From NCBI GenBank assembly GCA_044229375.1, contig JBGATE010000001.1, positions 618 through 64,617 of the forward strand: a stretch of 64,000 nt of DNA, in the 5' to 3' direction. Shown here piece by piece: positions 1 through 64,000 of the stretch. Numbering within the stretch: position 1 is the stretch's first letter; the number at the start of each line of letters is the position of its first letter. The position numbers were made by a program, and so were the translations under genes. The stretch comes from Chitinophagaceae bacterium (GTDB taxonomy: Bacteria; Bacteroidota; Bacteroidia; Chitinophagales; Chitinophagaceae). Below the pieces are notes generated by a model that made no database searches, was not told the DNA's origin, and saw nothing but the letters and a program-made list of their open reading frames with translations.

Positions 1-1
1 C

Positions 2-1024
2 CAGACCATTCCGCAGGTAAGCGGTATGTATGGAGGTGACCGGAGCCGCAAACTGGTACTGGTGGATTATGGTTTCCGCCTGCCCTCCGCACTGGATAAC
101 CGCCCGCTGAATTTTCATGAATTTGAATCGCTGATCAACCAGACCATTTATGTATCTGCCACCCCTGATGATTATGAACTGGAAAAATGCGGGGGTGTGG
201 TGGTGGAGCAGGTGGTAAGGCCAACGGGTCTGCTGGAGCCGCCCATTGAAATACGTCCTTCGGTGAACCAGATCGATGACCTGCTGGACGAGATCGATAA
301 AAGGATAAAAATGGGCGACCGGGTGCTGGTCACCACACTCACCAAAAGGATGGCGGAGGAAATGGATAAATACCTGCACCGCATCAATGTGAAGTCAAAA
401 TATATTCATAGCGAAGTGGATACCCTGGAAAGGATTGAAATTCTACGGGAGCTGCGCCTGGGAAAAATTGATGTACTGGTAGGAGTGAACCTCTTACGGG
501 AAGGACTCGACCTTCCGGAGGTTTCGCTGGTCGCCATTCTCGATGCGGACAAAGAAGGATTTCTCCGCAATGAAAAATCGCTTACACAAACTGCCGGCCG
601 CGCGGCAAGAAATGTAAATGGCCTGGTGATCTTCTATGCGGATAAGATGACGGACAGTATGCAGAAAACGATCAATGAAACGATGCGCCGGCGGGAGAAG
701 CAAGTAGCCTTTAATATCGAACACGGCATCACTCCGGTCACCATTTCAAAATCAACCAAAGAAGTATTTGCACAAACTTCTGTTCTTGATATAAAAGGAT
801 ATGATCCGGCCAATCCTTATGCCATTGCTCCGGATGAAGACATGGTGACGGTTGCTGCGGAAGAACAGGTGGAATACAAGACCATCCCCCAGTTGGAAAA
901 AGCTCTCGGCAAGATCAAAAAGGAAATGGAGAAAGCGGCGAGGGACCTTGATTTTATGGAGGCGGCAAGGCTAAGGGACGAGATGTTTATCCTTCAGAAA
1001 AAATTAGAGGAGATGAAGAAGTAA
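2..1024 (+). CDS. uvrB: Excinuclease ABC subunit B (5'-truncated by window edge)
   Basis: [47 protein letters not shown] and QTAGRAARN motifs, plus C-terminal UVR coiled-coil ([11 protein letters not shown]). The frame is open from position 2. Confidence 0.97.
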
Positions 1025-1176
1025 CACTCGTAGATTTACGATTCCCCACAAAGTATTTGTGCCCGTTTTCCCTAAAAACCATTGCCTTGTGCTTGCAGGC
1101 AGCTATACCCCTCTCTATCTTAGCCTTCGAAACCGAACTAAATCCAATTCTTGTAAAACCAGTAAATCCAATAGTT

Positions 1177-1440
1177 ATGAAAAGACGTGTCCGTAAAATC
1201 GCCAATTTCTTTGCCTTTAACCTGCTGTTCTTTGCCCTTTACCTGAATTTTATTCATAAAGACAAGGCCCCGGTGAATTTTGCCGGTGAGCAGGCTGCTA
1301 TCCAGCAAAATACGGCCGCCTTCAGCGGTACAATACTGGTGGAATCAAAGCAGGCTGAAAAGAAAGCAACTGTTACCCCCGCTTCCGAGCCAAAAGCTGA
1401 AAATAGCAGTACGGCAGCGCTGAAATTGTCCATTAACTAA
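1177..1440 (+). CDS. Small hypothetical membrane protein
   Basis: MKRRVRKIANFFAFNLLFFALYLNFIH: basic N-terminus plus hydrophobic segment. ATG at 1177 is preferred over the ORF-track start. Followed by a terminator. Confidence 0.65.
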   Translation: MKRRVRKIANFFAFNLLFFALYLNFIHKDKAPVNFAGEQAAIQQNTAAFSGTILVESKQAEKKATVTPASEPKAENSSTAALKLSIN

Positions 1441-1464
1441 GCAAAGCAGCGTTAACATAACGAT

Positions 1465-1491
1465 ACCCCGGCTATAAATGCCGGGGTTCTT
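1465..1491 (+). terminator. Intrinsic terminator hairpin
   Basis: accccggc-tataaat-gccggggt followed by tctt. Confidence 0.6.
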
Positions 1492-1535
1492 GCGTTTCAG
1501 GCACCGTCTCCCGGTGATTTCTTTACCTTAGGGGC

Positions 1536-4412
1536 ATGGAAAAAAAGGTCTTCCTTCTCGACGCTTTTGCCCTTGTTTTCAGGGCATACTATGCGCTTAT
1601 CCGGAATCCCCGGATCACTTCCAAAGGAAAAAACACCAATGCGCAGTTTGGTTTCACCAATACCCTGGTGGAACTGATCAATAAGCAAAAACCCTCCCAT
1701 ATGGCGGTTTGTTTTGATACTTCTGCGCCTACAGAACGACATACTGATTTCGCCGATTACAAAGCCAACCGCCAGGAAACGCCGGAGGACATCAGCGCCG
1801 CGGTACCCGATATCAAAAAAATCATTGAAGGTTTCAATATCCCCATCATCGCTGTGGATGGTTACGAGGCCGATGATGTGATCGGCACCCTCAGCAAACA
1901 GGCAGAAAAGGCGGGATACGAAGTGTACATGGTTACGCCCGACAAGGATTACGGTCAGCTGGTTTCCAAAAAGGTCAAGATCTATAAACCATCCTACCAG
2001 GGAAATGATGTAGAGATCATGGGACCGGAGGAGGTTTGTGCCAAATGGAACATCAAAAGCGTGGAACAGGTGGTGGATATGCTGGGTATGATGGGTGACG
2101 CGGTCGATAATATTCCGGGTATTCCCGGTGTGGGAGAAAAAACGGCGGCAAAATTCCTCGCGGAATACGGCTCGCTGGAAAATACACTGAAGAACGCCGA
2201 AAAGATCAAAGGCGCCATGGGTGAAAAAGTAAAGAAGGGAAAAGAAATGGCGATCCTCTCCAAGAAGCTGGCCACGATCATTACCAATGCACCCGTTGAA
2301 TTTCATGTAGAAGATTTCAGGCTGAAAGAATGGGATAAGGAAAAACTGAAACAGGTATTTGCCGAACTGGAATTCAAAACACTCGGGAAGCGGTTACTCG
2401 GGGAGGATTTTTCAATAGGAACAACCTCAAAAGGAGTAGTGGAGAAAGAAATACCGCAGGGGGTGCAAACGGATTTGTTCGGGAACGTTATTGAGAGCCG
2501 GCAGTCAACCGTCAGCAGTCAACCGTCAACAGCCGGCAGTCTTGCGGCTGATCAGGATGGCGGTGAGGAAAATGAAACACTGGTGGTTGACAAGAATATT
2601 CATAACACTCCGCACAAATATGAATTGGTGGAAGGAGATCCGGCGATCAGAAAGCTGGTAGCTGAATTGAAAAAACATGCGGAGATCTGTTTTGACAGCG
2701 AGACCACGGGGATAGACGCAAATGATGCCGAACTGGTGGGATTGAGTTTTTCCGTTAAACCGGGTGAAGCGTATTATGTTCCCTGTCCGGCCGATCAAAA
2801 AAGGACCAAAGAGATACTGGCACTGTTTGAACCCCTGTTTTCCGATAAGAAAAAAACATGGATCGGACAGAACACCAAGTACGACCTGCTGATCCTGAAA
2901 TGGTACGGCATTGAACCCGCGGGGAAAATTTTTGATACCATGCTGGCGCATTATGTGATCGAGCCCGATGGTAAAAGAGGAATGGACATACTGAGTGAAA
3001 AATACCTTGGCTATGAACCGGTTCATATCGAAGAGCTCATCGGGAAAAAAGGAAAGACCCAGGGGACCATGCGGGATGTGGAAATAGAAAAAGTAAAAGA
3101 ATATGCCGGTGAGGACGCCGATATCACATTGCAGCTTAAAAAGGCCTTTGTCCCGCTGCTGAAAGAAAGAGAAGTGGAAAAAGTCTTTAATGAAGTGGAG
3201 AACCCGCTGGTAAAAGTGCTGGTGGATATGGAATTCGAAGGCATCAAAGTGGATGTGGATTTCCTGAACGACTATTCCAAAGAACTGGAAAAAGACGCGA
3301 AAAAAGCCGAAGAAAGTGTTTACAAACAGGCCGGTGTTCGTTTCAACCTGGCCTCTCCCAAACAACTGGGTGAAGTGTTGTTTGATAAACTGAAACTGGA
3401 CCCCTCCGCCAAAAAAACCAAGACCGGCCAATACCAGACAGGAGAGGATGTTTTATTAAAACTTGCCGTTAAAGGACACCCCATCGTGGAGGATATCCTC
3501 ACGTTCCGTGAGCTGACAAAACTGAAATCTACCTATGTGGATTCACTTCCGCAACTGATCAACCGGAAAACAGGAAGGGTGCATACCACTTATGGGCAGG
3601 CGGTGGCAGTAACCGGCCGCCTGGCCAGCAACAACCCCAATCTTCAGAATATTCCCGTGCGGACCGACAGGGGAAAAGAGATCAGGAAAGCATTCATACC
3701 CAGGGACAGCAAGCATATTTTATTGTCCGCCGACTATTCGCAAATAGAACTGCGGATCGTAGCCGCCATCAGCGGCGATAAGAATATGTGCAAGGCTTTC
3801 AAAGACGGGACCGACATTCATACAGCTACCGCTTCAAGGGTGTACAATGTGGAGGAAAAAGAGGTAACCAAGGAAATGCGTTACAAGGCCAAGAGTGTGA
3901 ATTTCGGAATCATCTACGGACAGGGTGCATTCGGGCTGGCGGATAACCTGGGCATCAGCCGTGCAGAAGCGAAAGAGATCATTGACAATTATAAAAAGCA
4001 GTTCCCCGGAATCCAGAAATACATGGATGATACGATCAACTTCGCCCGGGAAAACGGTTACGTGGAAACGCTGATGGGCCGTAAAAGATGGTTACGGGAC
4101 ATCAACTCCGCCAACTTCACGGTACGTGGTTTTGCGGAACGGAACGCCATCAATTCCCCTATCCAGGGCAGCGCGGCCGATATGATCAAGCTGGCCATGC
4201 AACGGGTGCACGCTGCCATGAAAAAGGAAAAGATGCAGAGCAAGATGCTGCTGCAGGTGCATGATGAACTGGTATTTGACGCGCTGAAGACGGAAGTAAA
4301 AGAACTCAAACCCCTCGTCATCGAAAATATGCAGGCAGCCCTGCCCTTGCCGCACAAAGTACCGGTGATCGCCGAATGCGGAGAAGGGAAAAACTGGCTG
4401 GAGGCACATTAA
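1536..4412 (+). CDS. polA: DNA polymerase I
   Basis: 5'-3' exonuclease (YEADDVIGTL, TPDKD, GDAVDNIPGIPGVGEKTA), 3'-5' exonuclease (FDSETTG, YAGEDAD) and polymerase motifs (SADYSQIELR, KSVNFGIIYG, LQVHDELVF). Confidence 0.98.
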   Translation: MEKKVFLLDAFALVFRAYYALIRNPRITSKGKNTNAQFGFTNTLVELINKQKPSHMAVCFDTSAPTERHTDFADYKANRQETPEDISAAVPDIKKIIEGFNIPIIAVDGYEADDVIGTLSKQAEKAGYEVYMVTPDKDYGQLVSKKVKIYKPSYQGNDVEIMGPEEVCAKWNIKSVEQVVDMLGMMGDAVDNIPGIPGVGEKTAAKFLAEYGSLENTLKNAEKIKGAMGEKVKKGKEMAILSKKLATIITNAPVEFHVEDFRLKEWDKEKLKQVFAELEFKTLGKRLLGEDFSIGTTSKGVVEKEIPQGVQTDLFGNVIESRQSTVSSQPSTAGSLAADQDGGEENETLVVDKNIHNTPHKYELVEGDPAIRKLVAELKKHAEICFDSETTGIDANDAELVGLSFSVKPGEAYYVPCPADQKRTKEILALFEPLFSDKKKTWIGQNTKYDLLILKWYGIEPAGKIFDTMLAHYVIEPDGKRGMDILSEKYLGYEPVHIEELIGKKGKTQGTMRDVEIEKVKEYAGEDADITLQLKKAFVPLLKEREVEKVFNEVENPLVKVLVDMEFEGIKVDVDFLNDYSKELEKDAKKAEESVYKQAGVRFNLASPKQLGEVLFDKLKLDPSAKKTKTGQYQTGEDVLLKLAVKGHPIVEDILTFRELTKLKSTYVDSLPQLINRKTGRVHTTYGQAVAVTGRLASNNPNLQNIPVRTDRGKEIRKAFIPRDSKHILLSADYSQIELRIVAAISGDKNMCKAFKDGTDIHTATASRVYNVEEKEVTKEMRYKAKSVNFGIIYGQGAFGLADNLGISRAEAKEIIDNYKKQFPGIQKYMDDTINFARENGYVETLMGRKRWLRDINSANFTVRGFAERNAINSPIQGSAADMIKLAMQRVHAAMKKEKMQSKMLLQVHDELVFDALKTEVKELKPLVIENMQAALPLPHKVPVIAECGEGKNWLEAH
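2496..2541. repeat. Degenerate 7-bp tandem repeat inside the polA interdomain linker
   Basis: agccggc agtcaac cgtcagc agtcaac cgtcaac agccggc agtc: six heptamers (42 bp, frame-preserving) encoding SRQSTVSSQPSTAGS. Confidence 0.6.
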
Positions 4413-4425
4413 TATAACATTCCTG

Positions 4426-5343
4426 ATGATACTTACCGTAACGCTCAACCCCTGCATCGATAAAAGTTCAAAAGTTGACCTGTTAAAACCAGAAAGCAAA
4501 CTGCGGTGCACGGAGATCGTGAATGAACCCGGTGGCGGCGGCATCAATGTAAGCAAGGCTTTACAAAGACTGGGCACTCCTTCTGTGGCGTTGTTTCCTG
4601 CCGGCGGGCATAACGGGAATATGCTTTGTTCCCTGCTCAAGGAAGAAGGGATCCTTTTTCATGCGGTAGATACCAAAGAAGAGACCCGGGAAAACTGGGT
4701 GGTGCTCGAAACCTCCACCAACAAACAATTCCGTTTCGTCTTTCCCGGAAGGGAGGTGCCTGAGGCGACCATCAAAACGCTGGTGGACCAGATCCGCTCC
4801 TTTGCACCTTCCTTTGTAGTGGCCAGCGGCAGCCTGCCCCCCGGTTTACCTGATTATTTCTATGGGTTGATCGTAAAAAACGCCGCAGCGGTGGGCGCTA
4901 AATGCATTGTGGATACAAGTGGTTCGGCCCTGCAGGCATTGAAGGGAAAGAAAGCATACCTTATCAAACCAAATGCCGGTGAACTATGTAAAATGCTGAA
5001 TGTGGAATGGCTTGATAAGGTCGAAATCCCCGATGCGGCGCAGCAAGCCATTTCAGATGGTTTCGCGGAGATCATTGTTGTATCCATGGGAGCGGAAGGC
5101 GCCTGGCTGGTGAGCCACGACAAACGATACTTCGTGGAAGCGCCTTTCGTTGAAAAAAGAAGTACCGTAGGCGCCGGCGACAGCATGGTGGCAGGTATCA
5201 CGCATTCCCTCCAGGATAATATGACGCTGCGGGAAGCCATCCGGTTTGGTGTGGCCTGCGGAAGCGCCGCAACCATGAATGAAGGCACGCAGCTATTCCA
5301 TAAAGAAGATGCAGAAAGATTATTTGCACAGATCAATGAATGA
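4426..5343 (+). CDS. 1-phosphofructokinase family hexose kinase (PfkB family)
   Basis: MILTVTLNPCID, PGGGGINV, SGSLPPG, IKPN and STVGAGDSMVAG PfkB signatures. Confidence 0.92.
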   Translation: MILTVTLNPCIDKSSKVDLLKPESKLRCTEIVNEPGGGGINVSKALQRLGTPSVALFPAGGHNGNMLCSLLKEEGILFHAVDTKEETRENWVVLETSTNKQFRFVFPGREVPEATIKTLVDQIRSFAPSFVVASGSLPPGLPDYFYGLIVKNAAAVGAKCIVDTSGSALQALKGKKAYLIKPNAGELCKMLNVEWLDKVEIPDAAQQAISDGFAEIIVVSMGAEGAWLVSHDKRYFVEAPFVEKRSTVGAGDSMVAGITHSLQDNMTLREAIRFGVACGSAATMNEGTQLFHKEDAERLFAQINE

Positions 5344-5355
5344 AATTCCGCTCCG

Positions 5356-5730
5356 ATGAAAAAAGATATAACGAACCGCGAAGATCTTCTGCTCCTGGTC
5401 ACGCGGTTCTATGAGAAACTGCTCAGCGATCCGTCCATCCGTTATATTTTCACGGATGTAGCCAGGATAGATCTTGATCATCACCTGACCGTGCTGGTAG
5501 ACTTCTGGGATTCTGTGTTGTTCCAGTCCGACACCTACCGGAAGAATGCGATGCAGCCGCATCTGTTGTTGCATCAGCGTTCAGCCCTGACTCCTCAGCA
5601 TTTTACTATATGGCTCCGCTATTTTACGGAAACAGTAGATGAACTCTTTGAAGGGGAAACAGCTTTCATCGCCAAAGAGCGGGCCAATAGCATCGCAACC
5701 GTGATGCGTATAAAAATCAAGCAGTTATAA
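5356..5730 (+). CDS. Group III truncated hemoglobin
   Basis: DI..REDL..LV..FY, HL..LVDFW.SVL, AMQPH, HF..WL..F.ETVDELF.G pattern. Confidence 0.88.
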   Translation: MKKDITNREDLLLLVTRFYEKLLSDPSIRYIFTDVARIDLDHHLTVLVDFWDSVLFQSDTYRKNAMQPHLLLHQRSALTPQHFTIWLRYFTETVDELFEGETAFIAKERANSIATVMRIKIKQL

Positions 5731-5829
5731 TTAACAACTGTATTTCACCCCTGAATTCGGGCAGTTTACTCCTCAATTTTTTGTCAGCCACTGGCAGAGT
5801 TTGTACCTTATCCATCTAAATTTTTATAT

Positions 5830-6477
5830 ATGAAACAAAAACTACTGACTATTTGTGCGGCTGTTTTGTTACTGGCGGCCTGCAACAATGAGAAAAAGGA
5901 AGAAACGAAATCCCCGGATACCGTTTCTTCGGGAGATACAAAAGAAAAGGAATGGGTAGCGGTTGACTCCGCTACGATGATGAAAGCATGGATGGAATAT
6001 TCCACACCCGGTGATCCGCATAAAAAGCTGGCAGCAGCCAATGGCACATGGGATGCCGAGGTTACCAGCTGGATGGCCATGGGCGCCCCGCCAACCGTGA
6101 GCAAGGGGAGTGCAGTGAACAGGATGGTCATGGACGGACGTTACCAGGTGTCTGAATTCAGTGGCGACATGATGGGCATGCCTTTTAATGGATTAAGCAC
6201 AACTGCCTATGATAATTATAAGAAAGTATTTGTGAGCACCTGGATCGACAATATGGGTACCGGGATCATGACCATGGAAGGGCCCTGGGATGAGGCTACC
6301 AAAACCATGACCCTTATGGGAAAGTATCCGAACCCGGCCAACGGGATGGAATGTGAAATGAAAGAAACCTTTACGATGACGGATGATAATAACCAGGTAA
6401 TGGAAATGTATGGTCCCGATCCTCAGACCGGCAAACAGTACAAGACCATGCAGATCAAGTTTACGCGGAAAAAATAA
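5830..6477 (+). CDS. DUF1579-like lipoprotein
   Basis: Lipobox LAAC; TPGDPHKKLA, G.WD, GMPFNG, YDNYKKVFVSTWIDNMGTG. Confidence 0.8.
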   Translation: MKQKLLTICAAVLLLAACNNEKKEETKSPDTVSSGDTKEKEWVAVDSATMMKAWMEYSTPGDPHKKLAAANGTWDAEVTSWMAMGAPPTVSKGSAVNRMVMDGRYQVSEFSGDMMGMPFNGLSTTAYDNYKKVFVSTWIDNMGTGIMTMEGPWDEATKTMTLMGKYPNPANGMECEMKETFTMTDDNNQVMEMYGPDPQTGKQYKTMQIKFTRKK

Positions 6478-6486
6478 TTGATGGGT

Positions 6487-6525
6487 AAATAAAAAACCCT
6501 GAATTGGATTCAGGGTTTTTTATTT
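6487..6525. terminator. Bidirectional intrinsic terminator
   Basis: aaataaaaaaccctgaat-tgg-attcagggttttttattt between convergent genes. Confidence 0.85.
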
Positions 6526-7402
6526 ACTTGTCTTTGGGTGTCTTTTCCATCGGCAATTCAGGAATCCGGCTCCATTCCTGCATCGAACCATCATACAACT
6601 TGACATTATAGCCCAGTGACCGGCCGGTCAGGTAGATCACACTGGCCGTCTGGCCAATAAAACAATAGGTGACGATCTCTTTCGATTTGTCAGGAAGCAC
6701 TTTTTGGAAGTTTTGGAGCAGGGAATCGGCCGGTTTAATGCTGTTGGAAGCATCGATCATGTCCGGGTAGGGGAGATTCAACGCACCCGCTATATGCCCG
6801 TCTCTCGGATTCCCGGTTGGGTCGCCGTCATAATACCGTTTAATCCTTGCGTCAACCACTTCCGCGGATTTTGTTTGCAATGATTTTACCACGTACTCTT
6901 TATCCACCAATGCCGGGTTGTTTACCGTTGCTACAAAGTTTCCCTTTTTATAGACAGGGACTTCGTTCGTGACGGGAAATCCGGCTTTCTTCCAGGCCAC
7001 CAACCCGCCGTTCAAATAATATACCCGGTCTTTTAATCCTAAATACTCCAGGGTTAAAAACATCCTCGCTGTAATACTTACATCGCCATAGTTATGGCAT
7101 AAAACAATTTTTGAATTTTTATTGATGCCCAGGTCCTGCAGAACATTGGTGGCTGCTTTAGGATCCGGGGGATTGTAAGTGCCTTCGGGAGAATTGGCGG
7201 TTAGCCAATCCGGCCAGAGAAACCTGGCGCCTTTGATATGCTCTTTTTCATAATCCATTTTCAGGAAGCTTGGCTGAATGATTATCAGATCGGGATCGTT
7301 CAGGTTATCATTCAACCATTGGGAGGAAACGATCACAGGTTGCTGCCCTTTTGCAACAGCAAAAAACAGCGAAATGATTACGGCCAGGTATAGCTTTTTC
7401 AT
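6524..7402 (-). CDS. Secreted tandem-domain rhodanese/sulfurtransferase
   Basis: Signal peptide MKKLYLAVII; HIKGA, LNGGLVAW, GHIAGA, catalytic YCFIG, LYDGSMQEW. Confidence 0.9.
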   Translation of the reverse strand: MKKLYLAVIISLFFAVAKGQQPVIVSSQWLNDNLNDPDLIIIQPSFLKMDYEKEHIKGARFLWPDWLTANSPEGTYNPPDPKAATNVLQDLGINKNSKIVLCHNYGDVSITARMFLTLEYLGLKDRVYYLNGGLVAWKKAGFPVTNEVPVYKKGNFVATVNNPALVDKEYVVKSLQTKSAEVVDARIKRYYDGDPTGNPRDGHIAGALNLPYPDMIDASNSIKPADSLLQNFQKVLPDKSKEIVTYCFIGQTASVIYLTGRSLGYNVKLYDGSMQEWSRIPELPMEKTPKDK

Positions 7403-7490
7403 ATTGGTGAAGTTATGAAAGTAAATTACGCCGGTGTGCTGCCGGGGAAAAAGCATATTTTACAAATGGCGGAATAACCTCCTTAACCGG

Positions 7491-9479
7491 TCATTTTAAA
7501 TTTATTACATGCGCCAGTCCGTCCGTTTCGGTGATCACCAGTCGTTTACCGTCACCGGAAAATGAAACGGTATACAGTTCATGTGCAAAACCAAACAGGG
7601 TAAGTGTATTGATGCCATTGTTCGCGTTCCAGAAACGAACGGTCCTGTCATAAGAAGCGGTTACCGCTATGGGAAGATAAGGATGAAAGGCTGCCCCGTA
7701 CACCCATTTGGAATGGCCTTTCAACGCAATGCTTTTTTTCTTTTTCAGGTTCCAAGCAAAAGCTTCTGCATTTCCGCTTGTCAGCAGGTATTTCCCATCC
7801 GCGGATACCGCCATATTATAAACCGTGGTTCCGCTTTGCAGGCTATCCACAACCGACCAGTTTTTCGTGGAAATAATCTTTACTTTCCCATTCGAACAAC
7901 CAGCATAGATCTGTTTCCCGTCAGGAGAAAATTTTGTGGTGAAGGGGCTCCCGATACCGGGGATCGTTTTAATCGCGGTCGTATCGGAAGTGTTCCATAC
8001 GCGAACGGTATTGTCAGCCGCTGTTACAAACAAATTAAGCAATCCGTTATAATCCATTCCATAGATCACACCCGTATGCCCCTTACCGGTTAATTCCTTT
8101 TTCCCGTTAATAGTATTATAGAGCGTAATATTTCTGTTCCCTGTCGCAACATATTTTCCATCCGAAGAGAATACGGCGGAAAAAGCGGTGGTGCTGTCCA
8201 TGAAAATCTGAGGCTTTCCGGTTGCCAGACTATACAAAGCAAAATACTTATCACTGTTTACGGGGGCCAGCAAGGCCCCGTCGGGGGAAACGGGAGCATT
8301 CCACGGCCCAATAATGCTGGCCCTGAAATCCAATTCAGCGGGGTTATCGAGATCCCATATTTTGATGGTATTGTCAGAGGAAGCTGTAAATATCTTTTTC
8401 CCGTTCGGATGCCAGGCCAATTGGCTGATCCCGGTCATATGTCCCCTGTATGTAAAAATGTTTGTGGCGGTAGCCGTTCCCCATACTTTCAACAGGCCGT
8501 CATCACCTACACTGGCAAAATATTTTCCATCGGGAGAAAACCGGACCCCGTTCACCCATTCTGTATGGCCCTGCCAGGGCTCAATTGAATAAACCAGTTT
8601 TCCGTCGGTAGCCCTCAGCAATCGTATCTTATTATCTTTCCCGCCCTGTACAACAAACTTATTATCCGGGCTCACATCCATGGATTGTATGGCTGTGTAA
8701 TAATCAAACTCCCGCATATCGTAGTTCCAGTCGGTATTCCCGGATGCAATATCATGCTGTTTGACCTGGAAGCCCCAGGTGCCGGTATAGATCTTTCTGT
8801 CATCTGCTGAAAATTTCACCGCCGATGCCGGGTGATCATCAGTGTTGAACCGCCGAATCAGGCTTCCCGTCTGCACATCCAGCAATTTTGCAAACCCCAC
8901 CACTCCATTTACCCATTCCCAGGAGACAACGGCAATCATTTTGCCATCATGACTGAATGTACACTGGTAGATTCCCTGCTTGAAATCAGCATTATAATTT
9001 CGTATTTCATTCCCGGTTGACAGATCCCAGAGACGCAACGACTTATCCGCAGAACCGCTGATCAGGGTTTTGCAATCAGGGGAAAAATCGAGTGTCGTAA
9101 CCTGACCTTTGTGTGCTTCTATTCTCCGGATAACTCCGTACGTTTCCGTATCCCATATGATCAGGCTGTTATCCGCGGAGCCGGTTGCCATCCATTTTCC
9201 GTTTTTACTTACCGCAATTCCCACAACAGGTTTTGTATGTGCAAAAAGTGTTTGTATACTCCTGTCCGATCTTGTATTCAGTAATTCCCATTCAAACGTT
9301 CTTTTGTTTACCGGTACGGCATTCAGGATCCGTTTTGCTTCGCCCACCTGGTTATGCCGGTAAAATGCTTCGGCAGCTTGTAATTGCGTCAGGTACAATT
9401 CATCACTGGTAGTCATTTTTTGAGCACCTATAAATCCTGGCAGTGAGGAAAAGCATATAATAAGGATGATTTGTTTCAT
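7491..9479 (-). CDS. Secreted WD40-repeat protein (probably two beta-propellers)
   Basis: About 13-14 GH...WD-type repeats; signal peptide MKQIILIICFSSLPGFIGA. Confidence 0.9.
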   Translation of the reverse strand: MKQIILIICFSSLPGFIGAQKMTTSDELYLTQLQAAEAFYRHNQVGEAKRILNAVPVNKRTFEWELLNTRSDRSIQTLFAHTKPVVGIAVSKNGKWMATGSADNSLIIWDTETYGVIRRIEAHKGQVTTLDFSPDCKTLISGSADKSLRLWDLSTGNEIRNYNADFKQGIYQCTFSHDGKMIAVVSWEWVNGVVGFAKLLDVQTGSLIRRFNTDDHPASAVKFSADDRKIYTGTWGFQVKQHDIASGNTDWNYDMREFDYYTAIQSMDVSPDNKFVVQGGKDNKIRLLRATDGKLVYSIEPWQGHTEWVNGVRFSPDGKYFASVGDDGLLKVWGTATATNIFTYRGHMTGISQLAWHPNGKKIFTASSDNTIKIWDLDNPAELDFRASIIGPWNAPVSPDGALLAPVNSDKYFALYSLATGKPQIFMDSTTAFSAVFSSDGKYVATGNRNITLYNTINGKKELTGKGHTGVIYGMDYNGLLNLFVTAADNTVRVWNTSDTTAIKTIPGIGSPFTTKFSPDGKQIYAGCSNGKVKIISTKNWSVVDSLQSGTTVYNMAVSADGKYLLTSGNAEAFAWNLKKKKSIALKGHSKWVYGAAFHPYLPIAVTASYDRTVRFWNANNGINTLTLFGFAHELYTVSFSGDGKRLVITETDGLAHVINLK

Positions 9480-9483
9480 GCTA

Positions 9484-10410
9484 TCAGGGTTTGATAAAGA
9501 AGGGCTGAACTTTTCTTCTCCAATCATTGGTGAGCTGCCGAAATTCAGTGCCATCTGCGTTCACCAGGTAAATGTCAAAATTCCTTGCGCCTTTCTTTCG
9601 CCCGGTAAAAACGATCTGCTTCCCGTCCGGGGAAAAATGACAACTCATTTGTTCCATTTCATCCATTCTTAACAACGGTTTGATGTCGCTGCCATCCCTG
9701 TTCATTATCATCAGGCGATAGGTTTCATCCCAATAACCGGAAAAAACAATCCGGCCATCCGGCGCATTAACCGGACTGCTGCTGCGTAAAACATTCCGGG
9801 TTGTATCCGGGTTGAATGTAAGCCGTTTCAACCCCGTTCCGTCCTTATTGATACTATAGATCTCAAACTCCGCCCAACTCGCGGGATTGCGGTCCCGGTT
9901 GCTGCGGAAGATGATCTTTTTACCATCGGGGGAAAACACCGGTTCGAGGTCAATAGCGGTGTCATTGGTAACCTGCACTTTGTTTGTTCCGTCTCCGTTA
10001 AATAAGAATATGTCGTATTGCGATCTTGCAGCATTGACTGGTTTATGGGAAAAACCACCGGCATACAACCTGGATCTATTATCGTAATCTATATCCTGGT
10101 AAAGTCCTTTGGCATCAAAGAGGAATTTTTCATTCTTTTTTTTTATGTCATAGATATATAACCCCTTCCTCTTCCCTGCCGTATCCTTATCAACCTGGAA
10201 CCAGATCTTATTGCGGGTTGCCATCGGTATCCAGTTGCTGCCGGGATAATCGATGATGGTTTGGATATTGCCCCCCTTCATATCCATGGTATTAATCCAG
10301 TTTTCCGCAACAATGGTGTCCTTCCAGTGTACATAAGCGATCTTCCACTTTCCCTGGGAAAAAGACAGCACGGGGCTGAAGCTAAAGAGAATGAAAAGTA
10401 CTGTTCGCAT
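9484..10410 (-). CDS. TolB-like (PD40 repeat) beta-propeller protein
   Basis: PVFSPDGKKIIFRSNRD, EIYSINKDGTGLKRLT, FSPDGKQIVF; signal peptide. Confidence 0.85.
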   Translation of the reverse strand: MRTVLFILFSFSPVLSFSQGKWKIAYVHWKDTIVAENWINTMDMKGGNIQTIIDYPGSNWIPMATRNKIWFQVDKDTAGKRKGLYIYDIKKKNEKFLFDAKGLYQDIDYDNRSRLYAGGFSHKPVNAARSQYDIFLFNGDGTNKVQVTNDTAIDLEPVFSPDGKKIIFRSNRDRNPASWAEFEIYSINKDGTGLKRLTFNPDTTRNVLRSSSPVNAPDGRIVFSGYWDETYRLMIMNRDGSDIKPLLRMDEMEQMSCHFSPDGKQIVFTGRKKGARNFDIYLVNADGTEFRQLTNDWRRKVQPFFIKP

Positions 10411-10414
10411 ATGT

Positions 10415-10984
10415 TTATCCTGCCTGGTCATAAGCCTTCCGTATCCAGTCTACCAGATTTTTATTGATCATTTTTTCATCCTCCACCCTGATCCGGTGTG
10501 TGCACATAGCATTCCACTTGCTTCCTTCTTCCACATTACCAGACGGGGCAACTCCCTTAATATTCAGTCCTATATCCAGCCTGTCTTTCGTCGAGGGCTG
10601 AACCAGGGCAAACTGCTTTTTGCGCCGGAGGCTGACATAAGCTTTTTTGGGCGCTACTTCCACATCTTTCCCAAACTTGCTAACCTCGGCCATGATCTTA
10701 TCAAACCAGGGTTTCAGGTTCTCCTTTCCCCTGTACTGTTCCGATATGAGATCATCACTTTTCTCAGCGGCTCCCGCATGGGATTGTTTGGCGAAATGAA
10801 CCACCACGTTGGCATTGCCGTGCGTGAAACCGTGTTTCTCTTTCAAGAAATTCACCAGCTCTCCGTGTTTGGCAAAGCCGGACTTATTAACGATGGAAAT
10901 CCATTCTTCCAGTTTTTTACCCGTATTCTTTTCAATATTTTTGATCTGGGTGTGGGTGGCCTTGTCAAGGGTTGCGCTGCTCAT
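10415..10984 (-). CDS. DUF4287/DUF5655 domain protein
   Basis: NIEKNTGKKLEEW...KHGELVNFLKEKHGFTHGNAN; PKKAYVSLRRKKQFA; WIRKAY. Confidence 0.8.
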   Translation of the reverse strand: MSSATLDKATHTQIKNIEKNTGKKLEEWISIVNKSGFAKHGELVNFLKEKHGFTHGNANVVVHFAKQSHAGAAEKSDDLISEQYRGKENLKPWFDKIMAEVSKFGKDVEVAPKKAYVSLRRKKQFALVQPSTKDRLDIGLNIKGVAPSGNVEEGSKWNAMCTHRIRVEDEKMINKNLVDWIRKAYDQAG

Positions 10985-11047
10985 ACGTTTTGATTTATGG
11001 TTGGCAAAATAGATAAATCCGTTCAACCGGTATTGTATAAAATTAAC

Positions 11048-11866
11048 CTATCCGGCAACCGGTAAATAATTCATAAATGGTCCTCTCTTATCGAGGTAGG
11101 AAACAGGATTCAGCCCGGAAAAATCACGGAACTCTTTTATAAAATGCGCCTGGTCGAAATAACCGCATTCATAGGCAAGGGAGGCCCAGTCGATCCGCTC
11201 TTCCCGGCCGATCAGTTGAATCACTTTTTGAAACTTGTGGATCCGCGAAAACATTTTGGGAGCCAGTCCCACATATTTCCGGAAAAGCGTGATCAGGTGC
11301 TTTGGACTGACCCCGGTTTTGCCAGACAATTCCCGGATCGTCCAAACCTGGGGGGATTGCACGAGCTGAGCTACGGAATACTCCACCAGCGGGTTTCGCT
11401 CCATCCTACTCTTCCCTTTCTGAAATAAGAACTGTTCCAGTAATTCAAACCTTGTTTCAATGATGCAAGTTTCCAGGATGGCTTCCCTGATACTATGAAT
11501 CCCGTTACCCCATATTTCATCCAGCTGGATGGTCCGGTTGTTCAATTCGAACATCGGGAAATCCACAAAGGGATAACAGCCGCCGGGTTTAAAATGTGCC
11601 CCGATCATATGTGAAACGGAAGCGTCTATCAGGATATAATCCGTTTTCATCCCCGAGATCCAGCTCCTCTTCAGCGTGGTAAACCGGCTTCCTCCCTCGT
11701 CGTGAAAGAGTTTCTTCGGCGGTTCGGTCAGGTCAATCAGGAGATCAACGGAACCGTCGGGCAGCAGTTTTTCGATCGAGTGTTCAGCGGCATACCCCTC
11801 GTAATAGAAGAAGAATTCGATGTATTGCGAAAGGGGGAATGCGGGTGTATGCATGCGGTAGATCAT
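11048..11866 (-). CDS. AraC family transcriptional regulator (DUF6597 N-terminal domain)
   Basis: LLPDG N-terminal motif; C-terminal HTH LAYECGYFDQAHFIKEFRDFSGLNP. Confidence 0.9.
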   Translation of the reverse strand: MIYRMHTPAFPLSQYIEFFFYYEGYAAEHSIEKLLPDGSVDLLIDLTEPPKKLFHDEGGSRFTTLKRSWISGMKTDYILIDASVSHMIGAHFKPGGCYPFVDFPMFELNNRTIQLDEIWGNGIHSIREAILETCIIETRFELLEQFLFQKGKSRMERNPLVEYSVAQLVQSPQVWTIRELSGKTGVSPKHLITLFRKYVGLAPKMFSRIHKFQKVIQLIGREERIDWASLAYECGYFDQAHFIKEFRDFSGLNPVSYLDKRGPFMNYLPVAG

Positions 11867-11945
11867 GACCAGGCTTTACCAGGGTTGGAGGATGATGAAA
11901 CAATTTTTTTGAACCATGGTAACATGCATACGGTTCCTATATTAA

Positions 11946-12401
11946 CTACCGTTTTAACGCTTTTTCATAATATTTTATCCACTCATCGGGTGTGATCTTC
12001 GAAGCCAATTCGCCGATCAGTTCAAAAGGTATATCCTCCGGTTTTTTATAACGCATACAGCTTTTCCCCATATCCAGCTTTTTCGGGGAAGCTTTTGCAT
12101 GGGCCGCTGTAAACCATTTATTCAATTCGGGAATGGCGTAAACTCCCATATGGTATACCGCGATAAAATTCTTCTGGGAAGCAATACTCATAAAAGGCAG
12201 CGGCTGTTTGGGGTCGCAATGGTAGCCTGCCGGGTATCTGGAGTGTGGCACGCAATACCCGATCATCCCGTACGTCATGGCTTCTTTGAATCCTTTTGGC
12301 AGATTTTTCTTTATGATACTGCGAAGTTTTGAAAACGCTTTCTGCCTTTCAACAGGTATTTCAGCGATATATGCTTCCGGTGTAGTTGCTTTGGATTGCA
12401 T
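11946..12401 (-). CDS. DUF1801 domain protein
   Basis: YGMIGYCVPHSRYPAGYHCDP..PLPF, LDMGKSC. Confidence 0.85.
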   Translation of the reverse strand: MQSKATTPEAYIAEIPVERQKAFSKLRSIIKKNLPKGFKEAMTYGMIGYCVPHSRYPAGYHCDPKQPLPFMSIASQKNFIAVYHMGVYAIPELNKWFTAAHAKASPKKLDMGKSCMRYKKPEDIPFELIGELASKITPDEWIKYYEKALKR

Positions 12402-12410
12402 AATCTTCTT

Positions 12411-12833
12411 TTATTGATTAGAAAGATAAGAACCAATAAGGAAAAGAAAAACTAAACCTGAAACAATTATCGGTGGCCAGAAAGTGAACCGGGCCTGGAA
12501 AAGGAATACCGCGCCAAAAACGATCAGCTGGATCAGCAGTATCCCCTGCCATAAATCCGGGCTGATCCCGGAACGGATAAAATACCAGTTCAATACAGCT
12601 CCAAGGATATAGATCAGCGTGAAACAAATACTGACCCCGGTAAAGATGCTTCTGAAACTGCGGCGGATACCGCCTCCCAGGTTCATTTTATAATTGGACA
12701 TCAGGTCGAGTAACTGCTTTTCGGTATCATTAGCGGGTTTAGGTTTTGATATAAAACTCAGCGAATGAAAAAAAGCAGTGAGCAGTTGTGCAACGACAAC
12801 GCCCCAGGTCCAGAAAAAGAAGTTTGATAACAT
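12411..12833 (-). CDS. Hypothetical membrane protein (LIC_13387-like)
   Basis: About four hydrophobic segments; H at the end of TM1; P.NDTEKQL..LM. Confidence 0.65.
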   Translation of the reverse strand: MLSNFFFWTWGVVVAQLLTAFFHSLSFISKPKPANDTEKQLLDLMSNYKMNLGGGIRRSFRSIFTGVSICFTLIYILGAVLNWYFIRSGISPDLWQGILLIQLIVFGAVFLFQARFTFWPPIIVSGLVFLFLIGSYLSNQ

Positions 12834-12849
12834 AATGTTGTATTGAAAG

Positions 12850-13374
12850 TTAATATTCAAGTATCCTGAAAAATTCGGTCCAGGGCCCAATTTCGCCCTT
12901 GTATTGCTTGGCCATCACTCTTGTTACCTGGGCAATATGTGTCAGGTCGTGCACCACCCAGGTAGCGAGCAGGTTCCGGAGGCTCACTTCCCCCAGGGAT
13001 GGATGTATGCCTTGTTTGTCCAGGTCTTCCTCTGACAGCCGGCGTGACCTTAGCCAGGAAAGGTTTTCCCTCCTTAATTCCGCAAACTCGCTTAAAAGCT
13101 GTTGCAGCGTCTTACCCTTACTGGCTTCAAATTGAGCAAACCTGTCCCAGGGTTCAAAGGGTTTCCCCAAACCTGATGCAAGGATGATCCCGGCCCTTAC
13201 GACCCAGTCTGTTTTCTCTCCGTGAATAAGATGCCCCAGCACATCAAATGGCGAAAAGGTTTCCGGTCCTTCGTTATTCATTAGCCATTCATCATCCAGT
13301 CCTTCCAGCAATGAACGCAGCACAGCCGGTGTTCTTTCAAGGATCTCGTACGATCTGCTCAAGTCAAATTTCAT
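12850..13374 (-). CDS. DinB family protein
   Basis: LERTP, SPFDVLGHLIHGEKTDW, W.VHDLTHIAQ metal-binding His triad. Confidence 0.9.
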   Translation of the reverse strand: MKFDLSRSYEILERTPAVLRSLLEGLDDEWLMNNEGPETFSPFDVLGHLIHGEKTDWVVRAGIILASGLGKPFEPWDRFAQFEASKGKTLQQLLSEFAELRRENLSWLRSRRLSEEDLDKQGIHPSLGEVSLRNLLATWVVHDLTHIAQVTRVMAKQYKGEIGPWTEFFRILEY

Positions 13375-13728
13375 TTTCCAGGTATTGTTTTAATGTTTCG
13401 AGCCATTTGGGCCAGGCCCCTTTCACTGCTTCATACTACCAGTCCCGGTGCTCTCTCATTTCCCCGGGATAAGGTCCCTGTTTCAACCTGAGCAATGAGC
13501 CAGCCGGTGCGGCCGAAGCGTCGAACTGTAATTCGAAGGGCCGGGGAATGGCCGTTCGGAACCCAGGTACAAATAATCCCCGGCATGCAACAATCCATTG
13601 GATTCAAACTGTTTTATCACCCCCGTAGATACATAGTTGAACCCGTTCCCGGTGACGCTTCGGGTAAACGCCTGAATGATCATTTCGGGTGGTACAGCAA
13701 TCTCAATGCTACAGGGGACCCTTCTCAC
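13364..13728 (-). pseudogene. Degraded SRPBCC/START-family gene
   Basis: N-terminal SIEIAVPPEMIIQAFT and GFNYVSTGVI. A downstream segment in another frame reads HRDW*YEAVKGAWPKWLETLKQYLENEI, a typical SRPBCC C-terminal helix with an in-frame TAG. Confidence 0.7.
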
Positions 13729-14060
13729 GGTTTTTTATTTTTTGGCAATTTCTCTTTTACGAGTTTGTAGGAAAGCTCTAGCAGTTCCTTGCCTTCTTTT
13801 ACCATCAACCGGCCGATGTCATCCACCTTCACCCATTTATTCCGGGCCAGGTATGGCGCCGGCATGAATCCTTCCCGCTCTGACAGTTCTTCGAATTTCT
13901 CTTCGGTTGTTTTGAAAGAGGCGGTGACCGGCGATTCATCGGGAGATGTGATCAGGAACATCTTGCCCCCTACGTTAAAACATAAATGATTTTCCCATTT
14001 GATGTCCTCCGTTACGCCGGGCAATTGTTTGCAGAATTTTTGAATGGATTCGAGTGTCAT
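13725..14060 (-). CDS. MmcQ/YjbR family DNA-binding protein
   Basis: FCKQLPGVTEDIKW, FNVGGKMF, PAPYLARNKWV, SYKLV. Confidence 0.9.
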   Translation of the reverse strand: MTLESIQKFCKQLPGVTEDIKWENHLCFNVGGKMFLITSPDESPVTASFKTTEEKFEELSEREGFMPAPYLARNKWVKVDDIGRLMVKEGKELLELSYKLVKEKLPKNKKP

Positions 14061-14092
14061 GATTGCTGCGTTTTTCCTTTTCCTGCCGGCGA

Positions 14093-14593
14093 TCAGGAAT
14101 TGATCACATTCCCGAGCGAAACATCCCTGTTCCGGAGATCGATCCCCCCTTCCAGCAGCGATTTCAGATTCGCCAGGTAAAAAGTCCAGCCTGTTTTGCA
14201 TCCGGTATGCCAGTACTGTTTTCCCTGTTCATCGTCCGGGATCTGGTCCTGCCGGAGTTCAACCAGGTTTTGTCCGTTCTCCTTTTTTATTGTTACAGTA
14301 CAGTTGCCGGCTTTGCCAAAACTGAATTTAAAATGATCTTTCCCGTTGCATGAAAGCACCTCGCCATGCTCCACGGTCTCATCACTCCACCCGTGCCAAA
14401 GCCAGCGATAGGTATCTCCTTTTTCCACCTGCTCATCCATACCCCGTTCGCTTCCATCCGGTTTTTTATACTCACTCAGCCGTAAAAACCAGTATTCCAT
14501 TCCGGCACGAGTGGCCCAGCAACTGTACAGTTTTTCGGTTGTTGCATTTACCGGCACTCTTACCGTGAATGTTGTCCAGTTAAATTCCGGCAT
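14093..14593 (-). CDS. SRPBCC (AHSA1-like) domain protein
   Basis: W.TF..R..VNA..EKLY..WAT...WF; C-terminal GWTFYLANLKSLLEGG. Confidence 0.85.
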   Translation of the reverse strand: MPEFNWTTFTVRVPVNATTEKLYSCWATRAGMEYWFLRLSEYKKPDGSERGMDEQVEKGDTYRWLWHGWSDETVEHGEVLSCNGKDHFKFSFGKAGNCTVTIKKENGQNLVELRQDQIPDDEQGKQYWHTGCKTGWTFYLANLKSLLEGGIDLRNRDVSLGNVINS

Positions 14594-15081
14594 TACTCCG
14601 TTTTTATTCTTGAATAATAAAAATCCGATCGCTTCCCCGGTGAAGTCGGTCCCCCGTCAATGTAAGCATGAATGGAATCCCTGTTCACTTCAGTATATGT
14701 GATCCGTTTAGGAAAATCATGTTCAGGGTTCCCGGCAACAAACCCGTTTTCACTGTGCGAGGTGATCCTGAACAGTACCGGCTGTTCGTTGTTCTGTCCC
14801 TGCGCAGTGGGAATATAATAGTAGTCCTTCCCCCGGAAAACCAGCTGTATCCTCTCCAGGAGTATGGTTTCGCCGGTATTCCTTATCATCCTGCTCTCCC
14901 CGGTCATCGTGCTGTCGTTCAAAGGTTCCCATTTCTCCGTGATGACACCCCGTTTCGTATTCATCTTCCATGAGCCGTTCATCCAGTGAAATGACTGCAT
15001 CTTATTTGCATTCGCTATGAATGGGTCTGCCGGTGCGTTGACAGCCATAAAAAGCGGGATGGCGAACAGCAGCTTTTTCAT
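14593..15081 (-). CDS. DUF6265 family protein
   Basis: Signal peptide; W..GSW, E.W, NPEHDFPKRITY. Confidence 0.8.
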   Translation of the reverse strand: MKKLLFAIPLFMAVNAPADPFIANANKMQSFHWMNGSWKMNTKRGVITEKWEPLNDSTMTGESRMIRNTGETILLERIQLVFRGKDYYYIPTAQGQNNEQPVLFRITSHSENGFVAGNPEHDFPKRITYTEVNRDSIHAYIDGGPTSPGKRSDFYYSRIKTE

Positions 15082-15473
15082 GACAAGTACTTTTCAGGAA
15101 CTGAATGCAGGGCAATGCGGTTGCCTTCCGTATCCGTGAAAACGGCCATAAACCCGTATTCGGGACTGATCTCCGTTTTGGGAACGAGGATCTTTCCGCC
15201 GGCTGCTTCCACCCGGTCAAGGATGATCTGCACATCGGGGTTCCCGTTCAGGTAGATCAGGGGGCCTTCTGTTGCGGAAGGAATGTGGAATCCATCCGTC
15301 TGAACAAGGGCTCCGCCCACCCCGTCCATCGGGTTGTCGAGCGGGAACATCCGCATCCTGAAATTGGCCATTTCCAGCGGTACCATCGAGATCTTAAAGA
15401 TAGTCTCGTAGAACCGCTGGGCCCTGTCGATATCGGTGCTGGGTATCTCAAACCAGCTGATTGCATTTTTCAT
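15078..15473 (-). CDS. VOC/glyoxalase family protein
   Basis: ISWFEIP..DIDRA..FY; VEAAGGKI; F.DTEGNRIALHS. Confidence 0.9.
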   Translation of the reverse strand: MKNAISWFEIPSTDIDRAQRFYETIFKISMVPLEMANFRMRMFPLDNPMDGVGGALVQTDGFHIPSATEGPLIYLNGNPDVQIILDRVEAAGGKILVPKTEISPEYGFMAVFTDTEGNRIALHSVPEKYLS

Positions 15474-15492
15474 GATCCTGTTTTTTTGATTA

Positions 15493-15912
15493 TTACTTTT
15501 TATATTTTTTCTTCATGTACTGATACGCTTGTGCGATCAATTCCTCCAGCACTTTCCTGTCGATATCTGCCAGTTTGCGGATATAAAGACAGGAAGAGCC
15601 GGTTTTGAATTTACCTAACTTTTTCATCAGTTCCGGAAACTGGCTAAACCCGGCTATGATGTAAATGGTCAGGTTCTGTTTCCGGGGTGAGAAACCGGTA
15701 ATGAACCAGTCTCCTTCCCGGCCGCTATCCGACTTGTAATGATAACTGCCGAATCCCACAATGCTGTCGCCCCACATGGCGGACTCAGCCTTCGTGAGCT
15801 TTTTCATCAGGGTAAGCAGGGTCATGCATTCAAGTTTCCGCTCTTCGTCTTTTACAGACTGAAGGAAAGACATAACACTTGCTTTGTTCAGTTTTGTTTT
15901 TAGTTCTGCCAT
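15493..15912 (-). CDS. DUF1801 domain protein
   Basis: MWGDSIVGFGSYHY...GREGDW..GFSPRK, LGKFKTG.SCLYI. Confidence 0.88.
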   Translation of the reverse strand: MAELKTKLNKASVMSFLQSVKDEERKLECMTLLTLMKKLTKAESAMWGDSIVGFGSYHYKSDSGREGDWFITGFSPRKQNLTIYIIAGFSQFPELMKKLGKFKTGSSCLYIRKLADIDRKVLEELIAQAYQYMKKKYKK

Positions 15913-16051
15913 CGTAGTACTTTTTCCTTTTCCTTTTCTGCAAAAGCTTTAATCAGGCCGTTTGCCATTCAGACATATGAGCCGGGTTATCGAACAATCC
16001 GATCACTTTTCCCAGCGACCCACTGATCGTGACCTCCTTTGAATATTTCAA
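15900..16051 (-). pseudogene. Internally deleted SRPBCC-family remnant
   Basis: (TTG)KYSKEVTISGSLGKVIGLFDNPAHMSEWQ resembles an SRPBCC N-terminus and is joined out of frame to IKAFAEKE, which resembles the C-terminal 'FKAFAE' end of that family. Confidence 0.55.
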
Positions 16052-16061
16052 GCCGGATGTA

Positions 16062-17174
16062 TTACTGGTTAATATCCTTTCCTTCATTCAATTTAATAAT
16101 AAATCCTTCTAGCTGTTTCTTTGTATTTTCATTGGGGGCCTGTGCCATCGCTTTTTCGGCATGTTTTACGGCATTCCTGAAATCCCCTTTCGCTGAATAC
16201 CCGCTCATCAACCCGTTGTTGACCCCAAATACATCCCCGTATCTTTTCTCACTGGATTTAAAAACCTCCATCGCCCTGTCCGTTCTTTTCTGACCGATCA
16301 GTTGCCTGCCATAAGCGGTGTGCTGGTTGGCCGTGGCAATGGTCAGGGCTTCGGTCATTACGCTGTCCGCTTCGGGGATGCGTTTTAATTTTTCATACGC
16401 GGTAGCCAGGTTACGCAGGGTAATATAAGTTTTTTGCCCGGCGGGGCCGTTCACCGCCTGGATGCTCCAGGTTAGCGCTTCTTCCAGGTTGATATTCTTA
16501 TTCAGGCAGTACTGGGCCGCCTGCAGTTCCAGTGCGGGTGTAAAGCTTTTATTACTTGTCATTTCCTGCCGGAGTTTTGCAATCACAATATTGTCAACGT
16601 CAACGTCTATCCGAAACGGAACCAAAAGTTTTTCCCATTGCAATGCGATCACGCAGTGTTTCTCGCCGTGCTCAATGAATTCATACTTCAGCCATTCCAC
16701 ACTTTTATCCAGGGCAACCGGTTTAACATCCACCCGCAGCACATCATCCTCTTCTTTATAATAAAAGCTGCCCCAGGCACCTGCCTGCCTGGAAAAGATC
16801 AGGGTCACTTTATCGGCACCCATGGCCATAAACAGGGCATACGTGCCGGCCTTCATTTCCTTACCCTCCACTTTTATATCATGCTCAAATGTAATGAGGG
16901 TCGCTTCATTTGCGCCGGCCCGCCAGGGGGCGTCATTTTTTCCTGACGCAAAATTCGTTTCCTTAAACCCGTAGGGGACGCGGTTCCCGTCACCGAAGAT
17001 CTTTCCTTCCCTTTTATTAACATCCGGTCTTGCGTATTTTATCGTGATGGAAGTAATTCCCACTTCCTCGCTTACCATGGCGCGGGGATTACCCCCGCTG
17101 GGCGGCAGGTCCATTTGGGCGGAAAGCCGGTTCAGCGACAAGAATGCCAGGAGCAGAAATGAAATCTTTTTCAT
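16062..17174 (-). CDS. DUF2911 domain protein with TPR C-terminus
   Basis: ITIKYARP, VPYG, PWRAGANEAT, AGTYALF; C-terminal helical TPR-like repeats; signal peptide. Confidence 0.88.
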   Translation of the reverse strand: MKKISFLLLAFLSLNRLSAQMDLPPSGGNPRAMVSEEVGITSITIKYARPDVNKREGKIFGDGNRVPYGFKETNFASGKNDAPWRAGANEATLITFEHDIKVEGKEMKAGTYALFMAMGADKVTLIFSRQAGAWGSFYYKEEDDVLRVDVKPVALDKSVEWLKYEFIEHGEKHCVIALQWEKLLVPFRIDVDVDNIVIAKLRQEMTSNKSFTPALELQAAQYCLNKNINLEEALTWSIQAVNGPAGQKTYITLRNLATAYEKLKRIPEADSVMTEALTIATANQHTAYGRQLIGQKRTDRAMEVFKSSEKRYGDVFGVNNGLMSGYSAKGDFRNAVKHAEKAMAQAPNENTKKQLEGFIIKLNEGKDINQ

Positions 17175-17379
17175 TGTGTTTGTTTATGAGTATGATTAAG
17201 GATTTGCGTTACGGACAGTACCGGCTCCCGCGTGAACCGAAGGGCCTGCCTTTTAAAGTTCAGGAATTTACTTCGATAAACCGTGCCGCTCATCACGGTA
17301 AATGTTCTTTCAAACTGAATCTGGTGAGTGTCAACCCGGAAGGAGATGATTTCCCGGGACTTAAAAAATCAGATGTTTT

Positions 17380-18024
17380 TTACTGGCTGCAGTGTATCGC
17401 CCATTCCGTTTCAGGTAATTCAAGTGCTTTGAAATTGCCGGGCATTGAACGGATGCCAGTGGCGATCCCGTTCATCGTGAAATGCCTGAACCGGTGCTCC
17501 AGTTTCAGGATCAATCCCCCATTGGCTTCCCGGCCATACGTATCCCAGTTGTAAGAACGATGATTCACATAGGTTGCAGGAGCGATCTTTAGCTCCGTGC
17601 TGATGTAATACTTCACCAGGGAGTTTTCTTTCTGCATTTCCAGGACACGGCATTTGTAACCCAGTATCTTTTCATCCGTATCATACACCCGGGTTGAGAT
17701 CACCCGGTCGGTCGGGATGCCGTAATCCTCGCATTGATATTCCCCGCCGGTTCCGGTTTGGGAAATACAGCGGTTCCGGTTTCCCGAGTAGTAATATTTT
17801 ATGGTGTCGGGACCAAAAAAAACACTTTGATACCCCGTGCTGTCATAGCTGAACCGGCTTTTTGACGGCCTTTGCCTGGCAATCGAATCTGCATTGAGCG
17901 AATCGCTGCTATAGGAATAGTTGTAATCAACAGTCCCGGAAAAGCAGGAATCTTTTTTTCCGTTTTTGCAGCCCAACCAGCTAAGAGCGGCCCAACATAT
18001 TATACCGATTTGTCCGGGCCTCAT
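17380..18024 (-). CDS. Hypothetical lipoprotein (GLPGLI/DUF4412-like)
   Basis: Lipobox WLGC; TDEKILGYKC; GGLILK. Confidence 0.6.
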   Translation of the reverse strand: MRPGQIGIICWAALSWLGCKNGKKDSCFSGTVDYNYSYSSDSLNADSIARQRPSKSRFSYDSTGYQSVFFGPDTIKYYYSGNRNRCISQTGTGGEYQCEDYGIPTDRVISTRVYDTDEKILGYKCRVLEMQKENSLVKYYISTELKIAPATYVNHRSYNWDTYGREANGGLILKLEHRFRHFTMNGIATGIRSMPGNFKALELPETEWAIHCSQ

Positions 18025-18536
18025 TTTTTTCGACGGTATTCGAGATCGTATTCGGTGGTCCAGGTTTTTCCATCGTCCATACTGCGTTCACCAAACTGGC
18101 GGACCCTGTCGTTATCAAGTTTGGTAAAGGTCAGCCTTCGCTTATAGATTTCTCCCTTCGATCCTGTAACACGATCTGCATAAAAGATGATCCTTCCTTC
18201 GCTGCCCTCTCCGCGCAGAAATTCTGTTGTTTGGCCGGTATTATCCGTCCAGGTTTGCTGCCACTGACGGGTAGCGGCGTTAAAGGAGTTGAAGCTTTTC
18301 CCGGAATAGATCAATCCATTCTGAGCGCCGGTACTGGTCCATTCTTCCAGTATGACACAACTGTCGAGAATAAGACTGATCCTGCTATCGCCTGCTTTTT
18401 GCCCCTTTACTCCAAAAGCCTGCCATTCGCCGATCCAAAAATCAAACTGGCGGAACTCGGGTTTGGAACAGGGTTTTTGGGCAACCAGGGATAACCCGAA
18501 AAAGAATAAAAAGCCTGCAAGTGACGGTTTTCTCAT
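18021..18536 (-). CDS. Hypothetical secreted protein (DUF1579-like beta fold)
   Basis: PEFRQFDFWIGEW, CVILEEW, G.SFN, WQQTW.DN.G, SMDDGKTW. Confidence 0.75.
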   Translation of the reverse strand: MRKPSLAGFLFFFGLSLVAQKPCSKPEFRQFDFWIGEWQAFGVKGQKAGDSRISLILDSCVILEEWTSTGAQNGLIYSGKSFNSFNAATRQWQQTWTDNTGQTTEFLRGEGSEGRIIFYADRVTGSKGEIYKRRLTFTKLDNDRVRQFGERSMDDGKTWTTEYDLEYRRKK

Positions 18537-18627
18537 TTGTATTTCAGTTTAGTACAAAGACAGACAATTTTTATCAGGAGAGTCGCTGTCCGCCGGTCAG
18601 CTTATTATGCCACACAACAAGAAAAAT

Positions 18628-18662
18628 AAAAGACCTTTCCGCCTTACGGCAGAAAGGTCTTA
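18628..18662 (-). terminator. Intrinsic terminator
   Basis: aagacctttc(cgccttacggca)gaaaggtctt with an A-tract on its left (U-tract on the minus strand). Confidence 0.65.
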
Positions 18663-18680
18663 ATAAGATTAAAGAAACGA

Positions 18681-19085
18681 TCACTGGCTTCCGCCACCGG
18701 AACCCTGGCCACCACCCTGTCTTTGGGGGCGCATGGAAGGCTGGATCTTTTCTTTCCAGATAATGAATTGTTCTTCGCCAAGCACGGCTTTCATGATCTC
18801 ATCCTGGGCATCTGAATATTTTTTCATTTCTGCCTGAAAAGTTTCCCTGTCGGGCATTCCGCCCGCCATCAGTTCCTGGCGTTTGGTATCCTGCGCCTTA
18901 TAAAGGGCTACTAATGCTGTATCCAGCCTGGCCAGTTGGGAGGGCTCCAACTTGAAAGCACTGTCCAGTTTCTGATGGATGACAGCCACTCTTTCTTCCG
19001 GGGTACGGCGCATCCCGCCCGGCTGGGCCGAGGCAGCACTAAAAAAGACTACCGATACTACGGCGGTTATGATTAACTTCTTCAT
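18681..19085 (-). CDS. Hypothetical periplasmic helical protein (Spy/CpxP-like)
   Basis: Signal peptide; TPEERVA; L..EQ...W; Gly-rich tail. Confidence 0.65.
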   Translation of the reverse strand: MKKLIITAVVSVVFFSAASAQPGGMRRTPEERVAVIHQKLDSAFKLEPSQLARLDTALVALYKAQDTKRQELMAGGMPDRETFQAEMKKYSDAQDEIMKAVLGEEQFIIWKEKIQPSMRPQRQGGGQGSGGGSQ

Positions 19086-19227
19086 ACTTGTTTTTTAGAT
19101 AAAATATCGCTTTTTCGGTAATTATGACGCTGAAAATCCTGAAAACGTTCGCTAAAGGGGCATTTTTTTTGAGATGATGGTTTGCCGGAACTCAAGTATC
19201 TTGCAGCCCCTGAATAATGATGACTTT

Positions 19228-19704
19228 ATGGAATACAGTAAATTAGTTGCCGTGTCCGGTTTACCCGGTTTATTTGAGTTGCTCAACAGCAAAACCGACG
19301 GAGCCATTGTTCGCTCCCTGGAAGACAAAACCACCCGTTTCGTCTCCAGCCGCATCCACAGTTTTTCACAGCTTGAAAGCATTGAGATCTTTACGGTCCG
19401 GGATAATGTGAACCTGGTAGATGTGCTGAATGCCATGGACAAGGCCGGCGGAAAACTGCCTGACGAAAAGGACGCAGCAGCCGTAAAAAAGTACTTTGAA
19501 AAAGTGTACCCTGACATGGATTTTGAACGGGTTTATGCAAGTGATATGAAAAAAATGGTGAAGTGGTTTGAGCAATTGAAAAAGAACCATATCGAGATAA
19601 AGCTCAGCGAAATTCCGGAGGAAGAAGCCGTGGAAGAGGAAGTAAAAGAAGAGCCGGTGGCGGAAGAAAAGCCAAAGAAGGTTACGAGGAAGAAGAAAGA
19701 CTAA
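19228..19704 (+). CDS. DUF5606 domain protein
   Basis: MEYSKLVAVSGLPGLFEL; FSQLESIEIFT; P.MDFERVY.SDMKKMVKWF. Confidence 0.85.
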   Translation: MEYSKLVAVSGLPGLFELLNSKTDGAIVRSLEDKTTRFVSSRIHSFSQLESIEIFTVRDNVNLVDVLNAMDKAGGKLPDEKDAAAVKKYFEKVYPDMDFERVYASDMKKMVKWFEQLKKNHIEIKLSEIPEEEAVEEEVKEEPVAEEKPKKVTRKKKD

Positions 19705-19938
19705 GCTGTAAGGTACAGGGTACATGCCCGCCCTCCAATGCATCCAACTACGCTAAAGCTTTGTTCAATAAATTCAATCAGGCGGAATCAATAGAAATTC
19801 ATAAGTTAAAAATCAAACAGGTGTGTTCTCGTTTTCAACGCCTTTTTGATTTCACCAAAATTGCTGTTGAACCTTTTCTTAGGTTTCCCGAAAGCACCGG
19901 TAACCCCGTTTCGTAATCAAAAAATTTATAGCATCCCT

Positions 19939-21660
19939 ATGCAGTACAGTGCTGATATCAAAAAGCTTCCCCGTCATTTTTTACCCGCAGATCTTATCAT
20001 TAAGGATTGGGCGGGACTTGAGCCTTTTTTCCGGGACCTGGAAGAAAGAAAGATCAGTTCATTGACCGACCTTGAGCAATGGCTGAAGGATTCCAGCGAA
20101 CTGGAAGCCGCGGTCAGTGAAGACGCCTGCTGGCGGCAGATCAAAATGACCTGTGATACGGAAAATAAGGACCTGGAGCAGGCTTTTACCTTTTTCATGA
20201 TGGAGATCCAGCCGAAAATGCAGCCCTATGCCGACCGGCTGAATAAAAAATTAGTGGACAGTCCTTTTACAAAGGACCTGGATCCTTCAAAATATTTCAC
20301 TTACCTGCGAAACGTAAAGAAGAGCATCGAGCTTTTCCGCGAAGCCAATATTCCGCTGCAGGCCGAATTGAATGTGATGCAGCAGCAGTATGGCGTAATT
20401 GCGGGAAAGATGACGGTGGAAGTGAACGGCCAGGAATTCACCCTGCAGCAGGCGGCCAAATTCCTCGAGGACCCCGACCGTAAGCTGCGGGAAGAGGTGT
20501 ACCGTAAAATAAACGACCGCCGCCTTCATGACAAGGCTGAGATGAACATTTTGTTCTCTTCTCTCCTGCAAAAGCGACACCAGGTGGCACTGAACACCGG
20601 GTTTGAGAATTACCGTGATTTTCGTTTCAAAGAACTCGGGCGCTTTGATTACACCAAAGAAGAATGTTACCAGTTTCATGAAGCGGTGAAACTGCATGTG
20701 ATGCCGTTGGTGAACCAGATCTACGAGGCCAAAAAGAAAATACTGGGACTGGATGATCTGCGTCCCTGGGATGTGGAGGCCGAACCGGCAGGTACACGAC
20801 CCTTACGACCGTTCAAGTCAGGTGAGGAGCTCACGCAGAAGACCGTAGATTGTTTTAACCGGCTGATGTCCTTTTTCGGGGATTGCCTTGTCAAAATGAA
20901 GACCATGGGTCATCTCGACCTGGAAAGCCGTAAGGGCAAGGCTCCCGGAGGATATAATTGCCCGCTGGCGGAAAGCGGCGCCCCCTTTATCTTCATGAAT
21001 GCGGCAGGCACGCTCGATGATGTGACCACCATGGTGCATGAAGGCGGTCATGCCATTCATTCTTTTCTTGCACACGAACTGGAATTGAATGGTTTTAAGG
21101 AATACCCGACCGAGATCGCTGAAGTGGCCAGCATGGCGATGGAACTCTTCAGTATGGACCACTGGGAGGTTTACTTTCCCGGTGCGGATGAACTGAAAAG
21201 GGCAAAGGAGCAGCAACTGGAGAGGGTGATCACCATCTTTCCCTGGATCGCCACGATCGATAAGTTTCAGCACTGGATCTATGAGCACCCCAACCATACC
21301 GAAGAAGAAAGGGCTGTAAACTGGATGTCCATTTTGGAAGAATTCTCATCCCCGGTTATTGATTATTCCGGCCTGGACGAATACCGCCGCTTTTCCTGGC
21401 AGCGGCAACTGCATTTATTTGAAGTGCCCTTCTATTACATTGAGTATGGCATTGCCCAACTGGGTGCCATCGGACTCTGGCAACAGTATAAAAAGGATAA
21501 AGAAAGGGCCGTTAACAATTATATAATGGCCCTGAAAAAAGGGGGTACGCAAACCCTTCCTGAACTGTTTAAGGCAGCGGGTCTGAAATTCGATTTTTCA
21601 CCGGGTTATATTAAGGAGCTGATGCTGTTTGTTAAAACAGAGATGGACCGTCTTAACTAA
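19939..21660 (+). CDS. M3 family oligoendopeptidase F
   Basis: RKGKAPGGY, HEGGHAIH zinc motif, AEVASMAMEL, PFYYIEY. Confidence 0.93.
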   Translation: MQYSADIKKLPRHFLPADLIIKDWAGLEPFFRDLEERKISSLTDLEQWLKDSSELEAAVSEDACWRQIKMTCDTENKDLEQAFTFFMMEIQPKMQPYADRLNKKLVDSPFTKDLDPSKYFTYLRNVKKSIELFREANIPLQAELNVMQQQYGVIAGKMTVEVNGQEFTLQQAAKFLEDPDRKLREEVYRKINDRRLHDKAEMNILFSSLLQKRHQVALNTGFENYRDFRFKELGRFDYTKEECYQFHEAVKLHVMPLVNQIYEAKKKILGLDDLRPWDVEAEPAGTRPLRPFKSGEELTQKTVDCFNRLMSFFGDCLVKMKTMGHLDLESRKGKAPGGYNCPLAESGAPFIFMNAAGTLDDVTTMVHEGGHAIHSFLAHELELNGFKEYPTEIAEVASMAMELFSMDHWEVYFPGADELKRAKEQQLERVITIFPWIATIDKFQHWIYEHPNHTEEERAVNWMSILEEFSSPVIDYSGLDEYRRFSWQRQLHLFEVPFYYIEYGIAQLGAIGLWQQYKKDKERAVNNYIMALKKGGTQTLPELFKAAGLKFDFSPGYIKELMLFVKTEMDRLN

Positions 21661-21812
21661 AATACCTCAAAAGTGGTATGCCCTAAATTCGGAAATATGA
21701 ACGGCAGACATTATTTTTGATTCAAGAATGAAACAGCGTATAAAAGCGCTTCAACATACTACTGCGTTGAAAATTCGTAGTATAAAATAGCTACTAATCA
21801 GAGCCTTAACCA

Positions 21813-21850
21813 AAAAGTCCCGATGTTTCTACACCGGGGCTTTGTTTTTC
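21813..21850 (+). terminator. Intrinsic terminator
   Basis: aaagtcccgatgtttctacaccggggctttgttttt. Confidence 0.7.
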
Positions 21851-21853
21851 AAA

Positions 21854-22092
21854 ACCCCCAACCTGACCCCCTGTCCCCCTAAAGGGGGAACCTAGGTCGA
21901 GAATTCACTCAAGTTGCAATATTTTCCTAAAGTACAAAGCCTCCAAACCGGAGGCTTTGTACTTTAGGACTATTTGAAGTGTGTAAAGACTTTTTGATCT
22001 AAGTCTCCCCTTTAGGGGGACAGGGGGTTAGGACAGGGAGTTAGGACAGGGAGTTAGGACAGGGAGTTAGGACAGGGGGTTAGGCTGGGGGT
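21854..22092. mobile_element. REPIN/MITE-like inverted-repeat element with a tandemly expanded right arm
   Basis: The left arm acccccaacctgaccccctgtccccctaaagggggaacctag is the reverse complement of the right arm ctaagtctcccctttagggggacagggggttagg...ctgggggt. There is a central perfect 19-bp hairpin (cctaaagtacaaagcctcc/ggaggctttgtactttagg). A related copy lies at 51546-51721. Confidence 0.75.
22018..22082. repeat. 13-bp tandem repeat x5 (GGACAGGGRGTTA)
   Basis: Five contiguous units read directly from the sequence; overlaps the stop codon of the Fur gene. Confidence 0.9.
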
Positions 22093-22525
22093 GTGAACAG
22101 TTCTTACAAATTCCCTCTACCACCACCTCTGTATGATTCGGGATATAGCCCCTGGGCAATTTTATATCCGGGGTGACCACATCATCCAGGCAATAGGTCT
22201 TGTGACAGTTATTGCAGATGAAATGCACGTGATGATCGTGGTGATGGCCTTCTGAACATTCATCCTTGCAGAGCGCATAGCGAACAGAATTATCCGACGT
22301 GGGTATGGTATGTATGATCCCCTTATCCACAAAGATCTGCAGGGTACGGTACACGGTGACACGGTCGAATTTTTCCCCCGCCTTCTTTTCAATATCGCCA
22401 TGGGCCAATGCCCCGGTATTCTCCAGGAAGAGTTGCAGGATCTTTTTTCGGCTGTCCGTTACACTCAGGTTGTTGCGCTTCAGCGTCCTTGCAATGGCAG
22501 CTTCCCGCTTGTTAACTGTTTCCAT
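22067..22525 (-). CDS. Fur/Zur family transcriptional repressor
   Basis: T.SR..IL, DRVTVYRTL, HHHDHHVHFICNNC, EGICKNC. Confidence 0.92.
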   Translation of the reverse strand: METVNKREAAIARTLKRNNLSVTDSRKKILQLFLENTGALAHGDIEKKAGEKFDRVTVYRTLQIFVDKGIIHTIPTSDNSVRYALCKDECSEGHHHDHHVHFICNNCHKTYCLDDVVTPDIKLPRGYIPNHTEVVVEGICKNCSHPQPNPLS

Positions 22526-22542
22526 TGTATTCGCTTTTCAAA

Positions 22543-23172
22543 TTAATATGGTTCCGGCTTTACTTCCTCCTTTAACAATTTGCCGGCATCTTTGATCAGT
22601 TGTCTCACCTCACTTTGTTTCAGCCCGTCGTAGATCTTTCGCACATCCCCGTTCCTGTCCACCAGCGCCCAAAACTGGGTATGCAGAAAATCATCGTCCA
22701 GGCTTTTCAGGTTATTGGCCGGGTCGTCGATGGTATAACTTATCCGCGCCATATTATAAAGACTGTCCTTGCGCCCGGTGAGAAAGATCCATTTTTTTGT
22801 GTCCACTGCCATGGAATCGGCATAGTGCTTCATCGTCGGCACCGAATCCGTTTCCGGGTCACAGGTATAGGAAAGGATCAGAAAATCCTTTTCCTCTTTC
22901 AGCGCATCATACACCAGCCGCATGTTGTTATTCATTTTGGGGCAGATGCCCTTGCAGGTAGTGAAAAAATATTCTACCGCATGCACTTTCCCTTCCACAT
23001 CTTTATGCGTAACCTGCTGACCATCCTGGTTGGTGAACGAAAAAGGCCGTACAAAACTGACGGGAGCGACTTTTTTATCCGAAAACCCGGGAATCACCCT
23101 GGTGAGCACGAAATAAAAGATCAACACCAATCCCGTAAAAAATCCCAGGTAGATCCAGCCCTTCCTTGTCAT
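22543..23172 (-). CDS. SCO family copper chaperone
   Basis: N-terminal TM; FFTTCKGICP (CxxxC); DPETDS; conserved His in FLHT. Confidence 0.92.
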   Translation of the reverse strand: MTRKGWIYLGFFTGLVLIFYFVLTRVIPGFSDKKVAPVSFVRPFSFTNQDGQQVTHKDVEGKVHAVEYFFTTCKGICPKMNNNMRLVYDALKEEKDFLILSYTCDPETDSVPTMKHYADSMAVDTKKWIFLTGRKDSLYNMARISYTIDDPANNLKSLDDDFLHTQFWALVDRNGDVRKIYDGLKQSEVRQLIKDAGKLLKEEVKPEPY

Positions 23173-23223
23173 ACGCTTTCAATATTTATTCCGCAAAGGT
23201 AACACCCGGGGGCTTTTTTATTT

Positions 23224-23238
23224 TGCAACAATGTTGCT
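23224..23238. promoter_or_regulatory. Palindromic operator (candidate Fur/Zur-family box)
   Basis: tgcaac-aat-gttgct between the divergent sco-fur and merC-like genes, just upstream of a TATTTTTG -7 element. Confidence 0.55.
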
Positions 23239-23263
23239 TTTTTTGTATTTTTGACCCTCTTTT

Positions 23264-23656
23264 ATGAAGTTAACAATCAACTGGGATGCATTGGGTATCG
23301 GGGCCTCGCTGGCCTGTGCCATTCATTGTGCTTTTCTGCCCCTTTTCATGAGCACCTTACCCTTATTTGGGATCAATATCATTCACAATACTGGTTTTGA
23401 GGTAGGGATGATTGCGTTAGCCCTTGCTATCGGCACCTATTCGCTGATGCATGGCTACCGTAAACATCACCATAGCCTGGTGCCGGTGGCCATTTTCTAT
23501 GCCGGTTTTGTGTTCCTGGTACTAAAACAACTTTTCCTCCATTATGCCACCTGGCTGCTGGTCCCGGCCGTACTGCTGATCGTAACCGCTCATGTGATCA
23601 ACTACCGTTCCTGCCGGTTGCATAACCATGCGCATACCGACGATTGCAATCACTGA
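23264..23656 (+). CDS. MerC domain membrane protein (metal transport)
   Basis: D.LGI.AS..CAIHC..LP; GYRKHH; His/Cys-rich tail HNHAHTDDCNH. Confidence 0.88.
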   Translation: MKLTINWDALGIGASLACAIHCAFLPLFMSTLPLFGINIIHNTGFEVGMIALALAIGTYSLMHGYRKHHHSLVPVAIFYAGFVFLVLKQLFLHYATWLLVPAVLLIVTAHVINYRSCRLHNHAHTDDCNH

Positions 23657-23695
23657 TGCTTCCGCTTTTTTCCTACCTTGAACCAAATTGAAAAG

Positions 23696-24118
23696 ATGAA
23701 AAAGTTAATGCCTGTACTCCTGCTTTTATTCTATACCGGCCTGGCCGCACAGCGGAGTGATGAAACCCGGATCCGTGAACTCCTCGCCCGGCAAACGGCC
23801 GACTGGAACCGTGGCGATGTGGAAGCTTTCATGAACGGTTACTGGGAAAATGATTCACTGATGTTCGTTGGCAAGAGCGGTGTTACCTATGGCTGGATGA
23901 ATACGCTGAATAATTATAAAAAAGGATATCCCGATACGGCTGCCATGGGAAAACTTTCTTTTGATATCATCAAAGTTAAACGGCTTTCCAAAAAATATTA
24001 TTTCGTGGTCGGCAAATGGTTCCTGAAACGCAGCATCGGCGATATCAGCGGACATTATAACCTGCTTTTCGAAAAAATGAACAGCCGCTGGGTGATCGTT
24101 GCCGATCACAGCAGCTGA
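23696..24118 (+). CDS. NTF2/SnoaL-like (DUF4440) protein
   Basis: WNRGDVEAFMNGYW, YKKGYPD...MGKL.F, WVIVADHSS. Confidence 0.88.
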   Translation: MKKLMPVLLLLFYTGLAAQRSDETRIRELLARQTADWNRGDVEAFMNGYWENDSLMFVGKSGVTYGWMNTLNNYKKGYPDTAAMGKLSFDIIKVKRLSKKYYFVVGKWFLKRSIGDISGHYNLLFEKMNSRWVIVADHSS

Positions 24119-24155
24119 TGCCATCTTTTTTTCTTCTTCATTTAAAATACGTATT

Positions 24156-25058
24156 ATGGCATTAATTATTTTAGGCCTGGTGCTGCTGATCACCGGGTTC
24201 GCCCTTCAGCGAAATGAGCAATTCCACCGGTATGCCGGGATCATCAGGAATATTGCTTTCCTCCTGATCATTGCAGGGGTACTTACAAAAAGTATTGTCC
24301 AGATCAATGCCGGCCAGATCGGTGTAAAAACGCTATTTGGAAAAGTGCAGAACGATGTGCTGGGCAGTGGTCTTCATTTCATCAATCCGTTGCTGGAGAT
24401 CCGAAGACTGGATGTAAAGACCCAAAATTACACCATGAGCGGTCAGCATGATGAGGGCCGGCAAACAAGCGATGATGCGATCCGGGTGCTTACTTCGGAC
24501 GGGCTTGAAGTAACCATTGACCTGACCGTACTCTATAAACTGCTGCCTTCCGAGGCACCCAAACTGGTGCGGGAGACCGGTGAGGATTATACCGATAAGA
24601 TCGTGCGGCCGCTGACACGAACAAAGATCCGCGATAATGCGGTGTATTATGAGGCCATTGCCCTTTATTCCACGAAAAGGGATGAATTTCAGCAACGCAT
24701 CTTCAATAGTATTGAGGAAGATTTTAAAAAGAGGGGGCTGATCCTTGAACAATTGCTTGTCAGGAATATTACTTTGCCCCAATCCGTAAAAGCAACGATA
24801 GAGCAAAAGATCAATGCAGAGCAGGATGCGCAGAAAATGCAGTTCGTACTTTTAAAAGAGCGGCAGGAAGCGGAAAGAAAAAGGGTAGAGGCCCAGGGTA
24901 TCGCCGATTACCAGCGCATCATCAATACCGGGCTTACTGACCAGCAATTGCAGTATGAACAAATAAAAGCTTACCTGGAACTGGCAAAATCTCCCAACTC
25001 AAAAGTTATAGTGATGGGTAAGGGCAATGCACCGATCATTTTGGATACAAAGAACTAA
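24156..25058 (+). CDS. Prohibitin/SPFH family membrane protein
   Basis: N-terminal TMs; GLHFINP; LVRNITLP..V...IEQKINAEQ; EAERKRVEAQGIA. Confidence 0.92.
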   Translation: MALIILGLVLLITGFALQRNEQFHRYAGIIRNIAFLLIIAGVLTKSIVQINAGQIGVKTLFGKVQNDVLGSGLHFINPLLEIRRLDVKTQNYTMSGQHDEGRQTSDDAIRVLTSDGLEVTIDLTVLYKLLPSEAPKLVRETGEDYTDKIVRPLTRTKIRDNAVYYEAIALYSTKRDEFQQRIFNSIEEDFKKRGLILEQLLVRNITLPQSVKATIEQKINAEQDAQKMQFVLLKERQEAERKRVEAQGIADYQRIINTGLTDQQLQYEQIKAYLELAKSPNSKVIVMGKGNAPIILDTKN

Positions 25059-25198
25059 CGTTTCTCTTTAAATTTTATCCCGAAAGGTCTCAAATAACAG
25101 TATACTGGAGTGAAGTGTTTTCCCTGGTGCGCTTTGTGACCCTGCGGGCCGGCAGGATTGCGGAAAGTATACGTTACGTTTAAAGTGGTATTGTGCTG

Positions 25199-25426
25199 TT
25201 ATTCTTTATTCCAGGTATTGTACAAATAGCGGATCAGCAGGAGCAGGGTGACCAGCATGACGGCATAAAAGAGGATCGTATAGATAACGGGTTTCCCGGC
25301 ACTGTATCCCAGCTCATAGTAAAGACCCCCGGTGGCAGAGGCCATCAGCCAGAGCAAACTCATCGAAATGGAGTTCAGCACTTTCCGGAGAAATTTTTTC
25401 ACATCGGGATCCCATCCCTGTTCCAT
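25199..25426 (-). CDS. Small hypothetical membrane protein
   Basis: MEQGWDPDVKKFLRKVLNSIS..LLW with two TM segments; follows the GH25 gene. Confidence 0.7.
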   Translation of the reverse strand: MEQGWDPDVKKFLRKVLNSISMSLLWLMASATGGLYYELGYSAGKPVIYTILFYAVMLVTLLLLIRYLYNTWNKE

Positions 25427-25481
25427 GGTAGAAGTTGAAGGTCCCAAGTTACCAATTATAAAGGGGCGGATCATCAAAGGG

Positions 25482-26255
25482 TCAGCGGACCAGTAATTGT
25501 TTAAAGGCCAGGGAATCACCGTTGAAAACATTGAAGTCCACTTTTGCCACAATTCCATTCACCCTCCCTTCGTCACTGTGCTGCCAGAACACCCAGCCAC
25601 GGCTGATACGCGGCTGTTCGGGCTGGTAATAATGCGCAACCCAGAGGGGATAGCTGTCAAACTCGCTTCCGAGATTTCGTTTGTAAAATTCGACGTTGGT
25701 ATAAATAATGGGTCGTATACGATAATATGCTTCCACGGTTTCCAGCCATTGTTTGGCCTCCTTTTTCAACTGTGCCGAAGATGTGCCGTTCAGTTGTTCG
25801 ATATCCAGCACCGGCGGAAGATCGCCGGGCTCCAGTTCCACCCGCTTGATGAAATTTTCCGCCTGCATGCGACCGTCCTTGGAGGCAATAAAGAAATGAT
25901 AGGCCCCCCGGCAGATCCCCGCATCTTTGGACCTTCGCCAGTTACGGCCAAAACGGGGATCGGTGTTGCCGATCCCTTCCGTCGCCTTGATAAATGCAAA
26001 CCCGAGCTGAATGTTCCGCACTTTCATCGCCTTAACTTCCTCCCAGGCAATAGTGGACTGGTATTTGGAAACATCGATACCATGGATGGAATAACTTTCA
26101 GGGATGGCGATACCAAATTCGGGATACCGGGTGAATTTCACTTTCCGGTACTCCAGTTTGGGGTAAAGGATCCCGATGCCGGCTGCTATAAGTACAACGA
26201 CAAAAAGACCCAGTACAATTCTTTTTACTTGTTTTTTCCGGCGGCGGGATAACAT
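25482..26255 (-). CDS. Glycoside hydrolase family 25 (lysozyme M1-like)
   Basis: HGIDVSKYQ, FIKATEG, GAYHFF, PPVLDIE, LWVAHY, FWQHS, VDFNVF; N-terminal TM anchor. Confidence 0.93.
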   Translation of the reverse strand: MLSRRRKKQVKRIVLGLFVVVLIAAGIGILYPKLEYRKVKFTRYPEFGIAIPESYSIHGIDVSKYQSTIAWEEVKAMKVRNIQLGFAFIKATEGIGNTDPRFGRNWRRSKDAGICRGAYHFFIASKDGRMQAENFIKRVELEPGDLPPVLDIEQLNGTSSAQLKKEAKQWLETVEAYYRIRPIIYTNVEFYKRNLGSEFDSYPLWVAHYYQPEQPRISRGWVFWQHSDEGRVNGIVAKVDFNVFNGDSLAFKQLLVR

Positions 26256-26413
26256 AAAGTGGCGGCAGGCATGGATACATACCTGCGGACAAATATAACG
26301 GCGCCTTCAATAGTAAAATGTTAATTCACCTGTCTTAAAAGGTCAGTTTTGGGCCGGCCGTAATATAGAACACGTCTTTTCTCCTTGCCGTCAGTTCCGG
26401 GCGGTTTTCTACC

Positions 26414-26788
26414 TTAACCAGTTTTTTTCGGAATGACATAACCCGGATCCAGGATTAGCTGCCATTTGTTTTTGGCCGGTATCCACGGTTTTGAAAATAC
26501 AGGGAAAGGTTTCTGATTCAAAAGGGCAAGAAATTGAAATCGGACGATGTGGGTGATATCGCTTACGTTACGACATGAAACAGTGTCTGTTTCCCCGCTA
26601 CCCGGGGGAAAAATATTTGCGGTTGAATATACATGTGATGAAATCGAAGAAATGCCGGATGAAAAATTTTTTATCGTGTAAACCGGCAATTTATCCTTGC
26701 GCACGAAATAATTGTAAGCCATGAAAGATCTGCTTCCTTCAAAGAATGGCTCGGAGCCTGAAGAACTTCTGCAAACATAATTCTTCAC
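26414..26788 (-). CDS. Possible hypothetical protein (doubtful)
   Basis: GTG start directly abutting the pcrA stop fills an otherwise empty gap; no recognisable motif. Confidence 0.3.
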   Translation of the reverse strand: MKNYVCRSSSGSEPFFEGSRSFMAYNYFVRKDKLPVYTIKNFSSGISSISSHVYSTANIFPPGSGETDTVSCRNVSDITHIVRFQFLALLNQKPFPVFSKPWIPAKNKWQLILDPGYVIPKKTG

Positions 26789-29179
26789 TTATTCCACGAT
26801 ACGCAACTTGGCATAATTGAGCATGATCTTTTTCTCGCCGTTATGCTCAAACTTCACCGTGGCGATGGGATTATGGGCAGCCCCCTCCATTTTGATCACT
26901 TCACCAAATCCAAATTTCTGGTGTTCAATTTTCTGACCGGGTTTCAGCTCCGAAGTATCGCTTGCAACAAAATCAGCCGAAGGGGTGTGCTCAACAACCT
27001 TCGGTGCGGTTGTTTTTGGAGATAAATATGCAGGCGTTTGTTTTTTCGCGGTGTCTTTATAACTGCCGGAATCCGACTCCTGGCTCACTCCTCCCCATCC
27101 TTTCATCCGGTTAAACCCGCTTCCCCCTCCCCAATGAGAGCCGGTTTGATTTTTTAACCCGCCGCCGGCAAAACTCCTGTCAAGGTATTGTTCGGGGATC
27201 TCTTCAATAAAACGACTGGGTTCGTTCTGCACCACCTGCCCGAAACGGTAACGGGTATTGGCATAGGTGACCCACAACCGCTGCTTGGCTCTTGTGATTA
27301 CTACATAGAACAACCTTCTTTCTTCTTCCAGTTCCTCCCGCGTGTTAATGGCCATCGCGTTGGGAAAAAGCATTTCTTCCAGTCCCGCCGCGAATACGCA
27401 ACTGAACTCCAATCCTTTGGCGGCATGGATCGTCATGAGTTTTACCGTATCTGCATTCGGATCTTTTTCATCTGCGTCCGTAAGCAACGTGATCTGCTGC
27501 AGGTAGGAGGCAAGATCGGCCTTCCCGCGTCCCGAAACCGTGATATCCGGTTCTTCCAGTACGGTACCATCTTCATCTATCTGTGACCTGTTGATGCTGT
27601 CATCCACCCATTCCTTGATGGAATTGAGCAACTCCTGGATGTTTTCATATCGCTGAATGCCCTCGGTACTTTTATCGTTGAATAACTCTTTTACCAGGTT
27701 CGTTTGTTTGCCCACATGGAATGCCACTTCATAGGCATTCTGTTTCGCCAGCATGCTGGCAAAACTTTTTATCATGATCACAAACTCATCGAGGGCCGTT
27801 AAGGTCCCGGCTTTAAATCCGTGTTTCGCCGCGTTCTCCAGCACTTCCCACACCGGGATATTGTTCTCATTGGCCGCGAGTATGAGTCTGTCAAGGGTGG
27901 TCTTACCGATTCCCCTGGCCGGGAAATTGATGATCCGTTTCAACGCCTCTTCATCTTTCGGGTTCACGATCAGCCGGAGATAAGCCACCAGGTCCTTTAT
28001 TTCCTTGCGCTGGTAAAAACTGATGCCCCCGTAGATCGTATAGGGTATGCCCATTCGCCGAAGGGCCTCTTCAAAAGCGCGGCTCTGCGCATTGGTGCGG
28101 TAAAGGATCGCAAAATCCCTGTTGCTGTAGTGGTTGCGGAGTTTCTGTTCCTGGATACTGTCGGCTACGAACTTTCCTTCGTCGTTATCGGTCAACGTGC
28201 GCACCAGTTTTATCTTTTCTCCTTCACTGTTCTCCGTGAACAATACTTTCTCGATCTGGCCCTTGTTGTTACGGATCACTTCGTTGGCAACGTGCAAAAT
28301 GCTCTTGGTGCTCCGGTAGTTCTGTTCCAGCTTCACCACTTTCACATCGTCATAATCCTTCTGGAACTGCAGGATGTTCTCTATCGTGGCCCCGCGGAAT
28401 GAATAGATACTCTGCGCGTCATCGCCCACTACGCATACATTCTCGTGCACGGCACCGAGCAGTTTGATGATCTCGTACTGGGCGGGATTGGTATCCTGGT
28501 ACTCATCGATCAGGATATACCTGAATTTGTGCTGGTATTTGGAAAGACTTTCGGGCACATTCTTCAGCAGCTCATAGAATTTCAGCAGCAGGTCATCGAA
28601 ATCCATGGCCCCATTCTTGAAGCAGCGTTTTACATAGGCATCATAGATCTGCCCGATAGCGGGGCGGTTGGAACGCATGTCTTCCTGCTGGATGGCATAG
28701 TCATTCCGGTATTCGGCCGGTCCCACCAGCGCGTTCTTCGCCGAAGAGATCCGGTTATAAACGATATTGGGTTTGTAATGTTTGTCGTCGAGGTTGAGTT
28801 CATTGATCACCGTTTTCACCACGCTCTTTGCGTCGTCAGTGTCATAGATCGTAAAATTGCGGGGATAACCGATCTTATCGGCCTCAAAACGGAGTATGCG
28901 GGCAAAGACCGAGTGAAAGGTACCGATATAAAGATTTCTTGCTTCGCCGTTACCGAGGATCTTCTCCACCCTTTCCTTCATCTCTTTGGCCGCCTTGTTG
29001 GTAAATGTAAGTGCCAGGATGCGAAAAGAATCCACCCCGTTGGCCATCAAATGCGCTACCCTTGTGGTCAGCACCTTGGTCTTTCCGCTGCCGGCACCGG
29101 CCACAATCATTAATGGTCCATCCAAATGAAGTACGGCTTCTCTCTGTCGCTCATTCAATCCGTGTAAGTAATCGATCAT
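26789..29179 (-). CDS. pcrA: UvrD/PcrA ATP-dependent DNA helicase
   Basis: AGAGSGKT, TFTNKAA, DEYQDTN, GDDAQSIYSFRGA, QNYRS, TIHAAKGLEF, EEERRLFYV; C-terminal Tudor-like domain. Confidence 0.95.
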   Translation of the reverse strand: MIDYLHGLNERQREAVLHLDGPLMIVAGAGSGKTKVLTTRVAHLMANGVDSFRILALTFTNKAAKEMKERVEKILGNGEARNLYIGTFHSVFARILRFEADKIGYPRNFTIYDTDDAKSVVKTVINELNLDDKHYKPNIVYNRISSAKNALVGPAEYRNDYAIQQEDMRSNRPAIGQIYDAYVKRCFKNGAMDFDDLLLKFYELLKNVPESLSKYQHKFRYILIDEYQDTNPAQYEIIKLLGAVHENVCVVGDDAQSIYSFRGATIENILQFQKDYDDVKVVKLEQNYRSTKSILHVANEVIRNNKGQIEKVLFTENSEGEKIKLVRTLTDNDEGKFVADSIQEQKLRNHYSNRDFAILYRTNAQSRAFEEALRRMGIPYTIYGGISFYQRKEIKDLVAYLRLIVNPKDEEALKRIINFPARGIGKTTLDRLILAANENNIPVWEVLENAAKHGFKAGTLTALDEFVIMIKSFASMLAKQNAYEVAFHVGKQTNLVKELFNDKSTEGIQRYENIQELLNSIKEWVDDSINRSQIDEDGTVLEEPDITVSGRGKADLASYLQQITLLTDADEKDPNADTVKLMTIHAAKGLEFSCVFAAGLEEMLFPNAMAINTREELEEERRLFYVVITRAKQRLWVTYANTRYRFGQVVQNEPSRFIEEIPEQYLDRSFAGGGLKNQTGSHWGGGSGFNRMKGWGGVSQESDSGSYKDTAKKQTPAYLSPKTTAPKVVEHTPSADFVASDTSELKPGQKIEHQKFGFGEVIKMEGAAHNPIATVKFEHNGEKKIMLNYAKLRIVE

Positions 29180-29277
29180 TTACCACTGCACCCTGGTTTT
29201 GCAAAGGGTTTTCCTGGCTGCAAATTACGTTGATTTAGCGGGAGGCGGAAAAGCTAGACCCGCTTTTAAAAAGTATT

Positions 29278-29793
29278 TTACCGGATACTGATCATTTGAT
29301 TCACGACCGTATCCTTTCCGGCTGTTGGCTTGTCATCCACCGGATCGGTACCGGTCTCAATTCCAATTACTCTGTAATCTCCCCGGGGCAGTTGCCGTAC
29401 CACGGCCCTGACCGTTGAATTGCACTTGCATTTACAACCCTGCCGGTGCCAGTATTCCGTGATCGTGATGGTATTCTCCCCGCGTTCCAGGCTTACCATC
29501 ACCTGGCGGCAGCAGAGGTGGTTCACATTTCTAGTATATACGATGGAATCGGCATCGGCCTTTATGCCATCGGTGCCGGGAGCTGTCAGATCCGGAAGGT
29601 CCGCGAAATCACCGGAAGAAGGAAATTTGGTACCGGCACGGGTTGCCGCTTCCGCACAACCTTTAACCTGCCAGGAGCTGATCAATGAACTGCCGTCCTT
29701 CCCGGTTTCCGATTGCTGCGGCGACTGATGCTGGTTGCAGGCCAGGTATGCCAAAGCGGCGATGATCAATAAGAACTGGATGAATTTTTTCAT
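29278..29793 (-). CDS. Hypothetical Cys-rich lipoprotein
   Basis: Lipobox YLAC; NHLCC and CKCKC motifs. Confidence 0.7.
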   Translation of the reverse strand: MKKFIQFLLIIAALAYLACNQHQSPQQSETGKDGSSLISSWQVKGCAEAATRAGTKFPSSGDFADLPDLTAPGTDGIKADADSIVYTRNVNHLCCRQVMVSLERGENTITITEYWHRQGCKCKCNSTVRAVVRQLPRGDYRVIGIETGTDPVDDKPTAGKDTVVNQMISIR

Positions 29794-29803
29794 ACGGTCT
29801 GCT

Positions 29804-31276
29804 TTAGTCGTTAACATTCAGGCTGCCCGGGTTGAAGGTCAGGGACAGAAAATAACCCAGCCGGTAAACCGAGTTATAATGCCTGTCCTCCAATGTCGTA
29901 AAGTCCACTTTATCGCCGGTTTTCCACCCGGTTAATTTCTTTACCTGTGCACCGGCCACACCGGCTGTTATACAAACAGGGTCATTTTTCCCTAAAAAAG
30001 TACTGAGCCCTAGCATGATATTGATGTTTTTATCACCGGTAAGCGGCAGCCCGGCGCCAAATGTTCCGCCCCAGCGAAAACCGCGGTCCCTTGGTGCATA
30101 AAAATGAAGATAGGTTGACACCAGTGGCTGGAACTGGTCCGCTGATTCCCGGGTGATCACACTATCGGGACTGATAAAATAATCCCAGCGGTTCTCGTTA
30201 TAGGAAACAAAACTGAACCCAAAAGTATTCCGGAACCGGAGCGGCTCTTTTTTATAAATGGGAACCAGCCGGATAATGGTGTCGCCATTTCTGTAATTCA
30301 GCGCTGTTGCCGTAACGGAATCGATCACGGGTATGAAGCTGATCCTTGCCATCACTGTTTTCCGTTTGATATCCAGTGGTGTTGTCTGTGTATAACTGTC
30401 GTTAAGGATCTGCTGGTACATTTCTGAGATGCGGTTAACAATGGCTTCGGGATCATTGGTTGCAGCCGGGCTGTAATTCTTCTTTACCAGTTCCGCTCCG
30501 CTTAAGGCACCCTTCATGAGTGAATCAGCGGAGGCTGAACTTATTTCCATTTCCCGCAAAGAAGTATAGGAGGCCAAAAGATCCGTATAACTGTTCCTGA
30601 CCGCCGTATAGGCCGACTGTTTATCCGCCGCGTTGTCATTTATCAATATGGCAGCAGGGTCATTCCCTGAGCCCGGAAAAACATCTTCTGTTTTTTTCTT
30701 CGCCGTTTGCTTTACTTCCGTTGCAGGATACTGCATGCTGTAGCGAAGCCCGGCAAGATCTTTCCATAATGCCCGGCAACGCTGTTCAAACAGCATTGTT
30801 TTTTGCCATTGCCGGTAGGCTGCCGCATAAGCATTATAGTTATTGACGAAAAGCTGTTTTGCCGCCTGCTGCTGGCTGGTTTCTTTCAAATCATCAAATT
30901 CATTCTTTTTGATGCCCCCGCTCTTGGTAAGATCCGGGTTCTTTAAGGCTTCGAGATCCACATCTGTCATTCCGTTTGCCGTGATCTTTGGCGCCGGGGT
31001 CGATCCCAGGCCGGGGATCACAATATTTTCCCGGGTTTCCACCCTTTCAACATAGGAGATCCGCTGCTGGAAACTGTTGGCGGCATTTACCAGTTGCAGG
31101 TTTACCCGGCTTGTTCTTGCCATTTGTATGACCGGTGCGGCCACCGTATCGCCTGGTTTCCTGATCCTGTAATAGTTGATATTCTCTCCTGCGAGATCGT
31201 AACGGATGATGTATTGTTGTGCCAGTGAAAAATAACCGCTGAACATCAGGCAGAGTGCCATCCAGAATGCTTTCAT
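29804..31276 (-). CDS. Hypothetical secreted/outer-membrane protein
   Basis: Signal peptide, helical middle region and amphipathic beta-strand C-terminus (GYFLSLTF). Confidence 0.75.
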   Translation of the reverse strand: MKAFWMALCLMFSGYFSLAQQYIIRYDLAGENINYYRIRKPGDTVAAPVIQMARTSRVNLQLVNAANSFQQRISYVERVETRENIVIPGLGSTPAPKITANGMTDVDLEALKNPDLTKSGGIKKNEFDDLKETSQQQAAKQLFVNNYNAYAAAYRQWQKTMLFEQRCRALWKDLAGLRYSMQYPATEVKQTAKKKTEDVFPGSGNDPAAILINDNAADKQSAYTAVRNSYTDLLASYTSLREMEISSASADSLMKGALSGAELVKKNYSPAATNDPEAIVNRISEMYQQILNDSYTQTTPLDIKRKTVMARISFIPVIDSVTATALNYRNGDTIIRLVPIYKKEPLRFRNTFGFSFVSYNENRWDYFISPDSVITRESADQFQPLVSTYLHFYAPRDRGFRWGGTFGAGLPLTGDKNINIMLGLSTFLGKNDPVCITAGVAGAQVKKLTGWKTGDKVDFTTLEDRHYNSVYRLGYFLSLTFNPGSLNVND

Positions 31277-31415
31277 AAAAAGAACATTTTTAGACTACTA
31301 CAAGTTAACAGCGGTACCCTTACGGCCGAATGACCAATATCATCGCCCTCCTTGCTTTTACTCATTTACGGAAAGTATATAAGAGGGTACTTTTCAGTTC
31401 TTAATTAAAAGTGCT

Positions 31416-31649
31416 ATGCTGCTGGATATCCCTTTCGGCGGACTGGAGGGATTGGGTTTGATCCTCTTTATACTCGCCCTGATCATCTGGTCGGTCACCC
31501 TGGTGGCCATCGCCAACGGAAAATTTTATGATAATACCACCAAACTGTGCTGGTTCCTGATCGTTCTTATTGCAAACCTGCTCGGGGTCCTGCTGTTTGT
31601 CTTCTGGGGAAGACAGCAGGTGTCCGGAAGTAAACAACAACCAACATGA
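31416..31649 (+). CDS. PLDc N-terminal domain small membrane protein
   Basis: IW...LV.I...F.DNTTKLCW.LIV...NLLG.LL...WG. Confidence 0.75.
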   Translation: MLLDIPFGGLEGLGLILFILALIIWSVTLVAIANGKFYDNTTKLCWFLIVLIANLLGVLLFVFWGRQQVSGSKQQPT

Positions 31650-32053
31650 AAACTACATTCTTGGTACTGGGCTTCCTGCTGGCAGTGCTCGCGGGTTGTA
31701 ATGACAAGGCAAAACCGGCTGAAACAACAGACGCGAAGCCAACCGTCATTACAGAAACAAAGCCTGTCATTATCTCAGAAGAAGATCTGCTGGGACTTAG
31801 TATGGACTATGAAAAAAAAGAGATCAGTGTTGTGCTGGTGAGTAAGGGCTGTACGCAGATCAATGATATTTCCTTCCTGGTCAGCAATGACGAATTAACG
31901 GTAAAGAGAAACAGGAAAGACGAATGCAAGGCCATGCCGGAAGCGATGCGTTTTACTTTTTCCTTTAAAGACGCGGGTATTGATCCGGACAAGAACTATA
32001 CGGTCAAAAACCGGTTCATTGCCAACCCCAACCTTGCTAATATTGCCAGGTAG
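31646..32053 (+). CDS. Hypothetical lipoprotein
   Basis: Lipobox LAGC; SKGCT...DECKA cysteine pair. Confidence 0.75.
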   Translation: MKTTFLVLGFLLAVLAGCNDKAKPAETTDAKPTVITETKPVIISEEDLLGLSMDYEKKEISVVLVSKGCTQINDISFLVSNDELTVKRNRKDECKAMPEAMRFTFSFKDAGIDPDKNYTVKNRFIANPNLANIAR

Positions 32054-34096
32054 TTACCGGGGATGATAGACCGATCTCGCTTTCTGCAACACTTCCTGTT
32101 TGTCGAGGGTCATGGGTTTGGTCTGCTGGTTTATAAACATCCTCAGCTGGTCCTTATAATGCGGCGAAGCGGGGTTCATCGAAGCACCGAACGTATTAAC
32201 GGATTCGATCTTCGGAAGACTTCCGTCCTTCGGAAAACGTACAAAACAGATATACGCATCACCACCGGTAACCCTTCTCATCCCGTTCCTGTAGGGTTCT
32301 GAGAAAGCCGGCGTGAGTACATCCGGAAATCCCCAGGCAGGGATTTCTTCATCCCCCCTCACTAATTTCTGCACTTCACCGAGCACCAGATCGGTCTTCC
32401 CGAAATGCTTCATCATATGATCATACACATACTGGTAGGTTTCCACTGATTCGGCTACAGTTATCTTCCTGGACGGAACCCCTTTCAGTTTTCCGGCGAG
32501 GTAATAATAGGTGAGGAGAAAGACTGCCGCGCCTTTGCTGTTAGCGACAGCTTTTTTGTCCCAGTTTTGGAAATTCGTGATCACTTCTTTTAATGCCGGG
32601 TAAGGTGTGGGATCCAGGCTGAACATACTGTCAATATGATACAGGTATTTGAGTTCCCGCGGAAGTTGCTGATCGAATTTGATCCTTTTGAACTGGTTGT
32701 AATCCACTTTATCTCCGTTGATCAGTTCGGTCACCCGCTGGCTGCGGTTGTTGTGATAGGTTTCATAGCCGTCATTCTTATCAAACTTGTTTTTATCAAG
32801 ATTATATTTCACATCTGTTGCCAGGAAGGGGGAGTGGTTCGTATTGAAAAGATACCCGGATGGAGGATTGACATATTGTGGTAATTCGGTGATGGGTTTG
32901 AATTCCGTCCATAAGGTAGCGGATGTATTCCCGGGGATCGTACTGCGCCAGTTGAATTGCGGACCGGGATTTCGTCTTGGCATTTTCCCGTTGCTGATAT
33001 AAAAAATCGTGTCGTAGCGGTCAGCATAAGTAATGTTGAACATGGGAAGACTGACCATGCTGAGCGCTTTGTAAAATTCCGTGAAATTCTTAGCTTTGTT
33101 CATCCGGTACCATTGTTCCAGGGCTTTAATGTCCATCAGCGCGGGCACACGTATCGCAAAGACACCTTTGCTAGTTTTTAAAGTAGGCCCGTATTTACTC
33201 CACCAGGTTTTTTTGCCTACTGTAACCGGTATGCCTTTTACTTTCAGTCTTGCCTTGTTTTCTTCGAGGTCGTACCACTGGCCGTCAAACCGGTACTGGT
33301 TCTTATTGGCGGGGTTCAGTTCCAACTGGAAGACATCGATCTTATCCATGTAGTTGACCGTATGGGCCCAGCCCAGGTTCTCATTGGTGCCGTGGAAGAC
33401 CAGGCAGCCGCCCGGAAAAAGTCCGCCGAGCATATTCCACCCCTGTTCGCTTTGCAAATGGGCCTCGTAGAAAGCCACCGGCCCCGTATTTGGCTGGTGC
33501 GCATTGATGGCAAGAAATGATTCCCCCGTCGTTGTTTTGACCGAATTCATCGCGAAGGCATTCGACCCCTGTGTGCTGAATCCCGGTATTGTCGCCACTT
33601 TTCCTCCCAGTATCTGCGGGAGCACCTCATCAATGCCGCAAAAAAGAGCGGTTGAAAAGACAACGGCTGTCATGTAATCCTTTTCATCAAACGGGAAAGC
33701 GTGTTTGTATTTAACCTCACCCGGATGCGCTTTGGCATAAGCGTTCAGTCCGGCCACATAACCCCCGATCAGTTCCAGGAAATCGGGACTCAGCGTGTTC
33801 CATTGTTCCTCCACCGTTTTACGGCAACGCAGCAACTGGATCACGTAATCTCCCTCGGCCCCTTTTTTACCCAGCGCTGTTCCCAGTTTGGTCTTCCCGC
33901 TCAGCACCACCAGTTGCAGGGTTTCGAAATCATCTTCGGCATGCGCCCAGGCGATTCCATAGGCTACTTCGGGATCTGTGGGAGCGAATACATGAGGAAT
34001 CCCAAAGCTGTCACGGGCAATCGTGATGCGGGTAGGGTCTACCTGGGCGGAAGCGTGAAAACCCGCCAGCAGCAAGAGCATAAGGATCTTTTTCAT
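32054..34096 (-). CDS. Penicillin acylase family (Ntn hydrolase, S45)
   Basis: RDSFGIPHV, GSNAFA (catalytic Ser), INAHQP, GWAHTVN, SPHYKDQ. Confidence 0.92.
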   Translation of the reverse strand: MKKILMLLLLAGFHASAQVDPTRITIARDSFGIPHVFAPTDPEVAYGIAWAHAEDDFETLQLVVLSGKTKLGTALGKKGAEGDYVIQLLRCRKTVEEQWNTLSPDFLELIGGYVAGLNAYAKAHPGEVKYKHAFPFDEKDYMTAVVFSTALFCGIDEVLPQILGGKVATIPGFSTQGSNAFAMNSVKTTTGESFLAINAHQPNTGPVAFYEAHLQSEQGWNMLGGLFPGGCLVFHGTNENLGWAHTVNYMDKIDVFQLELNPANKNQYRFDGQWYDLEENKARLKVKGIPVTVGKKTWWSKYGPTLKTSKGVFAIRVPALMDIKALEQWYRMNKAKNFTEFYKALSMVSLPMFNITYADRYDTIFYISNGKMPRRNPGPQFNWRSTIPGNTSATLWTEFKPITELPQYVNPPSGYLFNTNHSPFLATDVKYNLDKNKFDKNDGYETYHNNRSQRVTELINGDKVDYNQFKRIKFDQQLPRELKYLYHIDSMFSLDPTPYPALKEVITNFQNWDKKAVANSKGAAVFLLTYYYLAGKLKGVPSRKITVAESVETYQYVYDHMMKHFGKTDLVLGEVQKLVRGDEEIPAWGFPDVLTPAFSEPYRNGMRRVTGGDAYICFVRFPKDGSLPKIESVNTFGASMNPASPHYKDQLRMFINQQTKPMTLDKQEVLQKARSVYHPR

Positions 34097-34131
34097 ACTG
34101 AAAAGTAAGTAAAAGACAGAAGCAGTGTATT

Positions 34132-35685
34132 TCATTTCCTCCGTTTGCTTGCCAGGTATTTTTCATGGATCACTTCCGCCATCGTTTTATCATTCACTTT
34201 ACTTTCCACCCAGGAAATGATATCGATGTATGCGAAAGAACGGGTCTGAAACCGGTCTTTCTCCAGGTGTTTGATCGTTCGAAGGAGTTTTTCAAATTCA
34301 GGTTTGAGCTGGCGTGGTGAAAAGGGTATGGAATGACGCAGGAATTTGAAAATGGCCTCTTCCACTGCCGTCAGGTTCTTCATTTTGGCCATAAAACGGT
34401 AAACGGATTTGGTCAGCGATTCCATCAGCATGTCGTTCCCCAGCTCATAGTGCGCCATCAGGTGCAGCAGGCGGGCATAGCATTGAAGGTCGTACCGGAT
34501 ATTGCCGTGGTCGTGAATGATCTTTTGCAGGTAATCGATCGCGGTATTGGGATCACCGCTGCCAAAATAAAGCATGGCGAATTTGTAATTCAGCACCATC
34601 ACCCGGTGACGGTCGAGGAAAAGATCATAGGCCGACAATTCCTTTTCAATGGCAGGAATGATGACAAGCCCTTCCCGGAATGTTCCCTGCATGAAATGCC
34701 GGTTGATCCTTGCCTGGCTGAGATAGATAAAGGCCTGGATCCGAAAATTATCATGATCCTTTACCCGTTCCGTTTCTGACAGTCTTTTGAATTTTCCCAG
34801 GGCCGCCTCAAAACCGCTGTGATTGCGCAGGTCGAAATGAGCGTTGAGCAGGTAGTGCAGGGATTTGATATGGTGACTGGTCTCCACCCTTTTCATCAGG
34901 GGTTGTTCATCGAACAGGTTCACCAGCTTTTGGGTATAGCGGTAGTACTGTAAAAAATCCTGTCGTATGAACGCGTACCAGGTATAGGACTGGTAGAGAT
35001 ACATCCGTTCATAAAACCCGGTCTCTTTCCAGGCGCCGGTGGGCAGGCTCTGTTTCATGTACCTGCGAATGTCCTTTTCATCGTACTCATCACGGGCGTG
35101 ACCATGCTGCACGAACCAGCCGAAAAGTTTCAGTGCAAGGTTGGAAAGCCGTGTCACCTTATCAATATGATCGTTGACCTGGTTAGCCTCCGCGGAGAGG
35201 GTTTCGGCCCGGTCCTGGATATTGCGGGTGATGTACAATCCTTCGATCCTTTTCTCCAGTGCGATCAGTTGCGGCAGGAAATAATATTTCTGGTTGGTCT
35301 TTGCGGTTTCCCTGGCACGGTCAATGATGCGGAGGCTTTGCAGGAATAATCCTTTCTTATAAAGGATATGCGCATAGTCAAACTGCTCGTTCAGCTGCAG
35401 GTCGATACTGTCGGCGCTTTTGAGCAGCCGGAGGCTCGCAAGTATTTGTTTATACAGGTGGGTCTTGAGATTGGCCAGTTGCGGCTTGGTCACATCGCCC
35501 AGTTTTTTCAGCAGGATCTTCTCTTCATAATCCTTCAGTTTGTCGATTGCGTCAAAAAGGCGGACGATCTTAAGGTCCTGGTTACCTGAACTGCGGTTGA
35601 TATATAGCTTGAAATGCCTTTTTTCGGCCTTTTCCATCGAGCGGATGAGTTGAAAAAGTATATCGTTGGCGCGGTTGGACATCAT
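34132..35685 (-). CDS. Conserved Bacteroidota hypothetical helical/TPR-like protein
   Basis: LFQLIRSMEKAEKRHFK N-terminus; all-helical; YIDIISWVESK C-terminus. Confidence 0.8.
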   Translation of the reverse strand: MMSNRANDILFQLIRSMEKAEKRHFKLYINRSSGNQDLKIVRLFDAIDKLKDYEEKILLKKLGDVTKPQLANLKTHLYKQILASLRLLKSADSIDLQLNEQFDYAHILYKKGLFLQSLRIIDRARETAKTNQKYYFLPQLIALEKRIEGLYITRNIQDRAETLSAEANQVNDHIDKVTRLSNLALKLFGWFVQHGHARDEYDEKDIRRYMKQSLPTGAWKETGFYERMYLYQSYTWYAFIRQDFLQYYRYTQKLVNLFDEQPLMKRVETSHHIKSLHYLLNAHFDLRNHSGFEAALGKFKRLSETERVKDHDNFRIQAFIYLSQARINRHFMQGTFREGLVIIPAIEKELSAYDLFLDRHRVMVLNYKFAMLYFGSGDPNTAIDYLQKIIHDHGNIRYDLQCYARLLHLMAHYELGNDMLMESLTKSVYRFMAKMKNLTAVEEAIFKFLRHSIPFSPRQLKPEFEKLLRTIKHLEKDRFQTRSFAYIDIISWVESKVNDKTMAEVIHEKYLASKRRK

Positions 35686-35771
35686 ACGGGTTTTTTGCTG
35701 AGATCCGCAACCGGTAAGGGTTCTACAGCCTTTTCGCCAGTTTAGGCATGCTGATTTGATGCCGGAAATGG

Positions 35772-35803
35772 TTTGAGAGACAAGGTACCGCTCCCTATTT
35801 TTG
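35772..35803 (+). promoter_or_regulatory. Bacteroidota sigma-70-type promoter (-33 TTTG / -7 TAnnTTTG)
   Basis: tttg at 35772, 20-bp spacer, tatttttg at 35796. Confidence 0.55.
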
Positions 35804-35957
35804 GATCTGAAGCTCTTTCTTACAGCAGGAATCGTTCAATGACAAGCATCGATGTTCAAAAATACAGATTAAACCCTGCAATTGATTGAATGACCGGCAA
35901 AGGCCGGCACAGCCGCACAACAACTTAGTAAGATTTTCATATGGCAAGCAATCGTTA

Positions 35958-35993
35958 GAGGTCAGTCCGTTTCTACGGAAGGACCTTTTTTTA
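35958..35993 (+). terminator. Intrinsic terminator
   Basis: aggtc..tccgt-ttct-acgga..gacc followed by a T-tract. Confidence 0.65.
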
Positions 35994-35994
35994 T

Positions 35995-36054
35995 ACCCAT
36001 CCCCCTCCGCCTTCATTTGCATTACGGCGGGCAGGCCTAAAGGGGAGGCTTAGG
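35995..36054. repeat. REP-like unit (same family as 21867/51546) interrupted by a second short palindrome
   Basis: cccatccccct[ccgccttcatttgcattacggcgggcagg]cctaaaggggaggcttagg. Confidence 0.5.
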
Positions 36055-36256
36055 AGTAATATTCACCAGCAGCATTTATAGACTGAAAGAAATAATGGTT
36101 CACGTGGTTAAAGCAATAATTTCTTAATATTAAATAACGGGCTGCGGTTATTTTTTTATTTTCTCCACCACCTTTTGGATTTGATTGAATGATACGAATT
36201 ACCGTTCGTTCCTTCCTTTTTTTTATTCTGCTATCTTCATGGTTTAAAAACCAATC

Positions 36257-36745
36257 ATGGCAATTCGCATTTTCATCACCGGCGGTACGTTCGACAAAGA
36301 GTACAATGAGCTGAACGGCCAATTGTATTTCAAGGATACCCATATGAACGACCTGCTGGAAATGGGGCGTTGCAGGATACCGGTAGAGATCAGGACACTG
36401 ATGATGGTAGACAGCCTGGAAATGACCGCGGAGGACCGGGAACTGATCGCCCACCAGTGTAACCATTCCGAAGAGACACAAATCGTCGTTACACACGGTA
36501 CCGATACGATGAGCGAGACCGCGAAAGTGCTGGCCGAAAAAGTGAAGGACAAGACGATCGTGCTCACCGGGGCAATGATCCCCATCAAGTTCGGCAGCTC
36601 CGATGGTCTCTTCAACCTTGGCAGCGCACTGGCTTTTGCACAATCTTTGCCACCGGGTGTATACGTGGCCATGAACGGCCGGTATTTTAACGGGGATAAG
36701 GTGCGGAAGAATAAAGAGACGGGTGTATTTGAGGAAGTGGGATAG
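36257..36745 (+). CDS. Asparaginase domain protein (single N-terminal domain)
   Basis: ITGGTFDK, VDSLEM, THGTDTM, VLTGAMIP, SDGLFNLG. Confidence 0.9.
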   Translation: MAIRIFITGGTFDKEYNELNGQLYFKDTHMNDLLEMGRCRIPVEIRTLMMVDSLEMTAEDRELIAHQCNHSEETQIVVTHGTDTMSETAKVLAEKVKDKTIVLTGAMIPIKFGSSDGLFNLGSALAFAQSLPPGVYVAMNGRYFNGDKVRKNKETGVFEEVG

Positions 36746-36871
36746 GCCACGAAAACACACGAACAAACACGAAGTTTTTGTCACAGATTTCACGGATTTA
36801 CTCCGATGACACGAATGGTGATCGTGAAGACTTGTCTGTATTTTTCGTGTTTATTCGTGTGTTTTCTTGGC
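36746..36871. repeat. CACG-rich inverted-repeat element
   Basis: gccacgaaaacacacgaacaaacacgaa pairs with ttcgtgtttattcgtgtgttttcttggc; related to 50734-50849. Confidence 0.7.
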
Positions 36872-36904
36872 TTAATAATCAGCTATGCATTGCCACGCCG
36901 GTTG

Positions 36905-37792
36905 TTACCCTTTTTGCGGCTCCAGTAATTTGAAAAACTGATCCAGTTGTGGAAGGATCACGATCCTCGTCCTGCGGTTAGAGGCTTTCCCCTCCTTAGT
37001 GGCATTATCCATTAACGGGTTGTACTCGCCCCTGCCGGCGGCGGCCATCTTGGCCGGATCCAGCCCGTATTGATTCTGCAGGATCCTCACCACCGATGTG
37101 GCCCTTTTAACGCTGAGGTCCCAGTTGTCCAGCAATACGCCTCCTTTGTAGGGAACATTGTCTGTATGTCCCTCCACCATGAACTCAATATCCGGCTGGT
37201 TCTTCAGCACCAGTGCCACTTTACCCAATACCGTCTTTGCCTTATCGGTCACATCATAGCTTCCGCTTTTAAAAAGCAGTTTATCCGAGATGTCTATATA
37301 TACCACCCCTTTCTCCACCTTAATATTGATGTCTTCGTCATCGAGGTTGCCGATCGCGCCTTTGAGGTTCATCACCAGCGCCATGTTGAGGGAGTCTTTC
37401 CTGGCCATTTGCTGCTGGAGGGTCTGGATATACGCATCCTTGGCGCCGATATTCTCCATTGATTTTTTTATGCTCTCCGCCTGGGCCGTTGTAATAACGG
37501 AAAGGTCTTCGAGTTGTTTTAAGGCCGCATTATGGTTGGCCTTCAGGTAATCCACCTGGTCGCCCAGTTCCTTCACCCGCACATTCAGTAATGCCTGTTC
37601 CCTTTCAAGTGCTTCTTTCTGACGGGAGAGCGTGGCTTTCTCCGTACTGCACTCTGACAGATCACCTTCCAGTGTTTTATACCGGGTTTCCAGTTTAGCA
37701 TAATCATCCTGCGCCGTTTTGAATTTTTTACTGCTTACGCAGGAACCAAGGGTAATAACTGCAAAAAGCAGCGCAAAGTAGTTCAGTCTCAT
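36905..37792 (-). CDS. OmpA/MotB-family lipoprotein with coiled coil
   Basis: Lipobox LGSC-VSSKKF; coiled coil; LLFKSGS, VEGHTDNVP, NWDLSVKRA, AAGRGEYNP, NRRTRI. Confidence 0.92.
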   Translation of the reverse strand: MRLNYFALLFAVITLGSCVSSKKFKTAQDDYAKLETRYKTLEGDLSECSTEKATLSRQKEALEREQALLNVRVKELGDQVDYLKANHNAALKQLEDLSVITTAQAESIKKSMENIGAKDAYIQTLQQQMARKDSLNMALVMNLKGAIGNLDDEDINIKVEKGVVYIDISDKLLFKSGSYDVTDKAKTVLGKVALVLKNQPDIEFMVEGHTDNVPYKGGVLLDNWDLSVKRATSVVRILQNQYGLDPAKMAAAGRGEYNPLMDNATKEGKASNRRTRIVILPQLDQFFKLLEPQKG

Positions 37793-37904
37793 GTTCCGTT
37801 TTTTTAATATGAAAAAATCTATTTGATACAGCGATCCCTGTTGGCAAATATATAACGGGCCGGACGGCAGATCTCTTAAGAAACATATAAATGGCAGTAA
37901 CGGG

Positions 37905-37930
37905 AATGGCCGGGAGAACCCCGGCCATTC
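37905..37930. terminator. Hairpin (probable terminator of the barrel/cytochrome operon)
   Basis: aatggccggg-agaac-cccggccatt. Confidence 0.5.
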
Positions 37931-37951
37931 ATTAACCATCAACCCCTTATA

Positions 37952-38905
37952 CTATTCTTTTTCTTTTTTCAGTGTCATTGTCCTGTTGATCGTAAAACCC
38001 AGTGCGAATTTGCCGTCCTTGATCGGACTGGTGTTGCGGGCAAAATGGTCGATATTGGAAGCATCGATCGTGTTGCCGATATAGAACTGGAACAGGTGGC
38101 CGCCCGTATTGATCTCCACGCCGAGCGATAAAAGATCCGGTGTAAAGTCGATGACTGAACCGCTCTTGTTGATCAGGTTTTTGTACATGTTCAGCTGGCG
38201 GGCATATTCCATTGTCAAGTTGAGTTTCGGAGTGGCTTTATACTTTGCTCCCATCCCAATCGAACCAACAAAATTGCTGTTATTGATTCCATAAGGAACA
38301 ATGTTGAAATAGACCAGGGTGGGGTTTAACTGCAGGGAGAACTTGTCCGAAAATTTCCGGGCGATCAGTATCTGGTGCATATAGGACCAACGGTTATTGG
38401 TAAACTCATTAGGTGATTTGATCCCCGTGTAAATATTCGCCAGCGAGATCCATCCCAGGCTTATGGGCATGCCGCCTTTCCCCGTTTGCTGCCGAAGAAT
38501 CCTGAACTTGGCCCAGCCTTCAAAAACCGCTCTGCCGGTTGCGGACACGCCCACATTGGCCCATTTTACCGGCGACACATCAAACGAAAGATAAGTCTGG
38601 GCGATTCCTGCATTCAAACCGAACAGGTGCGCCAGGTTTTGTTTGAACCGGTTGTTATCCCCTTTTGTGCCAAGATCCTTGTTCCAGAAATACCCGAAAT
38701 GGTGAGAGATCATGAACTGGATATTTCCGGGCGTAATGATCTCCACGCTGTGGTTGTTGATGATGCGGGTGGCATTGAACGTAGCGCGTACGAATTTTTT
38801 CTGCGGTACTTCCTTTTCCACCGTTTCGGTTGCTGTGGAATCCTGGGCAGCAGAGACAAACCAGAGGCAGCATCCCAGAATCAGTAATATTGAAAGCTTT
38901 TTCAT
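37952..38905 (-). CDS. DUF5777-like outer-membrane beta-barrel protein
   Basis: Signal peptide; F.ATRIIN.HSVE, F.ISH.FG, KFRILRQ, QILIARKFS..FSLQL.PT, EINTGGHLFQ, GFTINR. Confidence 0.85.
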   Translation of the reverse strand: MKKLSILLILGCCLWFVSAAQDSTATETVEKEVPQKKFVRATFNATRIINNHSVEIITPGNIQFMISHHFGYFWNKDLGTKGDNNRFKQNLAHLFGLNAGIAQTYLSFDVSPVKWANVGVSATGRAVFEGWAKFRILRQQTGKGGMPISLGWISLANIYTGIKSPNEFTNNRWSYMHQILIARKFSDKFSLQLNPTLVYFNIVPYGINNSNFVGSIGMGAKYKATPKLNLTMEYARQLNMYKNLINKSGSVIDFTPDLLSLGVEINTGGHLFQFYIGNTIDASNIDHFARNTSPIKDGKFALGFTINRTMTLKKEKE

Positions 38906-38936
38906 GTTGTGCGTTTTTGGTTTTTACAAATACAGA

Positions 38937-39557
38937 TCACTGGGGTTGACCCTGGGCAATCCATTCCTTAATAATATTAACCGTACAGGTGGTCAGGCTG
39001 ATGGGCCCACCTGGGTGACCCTGGCTCCCACCGCTGTTCATCATGGTAGTCAGCACAGTCTTTTTCTCCACCATTTTATTGTAATCAAGTGGTACCGCCA
39101 GTCCGCCATGGCAGGTCGCCCCTTTGCAGCTGGTATTGTAAATGGGAAGGATTTCATTTGTCCAGGTTTGTATGCCGGTAATCGTACACCCCGTTCCGTC
39201 ATCATTTCCGCCTTCGTCAATCCACCGCTTGATCAGATTCCTTTCACTTTGTGAAAAGAAGATCTCGCCGCCCCCGGGGTGTTCGCCACCGTTGGCCATC
39301 ACTCCCAGCGTGGTCTTGCGGGCCAGGATGGCATCATAATAAATGATATTGCGATACGGGTCGGAGACGAGTACCGCGCGGACGGCGAAGGGGGTATTAT
39401 GACAGCCGCAGGGGCCGGCCGTTACGATGGGGACCACTTCTTTCCGGAATGATACCTTGGGCAGGGCCAGGATATCTTCTTTATTCCTGTAGCAGGAGGA
39501 CAACATGTAAACCATCATGGAAGTGATTGCTGCTGCTAAGATGATTCTTTGTTTCAT
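38937..39557 (-). CDS. Di-domain c-type cytochrome lipoprotein with atypical heme motifs
   Basis: Lipobox LSSC; two repeats of [F/W..E..PI...C(X)nCH...HPGG...I..WI..G] with PCGCH and CKGATCH. Confidence 0.75.
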   Translation of the reverse strand: MKQRIILAAAITSMMVYMLSSCYRNKEDILALPKVSFRKEVVPIVTAGPCGCHNTPFAVRAVLVSDPYRNIIYYDAILARKTTLGVMANGGEHPGGGEIFFSQSERNLIKRWIDEGGNDDGTGCTITGIQTWTNEILPIYNTSCKGATCHGGLAVPLDYNKMVEKKTVLTTMMNSGGSQGHPGGPISLTTCTVNIIKEWIAQGQPQ

Positions 39558-39594
39558 AAAACGTTCGTTTTATTAAATGAGTTAATTATAATAA

Positions 39595-40785
39595 TTAAGG
39601 ACGCCTGATTATCGTTCCTGATTTTCTGTATTTGAAGATCCCGGCGTTGTTCTGTCCGTATTTCCAAACATCGGGAATATTGGGATCAGCAAAATACCAG
39701 GCCTTGATCAACGCGATTTCTGAAGGCAGCAGCCCTCCGTCGTCATACGCCATTCCTCCCTGGTGCGTAGAGTTGAAGACACCTGTGTAGGGATTGGCCG
39801 GCAGGAGGGTGGAGTCAACCCTTGAGGCCACCATACTGGCAATATTGAGGTTATTACCCCGCACATAATATTGTTTTAATGTAACGGGATCTGTATACTG
39901 AACGGATGTAACGCTTCGTTGTCCTTTTGGATACATAATATCCAGTAATATATCATCATAGGTTTGCAGCGGCCCTCTTGTACTGGAAGCGGAAACCGGT
40001 GTGGAGAATGTTTTATACGGGCGGAAACTTGCATTGGCCAGGGTATCCGAATAGAATTTGCGTACACTGTCCTTGTAGGCGTTCCAAACTGTATTTCTGA
40101 GCGTAACATTGGAAAGCTGGCAATAAACAGTTACCGAACCGGTGGGACTAGAATATACATATTGCGTGGTATCATTGGTGGTTAAGGTTCCCAATAATCC
40201 TTTCCGGGCCCAGGCGCCGGTGGCGGTGGCCTGGTTATGGCAGTTGGCCGAACCACAACCATTATTGATAATCCGGATTGCAGCGGGACGGAAATCCCGG
40301 AGATCCGGTCTTTCTTTCGCCCCGTTCAGGATCCAGTTGTAAATAATGGCTTTGTCGGTTGTGCCCATTTCAAAAGATGAGTTGACCGGGGGCATGGCAT
40401 TTTTAAAATCATTAGTAGTGATAAACTCCCACAATTTGCTGCCCTGGGGATTCCCGGGTGATATGTATTTCATGATCTCGGCGTAGGTATCGAACTTCGG
40501 ATTTACTCGGCCCCCGTGACAATTACCGGTGCCGCAATGTTCATGAATGATCGTTTGCACCCCCCTGAACCGGATGAGGTCGTTTACATCGGGGGTGGCA
40601 TCGGAAGGAGTCACGGTGTTACTCTCATAAAAAGAGGCATAGAGGGTGGAGTCGGGTCCCCCTGTATAAGACCTGTCCAGGTTTTGAATGAGGTCACCCT
40701 GTTTTCTGCACTGAAATAGCAGCGTCGTCAAAAAGAAAACTCCGGTAAAAATGGTGGCTGCCTGAATTACTGAACCTTTTTTCAT
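39595..40785 (-). CDS. c-type cytochrome lipoprotein (Planctomycete cytochrome c-like domains)
   Basis: Lipoprotein-like Cys (LFQC); CGTGNCHGG...PGNPQGSKL...MPP...IYNWILNGA; second motif CGSANCH...LIKAW. Confidence 0.78.
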   Translation of the reverse strand: MKKGSVIQAATIFTGVFFLTTLLFQCRKQGDLIQNLDRSYTGGPDSTLYASFYESNTVTPSDATPDVNDLIRFRGVQTIIHEHCGTGNCHGGRVNPKFDTYAEIMKYISPGNPQGSKLWEFITTNDFKNAMPPVNSSFEMGTTDKAIIYNWILNGAKERPDLRDFRPAAIRIINNGCGSANCHNQATATGAWARKGLLGTLTTNDTTQYVYSSPTGSVTVYCQLSNVTLRNTVWNAYKDSVRKFYSDTLANASFRPYKTFSTPVSASSTRGPLQTYDDILLDIMYPKGQRSVTSVQYTDPVTLKQYYVRGNNLNIASMVASRVDSTLLPANPYTGVFNSTHQGGMAYDDGGLLPSEIALIKAWYFADPNIPDVWKYGQNNAGIFKYRKSGTIIRRP

Positions 40786-40900
40786 AAAAAGCTAGTTTAA
40801 CTGAATGAATCTGTTATTATTAAAAATCCTACTCTAAAAAAGCATTGTCAAAAATATTAGGGAGTTTCTGACAGTATCATGACATGAATTTGATGCATAC

Positions 40901-40985
40901 ATGACTTTTGTCACTTACTTAACTAAAGTTAATCAAAACAACGTTTTCTGTGATATTTCTCACTTAAACCCTTGACCAGGGTCAT
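40901..40985. promoter_or_regulatory. Three CRP/FNR-like TGA-N6-TCA palindromes in the divergent promoter region
   Basis: atgacttttgtcac (40901), gtgatatttctcac (40950), ttgaccagggtcat (40972). Confidence 0.55.
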
Positions 40986-41054
40986 GGTAGTGTCAAAATT
41001 TCGGAAATAAGTTGCACCGCCTTTTCTTTAAATTTAAGAATTAAAAAATTATAT

Positions 41055-41276
41055 ATGGGAACAAACAACCACAAAAAAAACAACTCCAGGCGTAACTTTT
41101 TCTCCTCCCTAATTTCCGGTTCTGCGGAAAATAAAGGAGAAATGGTAAAAATGCTTACCCCTGAAGGTAAACTGGTGGAGGTCAGCAAAGCCATCCTGGA
41201 GGCCGCCTCCCAAAAGCAAAGATCCAGTAATAAAGAAATCTACGACTGGATGAACAACCCCTCCAAAAAAAAATGA
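41055..41276 (+). CDS. Small hypothetical protein with twin-Arg-like motif
   Basis: SRRNFF; VKMLTPEGKLVEV motif shared with both downstream Fe-S proteins. Confidence 0.75.
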   Translation: MGTNNHKKNNSRRNFFSSLISGSAENKGEMVKMLTPEGKLVEVSKAILEAASQKQRSSNKEIYDWMNNPSKKK

Positions 41277-41301
41277 ATAAAAACAGAATCAACTTATTTT
41301 C

Positions 41302-42285
41302 ATGAAACAAGTAGAACAAACCGATAGTGGCCGCCGCGATTTTTTAAAGACCGCTGATAAAGCAACCGTTGCCGCCACTGCAAGCGGACGCGACCTATGC
41401 TCCTGCTCCTCTAAACAGGCGGCCACCGCTGAAAAAGTGCGGCTGCTCTCCCCCGAAGGAGAGATCGTGGAAATCGACTCCGCCTACCTGAACCACCAGG
41501 AACATATGTCCATTTTATCCAAGCTGGAACAACGGCAGGGCATAGCCGGGAAAAAGTTCGTCATGGTGGTGGATCTTTCGCGATGCAAAAACGCCCGCAA
41601 ATGCGTCTCTGCCTGTCAGAAATGGCATTACCGACCGGAGGACAAGGAATGGCTGACCGTAAAACTGATGAAGGACAGTGAAAAAAGCGCCCCCTATTGG
41701 TTCCCGAAACAGTGTTTCCATTGCGATAATCCCCCCTGCGTAAAAGTGTGCCCGGTCAATGCCACTTTTAAGAGGCAGGACGGGTTGGTGCTGATCGATA
41801 ACGATCGTTGTATTGGTTGTAAGTTCTGTATGGCGGCCTGCCCCTATTCAACCCGGGTATTCAACTGGGATGAGCCCGAAGTACCGATGGATATCAGGGG
41901 CCTTGCTTATTCCGCCGAAACTGGCATCCCCGCCAAAGTGGGTACGGTGGAAAAATGCGATTTCTGTCCCGACCGCGCCCGCGAAGGCCTGCTTCCACCC
42001 TGCGTAGAAGCCTGCCCCAACGGTGTTTTCTATTTCGGTGACGAAAACGAAGATACCGTTTCGAACGGTGAGGAAACCGTCAGTTTCTCGCAACTGATCA
42101 GGGACAGGGCCGCATACCGCTTCCAGGAAGAACTGGGTACCAAGCCGAGAGTGTACTATCTCCCGCCCAAAGACCGCCAGTTCCCTGTTGAAAGAGGATA
42201 TGAAAATCTGGATTCGAATATAAAAGCACGGTTCAAGGATATTATGGAACCGGACACTAAAACCTCCGGATCGGCAAACCACTAA
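41302..42285 (+). CDS. 4Fe-4S dicluster protein, NrfC/PsrB/DsrO family (copy 1)
   Basis: GRRDFLK; CKNARKCVSAC, CFHCDNPPCVKVCP, CIGCKFCMAACPY, KCDFC...PPCVEACP; LGTKPRVYY. Confidence 0.92.
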   Translation: MKQVEQTDSGRRDFLKTADKATVAATASGRDLCSCSSKQAATAEKVRLLSPEGEIVEIDSAYLNHQEHMSILSKLEQRQGIAGKKFVMVVDLSRCKNARKCVSACQKWHYRPEDKEWLTVKLMKDSEKSAPYWFPKQCFHCDNPPCVKVCPVNATFKRQDGLVLIDNDRCIGCKFCMAACPYSTRVFNWDEPEVPMDIRGLAYSAETGIPAKVGTVEKCDFCPDRAREGLLPPCVEACPNGVFYFGDENEDTVSNGEETVSFSQLIRDRAAYRFQEELGTKPRVYYLPPKDRQFPVERGYENLDSNIKARFKDIMEPDTKTSGSANH

Positions 42286-42308
42286 ACATTCACTGATCAA
42301 TTATTATT

Positions 42309-43664
42309 ATGGAACTCAATAAATTTCAACAGGAATTATTCAACTACCAGAAGCCTGTTATCGAAAAATTCGGGCGGAGGGCCTGGGGGTGGACCATTTT
42401 CTATTTGCTGTGGATTGGTTTGGGGGGATATGCGCTTTATCTCCAGGTGGTAAAAGGACATGAAATAACCGGCATGCGGGATAACGTGGTCTGGGGACTT
42501 TATATTGCCAACTTCATCTTCTTTATCGGCATCAGTTATGCGGGCGCCGTCATTTCAGGCATTCTCCACATCCTGAAAGTGGAATGGAGAAAACCCATTA
42601 TCCGGATCGCGGAAATGATCACCGTTATTTCGACGATCATCGGCCCGGTATTCATTTTATTATGTGTTGGAAGACTGGACCGGCTCCATCACCTGTTTCT
42701 CTATCCCCGGCTACAGTCACCCATCACCTGGGATGTGCTGGCCATCGGTACCTATTTTACCGGAAGCGTCATCTTTCTGTACCTCGCCCTGATCAAAGAC
42801 TTTGCCATTTACCGCGATGCCAAACTGAATATTCCAAAATGGAAACAAAAGATGTATAAGATCCTGGCGCTGGGATACAAGGGAACTCACGGTCAGAAAA
42901 GGCATATCAATATTTCCATGAACCTGATGGCTATCATGATCGTTCCGCTGGCTATCATCGTGCACTCTGTTCTTTCCTGGATATTCGGCATGACCTTGCG
43001 GCCCGGCTGGCACAGTACGATCTTCGGACCCTATTTCGTATTAGCAGCCATTTATTCCGGTACAGGTGTGCTGATTGTCTCCATGTGGGTATACAGGAAA
43101 ATGTATAAACTGCACAATTACCTGGAGGATAAACACTTTGTTTACCTGGGTTATATCATGATGATACTGGGAGCGGCGTACGGGTATTTTACTTTTTCAG
43201 AATACCTTACCAGCTGGTATGGTTCTGAAAAATGGGACAGCGAAGTGATCGCAAAAATGTTTAACCCGTCTGAATACGGATGGCAGTTCCTGTTTGCCAA
43301 TGTTGCCGGAATCCTCTTACCAATTTTGATCGTCGCCATTCCAAAGACCCGGACACCTAATCTTATCACCATTGCATCCTTCCTGATGGTCATTGCGCTG
43401 TGGGTAAAACGATACCTGATCATAGTACCGACCCTGGAATCTCCGCTATTGCCCATGCAGGATACAAGACCCGAATTTGTAAAATATTCTGCTACCTGGG
43501 TGGAATGGGCGCTGACGCTTGCCGGCATTGCCACTTTCTTTCTCTTCTTTACCCTGATGTCGAAGTTTGTGACCATCATACCCATCTCTGAGTTCGGTGA
43601 AAAAGGGAAGGCCGCTGCCCCGGCCAAAGAAGCAACAACTGGAAAAGAAACAGCAACCGCATAA
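42309..43664 (+). CDS. NrfD/PsrC-family quinol-interacting membrane protein (copy 1)
   Basis: WGLYIANFIFFIGIS, RIAE, GR.DR, QSPITWD, VHSV..WIF, RPGWHS, KRYLIIVP; about 10 TM. Confidence 0.92.
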   Translation: MELNKFQQELFNYQKPVIEKFGRRAWGWTIFYLLWIGLGGYALYLQVVKGHEITGMRDNVVWGLYIANFIFFIGISYAGAVISGILHILKVEWRKPIIRIAEMITVISTIIGPVFILLCVGRLDRLHHLFLYPRLQSPITWDVLAIGTYFTGSVIFLYLALIKDFAIYRDAKLNIPKWKQKMYKILALGYKGTHGQKRHINISMNLMAIMIVPLAIIVHSVLSWIFGMTLRPGWHSTIFGPYFVLAAIYSGTGVLIVSMWVYRKMYKLHNYLEDKHFVYLGYIMMILGAAYGYFTFSEYLTSWYGSEKWDSEVIAKMFNPSEYGWQFLFANVAGILLPILIVAIPKTRTPNLITIASFLMVIALWVKRYLIIVPTLESPLLPMQDTRPEFVKYSATWVEWALTLAGIATFFLFFTLMSKFVTIIPISEFGEKGKAAAPAKEATTGKETATA

Positions 43665-43674
43665 AAAAAAACTT

Positions 43675-44637
43675 ATGAAACAGGTTTCAATATTACCCCT
43701 GGTACAATACTTCCGGCAATTTGTTTTGCCCCTCTGCCTGCTGTTCGTTTTGTCGCTACCTGTCCGCCTGATCGCTCAGGACGACAGCACAGCACAAAAG
43801 GAAGGACCGGCTGCTGCGACAGAAACGGAAATGATCTCTCCGGCCATTACTTTCACCGCCGTGCAGAAAAGTGATATGAGTATTGAACTGAAGGCAGCGC
43901 TACAGGCCAAAGTGAAGGGCCAGTTTGTAAAGTTGTACAAGATGAAGGTCAGCTTTTACCGGGTGGTGAATGAGGAAGCACAGGAGCTGGGGTTTGCGAT
44001 CACTGACGGTAACGGCAAAGCCACCTTCCAGGTAAAAGGCGACAGCCTCCTGGTAGATAAAGAGGGCAACCTTCAATTCAAGGCGGCCTTTGCTGGCAAT
44101 AAAGCCATGGAGGCAGCCGAAGAGGTGGTGAGTTTCAAGAGGGCCCGGCTGGAGATCACGCCGGTCAAAGAAGATTCATTGCTGAGCGTACAGGTAAAAC
44201 TGGTTGATTTAGGAACAGGTCAGGAGGTTCCGGTAAAAGATGCAACAGTCGGCATATTTGTGAAGCGCATGTTTCTGCCGCTGAAAGTGGGTGAAGGCAC
44301 TACCGATGAGGCCGGTACCGCTGCGATCGAGTTTCCGCAACATTTGCCCGGTGATGCCAAAGGAAACCTGACATTGATCGGCCGACTGGATGAAAACGAG
44401 GTATATGGCAACCTGGAGGCTACAAGCGTTCAACAATGGGGTGTTCCGGTTTCTGATAAAATCGAGGAACTGCCCCGTGCCCTGTGGAGCACGAACCCAC
44501 CGATCTGGATGATGGTCACTTTCGTTATTCTGATGGGTACCGTCTGGGGTCACTACCTGGTTATTATCATCCAGTTGTTCCGCTTAAGAAAAGAAGAACC
44601 CTCACCAGGTTCTCCTACGATAGAACATCTCTCTTAA
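43675..44637 (+). CDS. Hypothetical periplasmic beta-sandwich protein with C-terminal TM anchor (copy 1)
   Basis: Signal peptide; LPGDAKGNLTLIGRLDENEVYG; WGV; RALWSTNPP then TM; paralogous to 46996-47931. Confidence 0.85.
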   Translation: MKQVSILPLVQYFRQFVLPLCLLFVLSLPVRLIAQDDSTAQKEGPAAATETEMISPAITFTAVQKSDMSIELKAALQAKVKGQFVKLYKMKVSFYRVVNEEAQELGFAITDGNGKATFQVKGDSLLVDKEGNLQFKAAFAGNKAMEAAEEVVSFKRARLEITPVKEDSLLSVQVKLVDLGTGQEVPVKDATVGIFVKRMFLPLKVGEGTTDEAGTAAIEFPQHLPGDAKGNLTLIGRLDENEVYGNLEATSVQQWGVPVSDKIEELPRALWSTNPPIWMMVTFVILMGTVWGHYLVIIIQLFRLRKEEPSPGSPTIEHLS

Positions 44638-44652
44638 CCTAAATACGGGGTT

Positions 44653-45597
44653 ATGGAAGAAGATAATAACAAACAAGACTTCAAAACCGACCGTAAAGAG
44701 TTCCTTAAAAAAGGGTTGGTTGCCGGAAGCGTCATCGCTGCAGGCGCAGTCGGACTGAATAATCTCACTTCCTGCGGAAATGACTCCGGAGAAAAAGTTA
44801 AAGTACTGACCCCCGAAGGAAAACTGGTGGAAGTGGATTCGGGTCAGTTGAAAAAATCCAGGGCCTGCTGTGCCGCTCCCACTAAAGAAGCCCGGGTTGG
44901 GGTTCCCGGAAAAAAATATGTGATGGTGATCGATCTTTCCCGCTGCAAGCATGCGCTTAAGTGCCAGGATGCCTGCCAGGAATATCATCATCTTTCCGGC
45001 ATGAATGTCTGGTTGAAGGTGTTCAAGATGCATGATGCTGAAAATACGGCCCCTTACTGGATGCCCAAACCCTGCCTGCATTGTGATAAACCTCCCTGCG
45101 TAAAAGTATGCCCGGTCAATGCCACTTACAAAAGAGATGACGGAATCGTTCTGGTAGATAATGAACGTTGCATCGGCTGCAGGTTCTGTATGGCGGCATG
45201 TCCTTATTCCACGAGATCATTTAATTGGGAAGAACCGGAACTTATATCGGAAACCGAAGGTTCGGTTTACTCACCTGAAACGGGATTCCCACAAAAAAAG
45301 GGTACCGTGGAAAAATGTGATTTCTGCCCCGATATGCTGCGCCAGGGAAAACTTCCTCACTGTGTAACTGCCTGTCCCAACGGAGTATTCTACATGGGCG
45401 ACCTGAATGAAGATACCGTTTCCAATGGCGCCGAAACGGTCCGTTTCAGCCAGCTTATAAAGGATAAAGGCGGGTACCGTCTAAACGAAATACTGGGTAC
45501 AGAACCCAGTGTATACTATCTGCCTCCCGTAAACAGGTTATTTCCGTTTATCGATCCGGAAAAAGAAACAAAAGAACCGGATGACGCTGCAAATTGA
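44653..45597 (+). CDS. 4Fe-4S dicluster protein, NrfC/PsrB/DsrO family (copy 2)
   Basis: DRKEFLKKGLVAGSVIAAGAVG..LTSC (Tat-like signal with lipobox); CKHALKCQDAC plus three canonical Cys groups. Confidence 0.92.
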   Translation: MEEDNNKQDFKTDRKEFLKKGLVAGSVIAAGAVGLNNLTSCGNDSGEKVKVLTPEGKLVEVDSGQLKKSRACCAAPTKEARVGVPGKKYVMVIDLSRCKHALKCQDACQEYHHLSGMNVWLKVFKMHDAENTAPYWMPKPCLHCDKPPCVKVCPVNATYKRDDGIVLVDNERCIGCRFCMAACPYSTRSFNWEEPELISETEGSVYSPETGFPQKKGTVEKCDFCPDMLRQGKLPHCVTACPNGVFYMGDLNEDTVSNGAETVRFSQLIKDKGGYRLNEILGTEPSVYYLPPVNRLFPFIDPEKETKEPDDAAN

Positions 45598-45623
45598 TTC
45601 CGGAGAAGGTTAAATACCTTGCT

Positions 45624-46994
45624 ATGGAAGAGAATAAACCACAAATAGAAGAAGCTGCAGCAATAAAAATGCTGCACCAGTATAACGAAGACCTTCTTCC
45701 CAAAAAATTCGGATTGATCGGCAAGTCCTGGGTGGCCCTGCTGTTGGTTGTTCTTCTGCTGGGCATTTACTGTTATATCATTCAACTCAGGAAAGGACTG
45801 ATCATAACCGGGATGAGGGATTTTGTATTCTGGGGAATCTACATTTCCAATTTTGTTTTTTTTGTTGCGATCAGCCTGGTGGGATCATTAATAACCGCCG
45901 TGCTATACCTGCTCAAGGTTTCCTGGCGGGCTCCGCTCACCCGGCTTTCGGAGGTTATTGCCGTTGCTGCCATTCTATTTGCCGGGTTAATTATCATCGT
46001 CGACATGGGGCGGCCCGACCGGATGATGAATATGGTTCTTCATGGAAGAATACAGTCTCCGATCATCTGGGATGTGATGGTGGTCATGACCTACATGACG
46101 CTGAGTATACTGCTGCTTTATTTTCCGCTATTGCCCGGCATCTCCTTTTGCAGGGATCACCTGAAAGGAATACCCAAATGGCAGAAAAAAATGTATACGA
46201 TCCTTTCTCTAGGCTGGAAGAATACCCCGGAGCAATATAAAGTGGTCAAGAAAGCCATTACCATTCTGTCGGTCATGATCATTCCGGTTGCGCTTTGCAT
46301 CCACACCGTAACCTCCTGGTTGTTCGCGAGTACATACCGGCCGGGATGGGACAGCACCAATTTTGGGGCCTATTTTGTTTCCGGTGCCTTCCTGGTAGGC
46401 TCGGGCGGTGTCGTTGTGGGAATGTACCTGCTGAGAAGGTTTAACCCTTCATATGACAAGTACCTCACCGACACACACTTTGACAGAATGGGTAAGCTGC
46501 TGGTGTTGCTTGCCATGATCTATGCATATTTCTCCATCAACGAATATCTTATTCCCGCTTATAAAATGAAAGGGGAGGAAGCGCATCACCTTAACGAATT
46601 GTTCACGGGTTTTTATGCCCCTATGTTCTGGTCCGTACAGTTTTTCGGGATGATCCTTCCCATCATCGTACTCCTTTTCAAAAGGGGGCGGCGGCCGCTT
46701 TCCATGTTCATTATGGCCGTGCTGGTGATCGTATGCGCCTGGTTCAAGCGATACCTGATCGTTATTCCAAGCATGTCTTTCCTGCCGGTACAGGAGATCC
46801 CCGAAGCATGGAAACATTACTCACCCACCTTACTGGAATGGGCCATAACAGGCGGTTCGCTGGCGGGCGCATTACTGGTCATCACATTTTTTATCCGTTA
46901 TTTTCCCATCATATCCGTTTGGGAGGTTGCTGAAGAGAAAGGCGTTTCCACCGAAGTCATTTATAAACATCTGCACGAAGGAAATGAAAAATGA
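45624..46994 (+). CDS. NrfD/PsrC-family membrane protein (copy 2)
   Basis: WGIYISNFVFFVAIS, RLSE, DMGRPDR, QSPIIWD, IHTVTSWLF, RPGWDS, KRYLIVIP (alternative TTG start at 45594). Confidence 0.92.
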   Translation: MEENKPQIEEAAAIKMLHQYNEDLLPKKFGLIGKSWVALLLVVLLLGIYCYIIQLRKGLIITGMRDFVFWGIYISNFVFFVAISLVGSLITAVLYLLKVSWRAPLTRLSEVIAVAAILFAGLIIIVDMGRPDRMMNMVLHGRIQSPIIWDVMVVMTYMTLSILLLYFPLLPGISFCRDHLKGIPKWQKKMYTILSLGWKNTPEQYKVVKKAITILSVMIIPVALCIHTVTSWLFASTYRPGWDSTNFGAYFVSGAFLVGSGGVVVGMYLLRRFNPSYDKYLTDTHFDRMGKLLVLLAMIYAYFSINEYLIPAYKMKGEEAHHLNELFTGFYAPMFWSVQFFGMILPIIVLLFKRGRRPLSMFIMAVLVIVCAWFKRYLIVIPSMSFLPVQEIPEAWKHYSPTLLEWAITGGSLAGALLVITFFIRYFPIISVWEVAEEKGVSTEVIYKHLHEGNEK

Positions 46995-46995
46995 A

Positions 46996-47931
46996 ATGAT
47001 CCATATTACAAAAAGAGCAGGGTGGCACAGCGCCTTTTTCATTTTAATAATCATCGGCGCTATCTCCCTGCTTCCAGGGTCTGCAACGGCACAGGATACA
47101 AAAGACAGTTCCAAACTTTCTTTCACGATGAACCTGAGTTCAGTTGTAACAGATGGCAAGCGAACGGTGAAAGTGCAGCTCAGCAGGAAGGCCAATAAAA
47201 AAACGGTGGTCGTCCGTGACCTGAAATCCCCGTTAAATCTTTATTTGAATGAAGTAAAAGCGCAGGATCCGGCGGATGGAACCGGCTGGATAAGCCAACT
47301 TCACACGGGATACGAGGGAGAAGGGTTGTTTGAATTCCCCGCTGGTTTTAACGGATTGACATCCGGGCTGCATCATTATACCTTCATTGTGAAAATGGAA
47401 GCCGATCCGTTGTACGAAGAAACGGAAGAACAAATCACCGTGTCGGATGCAAAAATCAATATTGTGTACTCAGGAGAGGATTCCATTAAAACAGCAACGG
47501 CAACAGTGACCGCCTGGAATGACAGCAGCCAGAGTTATGTTATTGTACCCAATACCGAACTGAAACTTTGCCTTAAAAGAACCTTTAACTGCCTGCCTTT
47601 CGGAGAACCGGGGGCCATGACCAATGAAGCCGGGGAAATCTCCGGTGAACTACCGCTTGATCTGCCCGGGAATACTGATGGAACCCTTACCATTGCCGCC
47701 AGGCTGGAAGAGGATGAAAACTACGGTACGGTGGAAGCAACCACCCGGGTGCCGTGGGGGGTGCGTCCCAGGGAAAACCCTGTCCGTGGACGCACTTTAT
47801 GGTCTTCCGGGGAAAATGCGCCCCTGGTACTGGTTATCTCCTCCGTGGCCATCATCGGTATTATTTGGGGTACTATCCTATACCTGGTGTATTTATTATT
47901 TAAAATAAAAAGACTGGGCAAAACCCCATAA
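46996..47931 (+). CDS. Hypothetical periplasmic beta-sandwich protein with C-terminal TM anchor (copy 2)
   Basis: Signal peptide; LPGNTDGTLTIAARLEEDENYG; WGV; RTLWSSGENAP then TM (alternative start at 46984). Confidence 0.85.
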   Translation: MIHITKRAGWHSAFFILIIIGAISLLPGSATAQDTKDSSKLSFTMNLSSVVTDGKRTVKVQLSRKANKKTVVVRDLKSPLNLYLNEVKAQDPADGTGWISQLHTGYEGEGLFEFPAGFNGLTSGLHHYTFIVKMEADPLYEETEEQITVSDAKINIVYSGEDSIKTATATVTAWNDSSQSYVIVPNTELKLCLKRTFNCLPFGEPGAMTNEAGEISGELPLDLPGNTDGTLTIAARLEEDENYGTVEATTRVPWGVRPRENPVRGRTLWSSGENAPLVLVISSVAIIGIIWGTILYLVYLLFKIKRLGKTP

Positions 47932-48121
47932 AGGAAAAACAACTGAAAATTGTATGCTTTTTATAGTCGTTGAATACATTATAACCTGATTTTTTCCATA
48001 TGATTGAAGTCGGAAAATGCAGGTATTTTGATCAGGCCGAAATATGAGAAAATTCATGTTCTACGGCTTGCAACTATTTCGTAATTTGAGCATTCTATTA
48101 TATACGTAAAAACATTAAAAC

Positions 48122-48526
48122 ATGAAAAAGAACGCTTCCATACTCCTAGCTGGTTTAATTGCGATTGTCGGGATGGCCTTCGTTCCAAAATCAACCCTTC
48201 AGAATCCCTGGCCTGTCCCGGATGCCTATAAAAACAAAGTAAACCCATTAAAGGGTGATGCCGCTTCCGTTGCTACGGGAAAAACATTGTATACCCAGCA
48301 TTGCAAATCCTGCCATGGAACAAAAGGAAAAGGAGACGGTCCCAAAGCTTCACAGTTGGATACTGAATGCGGAGATTTTACAAAAGCTGCTTTCCAGTCC
48401 CAGACCGACGGGGCTATTTATTACAAAACAGAAAAAGGCCGGAAAGATATGCCCTCCTATAAGACAAAGATCCCCGATCCAAATGATTTGTGGGCCGTTG
48501 TGAATTACCTGAGAACATTGAAATAA
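48122..48526 (+). CDS. Monoheme class I cytochrome c
   Basis: Signal peptide; NP, G..LY..HCKSCHG..GKGDGP, TDGAIYYK, MP axial Met, W.VVNYLRTL. Confidence 0.93.
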   Translation: MKKNASILLAGLIAIVGMAFVPKSTLQNPWPVPDAYKNKVNPLKGDAASVATGKTLYTQHCKSCHGTKGKGDGPKASQLDTECGDFTKAAFQSQTDGAIYYKTEKGRKDMPSYKTKIPDPNDLWAVVNYLRTLK

Positions 48527-48548
48527 CCGGAATTTGCCGCCATTTATT

Positions 48549-48579
48549 AAACAGGGCTGTCTTTCAGCCCTGTTTTTTT
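48549..48579 (+). terminator. Intrinsic terminator
   Basis: aaacagggctg-tcttt-cagccctgttttttt. Confidence 0.85.
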
Positions 48580-48631
48580 GTGCGGTATACTGTCTGAGGG
48601 GGCCCGTGCATGGCAGGACGCCAGAACGCAA

Positions 48632-48985
48632 TTAGCCTACCGCTTTTTTAAGGGCTTCCCTTGTTTTTTTCTCACTCCCGATAAAGATCGCTTTACCTTG
48701 TATCACCACCGGTCTTTTCAGGAAAGTGTATTCCTCAAGTATGAGCCTGCGATAATCCTTTTCATCCAGCTTTTTGTCTTTTAGACCGAGCTCCTTGTAC
48801 TTGAGGGCGCGGCGGCTGAAAAGCGCTTCATAGCTGCCCGCCATTTTCTTCATTTCTTCCAGTTAGGCCGGGCTGATCTTTTCGAACTTGATATCCTGCA
48901 GGACAAATCCTTTTTGGCCGATCCCGGTTTCCGCGATTATGGCCTGGCAGGTGGTGCAGTTGCCGAGGTGGTACATTTTTTTCAT
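48632..48985 (-). pseudogene. ArsC/Spx-like (arsenate reductase family) gene with an in-frame TAA
   Basis: MKKMYHLGNCTTCQAII...QDIKFEKISPA*LEEMKKMAGSYEALFSRRA...YTFLKRPV; the stop at 48863-48865 is codon 41. Confidence 0.85.
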
Positions 48986-49062
48986 ACCTGTAATACGTTC
49001 GTGATGCCGGTTAGTTCGCAAACTGGTAAAATGCTTTACTTTGTGGCACTTATTTGTTTTCT

Positions 49063-49791
49063 ATGGGCAAAGATGAAGTTTTCCGGGAAGAGATCGAAAA
49101 GGCCAGCGACTTTAAGTTTGGCGCCAACGTGGCCAGGGTTTTTGACGATATGGTGAACCGTTCGGTTCCCTTCTACGGTGAGATACAGCGTATGATGGCC
49201 GAACTGGCCGCCAACCATGCCGCCGAAGGCAGCTTTGTATATGATCTCGGCTGCTCCACCGGCACCACCATGATCGGGATGGATACGATGGTGGAAAAGC
49301 CAATCAAGTTCATCGGGGTGGATGACTCGCAGCAAATGCTGGACAAATGCAAATCCAAACTGATGGAAGTGGGTTTCTCCCGCCCCTATGAGCTCCGCTG
49401 CGCAGACCTGGCAAAAGAATTGAAGATCGAGAATGCCTCCGTGGTAGTGCTCTGCCTCACGCTCCAGTTCGTGCGACCCATTTACCGGGAGCAGGTATTG
49501 AAAAACATTTTCGCGGGACTTAACCCCGGCGGCGTGCTGATACTAGTGGAAAAGATACTCGCCGAAGAAAGCAATTTCAACCGGGACTTTATCAAGTACT
49601 ACTACAATTACAAACGCCGCAATCAGTACAGCGAAATGGAGATCTCCCAGAAAAGAGAGGCGCTGGAGAACGTACTGGTTCCCTATAAGCTAAGTGAGAA
49701 TATCAGCCTGCTGAGGGATGTGGGGTTTGAGCATTGCGAGGTGTTTTTTAAATGGTACAATTTTGCGGGGCTGGTGGCTACGAAAAAGTAA
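49063..49791 (+). CDS. cmoA: Carboxy-S-adenosyl-L-methionine synthase CmoA-like
   Basis: F.F...VA.VFDDMV.RSVPFY, YDLGCSTG, TLQFV, EISQKREALENVL, KWYNFAG. Confidence 0.82.
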   Translation: MGKDEVFREEIEKASDFKFGANVARVFDDMVNRSVPFYGEIQRMMAELAANHAAEGSFVYDLGCSTGTTMIGMDTMVEKPIKFIGVDDSQQMLDKCKSKLMEVGFSRPYELRCADLAKELKIENASVVVLCLTLQFVRPIYREQVLKNIFAGLNPGGVLILVEKILAEESNFNRDFIKYYYNYKRRNQYSEMEISQKREALENVLVPYKLSENISLLRDVGFEHCEVFFKWYNFAGLVATKK

Positions 49792-49805
49792 CTTTTAAAA
49801 GTTCG

Positions 49806-49983
49806 AAGAAACAAGATACAAGAACCAAATAAATCACAATTCAAAAAAATTTCAATATTCAAAAAAGTTCAACGAAACAGTGATGAATTTTTAATTTTTC
49901 AGTTGGAGCTTTTTGGGGTTTTGTGATGTGATCATTGAAGCTTATTTGTTTCTTGTATCTTGTTTCTTGTATCTTGTTTCTTG
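49806..49983. repeat. Heptamer-built inverted-repeat element
   Basis: aagaaacaagatacaagaaccaaataa pairs with ttatttgtttcttgtatcttgtttctt (1 mismatch), followed by further tcttgtW units. Confidence 0.7.
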
Positions 49984-50003
49984 GAGTTTATTCCCCCGAA
50001 TTT

Positions 50004-50726
50004 ATGGTAAGCATTGGCAATTTCTTCTTCAAGTACCGCAACTGGATCTTCATCCTCTTCTACGCCGCCCTGTTCATTCCCTCGTGGCCCCTGTTTTCTC
50101 CGTCAAAGTTTGGAAACACCTATTATATCTGGCCCATCGCCATTGGATTATTCGTCACTTGTCTCGGCCAGTTAATCCGGGGCCTGACGATCGGGTTAGC
50201 GTATATCGTAAGGGGTGGCAAAGAGGGAAAACCTTACGCGGAAGGACTGGTAACAGAAGGGATCTTTCGTCATTGCCGCAACCCGCTCTATGTTGGCAAT
50301 ATCCTGATGCTCCTGGGAGTGGGAATACTGGCCAATTCGCTGGTCTATGTAGCGATCGTAATCCCCGTTTTCCTGTTCATCTACCAGGCCATCGTGCTGG
50401 CCGAAGAGAATTTCCTGCGTGGAAAATTCGGCGCCGGTTTTGACGCCTATTGCAAAAACGTGAACCGCTGGTGGCCCGGCCTGCGCGGGATCGGGAAGAC
50501 CTTTGGAAGCATGGAATTCAACTGGAAGCGGTGGATACTGAAAGAACATACCACCCAGTTCATCTGGCTCTGCGGTATCGTGCTCATACTGCTGCTCAAC
50601 TACCCTCATCTCAGCGGGTATGATAGAGACCGGCGAAATTTACTGCTGGGGATCATCCTCGGGATTCTTTTACTGGTTTACATCCTTATCCGTTACCTGA
50701 AGACGACGGGGAAATTCAGGGAATAG
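50004..50726 (+). CDS. Isoprenylcysteine carboxylmethyltransferase (ICMT/PEMT) family membrane protein
   Basis: LVTEGIFRHCRNPLYVGN, EENFLRGKFG..F..YC..V.RW. Confidence 0.9.
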   Translation: MVSIGNFFFKYRNWIFILFYAALFIPSWPLFSPSKFGNTYYIWPIAIGLFVTCLGQLIRGLTIGLAYIVRGGKEGKPYAEGLVTEGIFRHCRNPLYVGNILMLLGVGILANSLVYVAIVIPVFLFIYQAIVLAEENFLRGKFGAGFDAYCKNVNRWWPGLRGIGKTFGSMEFNWKRWILKEHTTQFIWLCGIVLILLLNYPHLSGYDRDRRNLLLGIILGILLLVYILIRYLKTTGKFRE

Positions 50727-50733
50727 CTGCTAA

Positions 50734-50849
50734 CCACGAAATCACATAAAAACTCAATGGGTTCATTATGAGGCTGTATTTTTCGTGTCTATTCGTGTGA
50801 TTTCGTGGCAAAAAGAATATACTCTGTGCGAATCCGTGTAATCCGTGGC
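50734..50849. repeat. CACG-rich inverted-repeat element
   Basis: ccacgaaatcaca ... tgtgatttcgtgg; shares ctgtatttttcgtgtYtattcgtgtg with 36836-36861. Confidence 0.65.
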
Positions 50850-50947
50850 CAACTTTTCTGTGGCCATTTTGGCCATCAACCTCTTTCCCGCCTTCGTAAA
50901 CTTTGCCCGGGATTTGTTGTTATTTTTACACACTAATTACGTGAGCT

Positions 50948-51544
50948 ATGATCAAGACAGGCAACCCCATTATCAGCATTTATACGGAAATGACCCCCAA
51001 CCCGGAGACCATGAAGTTTGTGGCCAACAAACTCCTGTATCCCGGCAAGAGCATTGATTTCCAGGATGCCGAAAGCGCCAAACCCTCTCCCCTGGCAACC
51101 GAGTTGTTTGGTTTCCCCTTTATAAAGGCCGTGTTCATTGCCAGCAATTTTGTGACCCTCACCAAGACAGGAGAGACCGACTGGCAGGATGTGATCCCCT
51201 CCGTGCGCCAGTTCCTGAAAGACTATCTCGAAGAAGGCAAGGCTGTTATCAATGAAGAAGAGCTGGCCGCCGTTAAACAGGAAAGCAGCAATGAGGTATC
51301 CGCCGATGATAATGACATTGTAAAACGTATCAAGGAATTACTCGATAATTATGTTCGCCCCGCGGTGGAAATGGACGGCGGCGCCATCCAGTTTAAAAGT
51401 TATGAGGACGGTGTGGTGAACCTGATGATGCAGGGCAGCTGCAGTGGTTGTCCCTCCTCTATGATCACTCTCAAGGCCGGTATCGAAGGCATGATGAAAA
51501 GGATGATCCCGGAGGTGAAGGAAGTGGTGGCGGAGGCGGAGTAA
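50948..51544 (+). CDS. NifU/NfuA-family Fe-S cluster carrier
   Basis: TPNPETMKF (Nfu_N); VRPAVEMDGG; GSCSGCPSS..TLK.GIE. Confidence 0.93.
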   Translation: MIKTGNPIISIYTEMTPNPETMKFVANKLLYPGKSIDFQDAESAKPSPLATELFGFPFIKAVFIASNFVTLTKTGETDWQDVIPSVRQFLKDYLEEGKAVINEEELAAVKQESSNEVSADDNDIVKRIKELLDNYVRPAVEMDGGAIQFKSYEDGVVNLMMQGSCSGCPSSMITLKAGIEGMMKRMIPEVKEVVAEAE

Positions 51545-51545
51545 A

Positions 51546-51721
51546 GCCCCCTGTCCCCCGCAGGGGGAACTTAGATACACAAATCCCTATAGCTTGAAAT
51601 ATTCCGAATAGTATATAATGTCCCCTTTCGTGTCTTTTCATAGCTAAAACTGAATACTTTAAACGACTTTCTTATCCGTAAAGAATAGTTTGCCTAAGTT
51701 CCCCTGCGGGGGACAGGGGGC
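51546..51721. mobile_element. REPIN/MITE-like inverted-repeat element (second copy)
   Basis: gccccctgtcccccgcagggggaacttag ... ctaagttcccctgcgggggacagggggc around an AT-rich core, between convergent genes. Confidence 0.75.
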
Positions 51722-51727
51722 CGGCTG

Positions 51728-52837
51728 CTAAGACTTTTTCCAGTTAACATTCCTCGCCTTCAAATACTCCATCACAAATTCAAAACATTTCTTGTATTTC
51801 CCGATCAACTCAGGAGGAAAAACACCCTTTTCGGTAAACAATCCCTTCGCCATCAAATTCACCGCCGCGGTGCAGGTATAGCCTGTGGTGCGGGCCATGG
51901 AAGATGTTTTGGTCACCGGGTCATATTGGTCATAGAGGTCCCAGGTGATCGTTTTGCCTTCTCCCTTTATGATCACTTTCATCACCGTGAATTCCTCTTC
52001 TTCCGCACCCGGTTTCCATTGTTCCACCAGGAGCCTGGAAGTGAAATCCAGCGGCGTGAGATCCGTATCATTTACGCGGACCGGATGCGTATCAAAAAAA
52101 CCGGCCTGCTGCAAAGCAATGATCAGGTCAACATGGCCGGGGTAACGCAATGTTTTTTCTTTCATATCGGGGATATGCCCCATGGTATAAAGAAGGGAAC
52201 GCAGCCCGTCGGTATTGAAGGCTTCCAGTTCCCCCGCTTTTTCAAAACGGATCATCTCACGATCGCTCAGTGCATGCCGGGTAACGATGCTGCCGTTTTC
52301 CATCATCCTTGCCGGCCGGATATATTCCTGGATCACATCCACCGGTGAAAAAGGGGCTTTATAGTTGAAAGGCGGTTGAGGGTGTTTGGGAAGACCTCCC
52401 ACATAACAGGCAAAGGATTCCACTTTCATTTCTTCATTGTACCTCCCGAGGATGAGATTGCTCATTCCCGGCGCCACCCCGCAATCCGTGATAACGGATA
52501 CTTCATTCTCTTTGGCCAGCCAGTCCAGCTGAAGAGTGTCTTCGGGAGAAAAAGAAATATCCACCACGTTTTTCCCTGACTTTATTACGGCTTCGAGTGT
52601 TGGGTATCCCATAAAACCGGGAACGGCGGTTACCACGAGATCAAAGGGAGAAAACCAGTTCCGGTATTCGCTTACCAGGGAAAGATCGGCGGCAACGCAT
52701 TCTACCGATGGGGCTTTTTTCTTTAGCTCATCCAGGCTGACGGCATCCAGGTCGAATGCGGTCACGCTATGTTCCCCTGCAAGATCCTGCGCAATGGTCC
52801 GGCCCACCATACCCGCCCCTAAAACAGCGATCGTCAT
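51728..52837 (-). CDS. Saccharopine dehydrogenase / lysine 6-dehydrogenase family
   Basis: GAGMVG Rossmann motif; DCGVAPGMSN; VGGLP; EAFNTDGLRSL; TLRYPGH; SMARTTGY. Confidence 0.9.
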   Translation of the reverse strand: MTIAVLGAGMVGRTIAQDLAGEHSVTAFDLDAVSLDELKKKAPSVECVAADLSLVSEYRNWFSPFDLVVTAVPGFMGYPTLEAVIKSGKNVVDISFSPEDTLQLDWLAKENEVSVITDCGVAPGMSNLILGRYNEEMKVESFACYVGGLPKHPQPPFNYKAPFSPVDVIQEYIRPARMMENGSIVTRHALSDREMIRFEKAGELEAFNTDGLRSLLYTMGHIPDMKEKTLRYPGHVDLIIALQQAGFFDTHPVRVNDTDLTPLDFTSRLLVEQWKPGAEEEEFTVMKVIIKGEGKTITWDLYDQYDPVTKTSSMARTTGYTCTAAVNLMAKGLFTEKGVFPPELIGKYKKCFEFVMEYLKARNVNWKKS

Positions 52838-52877
52838 AATAATAATTTATGCTGCAAAGATACTGAAGCCAAAAAGG

Positions 52878-53819
52878 CTACATCAGCTTGTTTCTCCAGA
52901 TCAGCAATGCCACACCGGCCAGCGCAGCGATCACTCCAAATATTGAGCGGGTCGTGATCTTTTCTTTATATACGAAGAAAGCAATGAAAAGCGCGAACAG
53001 GGGCACCATTGCGAAAATGGTCTGCGCCACGGCCACGTCCATAAAAAGGATCGCGAACATGGAAAAGGAAACGGAAAGAATGGGATTAAAAACTGTTCCG
53101 CCGATGGTGTTCCTGATCCCGGCCCGGCTGTCCCGGATATGCGTGAGTACGGTCCTGATTTTTCCCGTTATAATCGTGATGAGATAGATCAGCAGGGTGG
53201 CGGTAACAACGCGGATAAAAGTAGCTCCCAGCGGACCGATAGGGTATTCCGCCGGCTGTTCGATAAATCCTTTTTTGGAAAACGCAAGGGCACCGCCGTG
53301 ACAAGCCGCGGCAAGGATTCCAAAAACGATTCCCCTTACCACACTGCCATGACCGTGATTGGGGATCTTGTCCCGCTGCGCGCGGCCAAGGCTGATGCTC
53401 ATCACTCCAATGATCGTTATGAGCATGCCGGTGATACCCACCCAGTTGATATGTTCATCGACGAGTAGGATGCCAAACAGCAAAGCAGAGGCCGGCGAAA
53501 GAGTGGTGAGTACGCTGCCGTACTGCGGACTGAGAATGGCATAACTGCGGAAGCTGAAAAAATCACCCACTACCAGCGCCAGGATACCGGAAAATCCCAG
53601 CCATAACCAGGCATTTGTATACTGCGGAGAAAATATTTGCAGGAATCCCGCTCCTTCGATGATCGCACCGGCAATGAACAAGACCAGGGTGGCCAGTAAT
53701 AAGCGCAGGTGGTTCATGCTGCTTACCGGCAACTGCCGGCTGGCGGCAGTCAATGGAAAAACGGCAATGGCCCAGCAAGCGGTGGCGGCAAAGGCGTAGA
53801 ATAAACCCAGGGAGGACAT
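52878..53819 (-). CDS. DMT/EamA family transporter
   Basis: About 10 TM in two EamA repeats; KEKIT. Confidence 0.9.
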   Translation of the reverse strand: MSSLGLFYAFAATACWAIAVFPLTAASRQLPVSSMNHLRLLLATLVLFIAGAIIEGAGFLQIFSPQYTNAWLWLGFSGILALVVGDFFSFRSYAILSPQYGSVLTTLSPASALLFGILLVDEHINWVGITGMLITIIGVMSISLGRAQRDKIPNHGHGSVVRGIVFGILAAACHGGALAFSKKGFIEQPAEYPIGPLGATFIRVVTATLLIYLITIITGKIRTVLTHIRDSRAGIRNTIGGTVFNPILSVSFSMFAILFMDVAVAQTIFAMVPLFALFIAFFVYKEKITTRSIFGVIAALAGVALLIWRNKLM

Positions 53820-53860
53820 AGGTTAAAGATAGCGGGTTTTATATGCCATCATGGAACTTT

Positions 53861-53972
53861 AGCCATAGAGACACCGGGACACGGTGTAGCACAGAGGCTC
53901 TCTGTGAACCCCTGCGTCTTTGTGTCTCCGTGGCAAAAAGATTTGAAACACCAAGACACAAAGGCACGGAGT
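53861..53972. repeat. CAC-rich inverted-repeat element
   Basis: gccatagagacac...gtgtctccgtggc plus caccaagacacaaaggcacggag. Confidence 0.55.
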
Positions 53973-54052
53973 CGCTTGGTATATTTCCTTTCGTTTCCGC
54001 GGTTCCATCCTTCATGAAATTTGTACCTTGAGCCATAAATCAGGTTTGCTCT

Positions 54053-55468
54053 ATGAAAGTTATTTTCTTTTTACTCCTCCTGTTGCCGGTCTCTTTATAC
54101 GCGCAAACCGAACCGGAAATAACCTTCCCCCGCCAGGAGGTGAAGGAGGACCTTGCCTTTTTCATAAGGACCATCGAAAATGTGCATCCCAATCCCTACC
54201 ATTCTATCAGTAAAGAAAAATTCAACTTATTTAGCGATAGTCTTGGCCGTACATTAAAAGAGAATGTTTCTTTAACAGAAGTATGGGCTTTTTTTTCCCG
54301 GCTTATTGCTGCCTTTGATGAAGGTCACAGCACTGTTGCTTACCCTTCAGTAATCCAGCAGCAAATAAAAGAAGGTAAGATCCGGATCTTCCCGGTGCTG
54401 ATCAGGGAGTTTAACCGGGAGGGCCTGCTGGTGCGCTATGATCTTTCTAACGACAGTCTGTTAAAACCCGGCGATCTTATCACCCATATCAATGGCCGGT
54501 CGGCAAAGGACCTGATGCAGTTCCTTACTTCTTTTTATGGTGGTCTGCCTTCCTGGCGAACGACACAAACATTGCGTGACTTTGGCGGGCAGTTGTTGCT
54601 GCACCAGGTACTTCCGCCATATCATATCCGCTATTCCAGCGGAGGAGAAAACAAGGAAACGTTCATCCAGGCGGTAACGCTGAGCGTGTTGCAGGCAAGA
54701 GCTGCCGAAGTTAGAAAAAGAACATCTGCCAGTACGACATCGACCGCTCCTTATAGTTTCGAACGCATGGATGGAAACATTGGTTATATCAATTTCCGTT
54801 CAATGCGTGACTTGCCGGTTTTTGAAAAATTCCTCGATTCGGTTTTTACCGAAATAAAAAACAAATCCATGGAAGGTTTGATCATTGACCTTCGGCAGAA
54901 CGGTGGAGGTAATTCGGTGCTTGGTGAACGGCTGATCAGCTATATCAGCGACAAACCTTACCGCATGGGCGGGGGCAGCCGCTGGAAAGTGAGTGATGAA
55001 TACAAAGAATTTGTCCGGGAGCAGGCAAAGACCAACCAGGTTTATGCATCCGGCTCCTTTCAGCAATACCTTAACAGGAAAACCGGGGATATCATCGGCG
55101 GAACGGCGGGAAAACCACAGCGTCCCGGTAAAAACGGGCTCCGTTTTGAAGGCCGGGTTGCCATTCTCACCGGTCCCACTACTTTTTCCAGCGCCAATAT
55201 GCTGAGTAATGCCATTAAGGACTACCAACTGGCCACCATCATCGGCGAGGCCACCGGTGAGCCCTGTAATGATTACGGAGAACTGTACTGGAACAAATTA
55301 CCCCGGACAGGACTTCTGTTTTACACCTGCAGCAAACAGTTCATTCGGGCCAATGGCGATGCCAATGACCTCAATCCCGTGTTGCCGGATATAGAGGTAA
55401 AACAGGACCCCAATAGTCTGAAGGACGATGTGCTGAACTATGCAAAAGAATGGATGAAGAAGAAATAA
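54053..55468 (+). CDS. S41 family peptidase
   Basis: HPN.Y, D.GHS, LIIDLRQNGGGNS, TFSSA, IGEATG, PVLPD; signal peptide. Confidence 0.9.
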   Translation: MKVIFFLLLLLPVSLYAQTEPEITFPRQEVKEDLAFFIRTIENVHPNPYHSISKEKFNLFSDSLGRTLKENVSLTEVWAFFSRLIAAFDEGHSTVAYPSVIQQQIKEGKIRIFPVLIREFNREGLLVRYDLSNDSLLKPGDLITHINGRSAKDLMQFLTSFYGGLPSWRTTQTLRDFGGQLLLHQVLPPYHIRYSSGGENKETFIQAVTLSVLQARAAEVRKRTSASTTSTAPYSFERMDGNIGYINFRSMRDLPVFEKFLDSVFTEIKNKSMEGLIIDLRQNGGGNSVLGERLISYISDKPYRMGGGSRWKVSDEYKEFVREQAKTNQVYASGSFQQYLNRKTGDIIGGTAGKPQRPGKNGLRFEGRVAILTGPTTFSSANMLSNAIKDYQLATIIGEATGEPCNDYGELYWNKLPRTGLLFYTCSKQFIRANGDANDLNPVLPDIEVKQDPNSLKDDVLNYAKEWMKKK

Positions 55469-55583
55469 CTACCGTACAGGCCCTATGGCAAACCGTAAAA
55501 TTACAGTGATGGAAAATCCGTAATTACCTGATTGCAAGCATGCTGAAAACTTATTTCTTTTGTATTATCCAATATCCACTACC

Positions 55584-55802
55584 ATGCAACTCATGATGTA
55601 CATCGGCAACGACCTCATTGAAGCCGTCCCGATCAACGACAAAGACCTCCGCGTTCCCGGTTACCTGGGCAAGTTCAAACGTTACCTGAAGGCAAAGTAT
55701 GACGAGCTGCTAAAGACAGCTCCCGAGCCTCCCGAATTCCTGGTTTGCAACCCTGAAATGAAGCCGGATTTTCCGGAATCGGATCTGCCGCACAGGGCAT
55801 AG
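55584..55802 (+). CDS. Small hypothetical protein
   Basis: MQLMMYIGNDLIEAVP...PGYLGKFKR.LK.KY...PEFLV; coding-like codon usage. Confidence 0.7.
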   Translation: MQLMMYIGNDLIEAVPINDKDLRVPGYLGKFKRYLKAKYDELLKTAPEPPEFLVCNPEMKPDFPESDLPHRA

Positions 55803-56080
55803 GCTCCTGCTGATTATACTGTCACCCCCAGCAAGCGTAGCGCGACCCGGGGTCCTTTGGAATCGCACCCCTAAACACACTTTGTTCCGGCAGTTGCCGG
55901 TTTTCTGGTTCCAGACCCTGAAAATGCCGGACCGGCCATGCCTGTGCATTGGCTCCGGCAGCATGACATTTGTTTATTCATTTTCAATCCCGCTTTCCCG
56001 CTTAACTATAATCATCACTCACCTTGAAATAGATCATTGGTAGAACCCTTTGCCTGTCACATCTTTATCAAAACACTTTT

Positions 56081-57781
56081 ATGAAACGCTTTGCAGCAGG
56101 ACTGTTGTTGCTGGCAGTTCTCCCCGCTCTTTCCTATTCACAGCAGGAATATAAGGGAACTATATCGCTGATACCAAAAGGCCCGGATCATAACGCCGCC
56201 TATTATACCAACAAAATAAGCATGAAGGTTGAACCCGGAGGTGCGGCGGTGCTTACCGCCAATCTGAAATTTGGACCCAAAACGGAACCCGGGGATTATA
56301 TCGCCTTCACCGGCTCGATTCCGGGTACGTTCGATGGCAATGAACTCAGTCTTAACGGACCGCTGAACCAGGCCATGCAGGACGGAAAACGGTTTGAGGA
56401 AGCGGCTGTACAAACAAGGGTAAGCGGACAAAAAGAAGGAGATCTCATTACCGGCACTATTTATATGCGGTATGATGGAAGGGAAGAATCCACGATGACC
56501 TTCACCCTTCGGCCCGGTGAAATGGTGCCGGAGCTGCTTTTTCCTTTAGGCAAAAGCCCCAAAGTTTTTGATAAAGGGTGGCTGTTTGGCGCTTCATTCA
56601 AAATAACCGGTAAAGACAATGAAGAGATCGACCTTACCGAAGAAATATCCTGGAGCGGCAGCGGCAGTTTTGAGCCGGACAAAGGAGCCAGCAGCCGTCC
56701 TGTGTTTAACAGCGTGGGGGAAAATAAGATCGTACTAACGGTAGAGCATGAAGGCAAAAAATACAGTAAGGAATATACGGTGATCACCGTTAATGCCAGC
56801 CGGTATGCAAGAGTGGGAAGCCTGGCAAAATGTCCCGCAGACGCTCATGGATGCATGGCCGATCCCTTCACTGTAATGGGACCGGTTATGACCGGGAATG
56901 CCAATGTGCTGATCAACGGTTTGCCGGCTGCCTGCGAAGGCGACAGGGGAAGACATGCTGTCTGTGCCGGATCCAACACTTTTACGATAACGGGCGGCGA
57001 TGATGAAGTGCTGATCAACGGAAAAAGAGCAGCGAAGGAAGGCAGCGAAACAACCCACTGCGGAGGAATGGGCAGTATCATTAGCCTGGAAAGTAAAACA
57101 ACGGATAAGCTAATGGCTTTATCAAAAAATGTGCAATTCACCGACGGGCAGGGAAAATCTGTTTCACCGTCCGGAAAACCTGTCGCCGGGACCAAAATGG
57201 TAACAGGACCCAATGGTCTTGTAATAATGAGTCCCGACCGGAATACGGTAATGATGCTACTACCCGATTGCCAGGCGCTCATTACCGGTAATGATGAAAA
57301 TTATATGACCATAGAGCTATCAGGGGGGCAGTTATTTGTTAATGGCGAAAAGGGTGATGATCATAAAATGCTGCTGATCGAGACCTTCAACGAAAAACTG
57401 GTGAAAAAAGGAACCCGGTTTCTTTTTTCTCACAATAAAGACAGCAGCCGGCTGATCGTTTATGAAGGAGAAGTGGAGATCACCCTGAAGAAAGACAACA
57501 GCATTCTCCTTGTTCCGGCGGGCAACGTTTATTTCAATGATTTTAAGAACCCCTACAGCATTCGGGATACGTTACAGTTTCAGTCGGCTGCACAGTTAAT
57601 GTCCATTCCGAAAGACAGCGCATACTGGCAGTTACCCCAGCAAGAAGAAGCGGTAACGGAGACCACTGTAAAAAAGCCGGTTGATTTTTTGGAGATGGCA
57701 AAGAGATACTGGTATATCGCTGCCGGTGGCTTGTTGATAATTGTACTCCTGGTATTTTGGGGCAAAAGGAAGAAGAGCTGA
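56081..57781 (+). CDS. Signal-peptide, PAAR-like + FecR-like domain protein with C-terminal TM anchor
   Basis: YARVG..C..DAHGC, VLINGLPAACEGD..H..C and VLINGKRAAKEG..T.HCGG (PAAR repeats); KGTRF, IVYEGEVEI (FecR-like); YWYIAAGGLLIIVLLVFWGKRKKS. Confidence 0.8.
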   Translation: MKRFAAGLLLLAVLPALSYSQQEYKGTISLIPKGPDHNAAYYTNKISMKVEPGGAAVLTANLKFGPKTEPGDYIAFTGSIPGTFDGNELSLNGPLNQAMQDGKRFEEAAVQTRVSGQKEGDLITGTIYMRYDGREESTMTFTLRPGEMVPELLFPLGKSPKVFDKGWLFGASFKITGKDNEEIDLTEEISWSGSGSFEPDKGASSRPVFNSVGENKIVLTVEHEGKKYSKEYTVITVNASRYARVGSLAKCPADAHGCMADPFTVMGPVMTGNANVLINGLPAACEGDRGRHAVCAGSNTFTITGGDDEVLINGKRAAKEGSETTHCGGMGSIISLESKTTDKLMALSKNVQFTDGQGKSVSPSGKPVAGTKMVTGPNGLVIMSPDRNTVMMLLPDCQALITGNDENYMTIELSGGQLFVNGEKGDDHKMLLIETFNEKLVKKGTRFLFSHNKDSSRLIVYEGEVEITLKKDNSILLVPAGNVYFNDFKNPYSIRDTLQFQSAAQLMSIPKDSAYWQLPQQEEAVTETTVKKPVDFLEMAKRYWYIAAGGLLIIVLLVFWGKRKKS

Positions 57782-57933
57782 GGAAGCCCGGGAGTCTTTG
57801 GAAGTCTGCCCTCCGGCAAACAGGCATGATTAATATCATGTCGTTCTGATGCATTAAATACCCCAAAAAATCGTCTAACAGGAGCAAGGAAGTGCCGAAA
57901 ACCTTTTTACAAAGTAGGCGCAAAACTTCTGTT

Positions 57934-58542
57934 ATGAAAGCTCTTAAAAATAGGGGCCTTGCAATTGCACTCGCCCTGTCTGCCGCGGTTTTTAGCGGGT
58001 GTGATACGCCGTTATATATTACCGGTGGTATCACCTACAGTAACCCGGCCTGGGCTCCGCCTTATCATCCCGGTGCGAGGTATTATTATATGCCGGATAT
58101 TGAAACCTATTACGATATGGCCGATCACCAGTATATATACCTTCAAAACGGCCAGTGGATGTATTCCCAGGTATTACCCTCCGTTTATGCGCAATACGAT
58201 CTTTACTCCGGTTTTGTCATTACCCTGAATATTGGCGTTTACCAGCCCTGGATGCACCACCAGTATTATGTATCTCACTACCCACGTTATTATTACCAGA
58301 ATATTTACCAGGCTGATTACCGGAATATGCGGGGATACAATGAAAACGACCGGAAGCCATTTTACTGGCTGCAGGGCGACCAGGACCGGATGAGAGAACT
58401 GCGGAACAACCCGCCGCCGGCGCCGAGACCCGAAGTGAAGCTGCCCCCGCAGAACACCAATTATTATGGCCGGCCCGTAGGAGATCCTGTAAAAGTGAAA
58501 CCGCAGATGAAAAAAAAGGTGGAAAGAAAGGTCAGGAATTAA
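57934..58542 (+). CDS. Hypothetical Tyr/Pro-rich lipoprotein
   Basis: Lipobox FSGC; P.WAP, RYYY.PDIE.YYD, LP..Y..YDLY. Confidence 0.8.
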   Translation: MKALKNRGLAIALALSAAVFSGCDTPLYITGGITYSNPAWAPPYHPGARYYYMPDIETYYDMADHQYIYLQNGQWMYSQVLPSVYAQYDLYSGFVITLNIGVYQPWMHHQYYVSHYPRYYYQNIYQADYRNMRGYNENDRKPFYWLQGDQDRMRELRNNPPPAPRPEVKLPPQNTNYYGRPVGDPVKVKPQMKKKVERKVRN

Positions 58543-58740
58543 ATACTTTGTTGATCATAGTATTTGTTCTGCAATAGGCGAAACGGTAGTGGGGGGGGAT
58601 TATGTTCCGGACTCCGGACTGATTCGGTTAATTTTCTCTGACCAGTTATGTTCCTGGTCGTCATGACAATCCTGAATAAAGCATATCCATCATCATTGCT
58701 TCAAGCCTATAATGGTTAACTTGCATCAGTGAAGGGTCTT

Positions 58741-58810
58741 ACTGCCGACTGCCGACTGCCGACTGACGACTGACGACTGACGACTGACGACTGACGACTC
58801 ATCACTCACC
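58741..58810. repeat. 7-bp tandem repeat (ACTGMCG)8 plus 2 degenerate units
   Basis: (actgccg)3(actgacg)5 actcatc actcacc, ending 4 bp before the ABC transporter ATG. Confidence 0.92.
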
Positions 58811-58814
58811 TCTC

Positions 58815-60734
58815 ATGTCCACTGCAACCCGACATTTAAACGAAACATCAAAAGAAGCCGGATCCGGCAAGGCAAAGATTTCAAGGGAAAGCCTGCGGGA
58901 AGCACTTGCACTTTTCCGTTACCTGAAACCGCATCGCGGAAAATTCATCGGGGGACTGATCTTTATCGCCCTCTCGGCCTTTACCACCAGTTTGTTTCCT
59001 CTCTTTCTCGGGAAAATGATCGATGCCGCCGCACCGGGAACCGTGATGCCCGGAATGAATACGGGTTCGCAATATGATTTTGGATTAAAGAATATTCACT
59101 GGAGTTTAAATACCACATTACTCCTCATCTTTTGTCAACTGGCCGTGCAAACTGTTTTTTCCTTTATGCGGGTCTATTTGCTCACCTCGGCAGGCGAGCG
59201 ATCCCTCGCGGATATGCGCAGGGATGTGTACAGCAAACTGCTCACGATGCCCATGAGTTTTTTTACAGAGAAAAGAGTGGGAGAGTTGAGCAACCGTATT
59301 TCTTCTGATCTGTCTCAAATACAGGATGCCATTTCGTTTACGCTTGCTGAATTCCTGAGAGGCATCTTCACATTGATCATCGGTTTGTTCTTTATTTTCT
59401 GGATCAGCGCCAAGCTGGCCCTGGTGATGCTGGCCGTAGTGCCGATCATTGCCATCCTCGCGGTGGTGTTCGGGATGCGGATCCGCAAGATGTCGCGCCG
59501 GGCGCAGGACCAACTGGCCGACAGCGGCAGCATTGTACAGGAGACCTTTCACGGCATTTCCATCGTCAAGGCCTTCACCAGTGAATTCCATGAGATCAGC
59601 CGTTATGTAAAAAGCATCCGTGCCGTAGTGGGAACCGCGATCAGCAATGCCCGTTACCGCGGCGCCTTTATCGCGTTCATGATCTTCAGCGTATTCGGCA
59701 CCATTGCATTTGTGATGTGGTATGGCGCGGGTATGATCAAGTCGGGAGAACTCAGCATGGGCTCCCTTACGATGTTCGTGATCTTTTCGATGTTTGTCGG
59801 AGGCACTTTTGCCGGTTTTGCCGATATGTTCTCGCAGCTGCAAAAAACGCTGGGCGCCACACAAAGCGTACGGGAGATCCTGCGCGGCGAAAGCGAAGTG
59901 GTGGAGACAACGGAAGTGGTGGTGGAACCACAAAATATCATAAAGGGCCAGGTGCGTTTCGATCATGTGGCATTTTGTTATCCCAGCCGTAAAGATGTGC
60001 CGGTATTAAAAGACCTGACCCTCGCCGCAAGGGACGGTGAGCAGATCGCTATCGTGGGACCCAGCGGCGCGGGGAAATCGACCATCGCTTCCCTGTTATT
60101 AAGATTTTACGAACCCGACAGCGGCGGCATTTATTTCGATGAAAGACCTGCCCGTGAATTTCCCCTCTCGCAACTGCGGCGGCAGATGGCTTTTGTTCCG
60201 CAGGAAGTGATCCTGTTCGGCGGGAGCATCAGAGAAAATATCGCTTACGGAAAACCCGATGCTACGGACGAGGAGATCATGGCCGCGGCCAAAAGCGCCA
60301 ATGCGCATGTGTTCATAGAGCGGTTCCCTGAAAAATACGAGACCATTGTGGGTGAGCGGGGAATCAAACTCAGCGGCGGCCAAAGACAGCGGATCGCCAT
60401 TGCACGCGCCATTTTAAAGGACCCGGCCATCCTGATCCTGGATGAAGCCACTTCATCACTGGACAGCGAAAGCGAGCAACTGGTACAGGAAGCGCTGGAC
60501 AACCTGATGAAGGGCCGCACTTCTTTTGTGATTGCCCACCGGCTTTCGACCATCCGGAATGCTGATAAGATCGTGCTCATTGACAAAGGCATCGTCAGCG
60601 AGGCCGGCACCCATACCGAACTCATGGCCCATAACGGGCTTTACCGCAAGCTCAATGAAATGCAGTTTGAGTTTGGGGTGGTGACGCAATCGCCGGTGGT
60701 GAATCCGGAGAGTTTTCGGGAGGGTGAAGAATGA
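58815..60734 (+). CDS. ABC transporter fused permease/ATPase (MsbA/ABCB-like exporter)
   Basis: TMD plus GPSGAGKST, LSGGQRQR, ILDEATS, IAHRLST. Confidence 0.95.
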   Translation: MSTATRHLNETSKEAGSGKAKISRESLREALALFRYLKPHRGKFIGGLIFIALSAFTTSLFPLFLGKMIDAAAPGTVMPGMNTGSQYDFGLKNIHWSLNTTLLLIFCQLAVQTVFSFMRVYLLTSAGERSLADMRRDVYSKLLTMPMSFFTEKRVGELSNRISSDLSQIQDAISFTLAEFLRGIFTLIIGLFFIFWISAKLALVMLAVVPIIAILAVVFGMRIRKMSRRAQDQLADSGSIVQETFHGISIVKAFTSEFHEISRYVKSIRAVVGTAISNARYRGAFIAFMIFSVFGTIAFVMWYGAGMIKSGELSMGSLTMFVIFSMFVGGTFAGFADMFSQLQKTLGATQSVREILRGESEVVETTEVVVEPQNIIKGQVRFDHVAFCYPSRKDVPVLKDLTLAARDGEQIAIVGPSGAGKSTIASLLLRFYEPDSGGIYFDERPAREFPLSQLRRQMAFVPQEVILFGGSIRENIAYGKPDATDEEIMAAAKSANAHVFIERFPEKYETIVGERGIKLSGGQRQRIAIARAILKDPAILILDEATSSLDSESEQLVQEALDNLMKGRTSFVIAHRLSTIRNADKIVLIDKGIVSEAGTHTELMAHNGLYRKLNEMQFEFGVVTQSPVVNPESFREGEE

Positions 60735-60752
60735 TATCCCAAATTATATTTT

Positions 60753-62735
60753 TTAAACAACCTCAAACCCTATTTGAGATAAATATTCAAAAGTAGGGTC
60801 ATAGAACTGAGATTTCCGAGTCCCATCCTCGGTAGATCCATAAGGTATATAAATTATCATCCCTTGCCTGGCTCTAGTTAATAAAACCCTGTATGCATTT
60901 TTTAAGTATTGTTTTCTATACTCCTTATTGATATTATTCCACTTTGTTGGCTTTTCTGATCTTACTAATAATTCAAAATATCCCCAACCCTTTGTAGAAT
61001 ATCTAAAATCTGCATCCCATGTTACACAACTCCAGTCTAATTCCAACCCCTGTACATGGAATTCTGTCGCAACATCCTCCAAATAAAATGAAGATCGTAC
61101 GTCATCCTTTCCTTCTAAAAACCAATTTACTGGATTCATTGGTGATTTTATATCGATACCATGTGGCTTTAATCGACTTGCCTTTGAAGAAACAATAAGA
61201 CCATATCGCTCGCTTCCCCGAGCTTTCAGTTTTAACCACTCTTTAGCTTTATCCAAATTTCGAGTAAGGACAATTGGATATTTCTCTTTAATGGCTTCAT
61301 AGTTTTCTTTGGCTTCGCCCATGTTTAAATCTAAAAGATTCTTTACTAATAAAGAAACGTTTTCAGCCCTAAATGATCGCATAGATACTGAAAGATGAAG
61401 ATCGTCCTTAATAAAAACATTTTTTCTTGAATTAACAAGATCAATCGCTTTCCCGGCCGCATATTCAGCATCCGTTAATTTTGAAGATAAGTAAATATGC
61501 CATTTAGGAAATGATCGATTCAACGATTCAAACCACTCACTAATACCTGCCTCTCCAGTATTTATTTCCTGCCCACCTCCAACAAGACATACAATTACCG
61601 CCCAATCAGCATGCCGGTTAAGACAAGAAATTAAAAATTCCGGTTCTGAAATATCGAAGTTATTAATCCCTCTTTTGCGCTTCATAAAATTTGCTGTTTG
61701 GGTAAGATCCCATGCCCGCTGAGCTTCATCAAAAATTGCTACGTGATCAAACGGCGCCTTCTTGTCAATAATATAATCATCCCGAAATGTATGGACATTT
61801 TGAATTATCAGTTTTACTTCGCTAAATATTTCCCCCTTTTTGACTTTATTTCCCTTTTGTTTTTCTCTTTTAACTCTATCTCTAGTTAATGCTTCTCTTA
61901 AGATTGAAACTAGTGGGCCATTGCCAGATAAATAAACACTAGTTGTTTTCTTTTCAGCATCCATATGTTTGGTTGCTACGTCCAATCCAATTAAAGTCTT
62001 GCCGGCACCCGGAACTCCTGTTACAAAACAAATAGCTTTCTCGTGAGTGTTTTTAGCACTCTTTATTACTTCTGAAATTACATTGCTCGTAACTGACAGA
62101 TTTTTTGCAGAGGCGTCACTTCTAGTAATTTCTACTACAGAATGATTATTATACAACGCCATTGCTGCTTCGATTATAGTCGGAGTAGGTGAGTATCGTC
62201 CTTGTGTCCATACTTCTGAGTCAATGATTTCTCCATCAGCAAAACCTAAAATATTCTCAATAATTCCCCGAAGAGCTTCTATGTTAGATTTTATAGGGAA
62301 AAGTAGCCTATCATTGTGCGGTGTTGTACAAATTGATGAAAAGACATTAGTTGCTTCGGTTGCTATTAGTATCGGAGCGATTAAATGCTTATGACTTGTT
62401 TCATGAAAATTTTTAAGATCAAGTGCATAATCCCAAACTTGGTCAATTGATGAAAAATTTTTTTCCCCGATCTTAAACTCCAATACAAAAATTACATTTC
62501 GAATTATAATTACAACATCTATTCTCCCTCCAACTCGCGGAATCGAGTATTCAAAAAAAATAGTCCCTTGATATCCATTCAATACTGTTTGCAATATTTT
62601 GATTTCTTGAATCCACGCTTCTTTTTGGTTTTTTGTATCATCGAATTTGCTATTTTGAGAAAGTTCCCCTAAAATTTCTTGTATAGTAGCATTACAAAAA
62701 TTTGACACTAGATCTGAGTAAAAATGCCTTTTCAT
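60753..62735 (-). CDS. DUF2075 (Schlafen group 3-like) helicase with N-terminal PD-(D/E)xK-like nuclease domain
   Basis: GRIDVV...VLEFK; Walker A GVPGAGKT; DEAQR; [10 protein letters not shown]; QGLELDW; [13 protein letters not shown]; markedly AT-rich. Confidence 0.85.
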
Positions 62736-62919
62736 TCAATTAAGATAAATAATTCTCAAATACTTCTCTTTCAATCTATACCCACGCCACGCATACTCTC
62801 TGCGGCGATTCACTTATTCCCTTGAATTACAAAGACACGGGTTTATTCATAGAGCTTTCTGATCCTTAAATTTCTCTGTGTAACACTAGCGCCTGTATCG
62901 CCAAATACATTACTCTCCC

Positions 62920-63417
62920 TCACATATAATCATTCTCATCCGCACTCGGCCCGTAACTGCCGGGAATGGGCACGTTCAGCAGCCGCAGGTAAACCCCCAG
63001 CTGAGCCCGGTGGTGGATCTGCTGGCTGAGCGACATGCGCAGCACCTCCGCCTTGGGCTGGGTCAGGAAAATACGGTCGCCGTTGCGCAGGGTCCAGGGT
63101 TTGTCCAGCAGGTTCTCGTTTTCCGGTACCAGCACCGAGAGACCCTCGTTGTACCGCTTGTCAAAAAAATCCAGCAGGTCTTTTGTACTGCTGATGTCCG
63201 GCATACCGCCGAATTTGGCGAAATCCAGCTCATCGGTGGTCAGGGTCATGTGTACCCAGCCCGGCAGATCGGCCAGGTGAGTGACCAGGTACTTCATGAC
63301 CATGGATCTTTCATGGGGCTTGTAGTCCCACTTGTCGTTCGGCACCCGGGCCAGCATCTTGCGGGTGGTGGCGCCTTCTTCAATAAACTGCCGTTTCAGG
63401 AATTCAATGATCGTCAT
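62920..63417 (-). CDS. DinB family protein
   Basis: TTRKML..VP, KPHERSM, THLA, HHRAQLGVYLRLL.VP.PGSYGPSADE. Confidence 0.92.
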   Translation of the reverse strand: MTIIEFLKRQFIEEGATTRKMLARVPNDKWDYKPHERSMVMKYLVTHLADLPGWVHMTLTTDELDFAKFGGMPDISSTKDLLDFFDKRYNEGLSVLVPENENLLDKPWTLRNGDRIFLTQPKAEVLRMSLSQQIHHRAQLGVYLRLLNVPIPGSYGPSADENDYM

Positions 63418-63572
63418 TGTTTCTTGTTTTTGCGGGCACGATGAACAGCCCGCCGGTTAACAGGCCAACTTTTACCTTACTGTGAAGGTAAGAACTTGTA
63501 CAGCGCATTATTATCACTCCTTCGCCGGGAATTCAGTAAATTACAGTTCAGCCTTTTCGGCCAGGGCTTCTT

Positions 63573-64000
63573 ATGAAGCGTTTCTTACCATATTGTCTCT
63601 TTCTCTTTTTACTCCCGGCTTCAATTAAAGCGCAAACGGTGGTTAGCATGAAGGTGGAGGGCGCCATCAACCCGGTAACGGCGGAGTTTATTCATGACGG
63701 CATCCAGAAAGCTGCCAGGGAAAATGCCGAATGCCTGGTCATCCATATAAATACACCGGGCGGTCTGCTCAAATCAACCCGGGTCATCGTCAGCGATATA
63801 TTGTCATCCCCCGTACCCGTGATCGTCTATGTTTCCCCGGCGGGTTCACAGTCGGGTTCCGCGGGGGTATTTATCACCCTAGCCGCCCATATCGCCGCCA
63901 TGTCGCCGGGCACCAATATCGGCGCGGCTCACCCGGTGATCCTGCAGGGACAGATGGACAGTATCATGAGCGGGAAAGTGACCAATGATGCGGCGGCCTT
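63573..64000 (+). CDS. nfeD: NfeD-family membrane-bound serine protease (3'-truncated by window edge)
   Basis: Not in the ORF track. Translates MKRFLPYC...GAINPVTAEFI...INTPGGLLKSTR...PVIVYVSPAG..SGSAGVFI..AAHIAAMSPGTNIGAAHPV. Confidence 0.9.
   Translation, partial: MKRFLPYCLFLFLLPASIKAQTVVSMKVEGAINPVTAEFIHDGIQKAARENAECLVIHINTPGGLLKSTRVIVSDILSSPVPVIVYVSPAGSQSGSAGVFITLAAHIAAMSPGTNIGAAHPVILQGQMDSIMSGKVTNDAAA

Follow-up and report, generated by a model that had tools for sequence, protein, structure and literature searches.

The locus that we describe here, from a wastewater Chitinophagaceae genome, probably carries quinol electrons to the cell envelope. It pairs a duplicated inner-membrane module with an outer-membrane barrel and haem lipoproteins, a pairing that recurs across Bacteroidota and for which our literature search found no paper. 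As a whole explanation, an accessory respiratory branch made of two inner-membrane modules and an outer-membrane module has, in our judgment, about an even chance of being right. The locus lies in a window (the whole stretch of DNA that was analysed) of 64,000 nt, positions 618 to 64,617 of the forward strand of contig JBGATE010000001.1 in assembly GCA_044229375.1, which totals 3.1 Mb and is 74% complete. Every gene lies where an initial annotation had placed it. The minus arm encodes two PSCyt1-type lipoproteins and a DUF5777 barrel, and the plus arm runs from a small protein, s73, through two sets of Fe-S protein, NrfD protein and a third protein, X, to a monohaem cytochrome c and a terminator. 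In gene orders we write F for Fe-S, N for NrfD, c for cytochrome c, B for the barrel and s for s73; L and l are the 396-aa and 206-aa lipoproteins, and p is a small haem lipoprotein of relatives. Duplication of the Fe-S/NrfD/periplasmic triplet was confirmed by Fer4_11 in both Fe-S proteins and NrfD in both membrane proteins. No catalytic partner for an NrfCD-type module was found within the 64-kb window, and the annotation's view of the locus as a coherent redox unit that lacks a canonical catalytic subunit was borne out. The only molybdoenzyme in the 74%-complete assembly is a cytoplasmic NAD-type formate dehydrogenase.

Related loci, of which 80 have N, 78 F, 68 X, 65 c, 49 B and 36 p, vary in gene order across orders, and the barrel often lies inside one operon with F-N-X. 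Most relatives carry a single triplet, of type 1 or type 2. Of the X-containing loci, 35 have 6 kb or more of sequence upstream; 33 of these include the barrel, 31 have p or l next to B, and 33 carry a c134-type cytochrome. The co-conservation of the two arms on which the initial annotation depended therefore holds, in divergent and same-strand layouts and in several orders. The divergent layout is B< l< L< s> F N X c, and one-strand layouts are MH432 p B c MH341 cytb F N X in Bacteroidales and MH432 p B F N X c in Lutibacter aestuarii. Different families (multihaem c, DOMON/EB_dh, YceI or PSCyt1) occupy the position ahead of the small haem lipoprotein and the barrel, and in relatives p-B comes after a 5-6-haem lipoprotein that has a collagen-like linker. 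Bacteroidales versions adjoin quinol-oxidase-like modules and an FNR/CRP-type regulator. One subclade has F-N-c without X or B (loci L065-L071, L085, L089 and L091), so the barrel is not required for the inner-membrane module to work.

The arms diverge from a regulatory region at 40786..41054, in which TCAAAAATA at 40848-40856 has the reverse complement TATTTTTGA, which we take to resemble a Bacteroidota -7 box. The palindromes in this region are TGACAGTATCATGACA (40869-40884), CATGACTTTTGTCACT (40900-40915), TGTGATATTTCTCACT (40949-40964), which is like the CRP pattern TGTGA-N6-TCACA, and TTGACCAGGGTCATGG (40972-40987). When 19 orthologous regions were aligned downstream of the start codon of L, the intergenic boxes stood out as islands of conservation. 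They stand at matching distances in about 10 of 16 loci, and the exact box-2 pattern has one occurrence in the 3.1-Mb assembly. From their sequences, the palindromes appear to be CRP-like, operator-like sites in the region that both arms share.

The plus arm opens with s73 (41055..41276, plus strand), which carries a twin-arginine motif (SRRNFF) and had no Pfam or NCBIfam match. It is kept in 18 loci, directly upstream of F and only with type-1 units, and its segment VKMLTPEGKLVEV also occurs near the N-termini of both Fe-S proteins. These proteins, FeS1 (41302..42285, plus strand; type 1) and FeS2 (44653..45597, plus strand; type 2), are 59% identical and match Fer4_11 at 86 and 77 bits (1.6e-24 and 1.2e-21), respectively. 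Their Tat motifs take the RR form (SGRRDFLK) in FeS1 and a degenerate RK form (DRKEFLK) in FeS2; each protein has four Cys groups and is encoded beside an NrfD (PF03916) protein, the composition of an NrfCD/PsrBC module. The F family retains 15 of the 16 canonical cluster Cys, the second Cys of group I being Ala in 79 of 82 members, with the same change in FeS1 and FeS2. Group I is presumably the membrane-distal cluster, by what we know of PsrB and DmsB-type proteins, and because one cluster Cys is missing, this cluster in F is predicted to be [3Fe-4S]. In the genome's own ActB the second Cys of group III is replaced by Thr, whereas F keeps that Cys, and an ACIII-type [3Fe-4S] next to the quinol site was rejected for F on this ground. 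What is new here is an F family without the second Cys of group I, where ActB is without it in group III. F proteins are 314-327 aa long and align to the genome's ActB (1061 residues) only at residues ~771-1020.

NrfD1 (42309..43664, plus strand; type 1, ~10 TM helices) and NrfD2 (45624..46994, plus strand; type 2) match Pfam NrfD at 111 and 113 bits (cut-off 25.8). The NrfD2 ORF opens at TTG 45594, and by comparison with orthologue lengths the gene probably starts at 45624. The closest solved relative of both over the full length is ActC (range 151-186 bits; NrfD1 against 6F0K_C 186 bits, NrfD2 against 6BTM_C 170 bits). Identity to the genome's own ActC is 29% for NrfD1 and 28% for NrfD2, and the two are 37% identical to each other. 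We built a tree that included the genome's ActC and ActF, with reference DsrP, QrcD and NhcC sequences absent. The type-1 clade (84 rows, SH-aLRT 100) and type-2 clade (11 rows, SH-aLRT 98) are separate in it from an ActC clade holding the genome's own ActC and two others (SH-aLRT 100). Among the sequences in the tree, neither protein nests in the ActC or ActF clades, and with two clades outside these and 28-29% identity we do not regard NrfD1 and NrfD2 as ActC proper.

Quinone-site residues were compared using those in PMC8076601, Table 2. The quinone-site Ser and Asp and the gate Arg are retained in nearly all 97 NrfD family members; Ser137, Asp142 and Arg368 of NrfD1 are the equivalents of ActC Ser164, Asp169 and Arg395, and NrfD2 also keeps them. 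The position of ActC His139 is occupied by Cys119 in NrfD1 (type 1) and by Asp in NrfD2 (type 2). The genome's own ActF has Lys, Lys and Phe at the Ser, Asp and Arg positions. The suggestion that the two NrfD paralogues pair in the manner of ActC and ActF was not supported, because single-triplet loci are the rule in relatives and both proteins keep Ser/Asp/Arg, unlike ActF.

X1 (43675..44637, plus strand) is bitopic; its AlphaFold model (pLDDT 88) begins with a signal or anchor helix, continues with two Ig-like beta-sandwiches and ends in a TM helix. The start of X1 is most likely ATG 43675, residue 27 of the ORF, because this Met is nearly invariant in alignment A2 and the Atlas record begins there. 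Its paralogue X2 (46984..47931, plus strand; blastp against X1, E 1.5e-23, 28% identity) probably starts at about 46984, again from orthologue lengths, the ORF opening at TTG 46927. X always directly follows N in relatives and is most conserved in the juxtamembrane segment and TM helix (alignment A2, of which X2 is a member). X1 has no cofactor motif, no Pfam match and generic Ig-like structural matches only, and blastp found no relationship between X and the Act subunits. The arm ends with c134 (48122..48526, plus strand), a class I monohaem cytochrome c (CKSCH; Pfam Cytochrom_C 1.1e-13) with a signal or anchor helix, and an intrinsic terminator (48549..48585, plus strand) with an 11-bp stem, 6 GC pairs and a T run.

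The module is most like alternative complex III (ACIII; 6F0K, 6BTM, 6LOD, 8K9E) in its ActC-like, ~10-TM NrfD with the Ser164/Asp169/Arg395 equivalents, in its four-cluster, Tat-exported Fe-S partner without one cluster Cys, and in c134, which is 32% identical to the genome's own ActE (E 8e-10). The locus differs in having no ActA pentahaem, ActD, ActF or molybdopterin-like N-terminal half of ActB, and the NrfDs have Cys or Asp for His139, Ile or Leu for Asp253 and Lys or Asn for Glu394. With no ActA/ActB-type subunits, no quinone-blind NrfD, separate clades, and the genome's own ACIII encoded elsewhere (a complete ActABCDEF-caa3 operon on contig C166), identity with ACIII was rejected. DsrOP, QrcCD and NhcBC, which are NrfCD modules found in sulfate reducers, supply further likenesses: the best NCBIfam model is DsrO for both Fe-S proteins (186 bits, cut-off 200), followed by TtrB and QrcC, and DsrP for both NrfDs (88 and 131 bits, cut-off 350; the genome's own ActC scores 50 bits), and at the TMH2 position of the quinone site type-2 NrfD shares its Asp with DsrP and QrcD. 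All scores nevertheless fall under the curated cut-offs, including those for QrcC (122 and 133 against 400) and QrcD (51 and 56 against 570), and no DsrMKJ, QrcAB or NhcA is encoded at the locus; membership in DsrMKJOP or QrcABCD was rejected. Geobacter CbcBA-type complexes are inner-membrane quinol oxidoreductases, and Bacteroidales relatives resemble them in having, directly upstream of F-N-X, genes for a membrane-anchored cytochrome with 7 haems and for a PhsC-like cytochrome b (177 bits, cut-off 204). Both of these genes are absent from the window, and the Chitinophagaceae form is F-N-X alone, here duplicated.

In the minus arm, L (39595..40785, minus strand; two PSCyt1-like domains) contains CX4CH twice (CGTGNCH at residue 84 and CGSANCH at residue 177), kept in 14/14 family members, while l (38937..39557, minus strand; lipobox SSC, two PSCyt1-like domains) contains CXCH (CGCH, residue 50) and CX4CH (CKGATCH, residue 144). 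CX4CH and CXCH are unusual as haem-attachment motifs, and since neither lipoprotein has a CXXCH, we infer their haem binding from homology. The PSCyt1 (PF07635) match in L domain 1 is marginal (23.1 bits, cut-off 22), and l has no Pfam match of its own. The nearest Atlas clusters to L carry PSCyt1 and Cytochrome_CBB3, and L also has a conserved C-terminal domain of ~200 aa. Profile comparison with hhalign indicates that p, l and L are homologous (p against l, probability 98.4%, E 1e-14; p against L, 98.2%, E 3.5e-14). A single C-Xn-CH occurs at a constant position in all p-family members, with n=2 in 20, n=4 in 17 and n=1 in 1, and a search with the p profile retrieved longer proteins, mostly with PSCyt1 and cytochrome c Pfam domains. 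All 38 p, 12 l and 14 L proteins have the Cys...Cys-His triad, although its spacing differs by lineage, which is the pattern expected of a haem site that has been retained. The initial annotation of cytochrome lipoproteins is upheld for the presence of PSCyt1-type lipoproteins and is qualified for haem binding.

The barrel (37952..38905, minus strand) matches DUF5777 (PF19089) at 195.9 bits against a cut-off of 23.1 (E 8.5e-58). Its AlphaFold model (pLDDT 85.6) has 12 strands, and its best structural matches are 12-stranded barrels: KdgM (Z 17.7), FapF, NanC and autotransporter beta-domains. H68/F70 and H270/F272 are invariant. We know of no cofactor in a DUF5777 barrel, and a literature search for DUF5777 found no paper. 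Other DUF5777 genes in the genome lie away from cytochromes, beside YceI, a cytochrome c peroxidase-like gene and a peroxiredoxin. The locus resembles MtrCAB/PCC and Cyc2 in that an outer-membrane barrel gene is kept beside haem lipoprotein genes and a quinol module. MtrB has 26 strands, however, and Cyc2 about 16-18, whereas the modelled barrel is KdgM/NanC-like and too small for an Mtr-type sheath; with only 12 strands it cannot enclose a cytochrome in the manner of MtrB. The porin-cytochrome-like route suggested at first was therefore not supported in its Mtr form, as that class has a porin of at least 20 strands around a multihaem cytochrome and a decahaem partner at the surface, and the window encodes neither a decahaem partner nor any other multihaem cytochrome. 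Cyc2 differs in that cytochrome and barrel are separate genes here, and no p-B or cytochrome-barrel fusion occurs among the 120 best DUF5777 homologues or 51 longer p-domain proteins. No sequence relationship to Mtr/PCC or Cyc2 was seen, with no Cyc2 reference sequence compared.

Of the envelope-conduit reading first put forward, the coherent redox unit, the co-conserved arms and the operator-like sites in the shared region stand, and the Mtr-kind porin-cytochrome and the ActC/ActF pairing do not. The mechanism that we infer, including haem attachment, subunit contacts, flow direction and substrate, would run as follows. Each [Fe-S, NrfD, X] triplet would be a minimal relative of ACIII, in which the ActC-like 10-helix NrfD may exchange electrons and protons with menaquinol/menaquinone at a P-side site and the Tat-exported four-cluster protein may link that site to the periplasm. 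X, a predicted cofactor-less bitopic protein with two Ig-like domains, probably packs its TM helix on NrfD in a structural or docking role, and the ActE-like c134 is the likely periplasmic carrier. At the outer membrane, L and l, which between them have four PSCyt1-type C-Xn-CH sites, would work with the 12-stranded barrel. The most likely direction is from quinol to the envelope, reducing an extracellular or envelope acceptor. The triplets appear to be old paralogues that would act in parallel and not as a heterodimer, and the Cys and Asp that distinguish them at the quinone site suggest that each may be adapted to conditions of its own.

The sequence does not set the direction of flow, and it is conceivable, if unlikely, that the haem lipoproteins are reduced from outside the cell or within the periplasm, for instance by Fe(II), reduced humics or a sulfur compound in reduced form, and pass the electrons through c134 to a terminal oxidase, with F-N-X acting as a cytochrome c:menaquinone oxidoreductase like QrcABCD. 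Quinone reduction is the role of the related module QrcCD (PMC6303296, PMC13059093), the highest scores of the Fe-S proteins are with DsrO and QrcC models, type-2 NrfD shares its TMH2 Asp with DsrP, QrcD and HybB, and c134 resembles oxidase-donor cytochromes. Yet reducing quinone would be uphill for a high-potential class I cytochrome c, the hosts look heterotrophic, and the Bacteroidales versions sit beside quinol-oxidase-like modules and the FNR/CRP-type regulator. It is similarly improbable that the arms are separate, F-N-X-c being a small complex III substitute that feeds oxidases and the barrel and lipoproteins unrelated neighbours. F-N-c units without X or B do exist, c134 is ActE-like, the genome is aerobic with a caa3 oxidase, and DUF5777 genes are also found in other settings; a full ACIII is already encoded in the genome, however, operator-like sites lie in the shared promoter region, and B in 33/35 X loci has been kept through rearrangements of layout in several orders, often in one operon.

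The outer-membrane arm on its own admits other roles. The barrel could be a small-solute channel, and periplasm-facing haem lipoproteins a quinol-dependent reductase or detoxifying enzyme for, e.g., a peroxide or other oxidant, a metal chelate or a quinone-like compound, without electron transfer across the outer membrane, a reading to which we give rather little credence. Its best structural matches are monomeric 12-stranded solute channels, other DUF5777 genes of this genome have a dihaem cytochrome c peroxidase-like gene and a Bcp peroxiredoxin in their vicinity, and the conserved C-terminal domain of L could be catalytic. In addition, the lipoprotein export signal C-x-K-D-D (PMC5080379) is good only in EB_dh and YceI partners and is weaker in p, l and L. 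Pfam and NCBIfam searches of L, l and p, however, detected neither a peroxidase nor another catalytic family. Relatives also replace L with multihaem lipoproteins with collagen-like linkers, DOMON/EB_dh or YceI, all of them typical of surface electron-transfer proteins. Very improbable, finally, is a non-redox arm in which the Chitinophagaceae C-Xn-CH lipoproteins hold a metal or disulfide site and are not cytochromes. The absence of CXXCH from L and l and of a Pfam match from l would fit it, as would the failure to identify a dedicated haem lyase (only two partial Cytochrom_C_asm matches in an incomplete assembly), but the triad is invariant in the p, l and L families while its spacing varies, and the arm remains linked to a cytochrome c and a quinol module.

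A gene for a 345-aa OmpA-family protein (36905..37942, minus strand; a coiled coil and an OmpA C-terminal domain, Pfam OmpA 5.1e-21) lies 9 bp downstream of the barrel gene and is possibly co-transcribed with it. In relatives it occupies other positions and is not conserved with the barrel, which places it outside the conserved unit. Four small contigs of an RNA library from activated sludge together match both arms, all at 95% identity or more and three of them at 99% or more, which is no more than a weak hint in favour of the respiratory branch.

Open reading frame listing and Pfam/NCBIfam scans of the window bore out the gene list that the initial annotation had given for both arms of the divergent locus. 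On the minus strand lie the genes for the lipoprotein L (39595-40785, 396 aa; Pfam PSCyt1 at 23.1 bits, cut-off 22), the lipoprotein l (38937-39557, 206 aa), which has no family match, and the outer-membrane barrel B (37952-38905; DUF5777, E 8.5e-58). An OmpA-family gene follows 9 bp past the barrel gene on the same strand (36905-37942); the N-terminal part of its product is a long coiled coil, and its orthologue lies elsewhere around the locus in relatives, e.g., convergent with the cytochrome c gene. The plus arm opens with s73 (41055-41276), a small protein with an SRRNFF motif, and continues with two consecutive triplets, FeS1-NrfD1-X1 and FeS2-NrfD2-X2, each made up of a four-cluster Fe-S protein (F), an NrfD protein (N) and a bitopic Ig-like subunit (X). 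Its last gene encodes the class I monoheme cytochrome c134 (48122-48526), 3' of which lies a strong terminator on the plus strand (48549-48575). Based on alignment A2 and the Atlas record, the X1 start codon was revised to 43675, and orthologue lengths put the probable starts of NrfD2 and X2 at 45624 and about 46984, respectively.

The solved relatives of NrfD1 and NrfD2 found by sequence are only ActC chains of alternative complex III (ACIII, ActABCDEF), which match at full length with 151-186 bits; ActF chains match NrfD1 weakly and NrfD2 not at all, and neither protein matched PsrC among solved structures. The two paralogues share 37% identity with each other and 28-29% with the ActC of their own genome. 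Residues were compared at the quinone-site positions listed by Calisto and Pereira (PMC8076601). Of 97 family members, 94-97 retain the residues equivalent to ActC Ser164, Asp169 and Arg395. Other positions differ: Ile or Leu stands in place of Asp253, Lys or Asn in place of Glu394, and at the His139 position type 1 has Cys (78 sequences, the NrfD1 kind) and type 2 has Asp (12 sequences, the NrfD2 kind). Because both window paralogues retain the three conserved residues, unlike the genome's own ActF with Lys, Lys and Phe at those sites, NrfD1 and NrfD2 look quinone-competent. An ActC/ActF-style pairing of the two, which the initial annotation had considered, is therefore rejected, as single triplets also predominate among related loci. 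Since type 1 alone (loci L020 and L021) and type 2 alone (L023) each face an L-l-B arm, the two triplets would appear to work in parallel.

A maximum-likelihood tree of 104 NrfD sequences (IQ-TREE quick search, LG+G4) placed type 1 in a clade of 84 rows (SH-aLRT 100) and type 2 in a clade of 11 rows (98). Its references were ActC, ActF and E. coli NrfD, HybB and DmsC. Both types stand apart from the ActC (100) and ActF (100) clades; the deep branching order was not resolved, and for DsrP and QrcD NCBIfam models stood in. The two NrfDs score 88 and 131 bits on the DsrP model (cut-off 350) and 51 and 56 bits on the QrcD model (cut-off 570); the genome's own ActC reaches 50 bits on the DsrP model.

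FeS1 and FeS2 are 59% identical, score best on the NCBIfam model DsrO (186 bits, cut-off 200), and share 25% identity with the C-terminal part of ActB. When 82 family members were aligned with E. coli NrfC, DmsB and HybA and the genome's own ActB, 15 of the 16 canonical Cys columns proved to be kept in F. Ala replaces the second group I Cys in 79 of the 82, whereas in the genome's own ActB it is the second group III Cys that is replaced, by Thr. Group I of PsrB/DmsB-type proteins ligates the cluster farthest from the membrane, so the predicted [3Fe-4S] cluster of F would sit at the end where electrons exit or enter. In ACIII, by contrast, the [3Fe-4S] cluster lies next to the quinone site.

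No family match in Pfam or NCBIfam was found for X, in whose model (pLDDT 88) two Ig-like sandwiches lie between an N-terminal helix and a C-terminal transmembrane helix. The fold offers no functional lead, because Foldseek returned only generic Ig-like matches (TM 0.2-0.3). Conservation in the alignment peaks in the juxtamembrane stretch and the transmembrane helix, which fits a subunit packing against NrfD. The cytochrome c134 shares 32% identity with the ActE of the same genome (E 8e-10). F-N-X-c thus parallels ActB(C-terminal)-ActC-?-ActE and, judged by sequence, has the makeup of a minimal ACIII-like unit without ActA, the N-terminal domain of ActB, ActD and ActF.

The small protein s73 is confined to type-1 units. 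Conserved at 70-80 aa, it combines a twin-arginine motif with a short and weak hydrophobic region, has no Cys, and carries His only at position 6. The segment V(K/R)(M/L)LTP(E/D)GKLVE(V/I) is common to s73 (41055-41276) and to the N-terminal regions of FeS1 (41302-41480) and FeS2 (44653-44850). Its role could be Tat-related, or it could serve as a docking peptide or a small subunit.

In the minus arm, L carries CX4CH twice and l carries CXCH and CX4CH, and neither has CXXCH. Many relatives encode p, a related lipoprotein of about 130 aa, every member of which has one C-Xn-CH (n=2 in 20, n=4 in 17 and n=1 in 1); the spacings are (1,4) in 11 of 12 l proteins and (4,4) in 14 of 14 L proteins. Profile-profile comparison established homology between p and the first domain of both window lipoproteins, at 98.2% (E 3.5e-14) for L and 98.4% (E 1e-14) for l, and a p profile search retrieved longer proteins, most of them with PSCyt1 and cytochrome c Pfam domains. 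Because the Cys...Cys-His is invariant and its spacing lineage-specific, the pattern argues for a retained, if putative, heme site. For a dedicated CX4CH heme lyase, the 74%-complete assembly yielded only two partial Cytochrom_C_asm matches, both at contig ends.

The gene ahead of p-B varies and always encodes a lipoprotein: a 5-6-heme protein with a collagen-like linker, an EB_dh/DOMON-type protein, a YceI-like protein or, as in the window, L. The Bacteroidetes lipoprotein export signal is C-X-K-(D/E)2-X (PMC5080379). The EB_dh and YceI forms match it with a C-x-K-D-D-like sequence after the lipid Cys, and p, l, L and the multiheme form have weaker versions.

The model of B (pLDDT 85.6, pTM 0.80) has 12 strands. 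Foldseek gave low TM-scores only; exhaustive structural comparison grouped B with 12-stranded barrels: KdgM (Z 17.7, rmsd 2.0 over 166 residues), FapF, NanC, a COG4313 channel and autotransporter beta-domains. A KdgM-like barrel of 12 strands is too small to sheathe a cytochrome as in Mtr, which speaks against an Mtr-like porin-cytochrome arrangement. An alignment of 56 sequences, whose columns average 28% identity, shows H68/F70 and H270/F272 to be invariant. So are K133, Q139 and G262, with E264 nearly so, and the two His-x-Phe motifs (residues 68-70 and 270-272) occupy the apolar faces of strands 1 and 11. Together these residues might form a cofactor or active site. Three DUF5777 proteins of 591-615 aa (P0001-P0003, e.g., from Panacibacter ginsenosidivorans) have roughly double the normal length and resemble two barrels in tandem. 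No Rosetta-stone fusion of a heme domain with the barrel occurs among the homologues listed, a weak negative. Elsewhere in the genome are three further DUF5777 barrels (contigs C36:1-5000, C309:78-1544 and C302:2-691). One comes immediately after a YceI-like gene, three genes away from a diheme cytochrome c peroxidase-like protein, one adjoins a Bcp-type peroxiredoxin, and one is cut by a contig end.

Among 40 relatives, X is encoded by 14 of the 24 congeneric species and also turns up in 3 further families of the order. In 13 neighborhoods the usual form is a single unit, s73-FeS1-NrfD1-X1-c (type 1) or FeS2-NrfD2-X2-c (type 2), with a DUF5777 gene nearly always close by. An NrfD alignment scan found at least 593 related stretches in species-representative genomes. 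The labels of the best 80 of these are almost all Bacteroidota, including Chitinophagaceae/Ferruginibacter, Saprospiraceae, Cyclobacteriaceae, Bacteroidales, Prolixibacteraceae, Lentimicrobiaceae and the isolate Lutibacter aestuarii. Clustering of all ORFs in these best 80 found N in 80 loci, F in 78, X in 68, c in 65, B in 49 and p in 36, followed by a Crp/Fnr-family regulator (25), a 7-heme cytochrome (23), a PhsC-like cytochrome b (23), the 5-6-heme lipoprotein (22), s73 (18), L (14) and l (12). A tandem double triplet like that in the window is also present in L032, L034, L036 and L060. The system is accessory and patchy in distribution: an even draw of 200 high-quality Bacteroidota species gave an X match in 4 (about 2%), one of them weak.

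At least 6 kb of upstream flank was available for 42 loci, 35 of them with X. B is present in 33 of these 35 and p or l lies directly beside it in 31 of 35, and B is absent from all 7 X-less loci with such a flank, which count as few independent events because they belong mostly to one subclade. Gene order differs between lineages. Bacteroidales have, on one strand, Crp, the 5-6-heme lipoprotein, p, B, c, the 7-heme cytochrome, cytochrome b, F, N and X, and Lutibacter (L. aestuarii CCUG 60022, locus L111) has the 5-6-heme lipoprotein, p, B, F, N, X and c. Some Chitinophagaceae carry EB_dh, p, B, s73, F, N, X and c; others carry YceI, p, B, a 172-aa ORF, U32, MMPL, s73, F, N, X and c. The window itself is divergent, with B, l and L on the minus strand and s73, F, N, X and c on the plus strand. 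In L019 (3115-7311), L041, L042 and L057, a U32-family protein and an MMPL/RND transporter stand between YceI-p-B and s73-F-N-X-c; U32 is the family of oxygen-independent hydroxylases such as UbiU and UbiV, and the insertion gives a hint of some connection to an isoprenoid or quinone lipid. The subclade L065-L071, L085, L089 and L091 has Crp on one strand and F, N and c on the other, then a DUF2339 membrane protein, with neither X nor barrel, and represents another partner set for the same Fe-S/NrfD core. One typical Bacteroidales-type locus (L090, SACF01000001.1) is labeled "Alphaproteobacteria bacterium"; its NrfD nests among Bacteroidales in the tree, and the source is probably a mis-binned or mislabeled MAG.

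The source MAG measures 3.1 Mb in 332 contigs and is 74% complete, and metagenomes of sludge, wastewater and bioreactors from 11 studies contain near-identical DNA. It holds three NrfD-family genes, two in the window and a third that is the ActC of a canonical ActABCDEF operon, after which come caa3 oxidase genes (contig C166). A hidden periplasmic molybdoenzyme partner was also considered and rejected: the sole PF00384 match in the 74%-complete assembly is a cytoplasmic NAD-type formate dehydrogenase, whose gene adjoins FdhD and formate-THF ligase. The concern attached to the initial annotation, that ACIII subunits missing from the locus might be encoded elsewhere, falls away within the limits of the 74%-complete assembly, since the complete ACIII operon has its own ActC and ActF and the formate dehydrogenase is the only molybdopterin enzyme found.

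Between the two arms, the divergent region of 269 bp has a TATTTTTGA-type -7-like element for the minus arm, together with four palindromic boxes with TGAC/GTCA half-sites. One of them is a CRP-like TGTGA-N6-TCAC, and the pattern ATGAC-N4-GTCAC is also represented. In an alignment of 19 orthologous regions the boxes are islands of conservation amid diverged DNA, and in about 10 of 16 loci the distances at which they lie match. The locus adjoins a Crp/Fnr-family regulator gene in Bacteroidales relatives. The conserved boxes and this neighbor support common control of both arms, with the arm governed by each box left unassigned. The exact box-2 pattern occurs once in the assembly, and exact-pattern matches of the palindromes elsewhere in it are few and mostly intragenic; consequently, no regulon was drawn. 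One activated-sludge RNA library contained four short contigs of at least 95% identity (three at least 99%) at a depth of about 2-5, covering the L/l junction, the intergenic edge, NrfD1 and the end of X2. With DNA carry-over possible, these give a weak hint of expression and no evidence of an operon.

The best-supported reading of the locus is an accessory branch of the respiratory chain that runs from menaquinol to the PSCyt1 lipoproteins and the 12-stranded barrel. Menaquinol electrons would enter at NrfD and pass via the Fe-S chain to c134, which would hand them to the PSCyt1 lipoproteins acting with the barrel. Electrons may instead flow in the reverse direction, as in Qrc. The locus may also encode a periplasmic reductase supplied through a solute channel. 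Finally, the two arms may be functionally independent, and DUF5777 is not exclusive to the quinol-module locus, given its three other copies in the genome. The association of the arms, however, has been kept through rearrangements of gene order between lineages, which is good evidence that they are functionally linked.

A more specific version of the respiratory-branch reading is tentative, and we think it rather unlikely as a whole: B and a PSCyt1-type lipoprotein would form a minimal outer-membrane electron gate of a new kind with swappable lipoprotein heads, fed from the quinone pool by a stripped-down ACIII-like module with a predicted membrane-distal [3Fe-4S] cluster. The Pro-rich linker of the lipoprotein could be threaded through the barrel, or the two invariant His-x-Phe motifs could hold a cofactor. 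The heads would be multiheme c, DOMON heme b, a YceI domain (which may bind quinone) and the two-domain PSCyt1 protein. Were such a gate real, it would amount to phylum-specific extracellular electron exchange, unrelated to Mtr, PCC and Cyc2, by a route common to aerobic sludge and freshwater Chitinophagaceae and anaerobic Bacteroidales.

Bacteroidota are dominant heterotrophs of sludge, sediments, soils and guts, and the locus type is conserved in hundreds of genomes (at least 593 related stretches among species representatives). We know of no envelope electron-transfer route described for Bacteroidota, and the list of trans-outer-membrane electron conduits known to us is very short. If electrons do move to or from the surface, these conduits would gain a new architecture, and the attribution of iron, humic and manganese redox cycling and of electroactivity in wastewater and sediments would change. 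On a conservative reading there remain two new NrfCD subfamilies, set apart from DsrP/QrcD by NCBIfam scores only, which are marked by a diagnostic change of cluster ligand and by X as a new obligate subunit. A full-text literature search returned no paper on DUF5777, and NrfD-family reviews and other papers gave nothing on this NrfD group at keyword level; the locus joins a minimal ACIII-like quinol module to an outer-membrane pair for which we know of no described counterpart. New here are the group I versus group III ligand contrast with ActB, the C-Xn-CH spacing statistics, the type 1 and type 2 clades, the rejection of ActC/ActF-style pairing, the 12-strand KdgM/NanC-like barrel fold, the conserved operator-like boxes and the variable lipoprotein "head" pattern.

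Just downstream of the locus (49054-50726, plus strand) lie genes for a UbiE/COQ5-like methyltransferase and a PEMT/ICMT-like membrane methyltransferase (clusters 15 and 14), whose position is kept in about 9-10 Chitinophagaceae loci. The pair might modify a quinone or lipid, or else reflect plain family synteny.

Follow-up and report, generated by a model that had tools for sequence, protein, structure and literature searches.

The open reading frame at positions 56081–57781 (+ strand, as are all features below) of the window, the 64,000-nucleotide stretch of DNA analysed here from a Chitinophagaceae bacterium from wastewater, encodes a protein of 566 aa that is most likely a repurposed PAAR protein working in the cell envelope, and not a spike tip. 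As judged from its sequence, it appears to be a bitopic envelope binding or scaffold protein bearing an exported PAAR cone that has no spike partner, a reading to which we assign a probability of roughly 0.6. From N- to C-terminus, the protein is composed of a signal peptide, an eight-stranded beta-barrel, an Ig-like domain, a PAAR cone, a FecR-like domain, a disordered linker, a transmembrane (TM) helix and the tail KRKKS. An earlier note on this DNA had proposed a domesticated PAAR displayed in the envelope; that core reading is well supported by the conservation of the export signals, the fold of the cone and the absence of VgrG from all six genomes that carry the gene.

The PAAR cone (56798–57094; residues 240–338) was identified with Pfam, by sequence matches in the PDB and by structural alignment. 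The PAAR_motif profile scores 61.3 bits, against a cut-off of 27, over residues 261–326 of the whole protein, and 68 bits on the module formed by the Ig-like domain and the cone; it is matched by all 106 relatives of that module that were scanned. The PDB sequence matches of the segment are SalCis10, a T6SS PAAR, c1882 and VCA0105. The module was modelled with a pLDDT of 97.2 and a pTM of 0.89. Foldseek, run with the module alone, gave no match at E ≤ 0.001, its top two matches being PAAR proteins with a probability of 1.00, and the fold match was settled by VIA-align, not by Foldseek. In the VIA-align comparisons, 86 residues of the cone align with c1882 (4jiw_D) at a Z score of 12.2–12.3 and an r.m.s.d. 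of 2.2 Å; the corresponding Z scores are 11 for T4 gp5.4, 10.5 for phage P1 and 10.1 for phiKZ gp163.1. It is apparent from the model that the segment is a true PAAR cone and a member of the PAAR superfamily. The earlier note had recognized a PAAR-like segment by the motifs YARVG, LPAACEGD and RAAKEG, and these do lie at 56804–57085; its reading depended on the segment folding as a PAAR cone, which the model does.

In fold and family the cone belongs with the spike-tip PAARs c1882 (4JIW), VCA0105 (4JIV), T4 gp5.4, phiKZ gp163.1, the phage P1 tip and SalCis10 (9RCE): 86–87 of about 93 residues superpose, with r.m.s.d. values of 2.2–2.5 Å and Z scores of 10–12. It differs from them in a 3-residue, His-containing insertion in the second part of the cone (GDrGvHaaC versus GD---CvC) and in one of the canonical ligand positions. 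The Zn site of PAAR domains, situated near the vertex, is made up of three His and one Cys (PMC8651086). C251, H256, C295, H326 and C327 are conserved in the family alignment, and the CPH histidine of the family, which is the canonical second Zn ligand, is Phe in the 566-aa protein, so that this protein may have an altered metal site or none. A Zn-binding structural module, as the earlier note had suggested, is a plausible description of the domain, but is unproven because of that Phe.

Unlike the spike-tip PAARs, the 566-aa protein has a signal peptide, a rigid Ig-like domain before the cone and a C-terminal TM helix, and it has no toxin and, in the genomes that carry it, no VgrG or gp5 partner. 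The Sec signal peptide (56081–56140; residues 1–20) comprises an n-region, MKR, a 14-residue hydrophobic core and a predicted signal peptidase I site between SYS and QQ. The hydrophobic core is present in 40 of the 41 family members and a small-x-small-Q cleavage site in 32 of the 41 homologs; Q21, the predicted +1 residue, is nearly invariant across the family alignment and fits the Q-rule for signal peptides of the Bacteroidetes (PMC5837995, PMC10653852). At the other end of the protein, the TM helix (about residues 536–561), the cytoplasmic tail KRKKS and the stop codon occupy positions 57686–57781, as indicated by hydropathy and the model; the helix extends over residues 536–565 in the structure model, and hydropathy peaks at 541–563. 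The TM helix is found in 40 of 41 family members and the basic cluster behind it in all 41, and both membrane signals are kept in ~70 homologs of the same architecture. Some homologs have a zinc ribbon added after the C-terminal TM helix, which would be cytoplasmic by virtue of that placement. Given these signals, the protein would be exported by Sec and its ectodomain would be periplasmic. The cleavable signal peptide and the C-terminal TM helix followed by KRKKS were both described in the earlier note, which had staked its reading on their conservation in homologs; both are in fact conserved.

The Ig-like domain (56519–56797; residues 147–239), which contains the motif LFPLGKSPKVFDKGWLFGA and matches the Ig-like domains of LigA/LigB as well as PKD domains, is the first half of the exported module and forms a rigid, fixed unit with the cone (pLDDT 97 in the model). 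That the two domains constitute such a unit, widespread beyond the architecture of signal peptide, PAAR, FecR and TM helix, had escaped the earlier reading. The Ig+PAAR module was found in about 150 protein clusters at 50% identity, on contigs of 35–72% GC, and the Ig-like domain is about 50% identical across these clusters. The leaders ahead of the module are nearly always of the Sec, lipoprotein or Tat type: at a strict threshold, a hydrophobic segment precedes the module in 99 of 120 representatives, most of the others visibly having leaders, and 60 of 64 distinct metagenomic module ORFs, located by means of a degenerate DNA pattern, possess a leader (13 Tat-like and 25 with a lipobox), and of the four ORFs that lack a leader, three are truncated at the edge of a contig. 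The fusion partners of the module are exclusively cell-surface domains (CarboxypepD_reg, SdrD_B, discoidin, SpaA, Big_1, Laminin_G_3 and TIL/EGF), and no Rhs or toxin domain occurs among the families listed in module relatives. Canonical PAAR motifs are conserved across the module family, the consensus of which contains about 10 Cys/His positions (CPADAHGCPACPH, HAxCC and HCGG); several of the extra Cys/His positions have been lost in the clade of the 566-aa protein. In some distant relatives the module is preceded by several TM helices. In a minimal lipoprotein subclass, the partner ORF, which lies upstream and encodes a TM-anchored protein, showed no similarity, by BLAST or hhalign, to any domain of the 566-aa protein.

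Considered together, these findings make it rather probable that the exported Ig+PAAR module represents a separate and widespread branch of the PAAR superfamily, which functions outside the cytoplasm and without a VgrG, gp5 or eCIS spike. In a survey from 2021, which covered 3,022 PAAR genes, every one is presented as a spike tip of T6SS, eCIS or phages, with no mention of signal peptides or membrane anchors (PMC8651086). A literature search for exported, Tat, lipoprotein or FecR-linked PAARs returned nothing relevant, although its coverage was incomplete and it does not, of course, prove that such proteins are undescribed. If the present reading is confirmed, genes of this kind would be mislabelled when they are automatically annotated as 'involved in type VI secretion', estimates of T6SS/eCIS cargo derived from PAAR matches would be too high, and the PAAR fold would turn out to have another task, in the cell envelope, parallel to that of the exported orphan Hcp proteins.

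A functional spike tip is assembled in the cytoplasm, without an export signal, and is accompanied by a genome-encoded spike of the VgrG/gp5 type. Here, leaders are conserved family-wide, and no such spike was found in any of the six carrier genomes, all of which are metagenome-assembled: that of the organism itself (G000, 74% complete), G109 (90% complete) and G201–G204. A profile search for VgrG (Phage_GPD) gave no match in any of these six, and the same search was positive for 15 of 18 related genomes whose PAARs are of the ordinary small kind, the match lying for the most part within 1–6 kb of the PAAR gene. Since G000 and G109 are only 74% and 90% complete, a spike gene could have remained unassembled in them. 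Neither gp5-like proteins (Phage_base_V) nor the sheath families were matched anywhere in the organism's own 74%-complete genome; Phage_sheath_1 is likewise without a match in four of the five other carriers, G203 having a single phage-type match. The T4-gp19 tube was not detected in five carriers, the organism's own genome among them, and an Eag (DUF1795/DcrB) chaperone was not detected in five carriers. TssC (VipB) was not found in the carriers, but nor was it found in five Hcp-bearing control genomes of the same family, and the negatives for TssC are for that reason uninformative. The gene is carried by two of 201 genomes of the family and by none of three complete genomes of the same genus.

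It is apparent, moreover, that the gene stands alone. Its neighbours are an S41 (Prc/CtpA-family) peptidase upstream (54053–55468), a small ORF, a lipoprotein, an ABC transporter and a DUF2075-like gene, none of which is conserved across the orthologous loci; the peptidase is kept only in the closest relative. Among 24 orthologous loci no conserved neighbour was observed, the top two clusters being antisense ORFs inside the gene itself, and the locus has no defence-island or immunity-like context. The earlier note had remarked that no vgrG, hcp or sheath gene is nearby. With regard to VgrG and the sheath this extends to the whole of the 74%-complete genome, but an Hcp-family protein, an orphan with a signal peptide, is encoded on another contig. 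An exported Hcp is present in G109 as well. Like the exported PAAR, these orphan Hcp proteins are components of contractile injection systems that have a signal peptide and are encoded far from T6SS genes; they belong to a different protein family. Exported Hcp occurs in two of five carriers of the exported PAAR, against a background of 25 of 200 genomes (12.5%), a difference that is not significant. The suggestion that exported PAAR and exported Hcp are parts of an envelope or extracellular assembly of domesticated contractile-injection components, without sheath or VgrG, must be considered very improbable indeed.

The 'beta-rich N-region' of the earlier note proved to be, in finer detail than was then perceived, an up-and-down beta-barrel (56141–56518; residues 21–146), the model showing eight long consecutive strands with a pLDDT of about 80–90. 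No Pfam family matched these residues, and an Atlas search with the N-terminal domain produced weak leads only, with all scores below 0.9. In VIA-align comparisons, Z scores of 10–11 were obtained with the soluble barrels of LbpB, NHBA, HphA, HpuA and TbpB, and of about 8–9 with avidins. The barrel is confined to the clade of the 566-aa protein, and the Ig+PAAR module is the conserved part.

The FecR-like beta domain (57182–57571; residues 368–497) had also been noticed earlier, by the pattern GTRF...VYEGEV, and its identity was confirmed with Pfam, Foldseek and VIA-align. The Pfam FecR profile scores 23.0 bits here, against a cut-off of 24, which homologs pass at 34.7 and 27.1 bits. Foldseek matches it with a probability of 1.00 to 4m0h, 4m0n and 6ovk_R, and the VIA-align Z scores are 15.6 for PupR (6ovm_R) and 15.0 for BDI_1681 (4m0h_A), with ~140 residues aligned. 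These matches end ~70 residues before the C-termini of the PupR and BDI_1681 chains, so that the part following the FecR domain in those proteins is missing here. FecR cleaves itself at Gly181–Thr182 (PMC8144685). The aligned residues of the 566-aa protein, Gly444–Thr445 (57410–57415), are invariant in 41 of 41 sequences, and in an ungapped stretch of an hhalign comparison KKGTRF is placed over ALGTEF of Escherichia coli FecR, at a low probability (13%, single sequence). By analogy, the FecR-like domain probably cleaves itself at Gly444–Thr445; a conserved Gly–Thr does not by itself prove cleavage. Its retention had gone unremarked in the earlier reading.

The likeness to PupR, BDI_1681 and FecR thus consists in the periplasmic FecR beta domain and in the Gly–Thr at the position of self-cleavage. 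In the FecR-type anti-sigma factors, an N-terminal cytoplasmic anti-sigma domain is followed by the TM helix, which therefore lies N-terminal to the FecR domain. The 566-aa protein lacks this arrangement; it begins with a signal peptide and beta domains, and its sole TM helix is C-terminal to the FecR-like domain and is followed by a tail of 5 residues. Between the two lies a disordered juxtamembrane linker (57572–57685; residues 498–535), with a pLDDT below 50 for residues 498–533. We propose that Sec export would produce a type I inner-membrane protein, the ectodomain of which, ~515 residues long, would reside in the periplasm and be held there by the C-terminal helix. The Ig+PAAR module would be the exported core, flanked in the Chitinophagaceae clade by the FecR-like domain and by the barrel, a fold that may be used here, as it is elsewhere, for ligand or protein capture. 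Self-cleavage of the FecR-like domain at Gly444–Thr445, as in FecR and FoxR, would leave the barrel–Ig–PAAR piece attached only non-covalently to the membrane stub. The PAAR cone, for its part, would serve as a compact and probably metal-stabilised interaction knob, not as a membrane-piercing tip. A signalling role is hard to see, because the cytoplasmic tail has only five residues.

Transmembrane signalling of the FecR/RsgI type, with inverted polarity, is nevertheless the role that the FecR-like fold (Z 15–15.6) and the invariant Gly–Thr on the FecR cleavage site (PMC8144685) would bring to mind. Capture of a ligand by the barrel or the PAAR would release the self-cleaved ectodomain, and Prc/CtpA-type and site-2 proteases would trim the stub, freeing the cytoplasmic tail as the signal. 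The S41 peptidase upstream would supply a protease of the former kind, and the zinc ribbon of some variants would be the freed signal; Prc/CtpA-type proteases are reported to modulate cell-surface signalling (PMC10392083). This is unlikely, however, in that the tail of ~5 residues, here and in most homologs, is too short for a signal, there is no anti-sigma domain, the region after the FecR domain in PupR and BDI_1681 is missing, and the S41 neighbour is restricted to the closest relative; nor did any ORF in the flanking 10 kb, of which some were scanned with Pfam, resemble an ECF sigma factor or a TonB-dependent transducer. It is decidedly unlikely that the protein is devoted to the handling of ligands or metals in the periplasm, the barrel, and perhaps the Cys/His-rich cone, binding a small molecule, haem or a metal. 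The resemblance of the barrel to LbpB, HphA, HpuA, NHBA, TbpB and, at lower Z scores, avidins is in keeping with such a role, as are the Cys/His positions of the module consensus and the Tat leaders of some relatives, the Tat route being one that proteins already folded at the time of export often take. The eight-stranded barrel is, however, a common arrangement that indicates no function and is peculiar to this clade, the module being the part that is conserved; several of the additional Cys and His residues have disappeared in the same clade, and no transporter or metal-regulated gene is a conserved neighbour.

The PAAR cone is complete and near to solved spike-capping PAARs (86 residues, 2.2 Å, Z 12.2), its canonical motifs are conserved in the module family and its distribution is patchy and accessory-like, all of which would suit a decoy or sensor for incoming spikes, as the earlier note had envisaged, where a periplasmic cone would bind the blunt end of the VgrG/gp5 beta-helix and block or report it. 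Spikes that enter a target cell, however, already bear a tip of their own, in T6SS as in T4. Many relatives, moreover, are fused to adhesin-type surface domains, unlike a periplasmic trap, the locus is without defence-like context or conserved neighbours, and the Ig-like, barrel and FecR-like domains would be left unexplained; the explanation is thus very unlikely. That the protein acts in the cytoplasm as an ordinary spike tip or effector, belonging to a contractile system that escaped detection, is extremely improbable, even though its PAAR homology is unambiguous, its own genome is incomplete (74%), one carrier (G203) has a sheath match and several TM helices precede the module in some distant relatives. 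The N-terminal stretch would in that case be a TM helix, as in the prePAAR effectors (eLife 2020, PMC7773334), whose transmembrane domains are N-terminal and which likewise combine a PAAR with hydrophobic helices. Those effectors reportedly carry a motif of the AARxxDxxxH type, which is absent from the N-terminus here; unlike them, the 566-aa protein also has no Eag/DcrB chaperone in five carriers and no C-terminal toxin domain, and its hydrophobic N-terminus resembles a cleavable signal peptide, with a conserved Q-rule site and with Tat and lipoprotein leaders in relatives. In addition, ~220 residues of beta domains separate the leader from the cone, a second, C-terminal TM helix with a basic tail is unsuited to a protein loaded on a spike, and VgrG is found in 0 of 6 carriers as against 15 of 18 controls.

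The gene, in every one of its domains, is under purifying selection, since comparisons of orthologs gave whole-gene dN values of 0.14–0.24 against dS values above 1, which are saturated. The segment with the highest dN is the variable linker between the PAAR cone and the FecR-like domain (57095–57181; residues 339–367), the columns of which are poorly conserved in the alignment. Among the domains, the lowest dN was observed, in several of the ortholog comparisons, for the Ig-like domain.

A single long ORF on the forward strand (56081-57781) encodes a protein of 566 aa, termed here the PAAR-FecR protein, and all of the features listed in the earlier note, namely a signal peptide, a beta-rich N-region, a PAAR segment, a FecR-like region and a C-terminal TM followed by KRKKS, are present in it. 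The N-terminus consists of MKR, a 14-residue hydrophobic core and SYS followed by QQ, sequence features typical of a Sec signal peptide. In an alignment of homologs, Gln is near-invariant directly after the predicted SYS/QQ cleavage site, in line with the Q-rule that Bacteroidetes substrates of signal peptidase I follow (PMC5837995, PMC10653852). At the C-terminus, hydropathy and the structure model place a hydrophobic helix before KRKKS. Among 41 proteins of the same architecture, the N-terminal hydrophobic core and the C-terminal TM were each found in 40, and the basic cluster after the TM in all 41. Variants of ~620 aa extend past the TM into a linker rich in proline and a zinc ribbon, marking the C-terminal end as cytoplasmic. 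Ortholog comparisons revealed purifying selection on all domains of the gene.

A full-length structure model was built from 41 homologs (mean pLDDT 76), and folds were assigned, independently of Foldseek, by a search of ~48,000 solved chains. From the N-terminus, the model shows eight long antiparallel strands (residues 22-145), then a second domain of beta structure (150-237), the PAAR region (240-335) and a further, FecR-like beta domain (370-496); residues 498-533 are disordered and 536-565 form a TM helix. For residues 19-147 the search gave eight-stranded barrels, including the soluble barrels of LbpB, NHBA, HphA, HpuA and TbpB (Z ~10-11) and avidins (Z ~8-9). The PAAR segment (240-338) matches c1882, a PAAR protein (Z 12.3), as well as tip proteins of T4, P1 and phiKZ (Z 10-11). 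Residues 368-509 match the cell-surface signalling domain of PupR (6ovm_R, Z 15.6) and, at Z 15.0, BDI_1681 (4m0h_A), an anti-sigma factor from Bacteroidota. In Pfam searches, PAAR_motif scored 61.3 bits (cut-off 27) and FecR 23.0 bits (cut-off 24), the latter exceeding its cut-off in homologs.

BLAST against distant hits indicated that only residues ~147-335 are common to proteins of other architectures, at ~50% identity. An exhaustive HMMER search with this piece returned 664 representative proteins at E <= 0.001, and the 149 matches at E <= 1e-30 span all of it. Folded with 106 relatives, this module gave a pLDDT of 97.2 and a pTM of 0.89, so that in the model its Ig-like and PAAR halves are one rigid unit. 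Model comparison showed the first half to be Ig/PKD-like. The second is a full PAAR cone that superimposes on c1882 over 86 residues (rmsd 2.2 A, Z 12.2). The family consensus has the canonical motifs GxPAARVGD, GxPAARxGD and HCGG, together with a Cys/His-rich stretch, and PDB sequence searches returned PAAR proteins only (eCIS SalCis10, a T6SS PAAR, c1882, VCA0105, Tre23 and Tas1).

As judged from predicted leaders, the module family as a whole is exported. Under a strict threshold, a hydrophobic stretch precedes the module in 99 of the 120 representatives that carry it; most of the others have a visible signal peptide start or a Tat-like motif, or are fragments. Leaders were likewise found in 60 of 64 distinct ORFs from metagenome contigs, with a Tat-like twin-arginine in 13 and a lipobox in 25; three of the four leaderless ORFs are truncated by a contig end. 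The G+C contents of these contigs range from 35 to 72%, which argues that the module is taxonomically widespread. Its fusion partners are cell-surface or extracytoplasmic (FecR, CarboxypepD_reg, SdrD_B, discoidin, SpaA, Big_1, Laminin_G_3 and TIL/EGF), and no Rhs or toxin domain was among the families listed. In one protein of 5,583 aa (P0230), the Ig-like half was matched in 21 separate stretches, and P0075 and P0074 join the module to eukaryote-like TIL domains, P0075 having EGF and TSP1 domains in addition.

The genome containing the window is a 3.1-Mb MAG, 74% complete and labelled Chitinophagaceae at source; it recurs across 13 metagenome studies of sludge and wastewater. Within this 74%-complete MAG, the PAAR described here is the sole one, and profile searches gave no match to Phage_GPD, Phage_base_V, Phage_sheath_1 or T4_gp19. 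Phage_GPD was also absent from all five other carrier genomes, one of which had a sheath match, and no Eag/DcrB chaperone was found in carriers by profile search. As a positive control, ordinary PAAR ORFs of ~100 aa were found in 18 genomes of a 201-genome family sample, and 15 of these 18 had a Phage_GPD match, mostly 1-6 kb from the PAAR gene. The VipB (TssC) profile was non-discriminating, as it matched neither carriers nor control genomes. Five genomes (G182, G103, G017, G046 and G044) gave no VipB match despite strong Hcp and VgrG matches; either these genomes have no T6SS sheath or the Bacteroidota type escapes the search, and T6SS calls made by that search should be treated with caution. 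Within its own taxonomic family, 2 of 201 genomes encode the PAAR-FecR protein; none of 400 genomes sampled from the rest of the phylum does, nor does any of three complete genomes from the genus of the MAG. Among orthologous loci, no neighbour is kept beyond close-clade synteny.

Neither G444 nor T445 varies among the 41 sequences. When E. coli FecR is aligned to the profile, with no gaps in this stretch, KKGTRF falls on ALGTEF, i.e. Gly181-Thr182, the position at which FecR and FoxR self-cleave (PMC8144685), the hhalign probability of this single-sequence comparison being low. Homology of the FecR-like domain is secure from Pfam, NCBIfam and the fold matches. Together, these observations make self-cleavage at G444-T445 a reasonable inference from sequence; it would leave the barrel-Ig-PAAR piece held to the membrane stub non-covalently only.

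Two alternative roles were rejected. The complete cone would be consistent with a spike tip, but two features that define this role, cytoplasmic assembly and a spike partner, both fail, no such partner having been detected in the six carriers. The FecR-like fold could likewise suggest an anti-sigma factor of that type. That role was rejected because, unlike in such factors, the TM lies on the other side of the FecR domain and there is no anti-sigma domain, nor are sigma or transducer genes apparent nearby. The matches to PupR and BDI_1681 end ~70 residues short of the C-termini of those chains, so the region after their FecR domain has no counterpart here. The best-supported reading is that of a periplasm-facing, inner-membrane-tethered protein, with a putative binding or scaffold function, built around a repurposed PAAR module. 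The core proposal of the earlier note, a domesticated and displayed PAAR, stands, given the conserved export signals and the lack of a detected spike partner in carriers; its suggestion of a decoy for incoming spikes is speculation. Source databases give module proteins only the labels 'PAAR domain-containing' or 'Zn-binding protein involved in type VI secretion', and a systematic survey treats every PAAR as a T6SS or eCIS part, with no mention of export (PMC8651086). Literature searches, of incomplete coverage, returned no description of exported PAARs.

An S41 (Prc/CtpA-family) peptidase with a signal peptide is encoded two genes upstream (54053-55468, +). Members of this protease family are reported to modulate signalling of the FecR type (PMC10392083). 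Since the closest relative (L020) is the only one to share this neighbour, the association is probably fortuitous. Directly downstream lies a Tyr-rich lipoprotein of ~200 aa (57892-58542, +; likely start 57934; lipobox VFSGC) that belongs to no Pfam or NCBIfam family and is also kept only in L020.

The two family genomes with the full-length PAAR-FecR protein each encode an orphan Hcp of 180 aa with a classical signal peptide and a T6SS_HCP domain, among ORFs not T6SS-like in appearance. These are L161:1429-1971 (+; contig C330:4427-4969 of the same MAG, outside the window; 87 bits) and L162:1432-1974 (+; genome G109; 82 bits). Similar leaders occur in at least 6 of 30 Hcp loci of the family, and co-occurrence of exported Hcp and exported PAAR (2/5 carriers vs 25/200 background) is not significant.

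In a minimal-lipoprotein subclass (~245 aa, Ig+PAAR), 18 loci have a ~240-aa ORF with an N-terminal TM anchor, the motif AGYFLGNVP...LGTNK and no Pfam family. Wherever the two genes are both complete, this ORF precedes the module gene by 7-16 bp in the same orientation, as a conserved two-gene unit. An example is L057:957-1682 (anchored protein) with L057:216-941 (lipoprotein), both (-); the others include L060, L061, L072, L075, L083, L090, L095, L097, L105, L107, L113, L123 and L127. Two versions of the anchored protein (L075 and L095) have an N-terminal zinc ribbon, and four loci have, near the module gene, a methyltransferase fused to a Trm112-like zinc finger. The anchored partner and the PAAR-FecR protein are unrelated in sequence (hhalign/BLAST comparison). 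With its membrane anchor, optional cytoplasmic zinc ribbon and Ig+PAAR, the two-gene unit echoes the fused architecture.

Elsewhere in the window, the gene of a DUF2075-like ATPase of 660 aa (60753-62735, -) lies in a stretch with a G+C content of 36-39%, against ~49% in its surroundings, which suggests recent acquisition.
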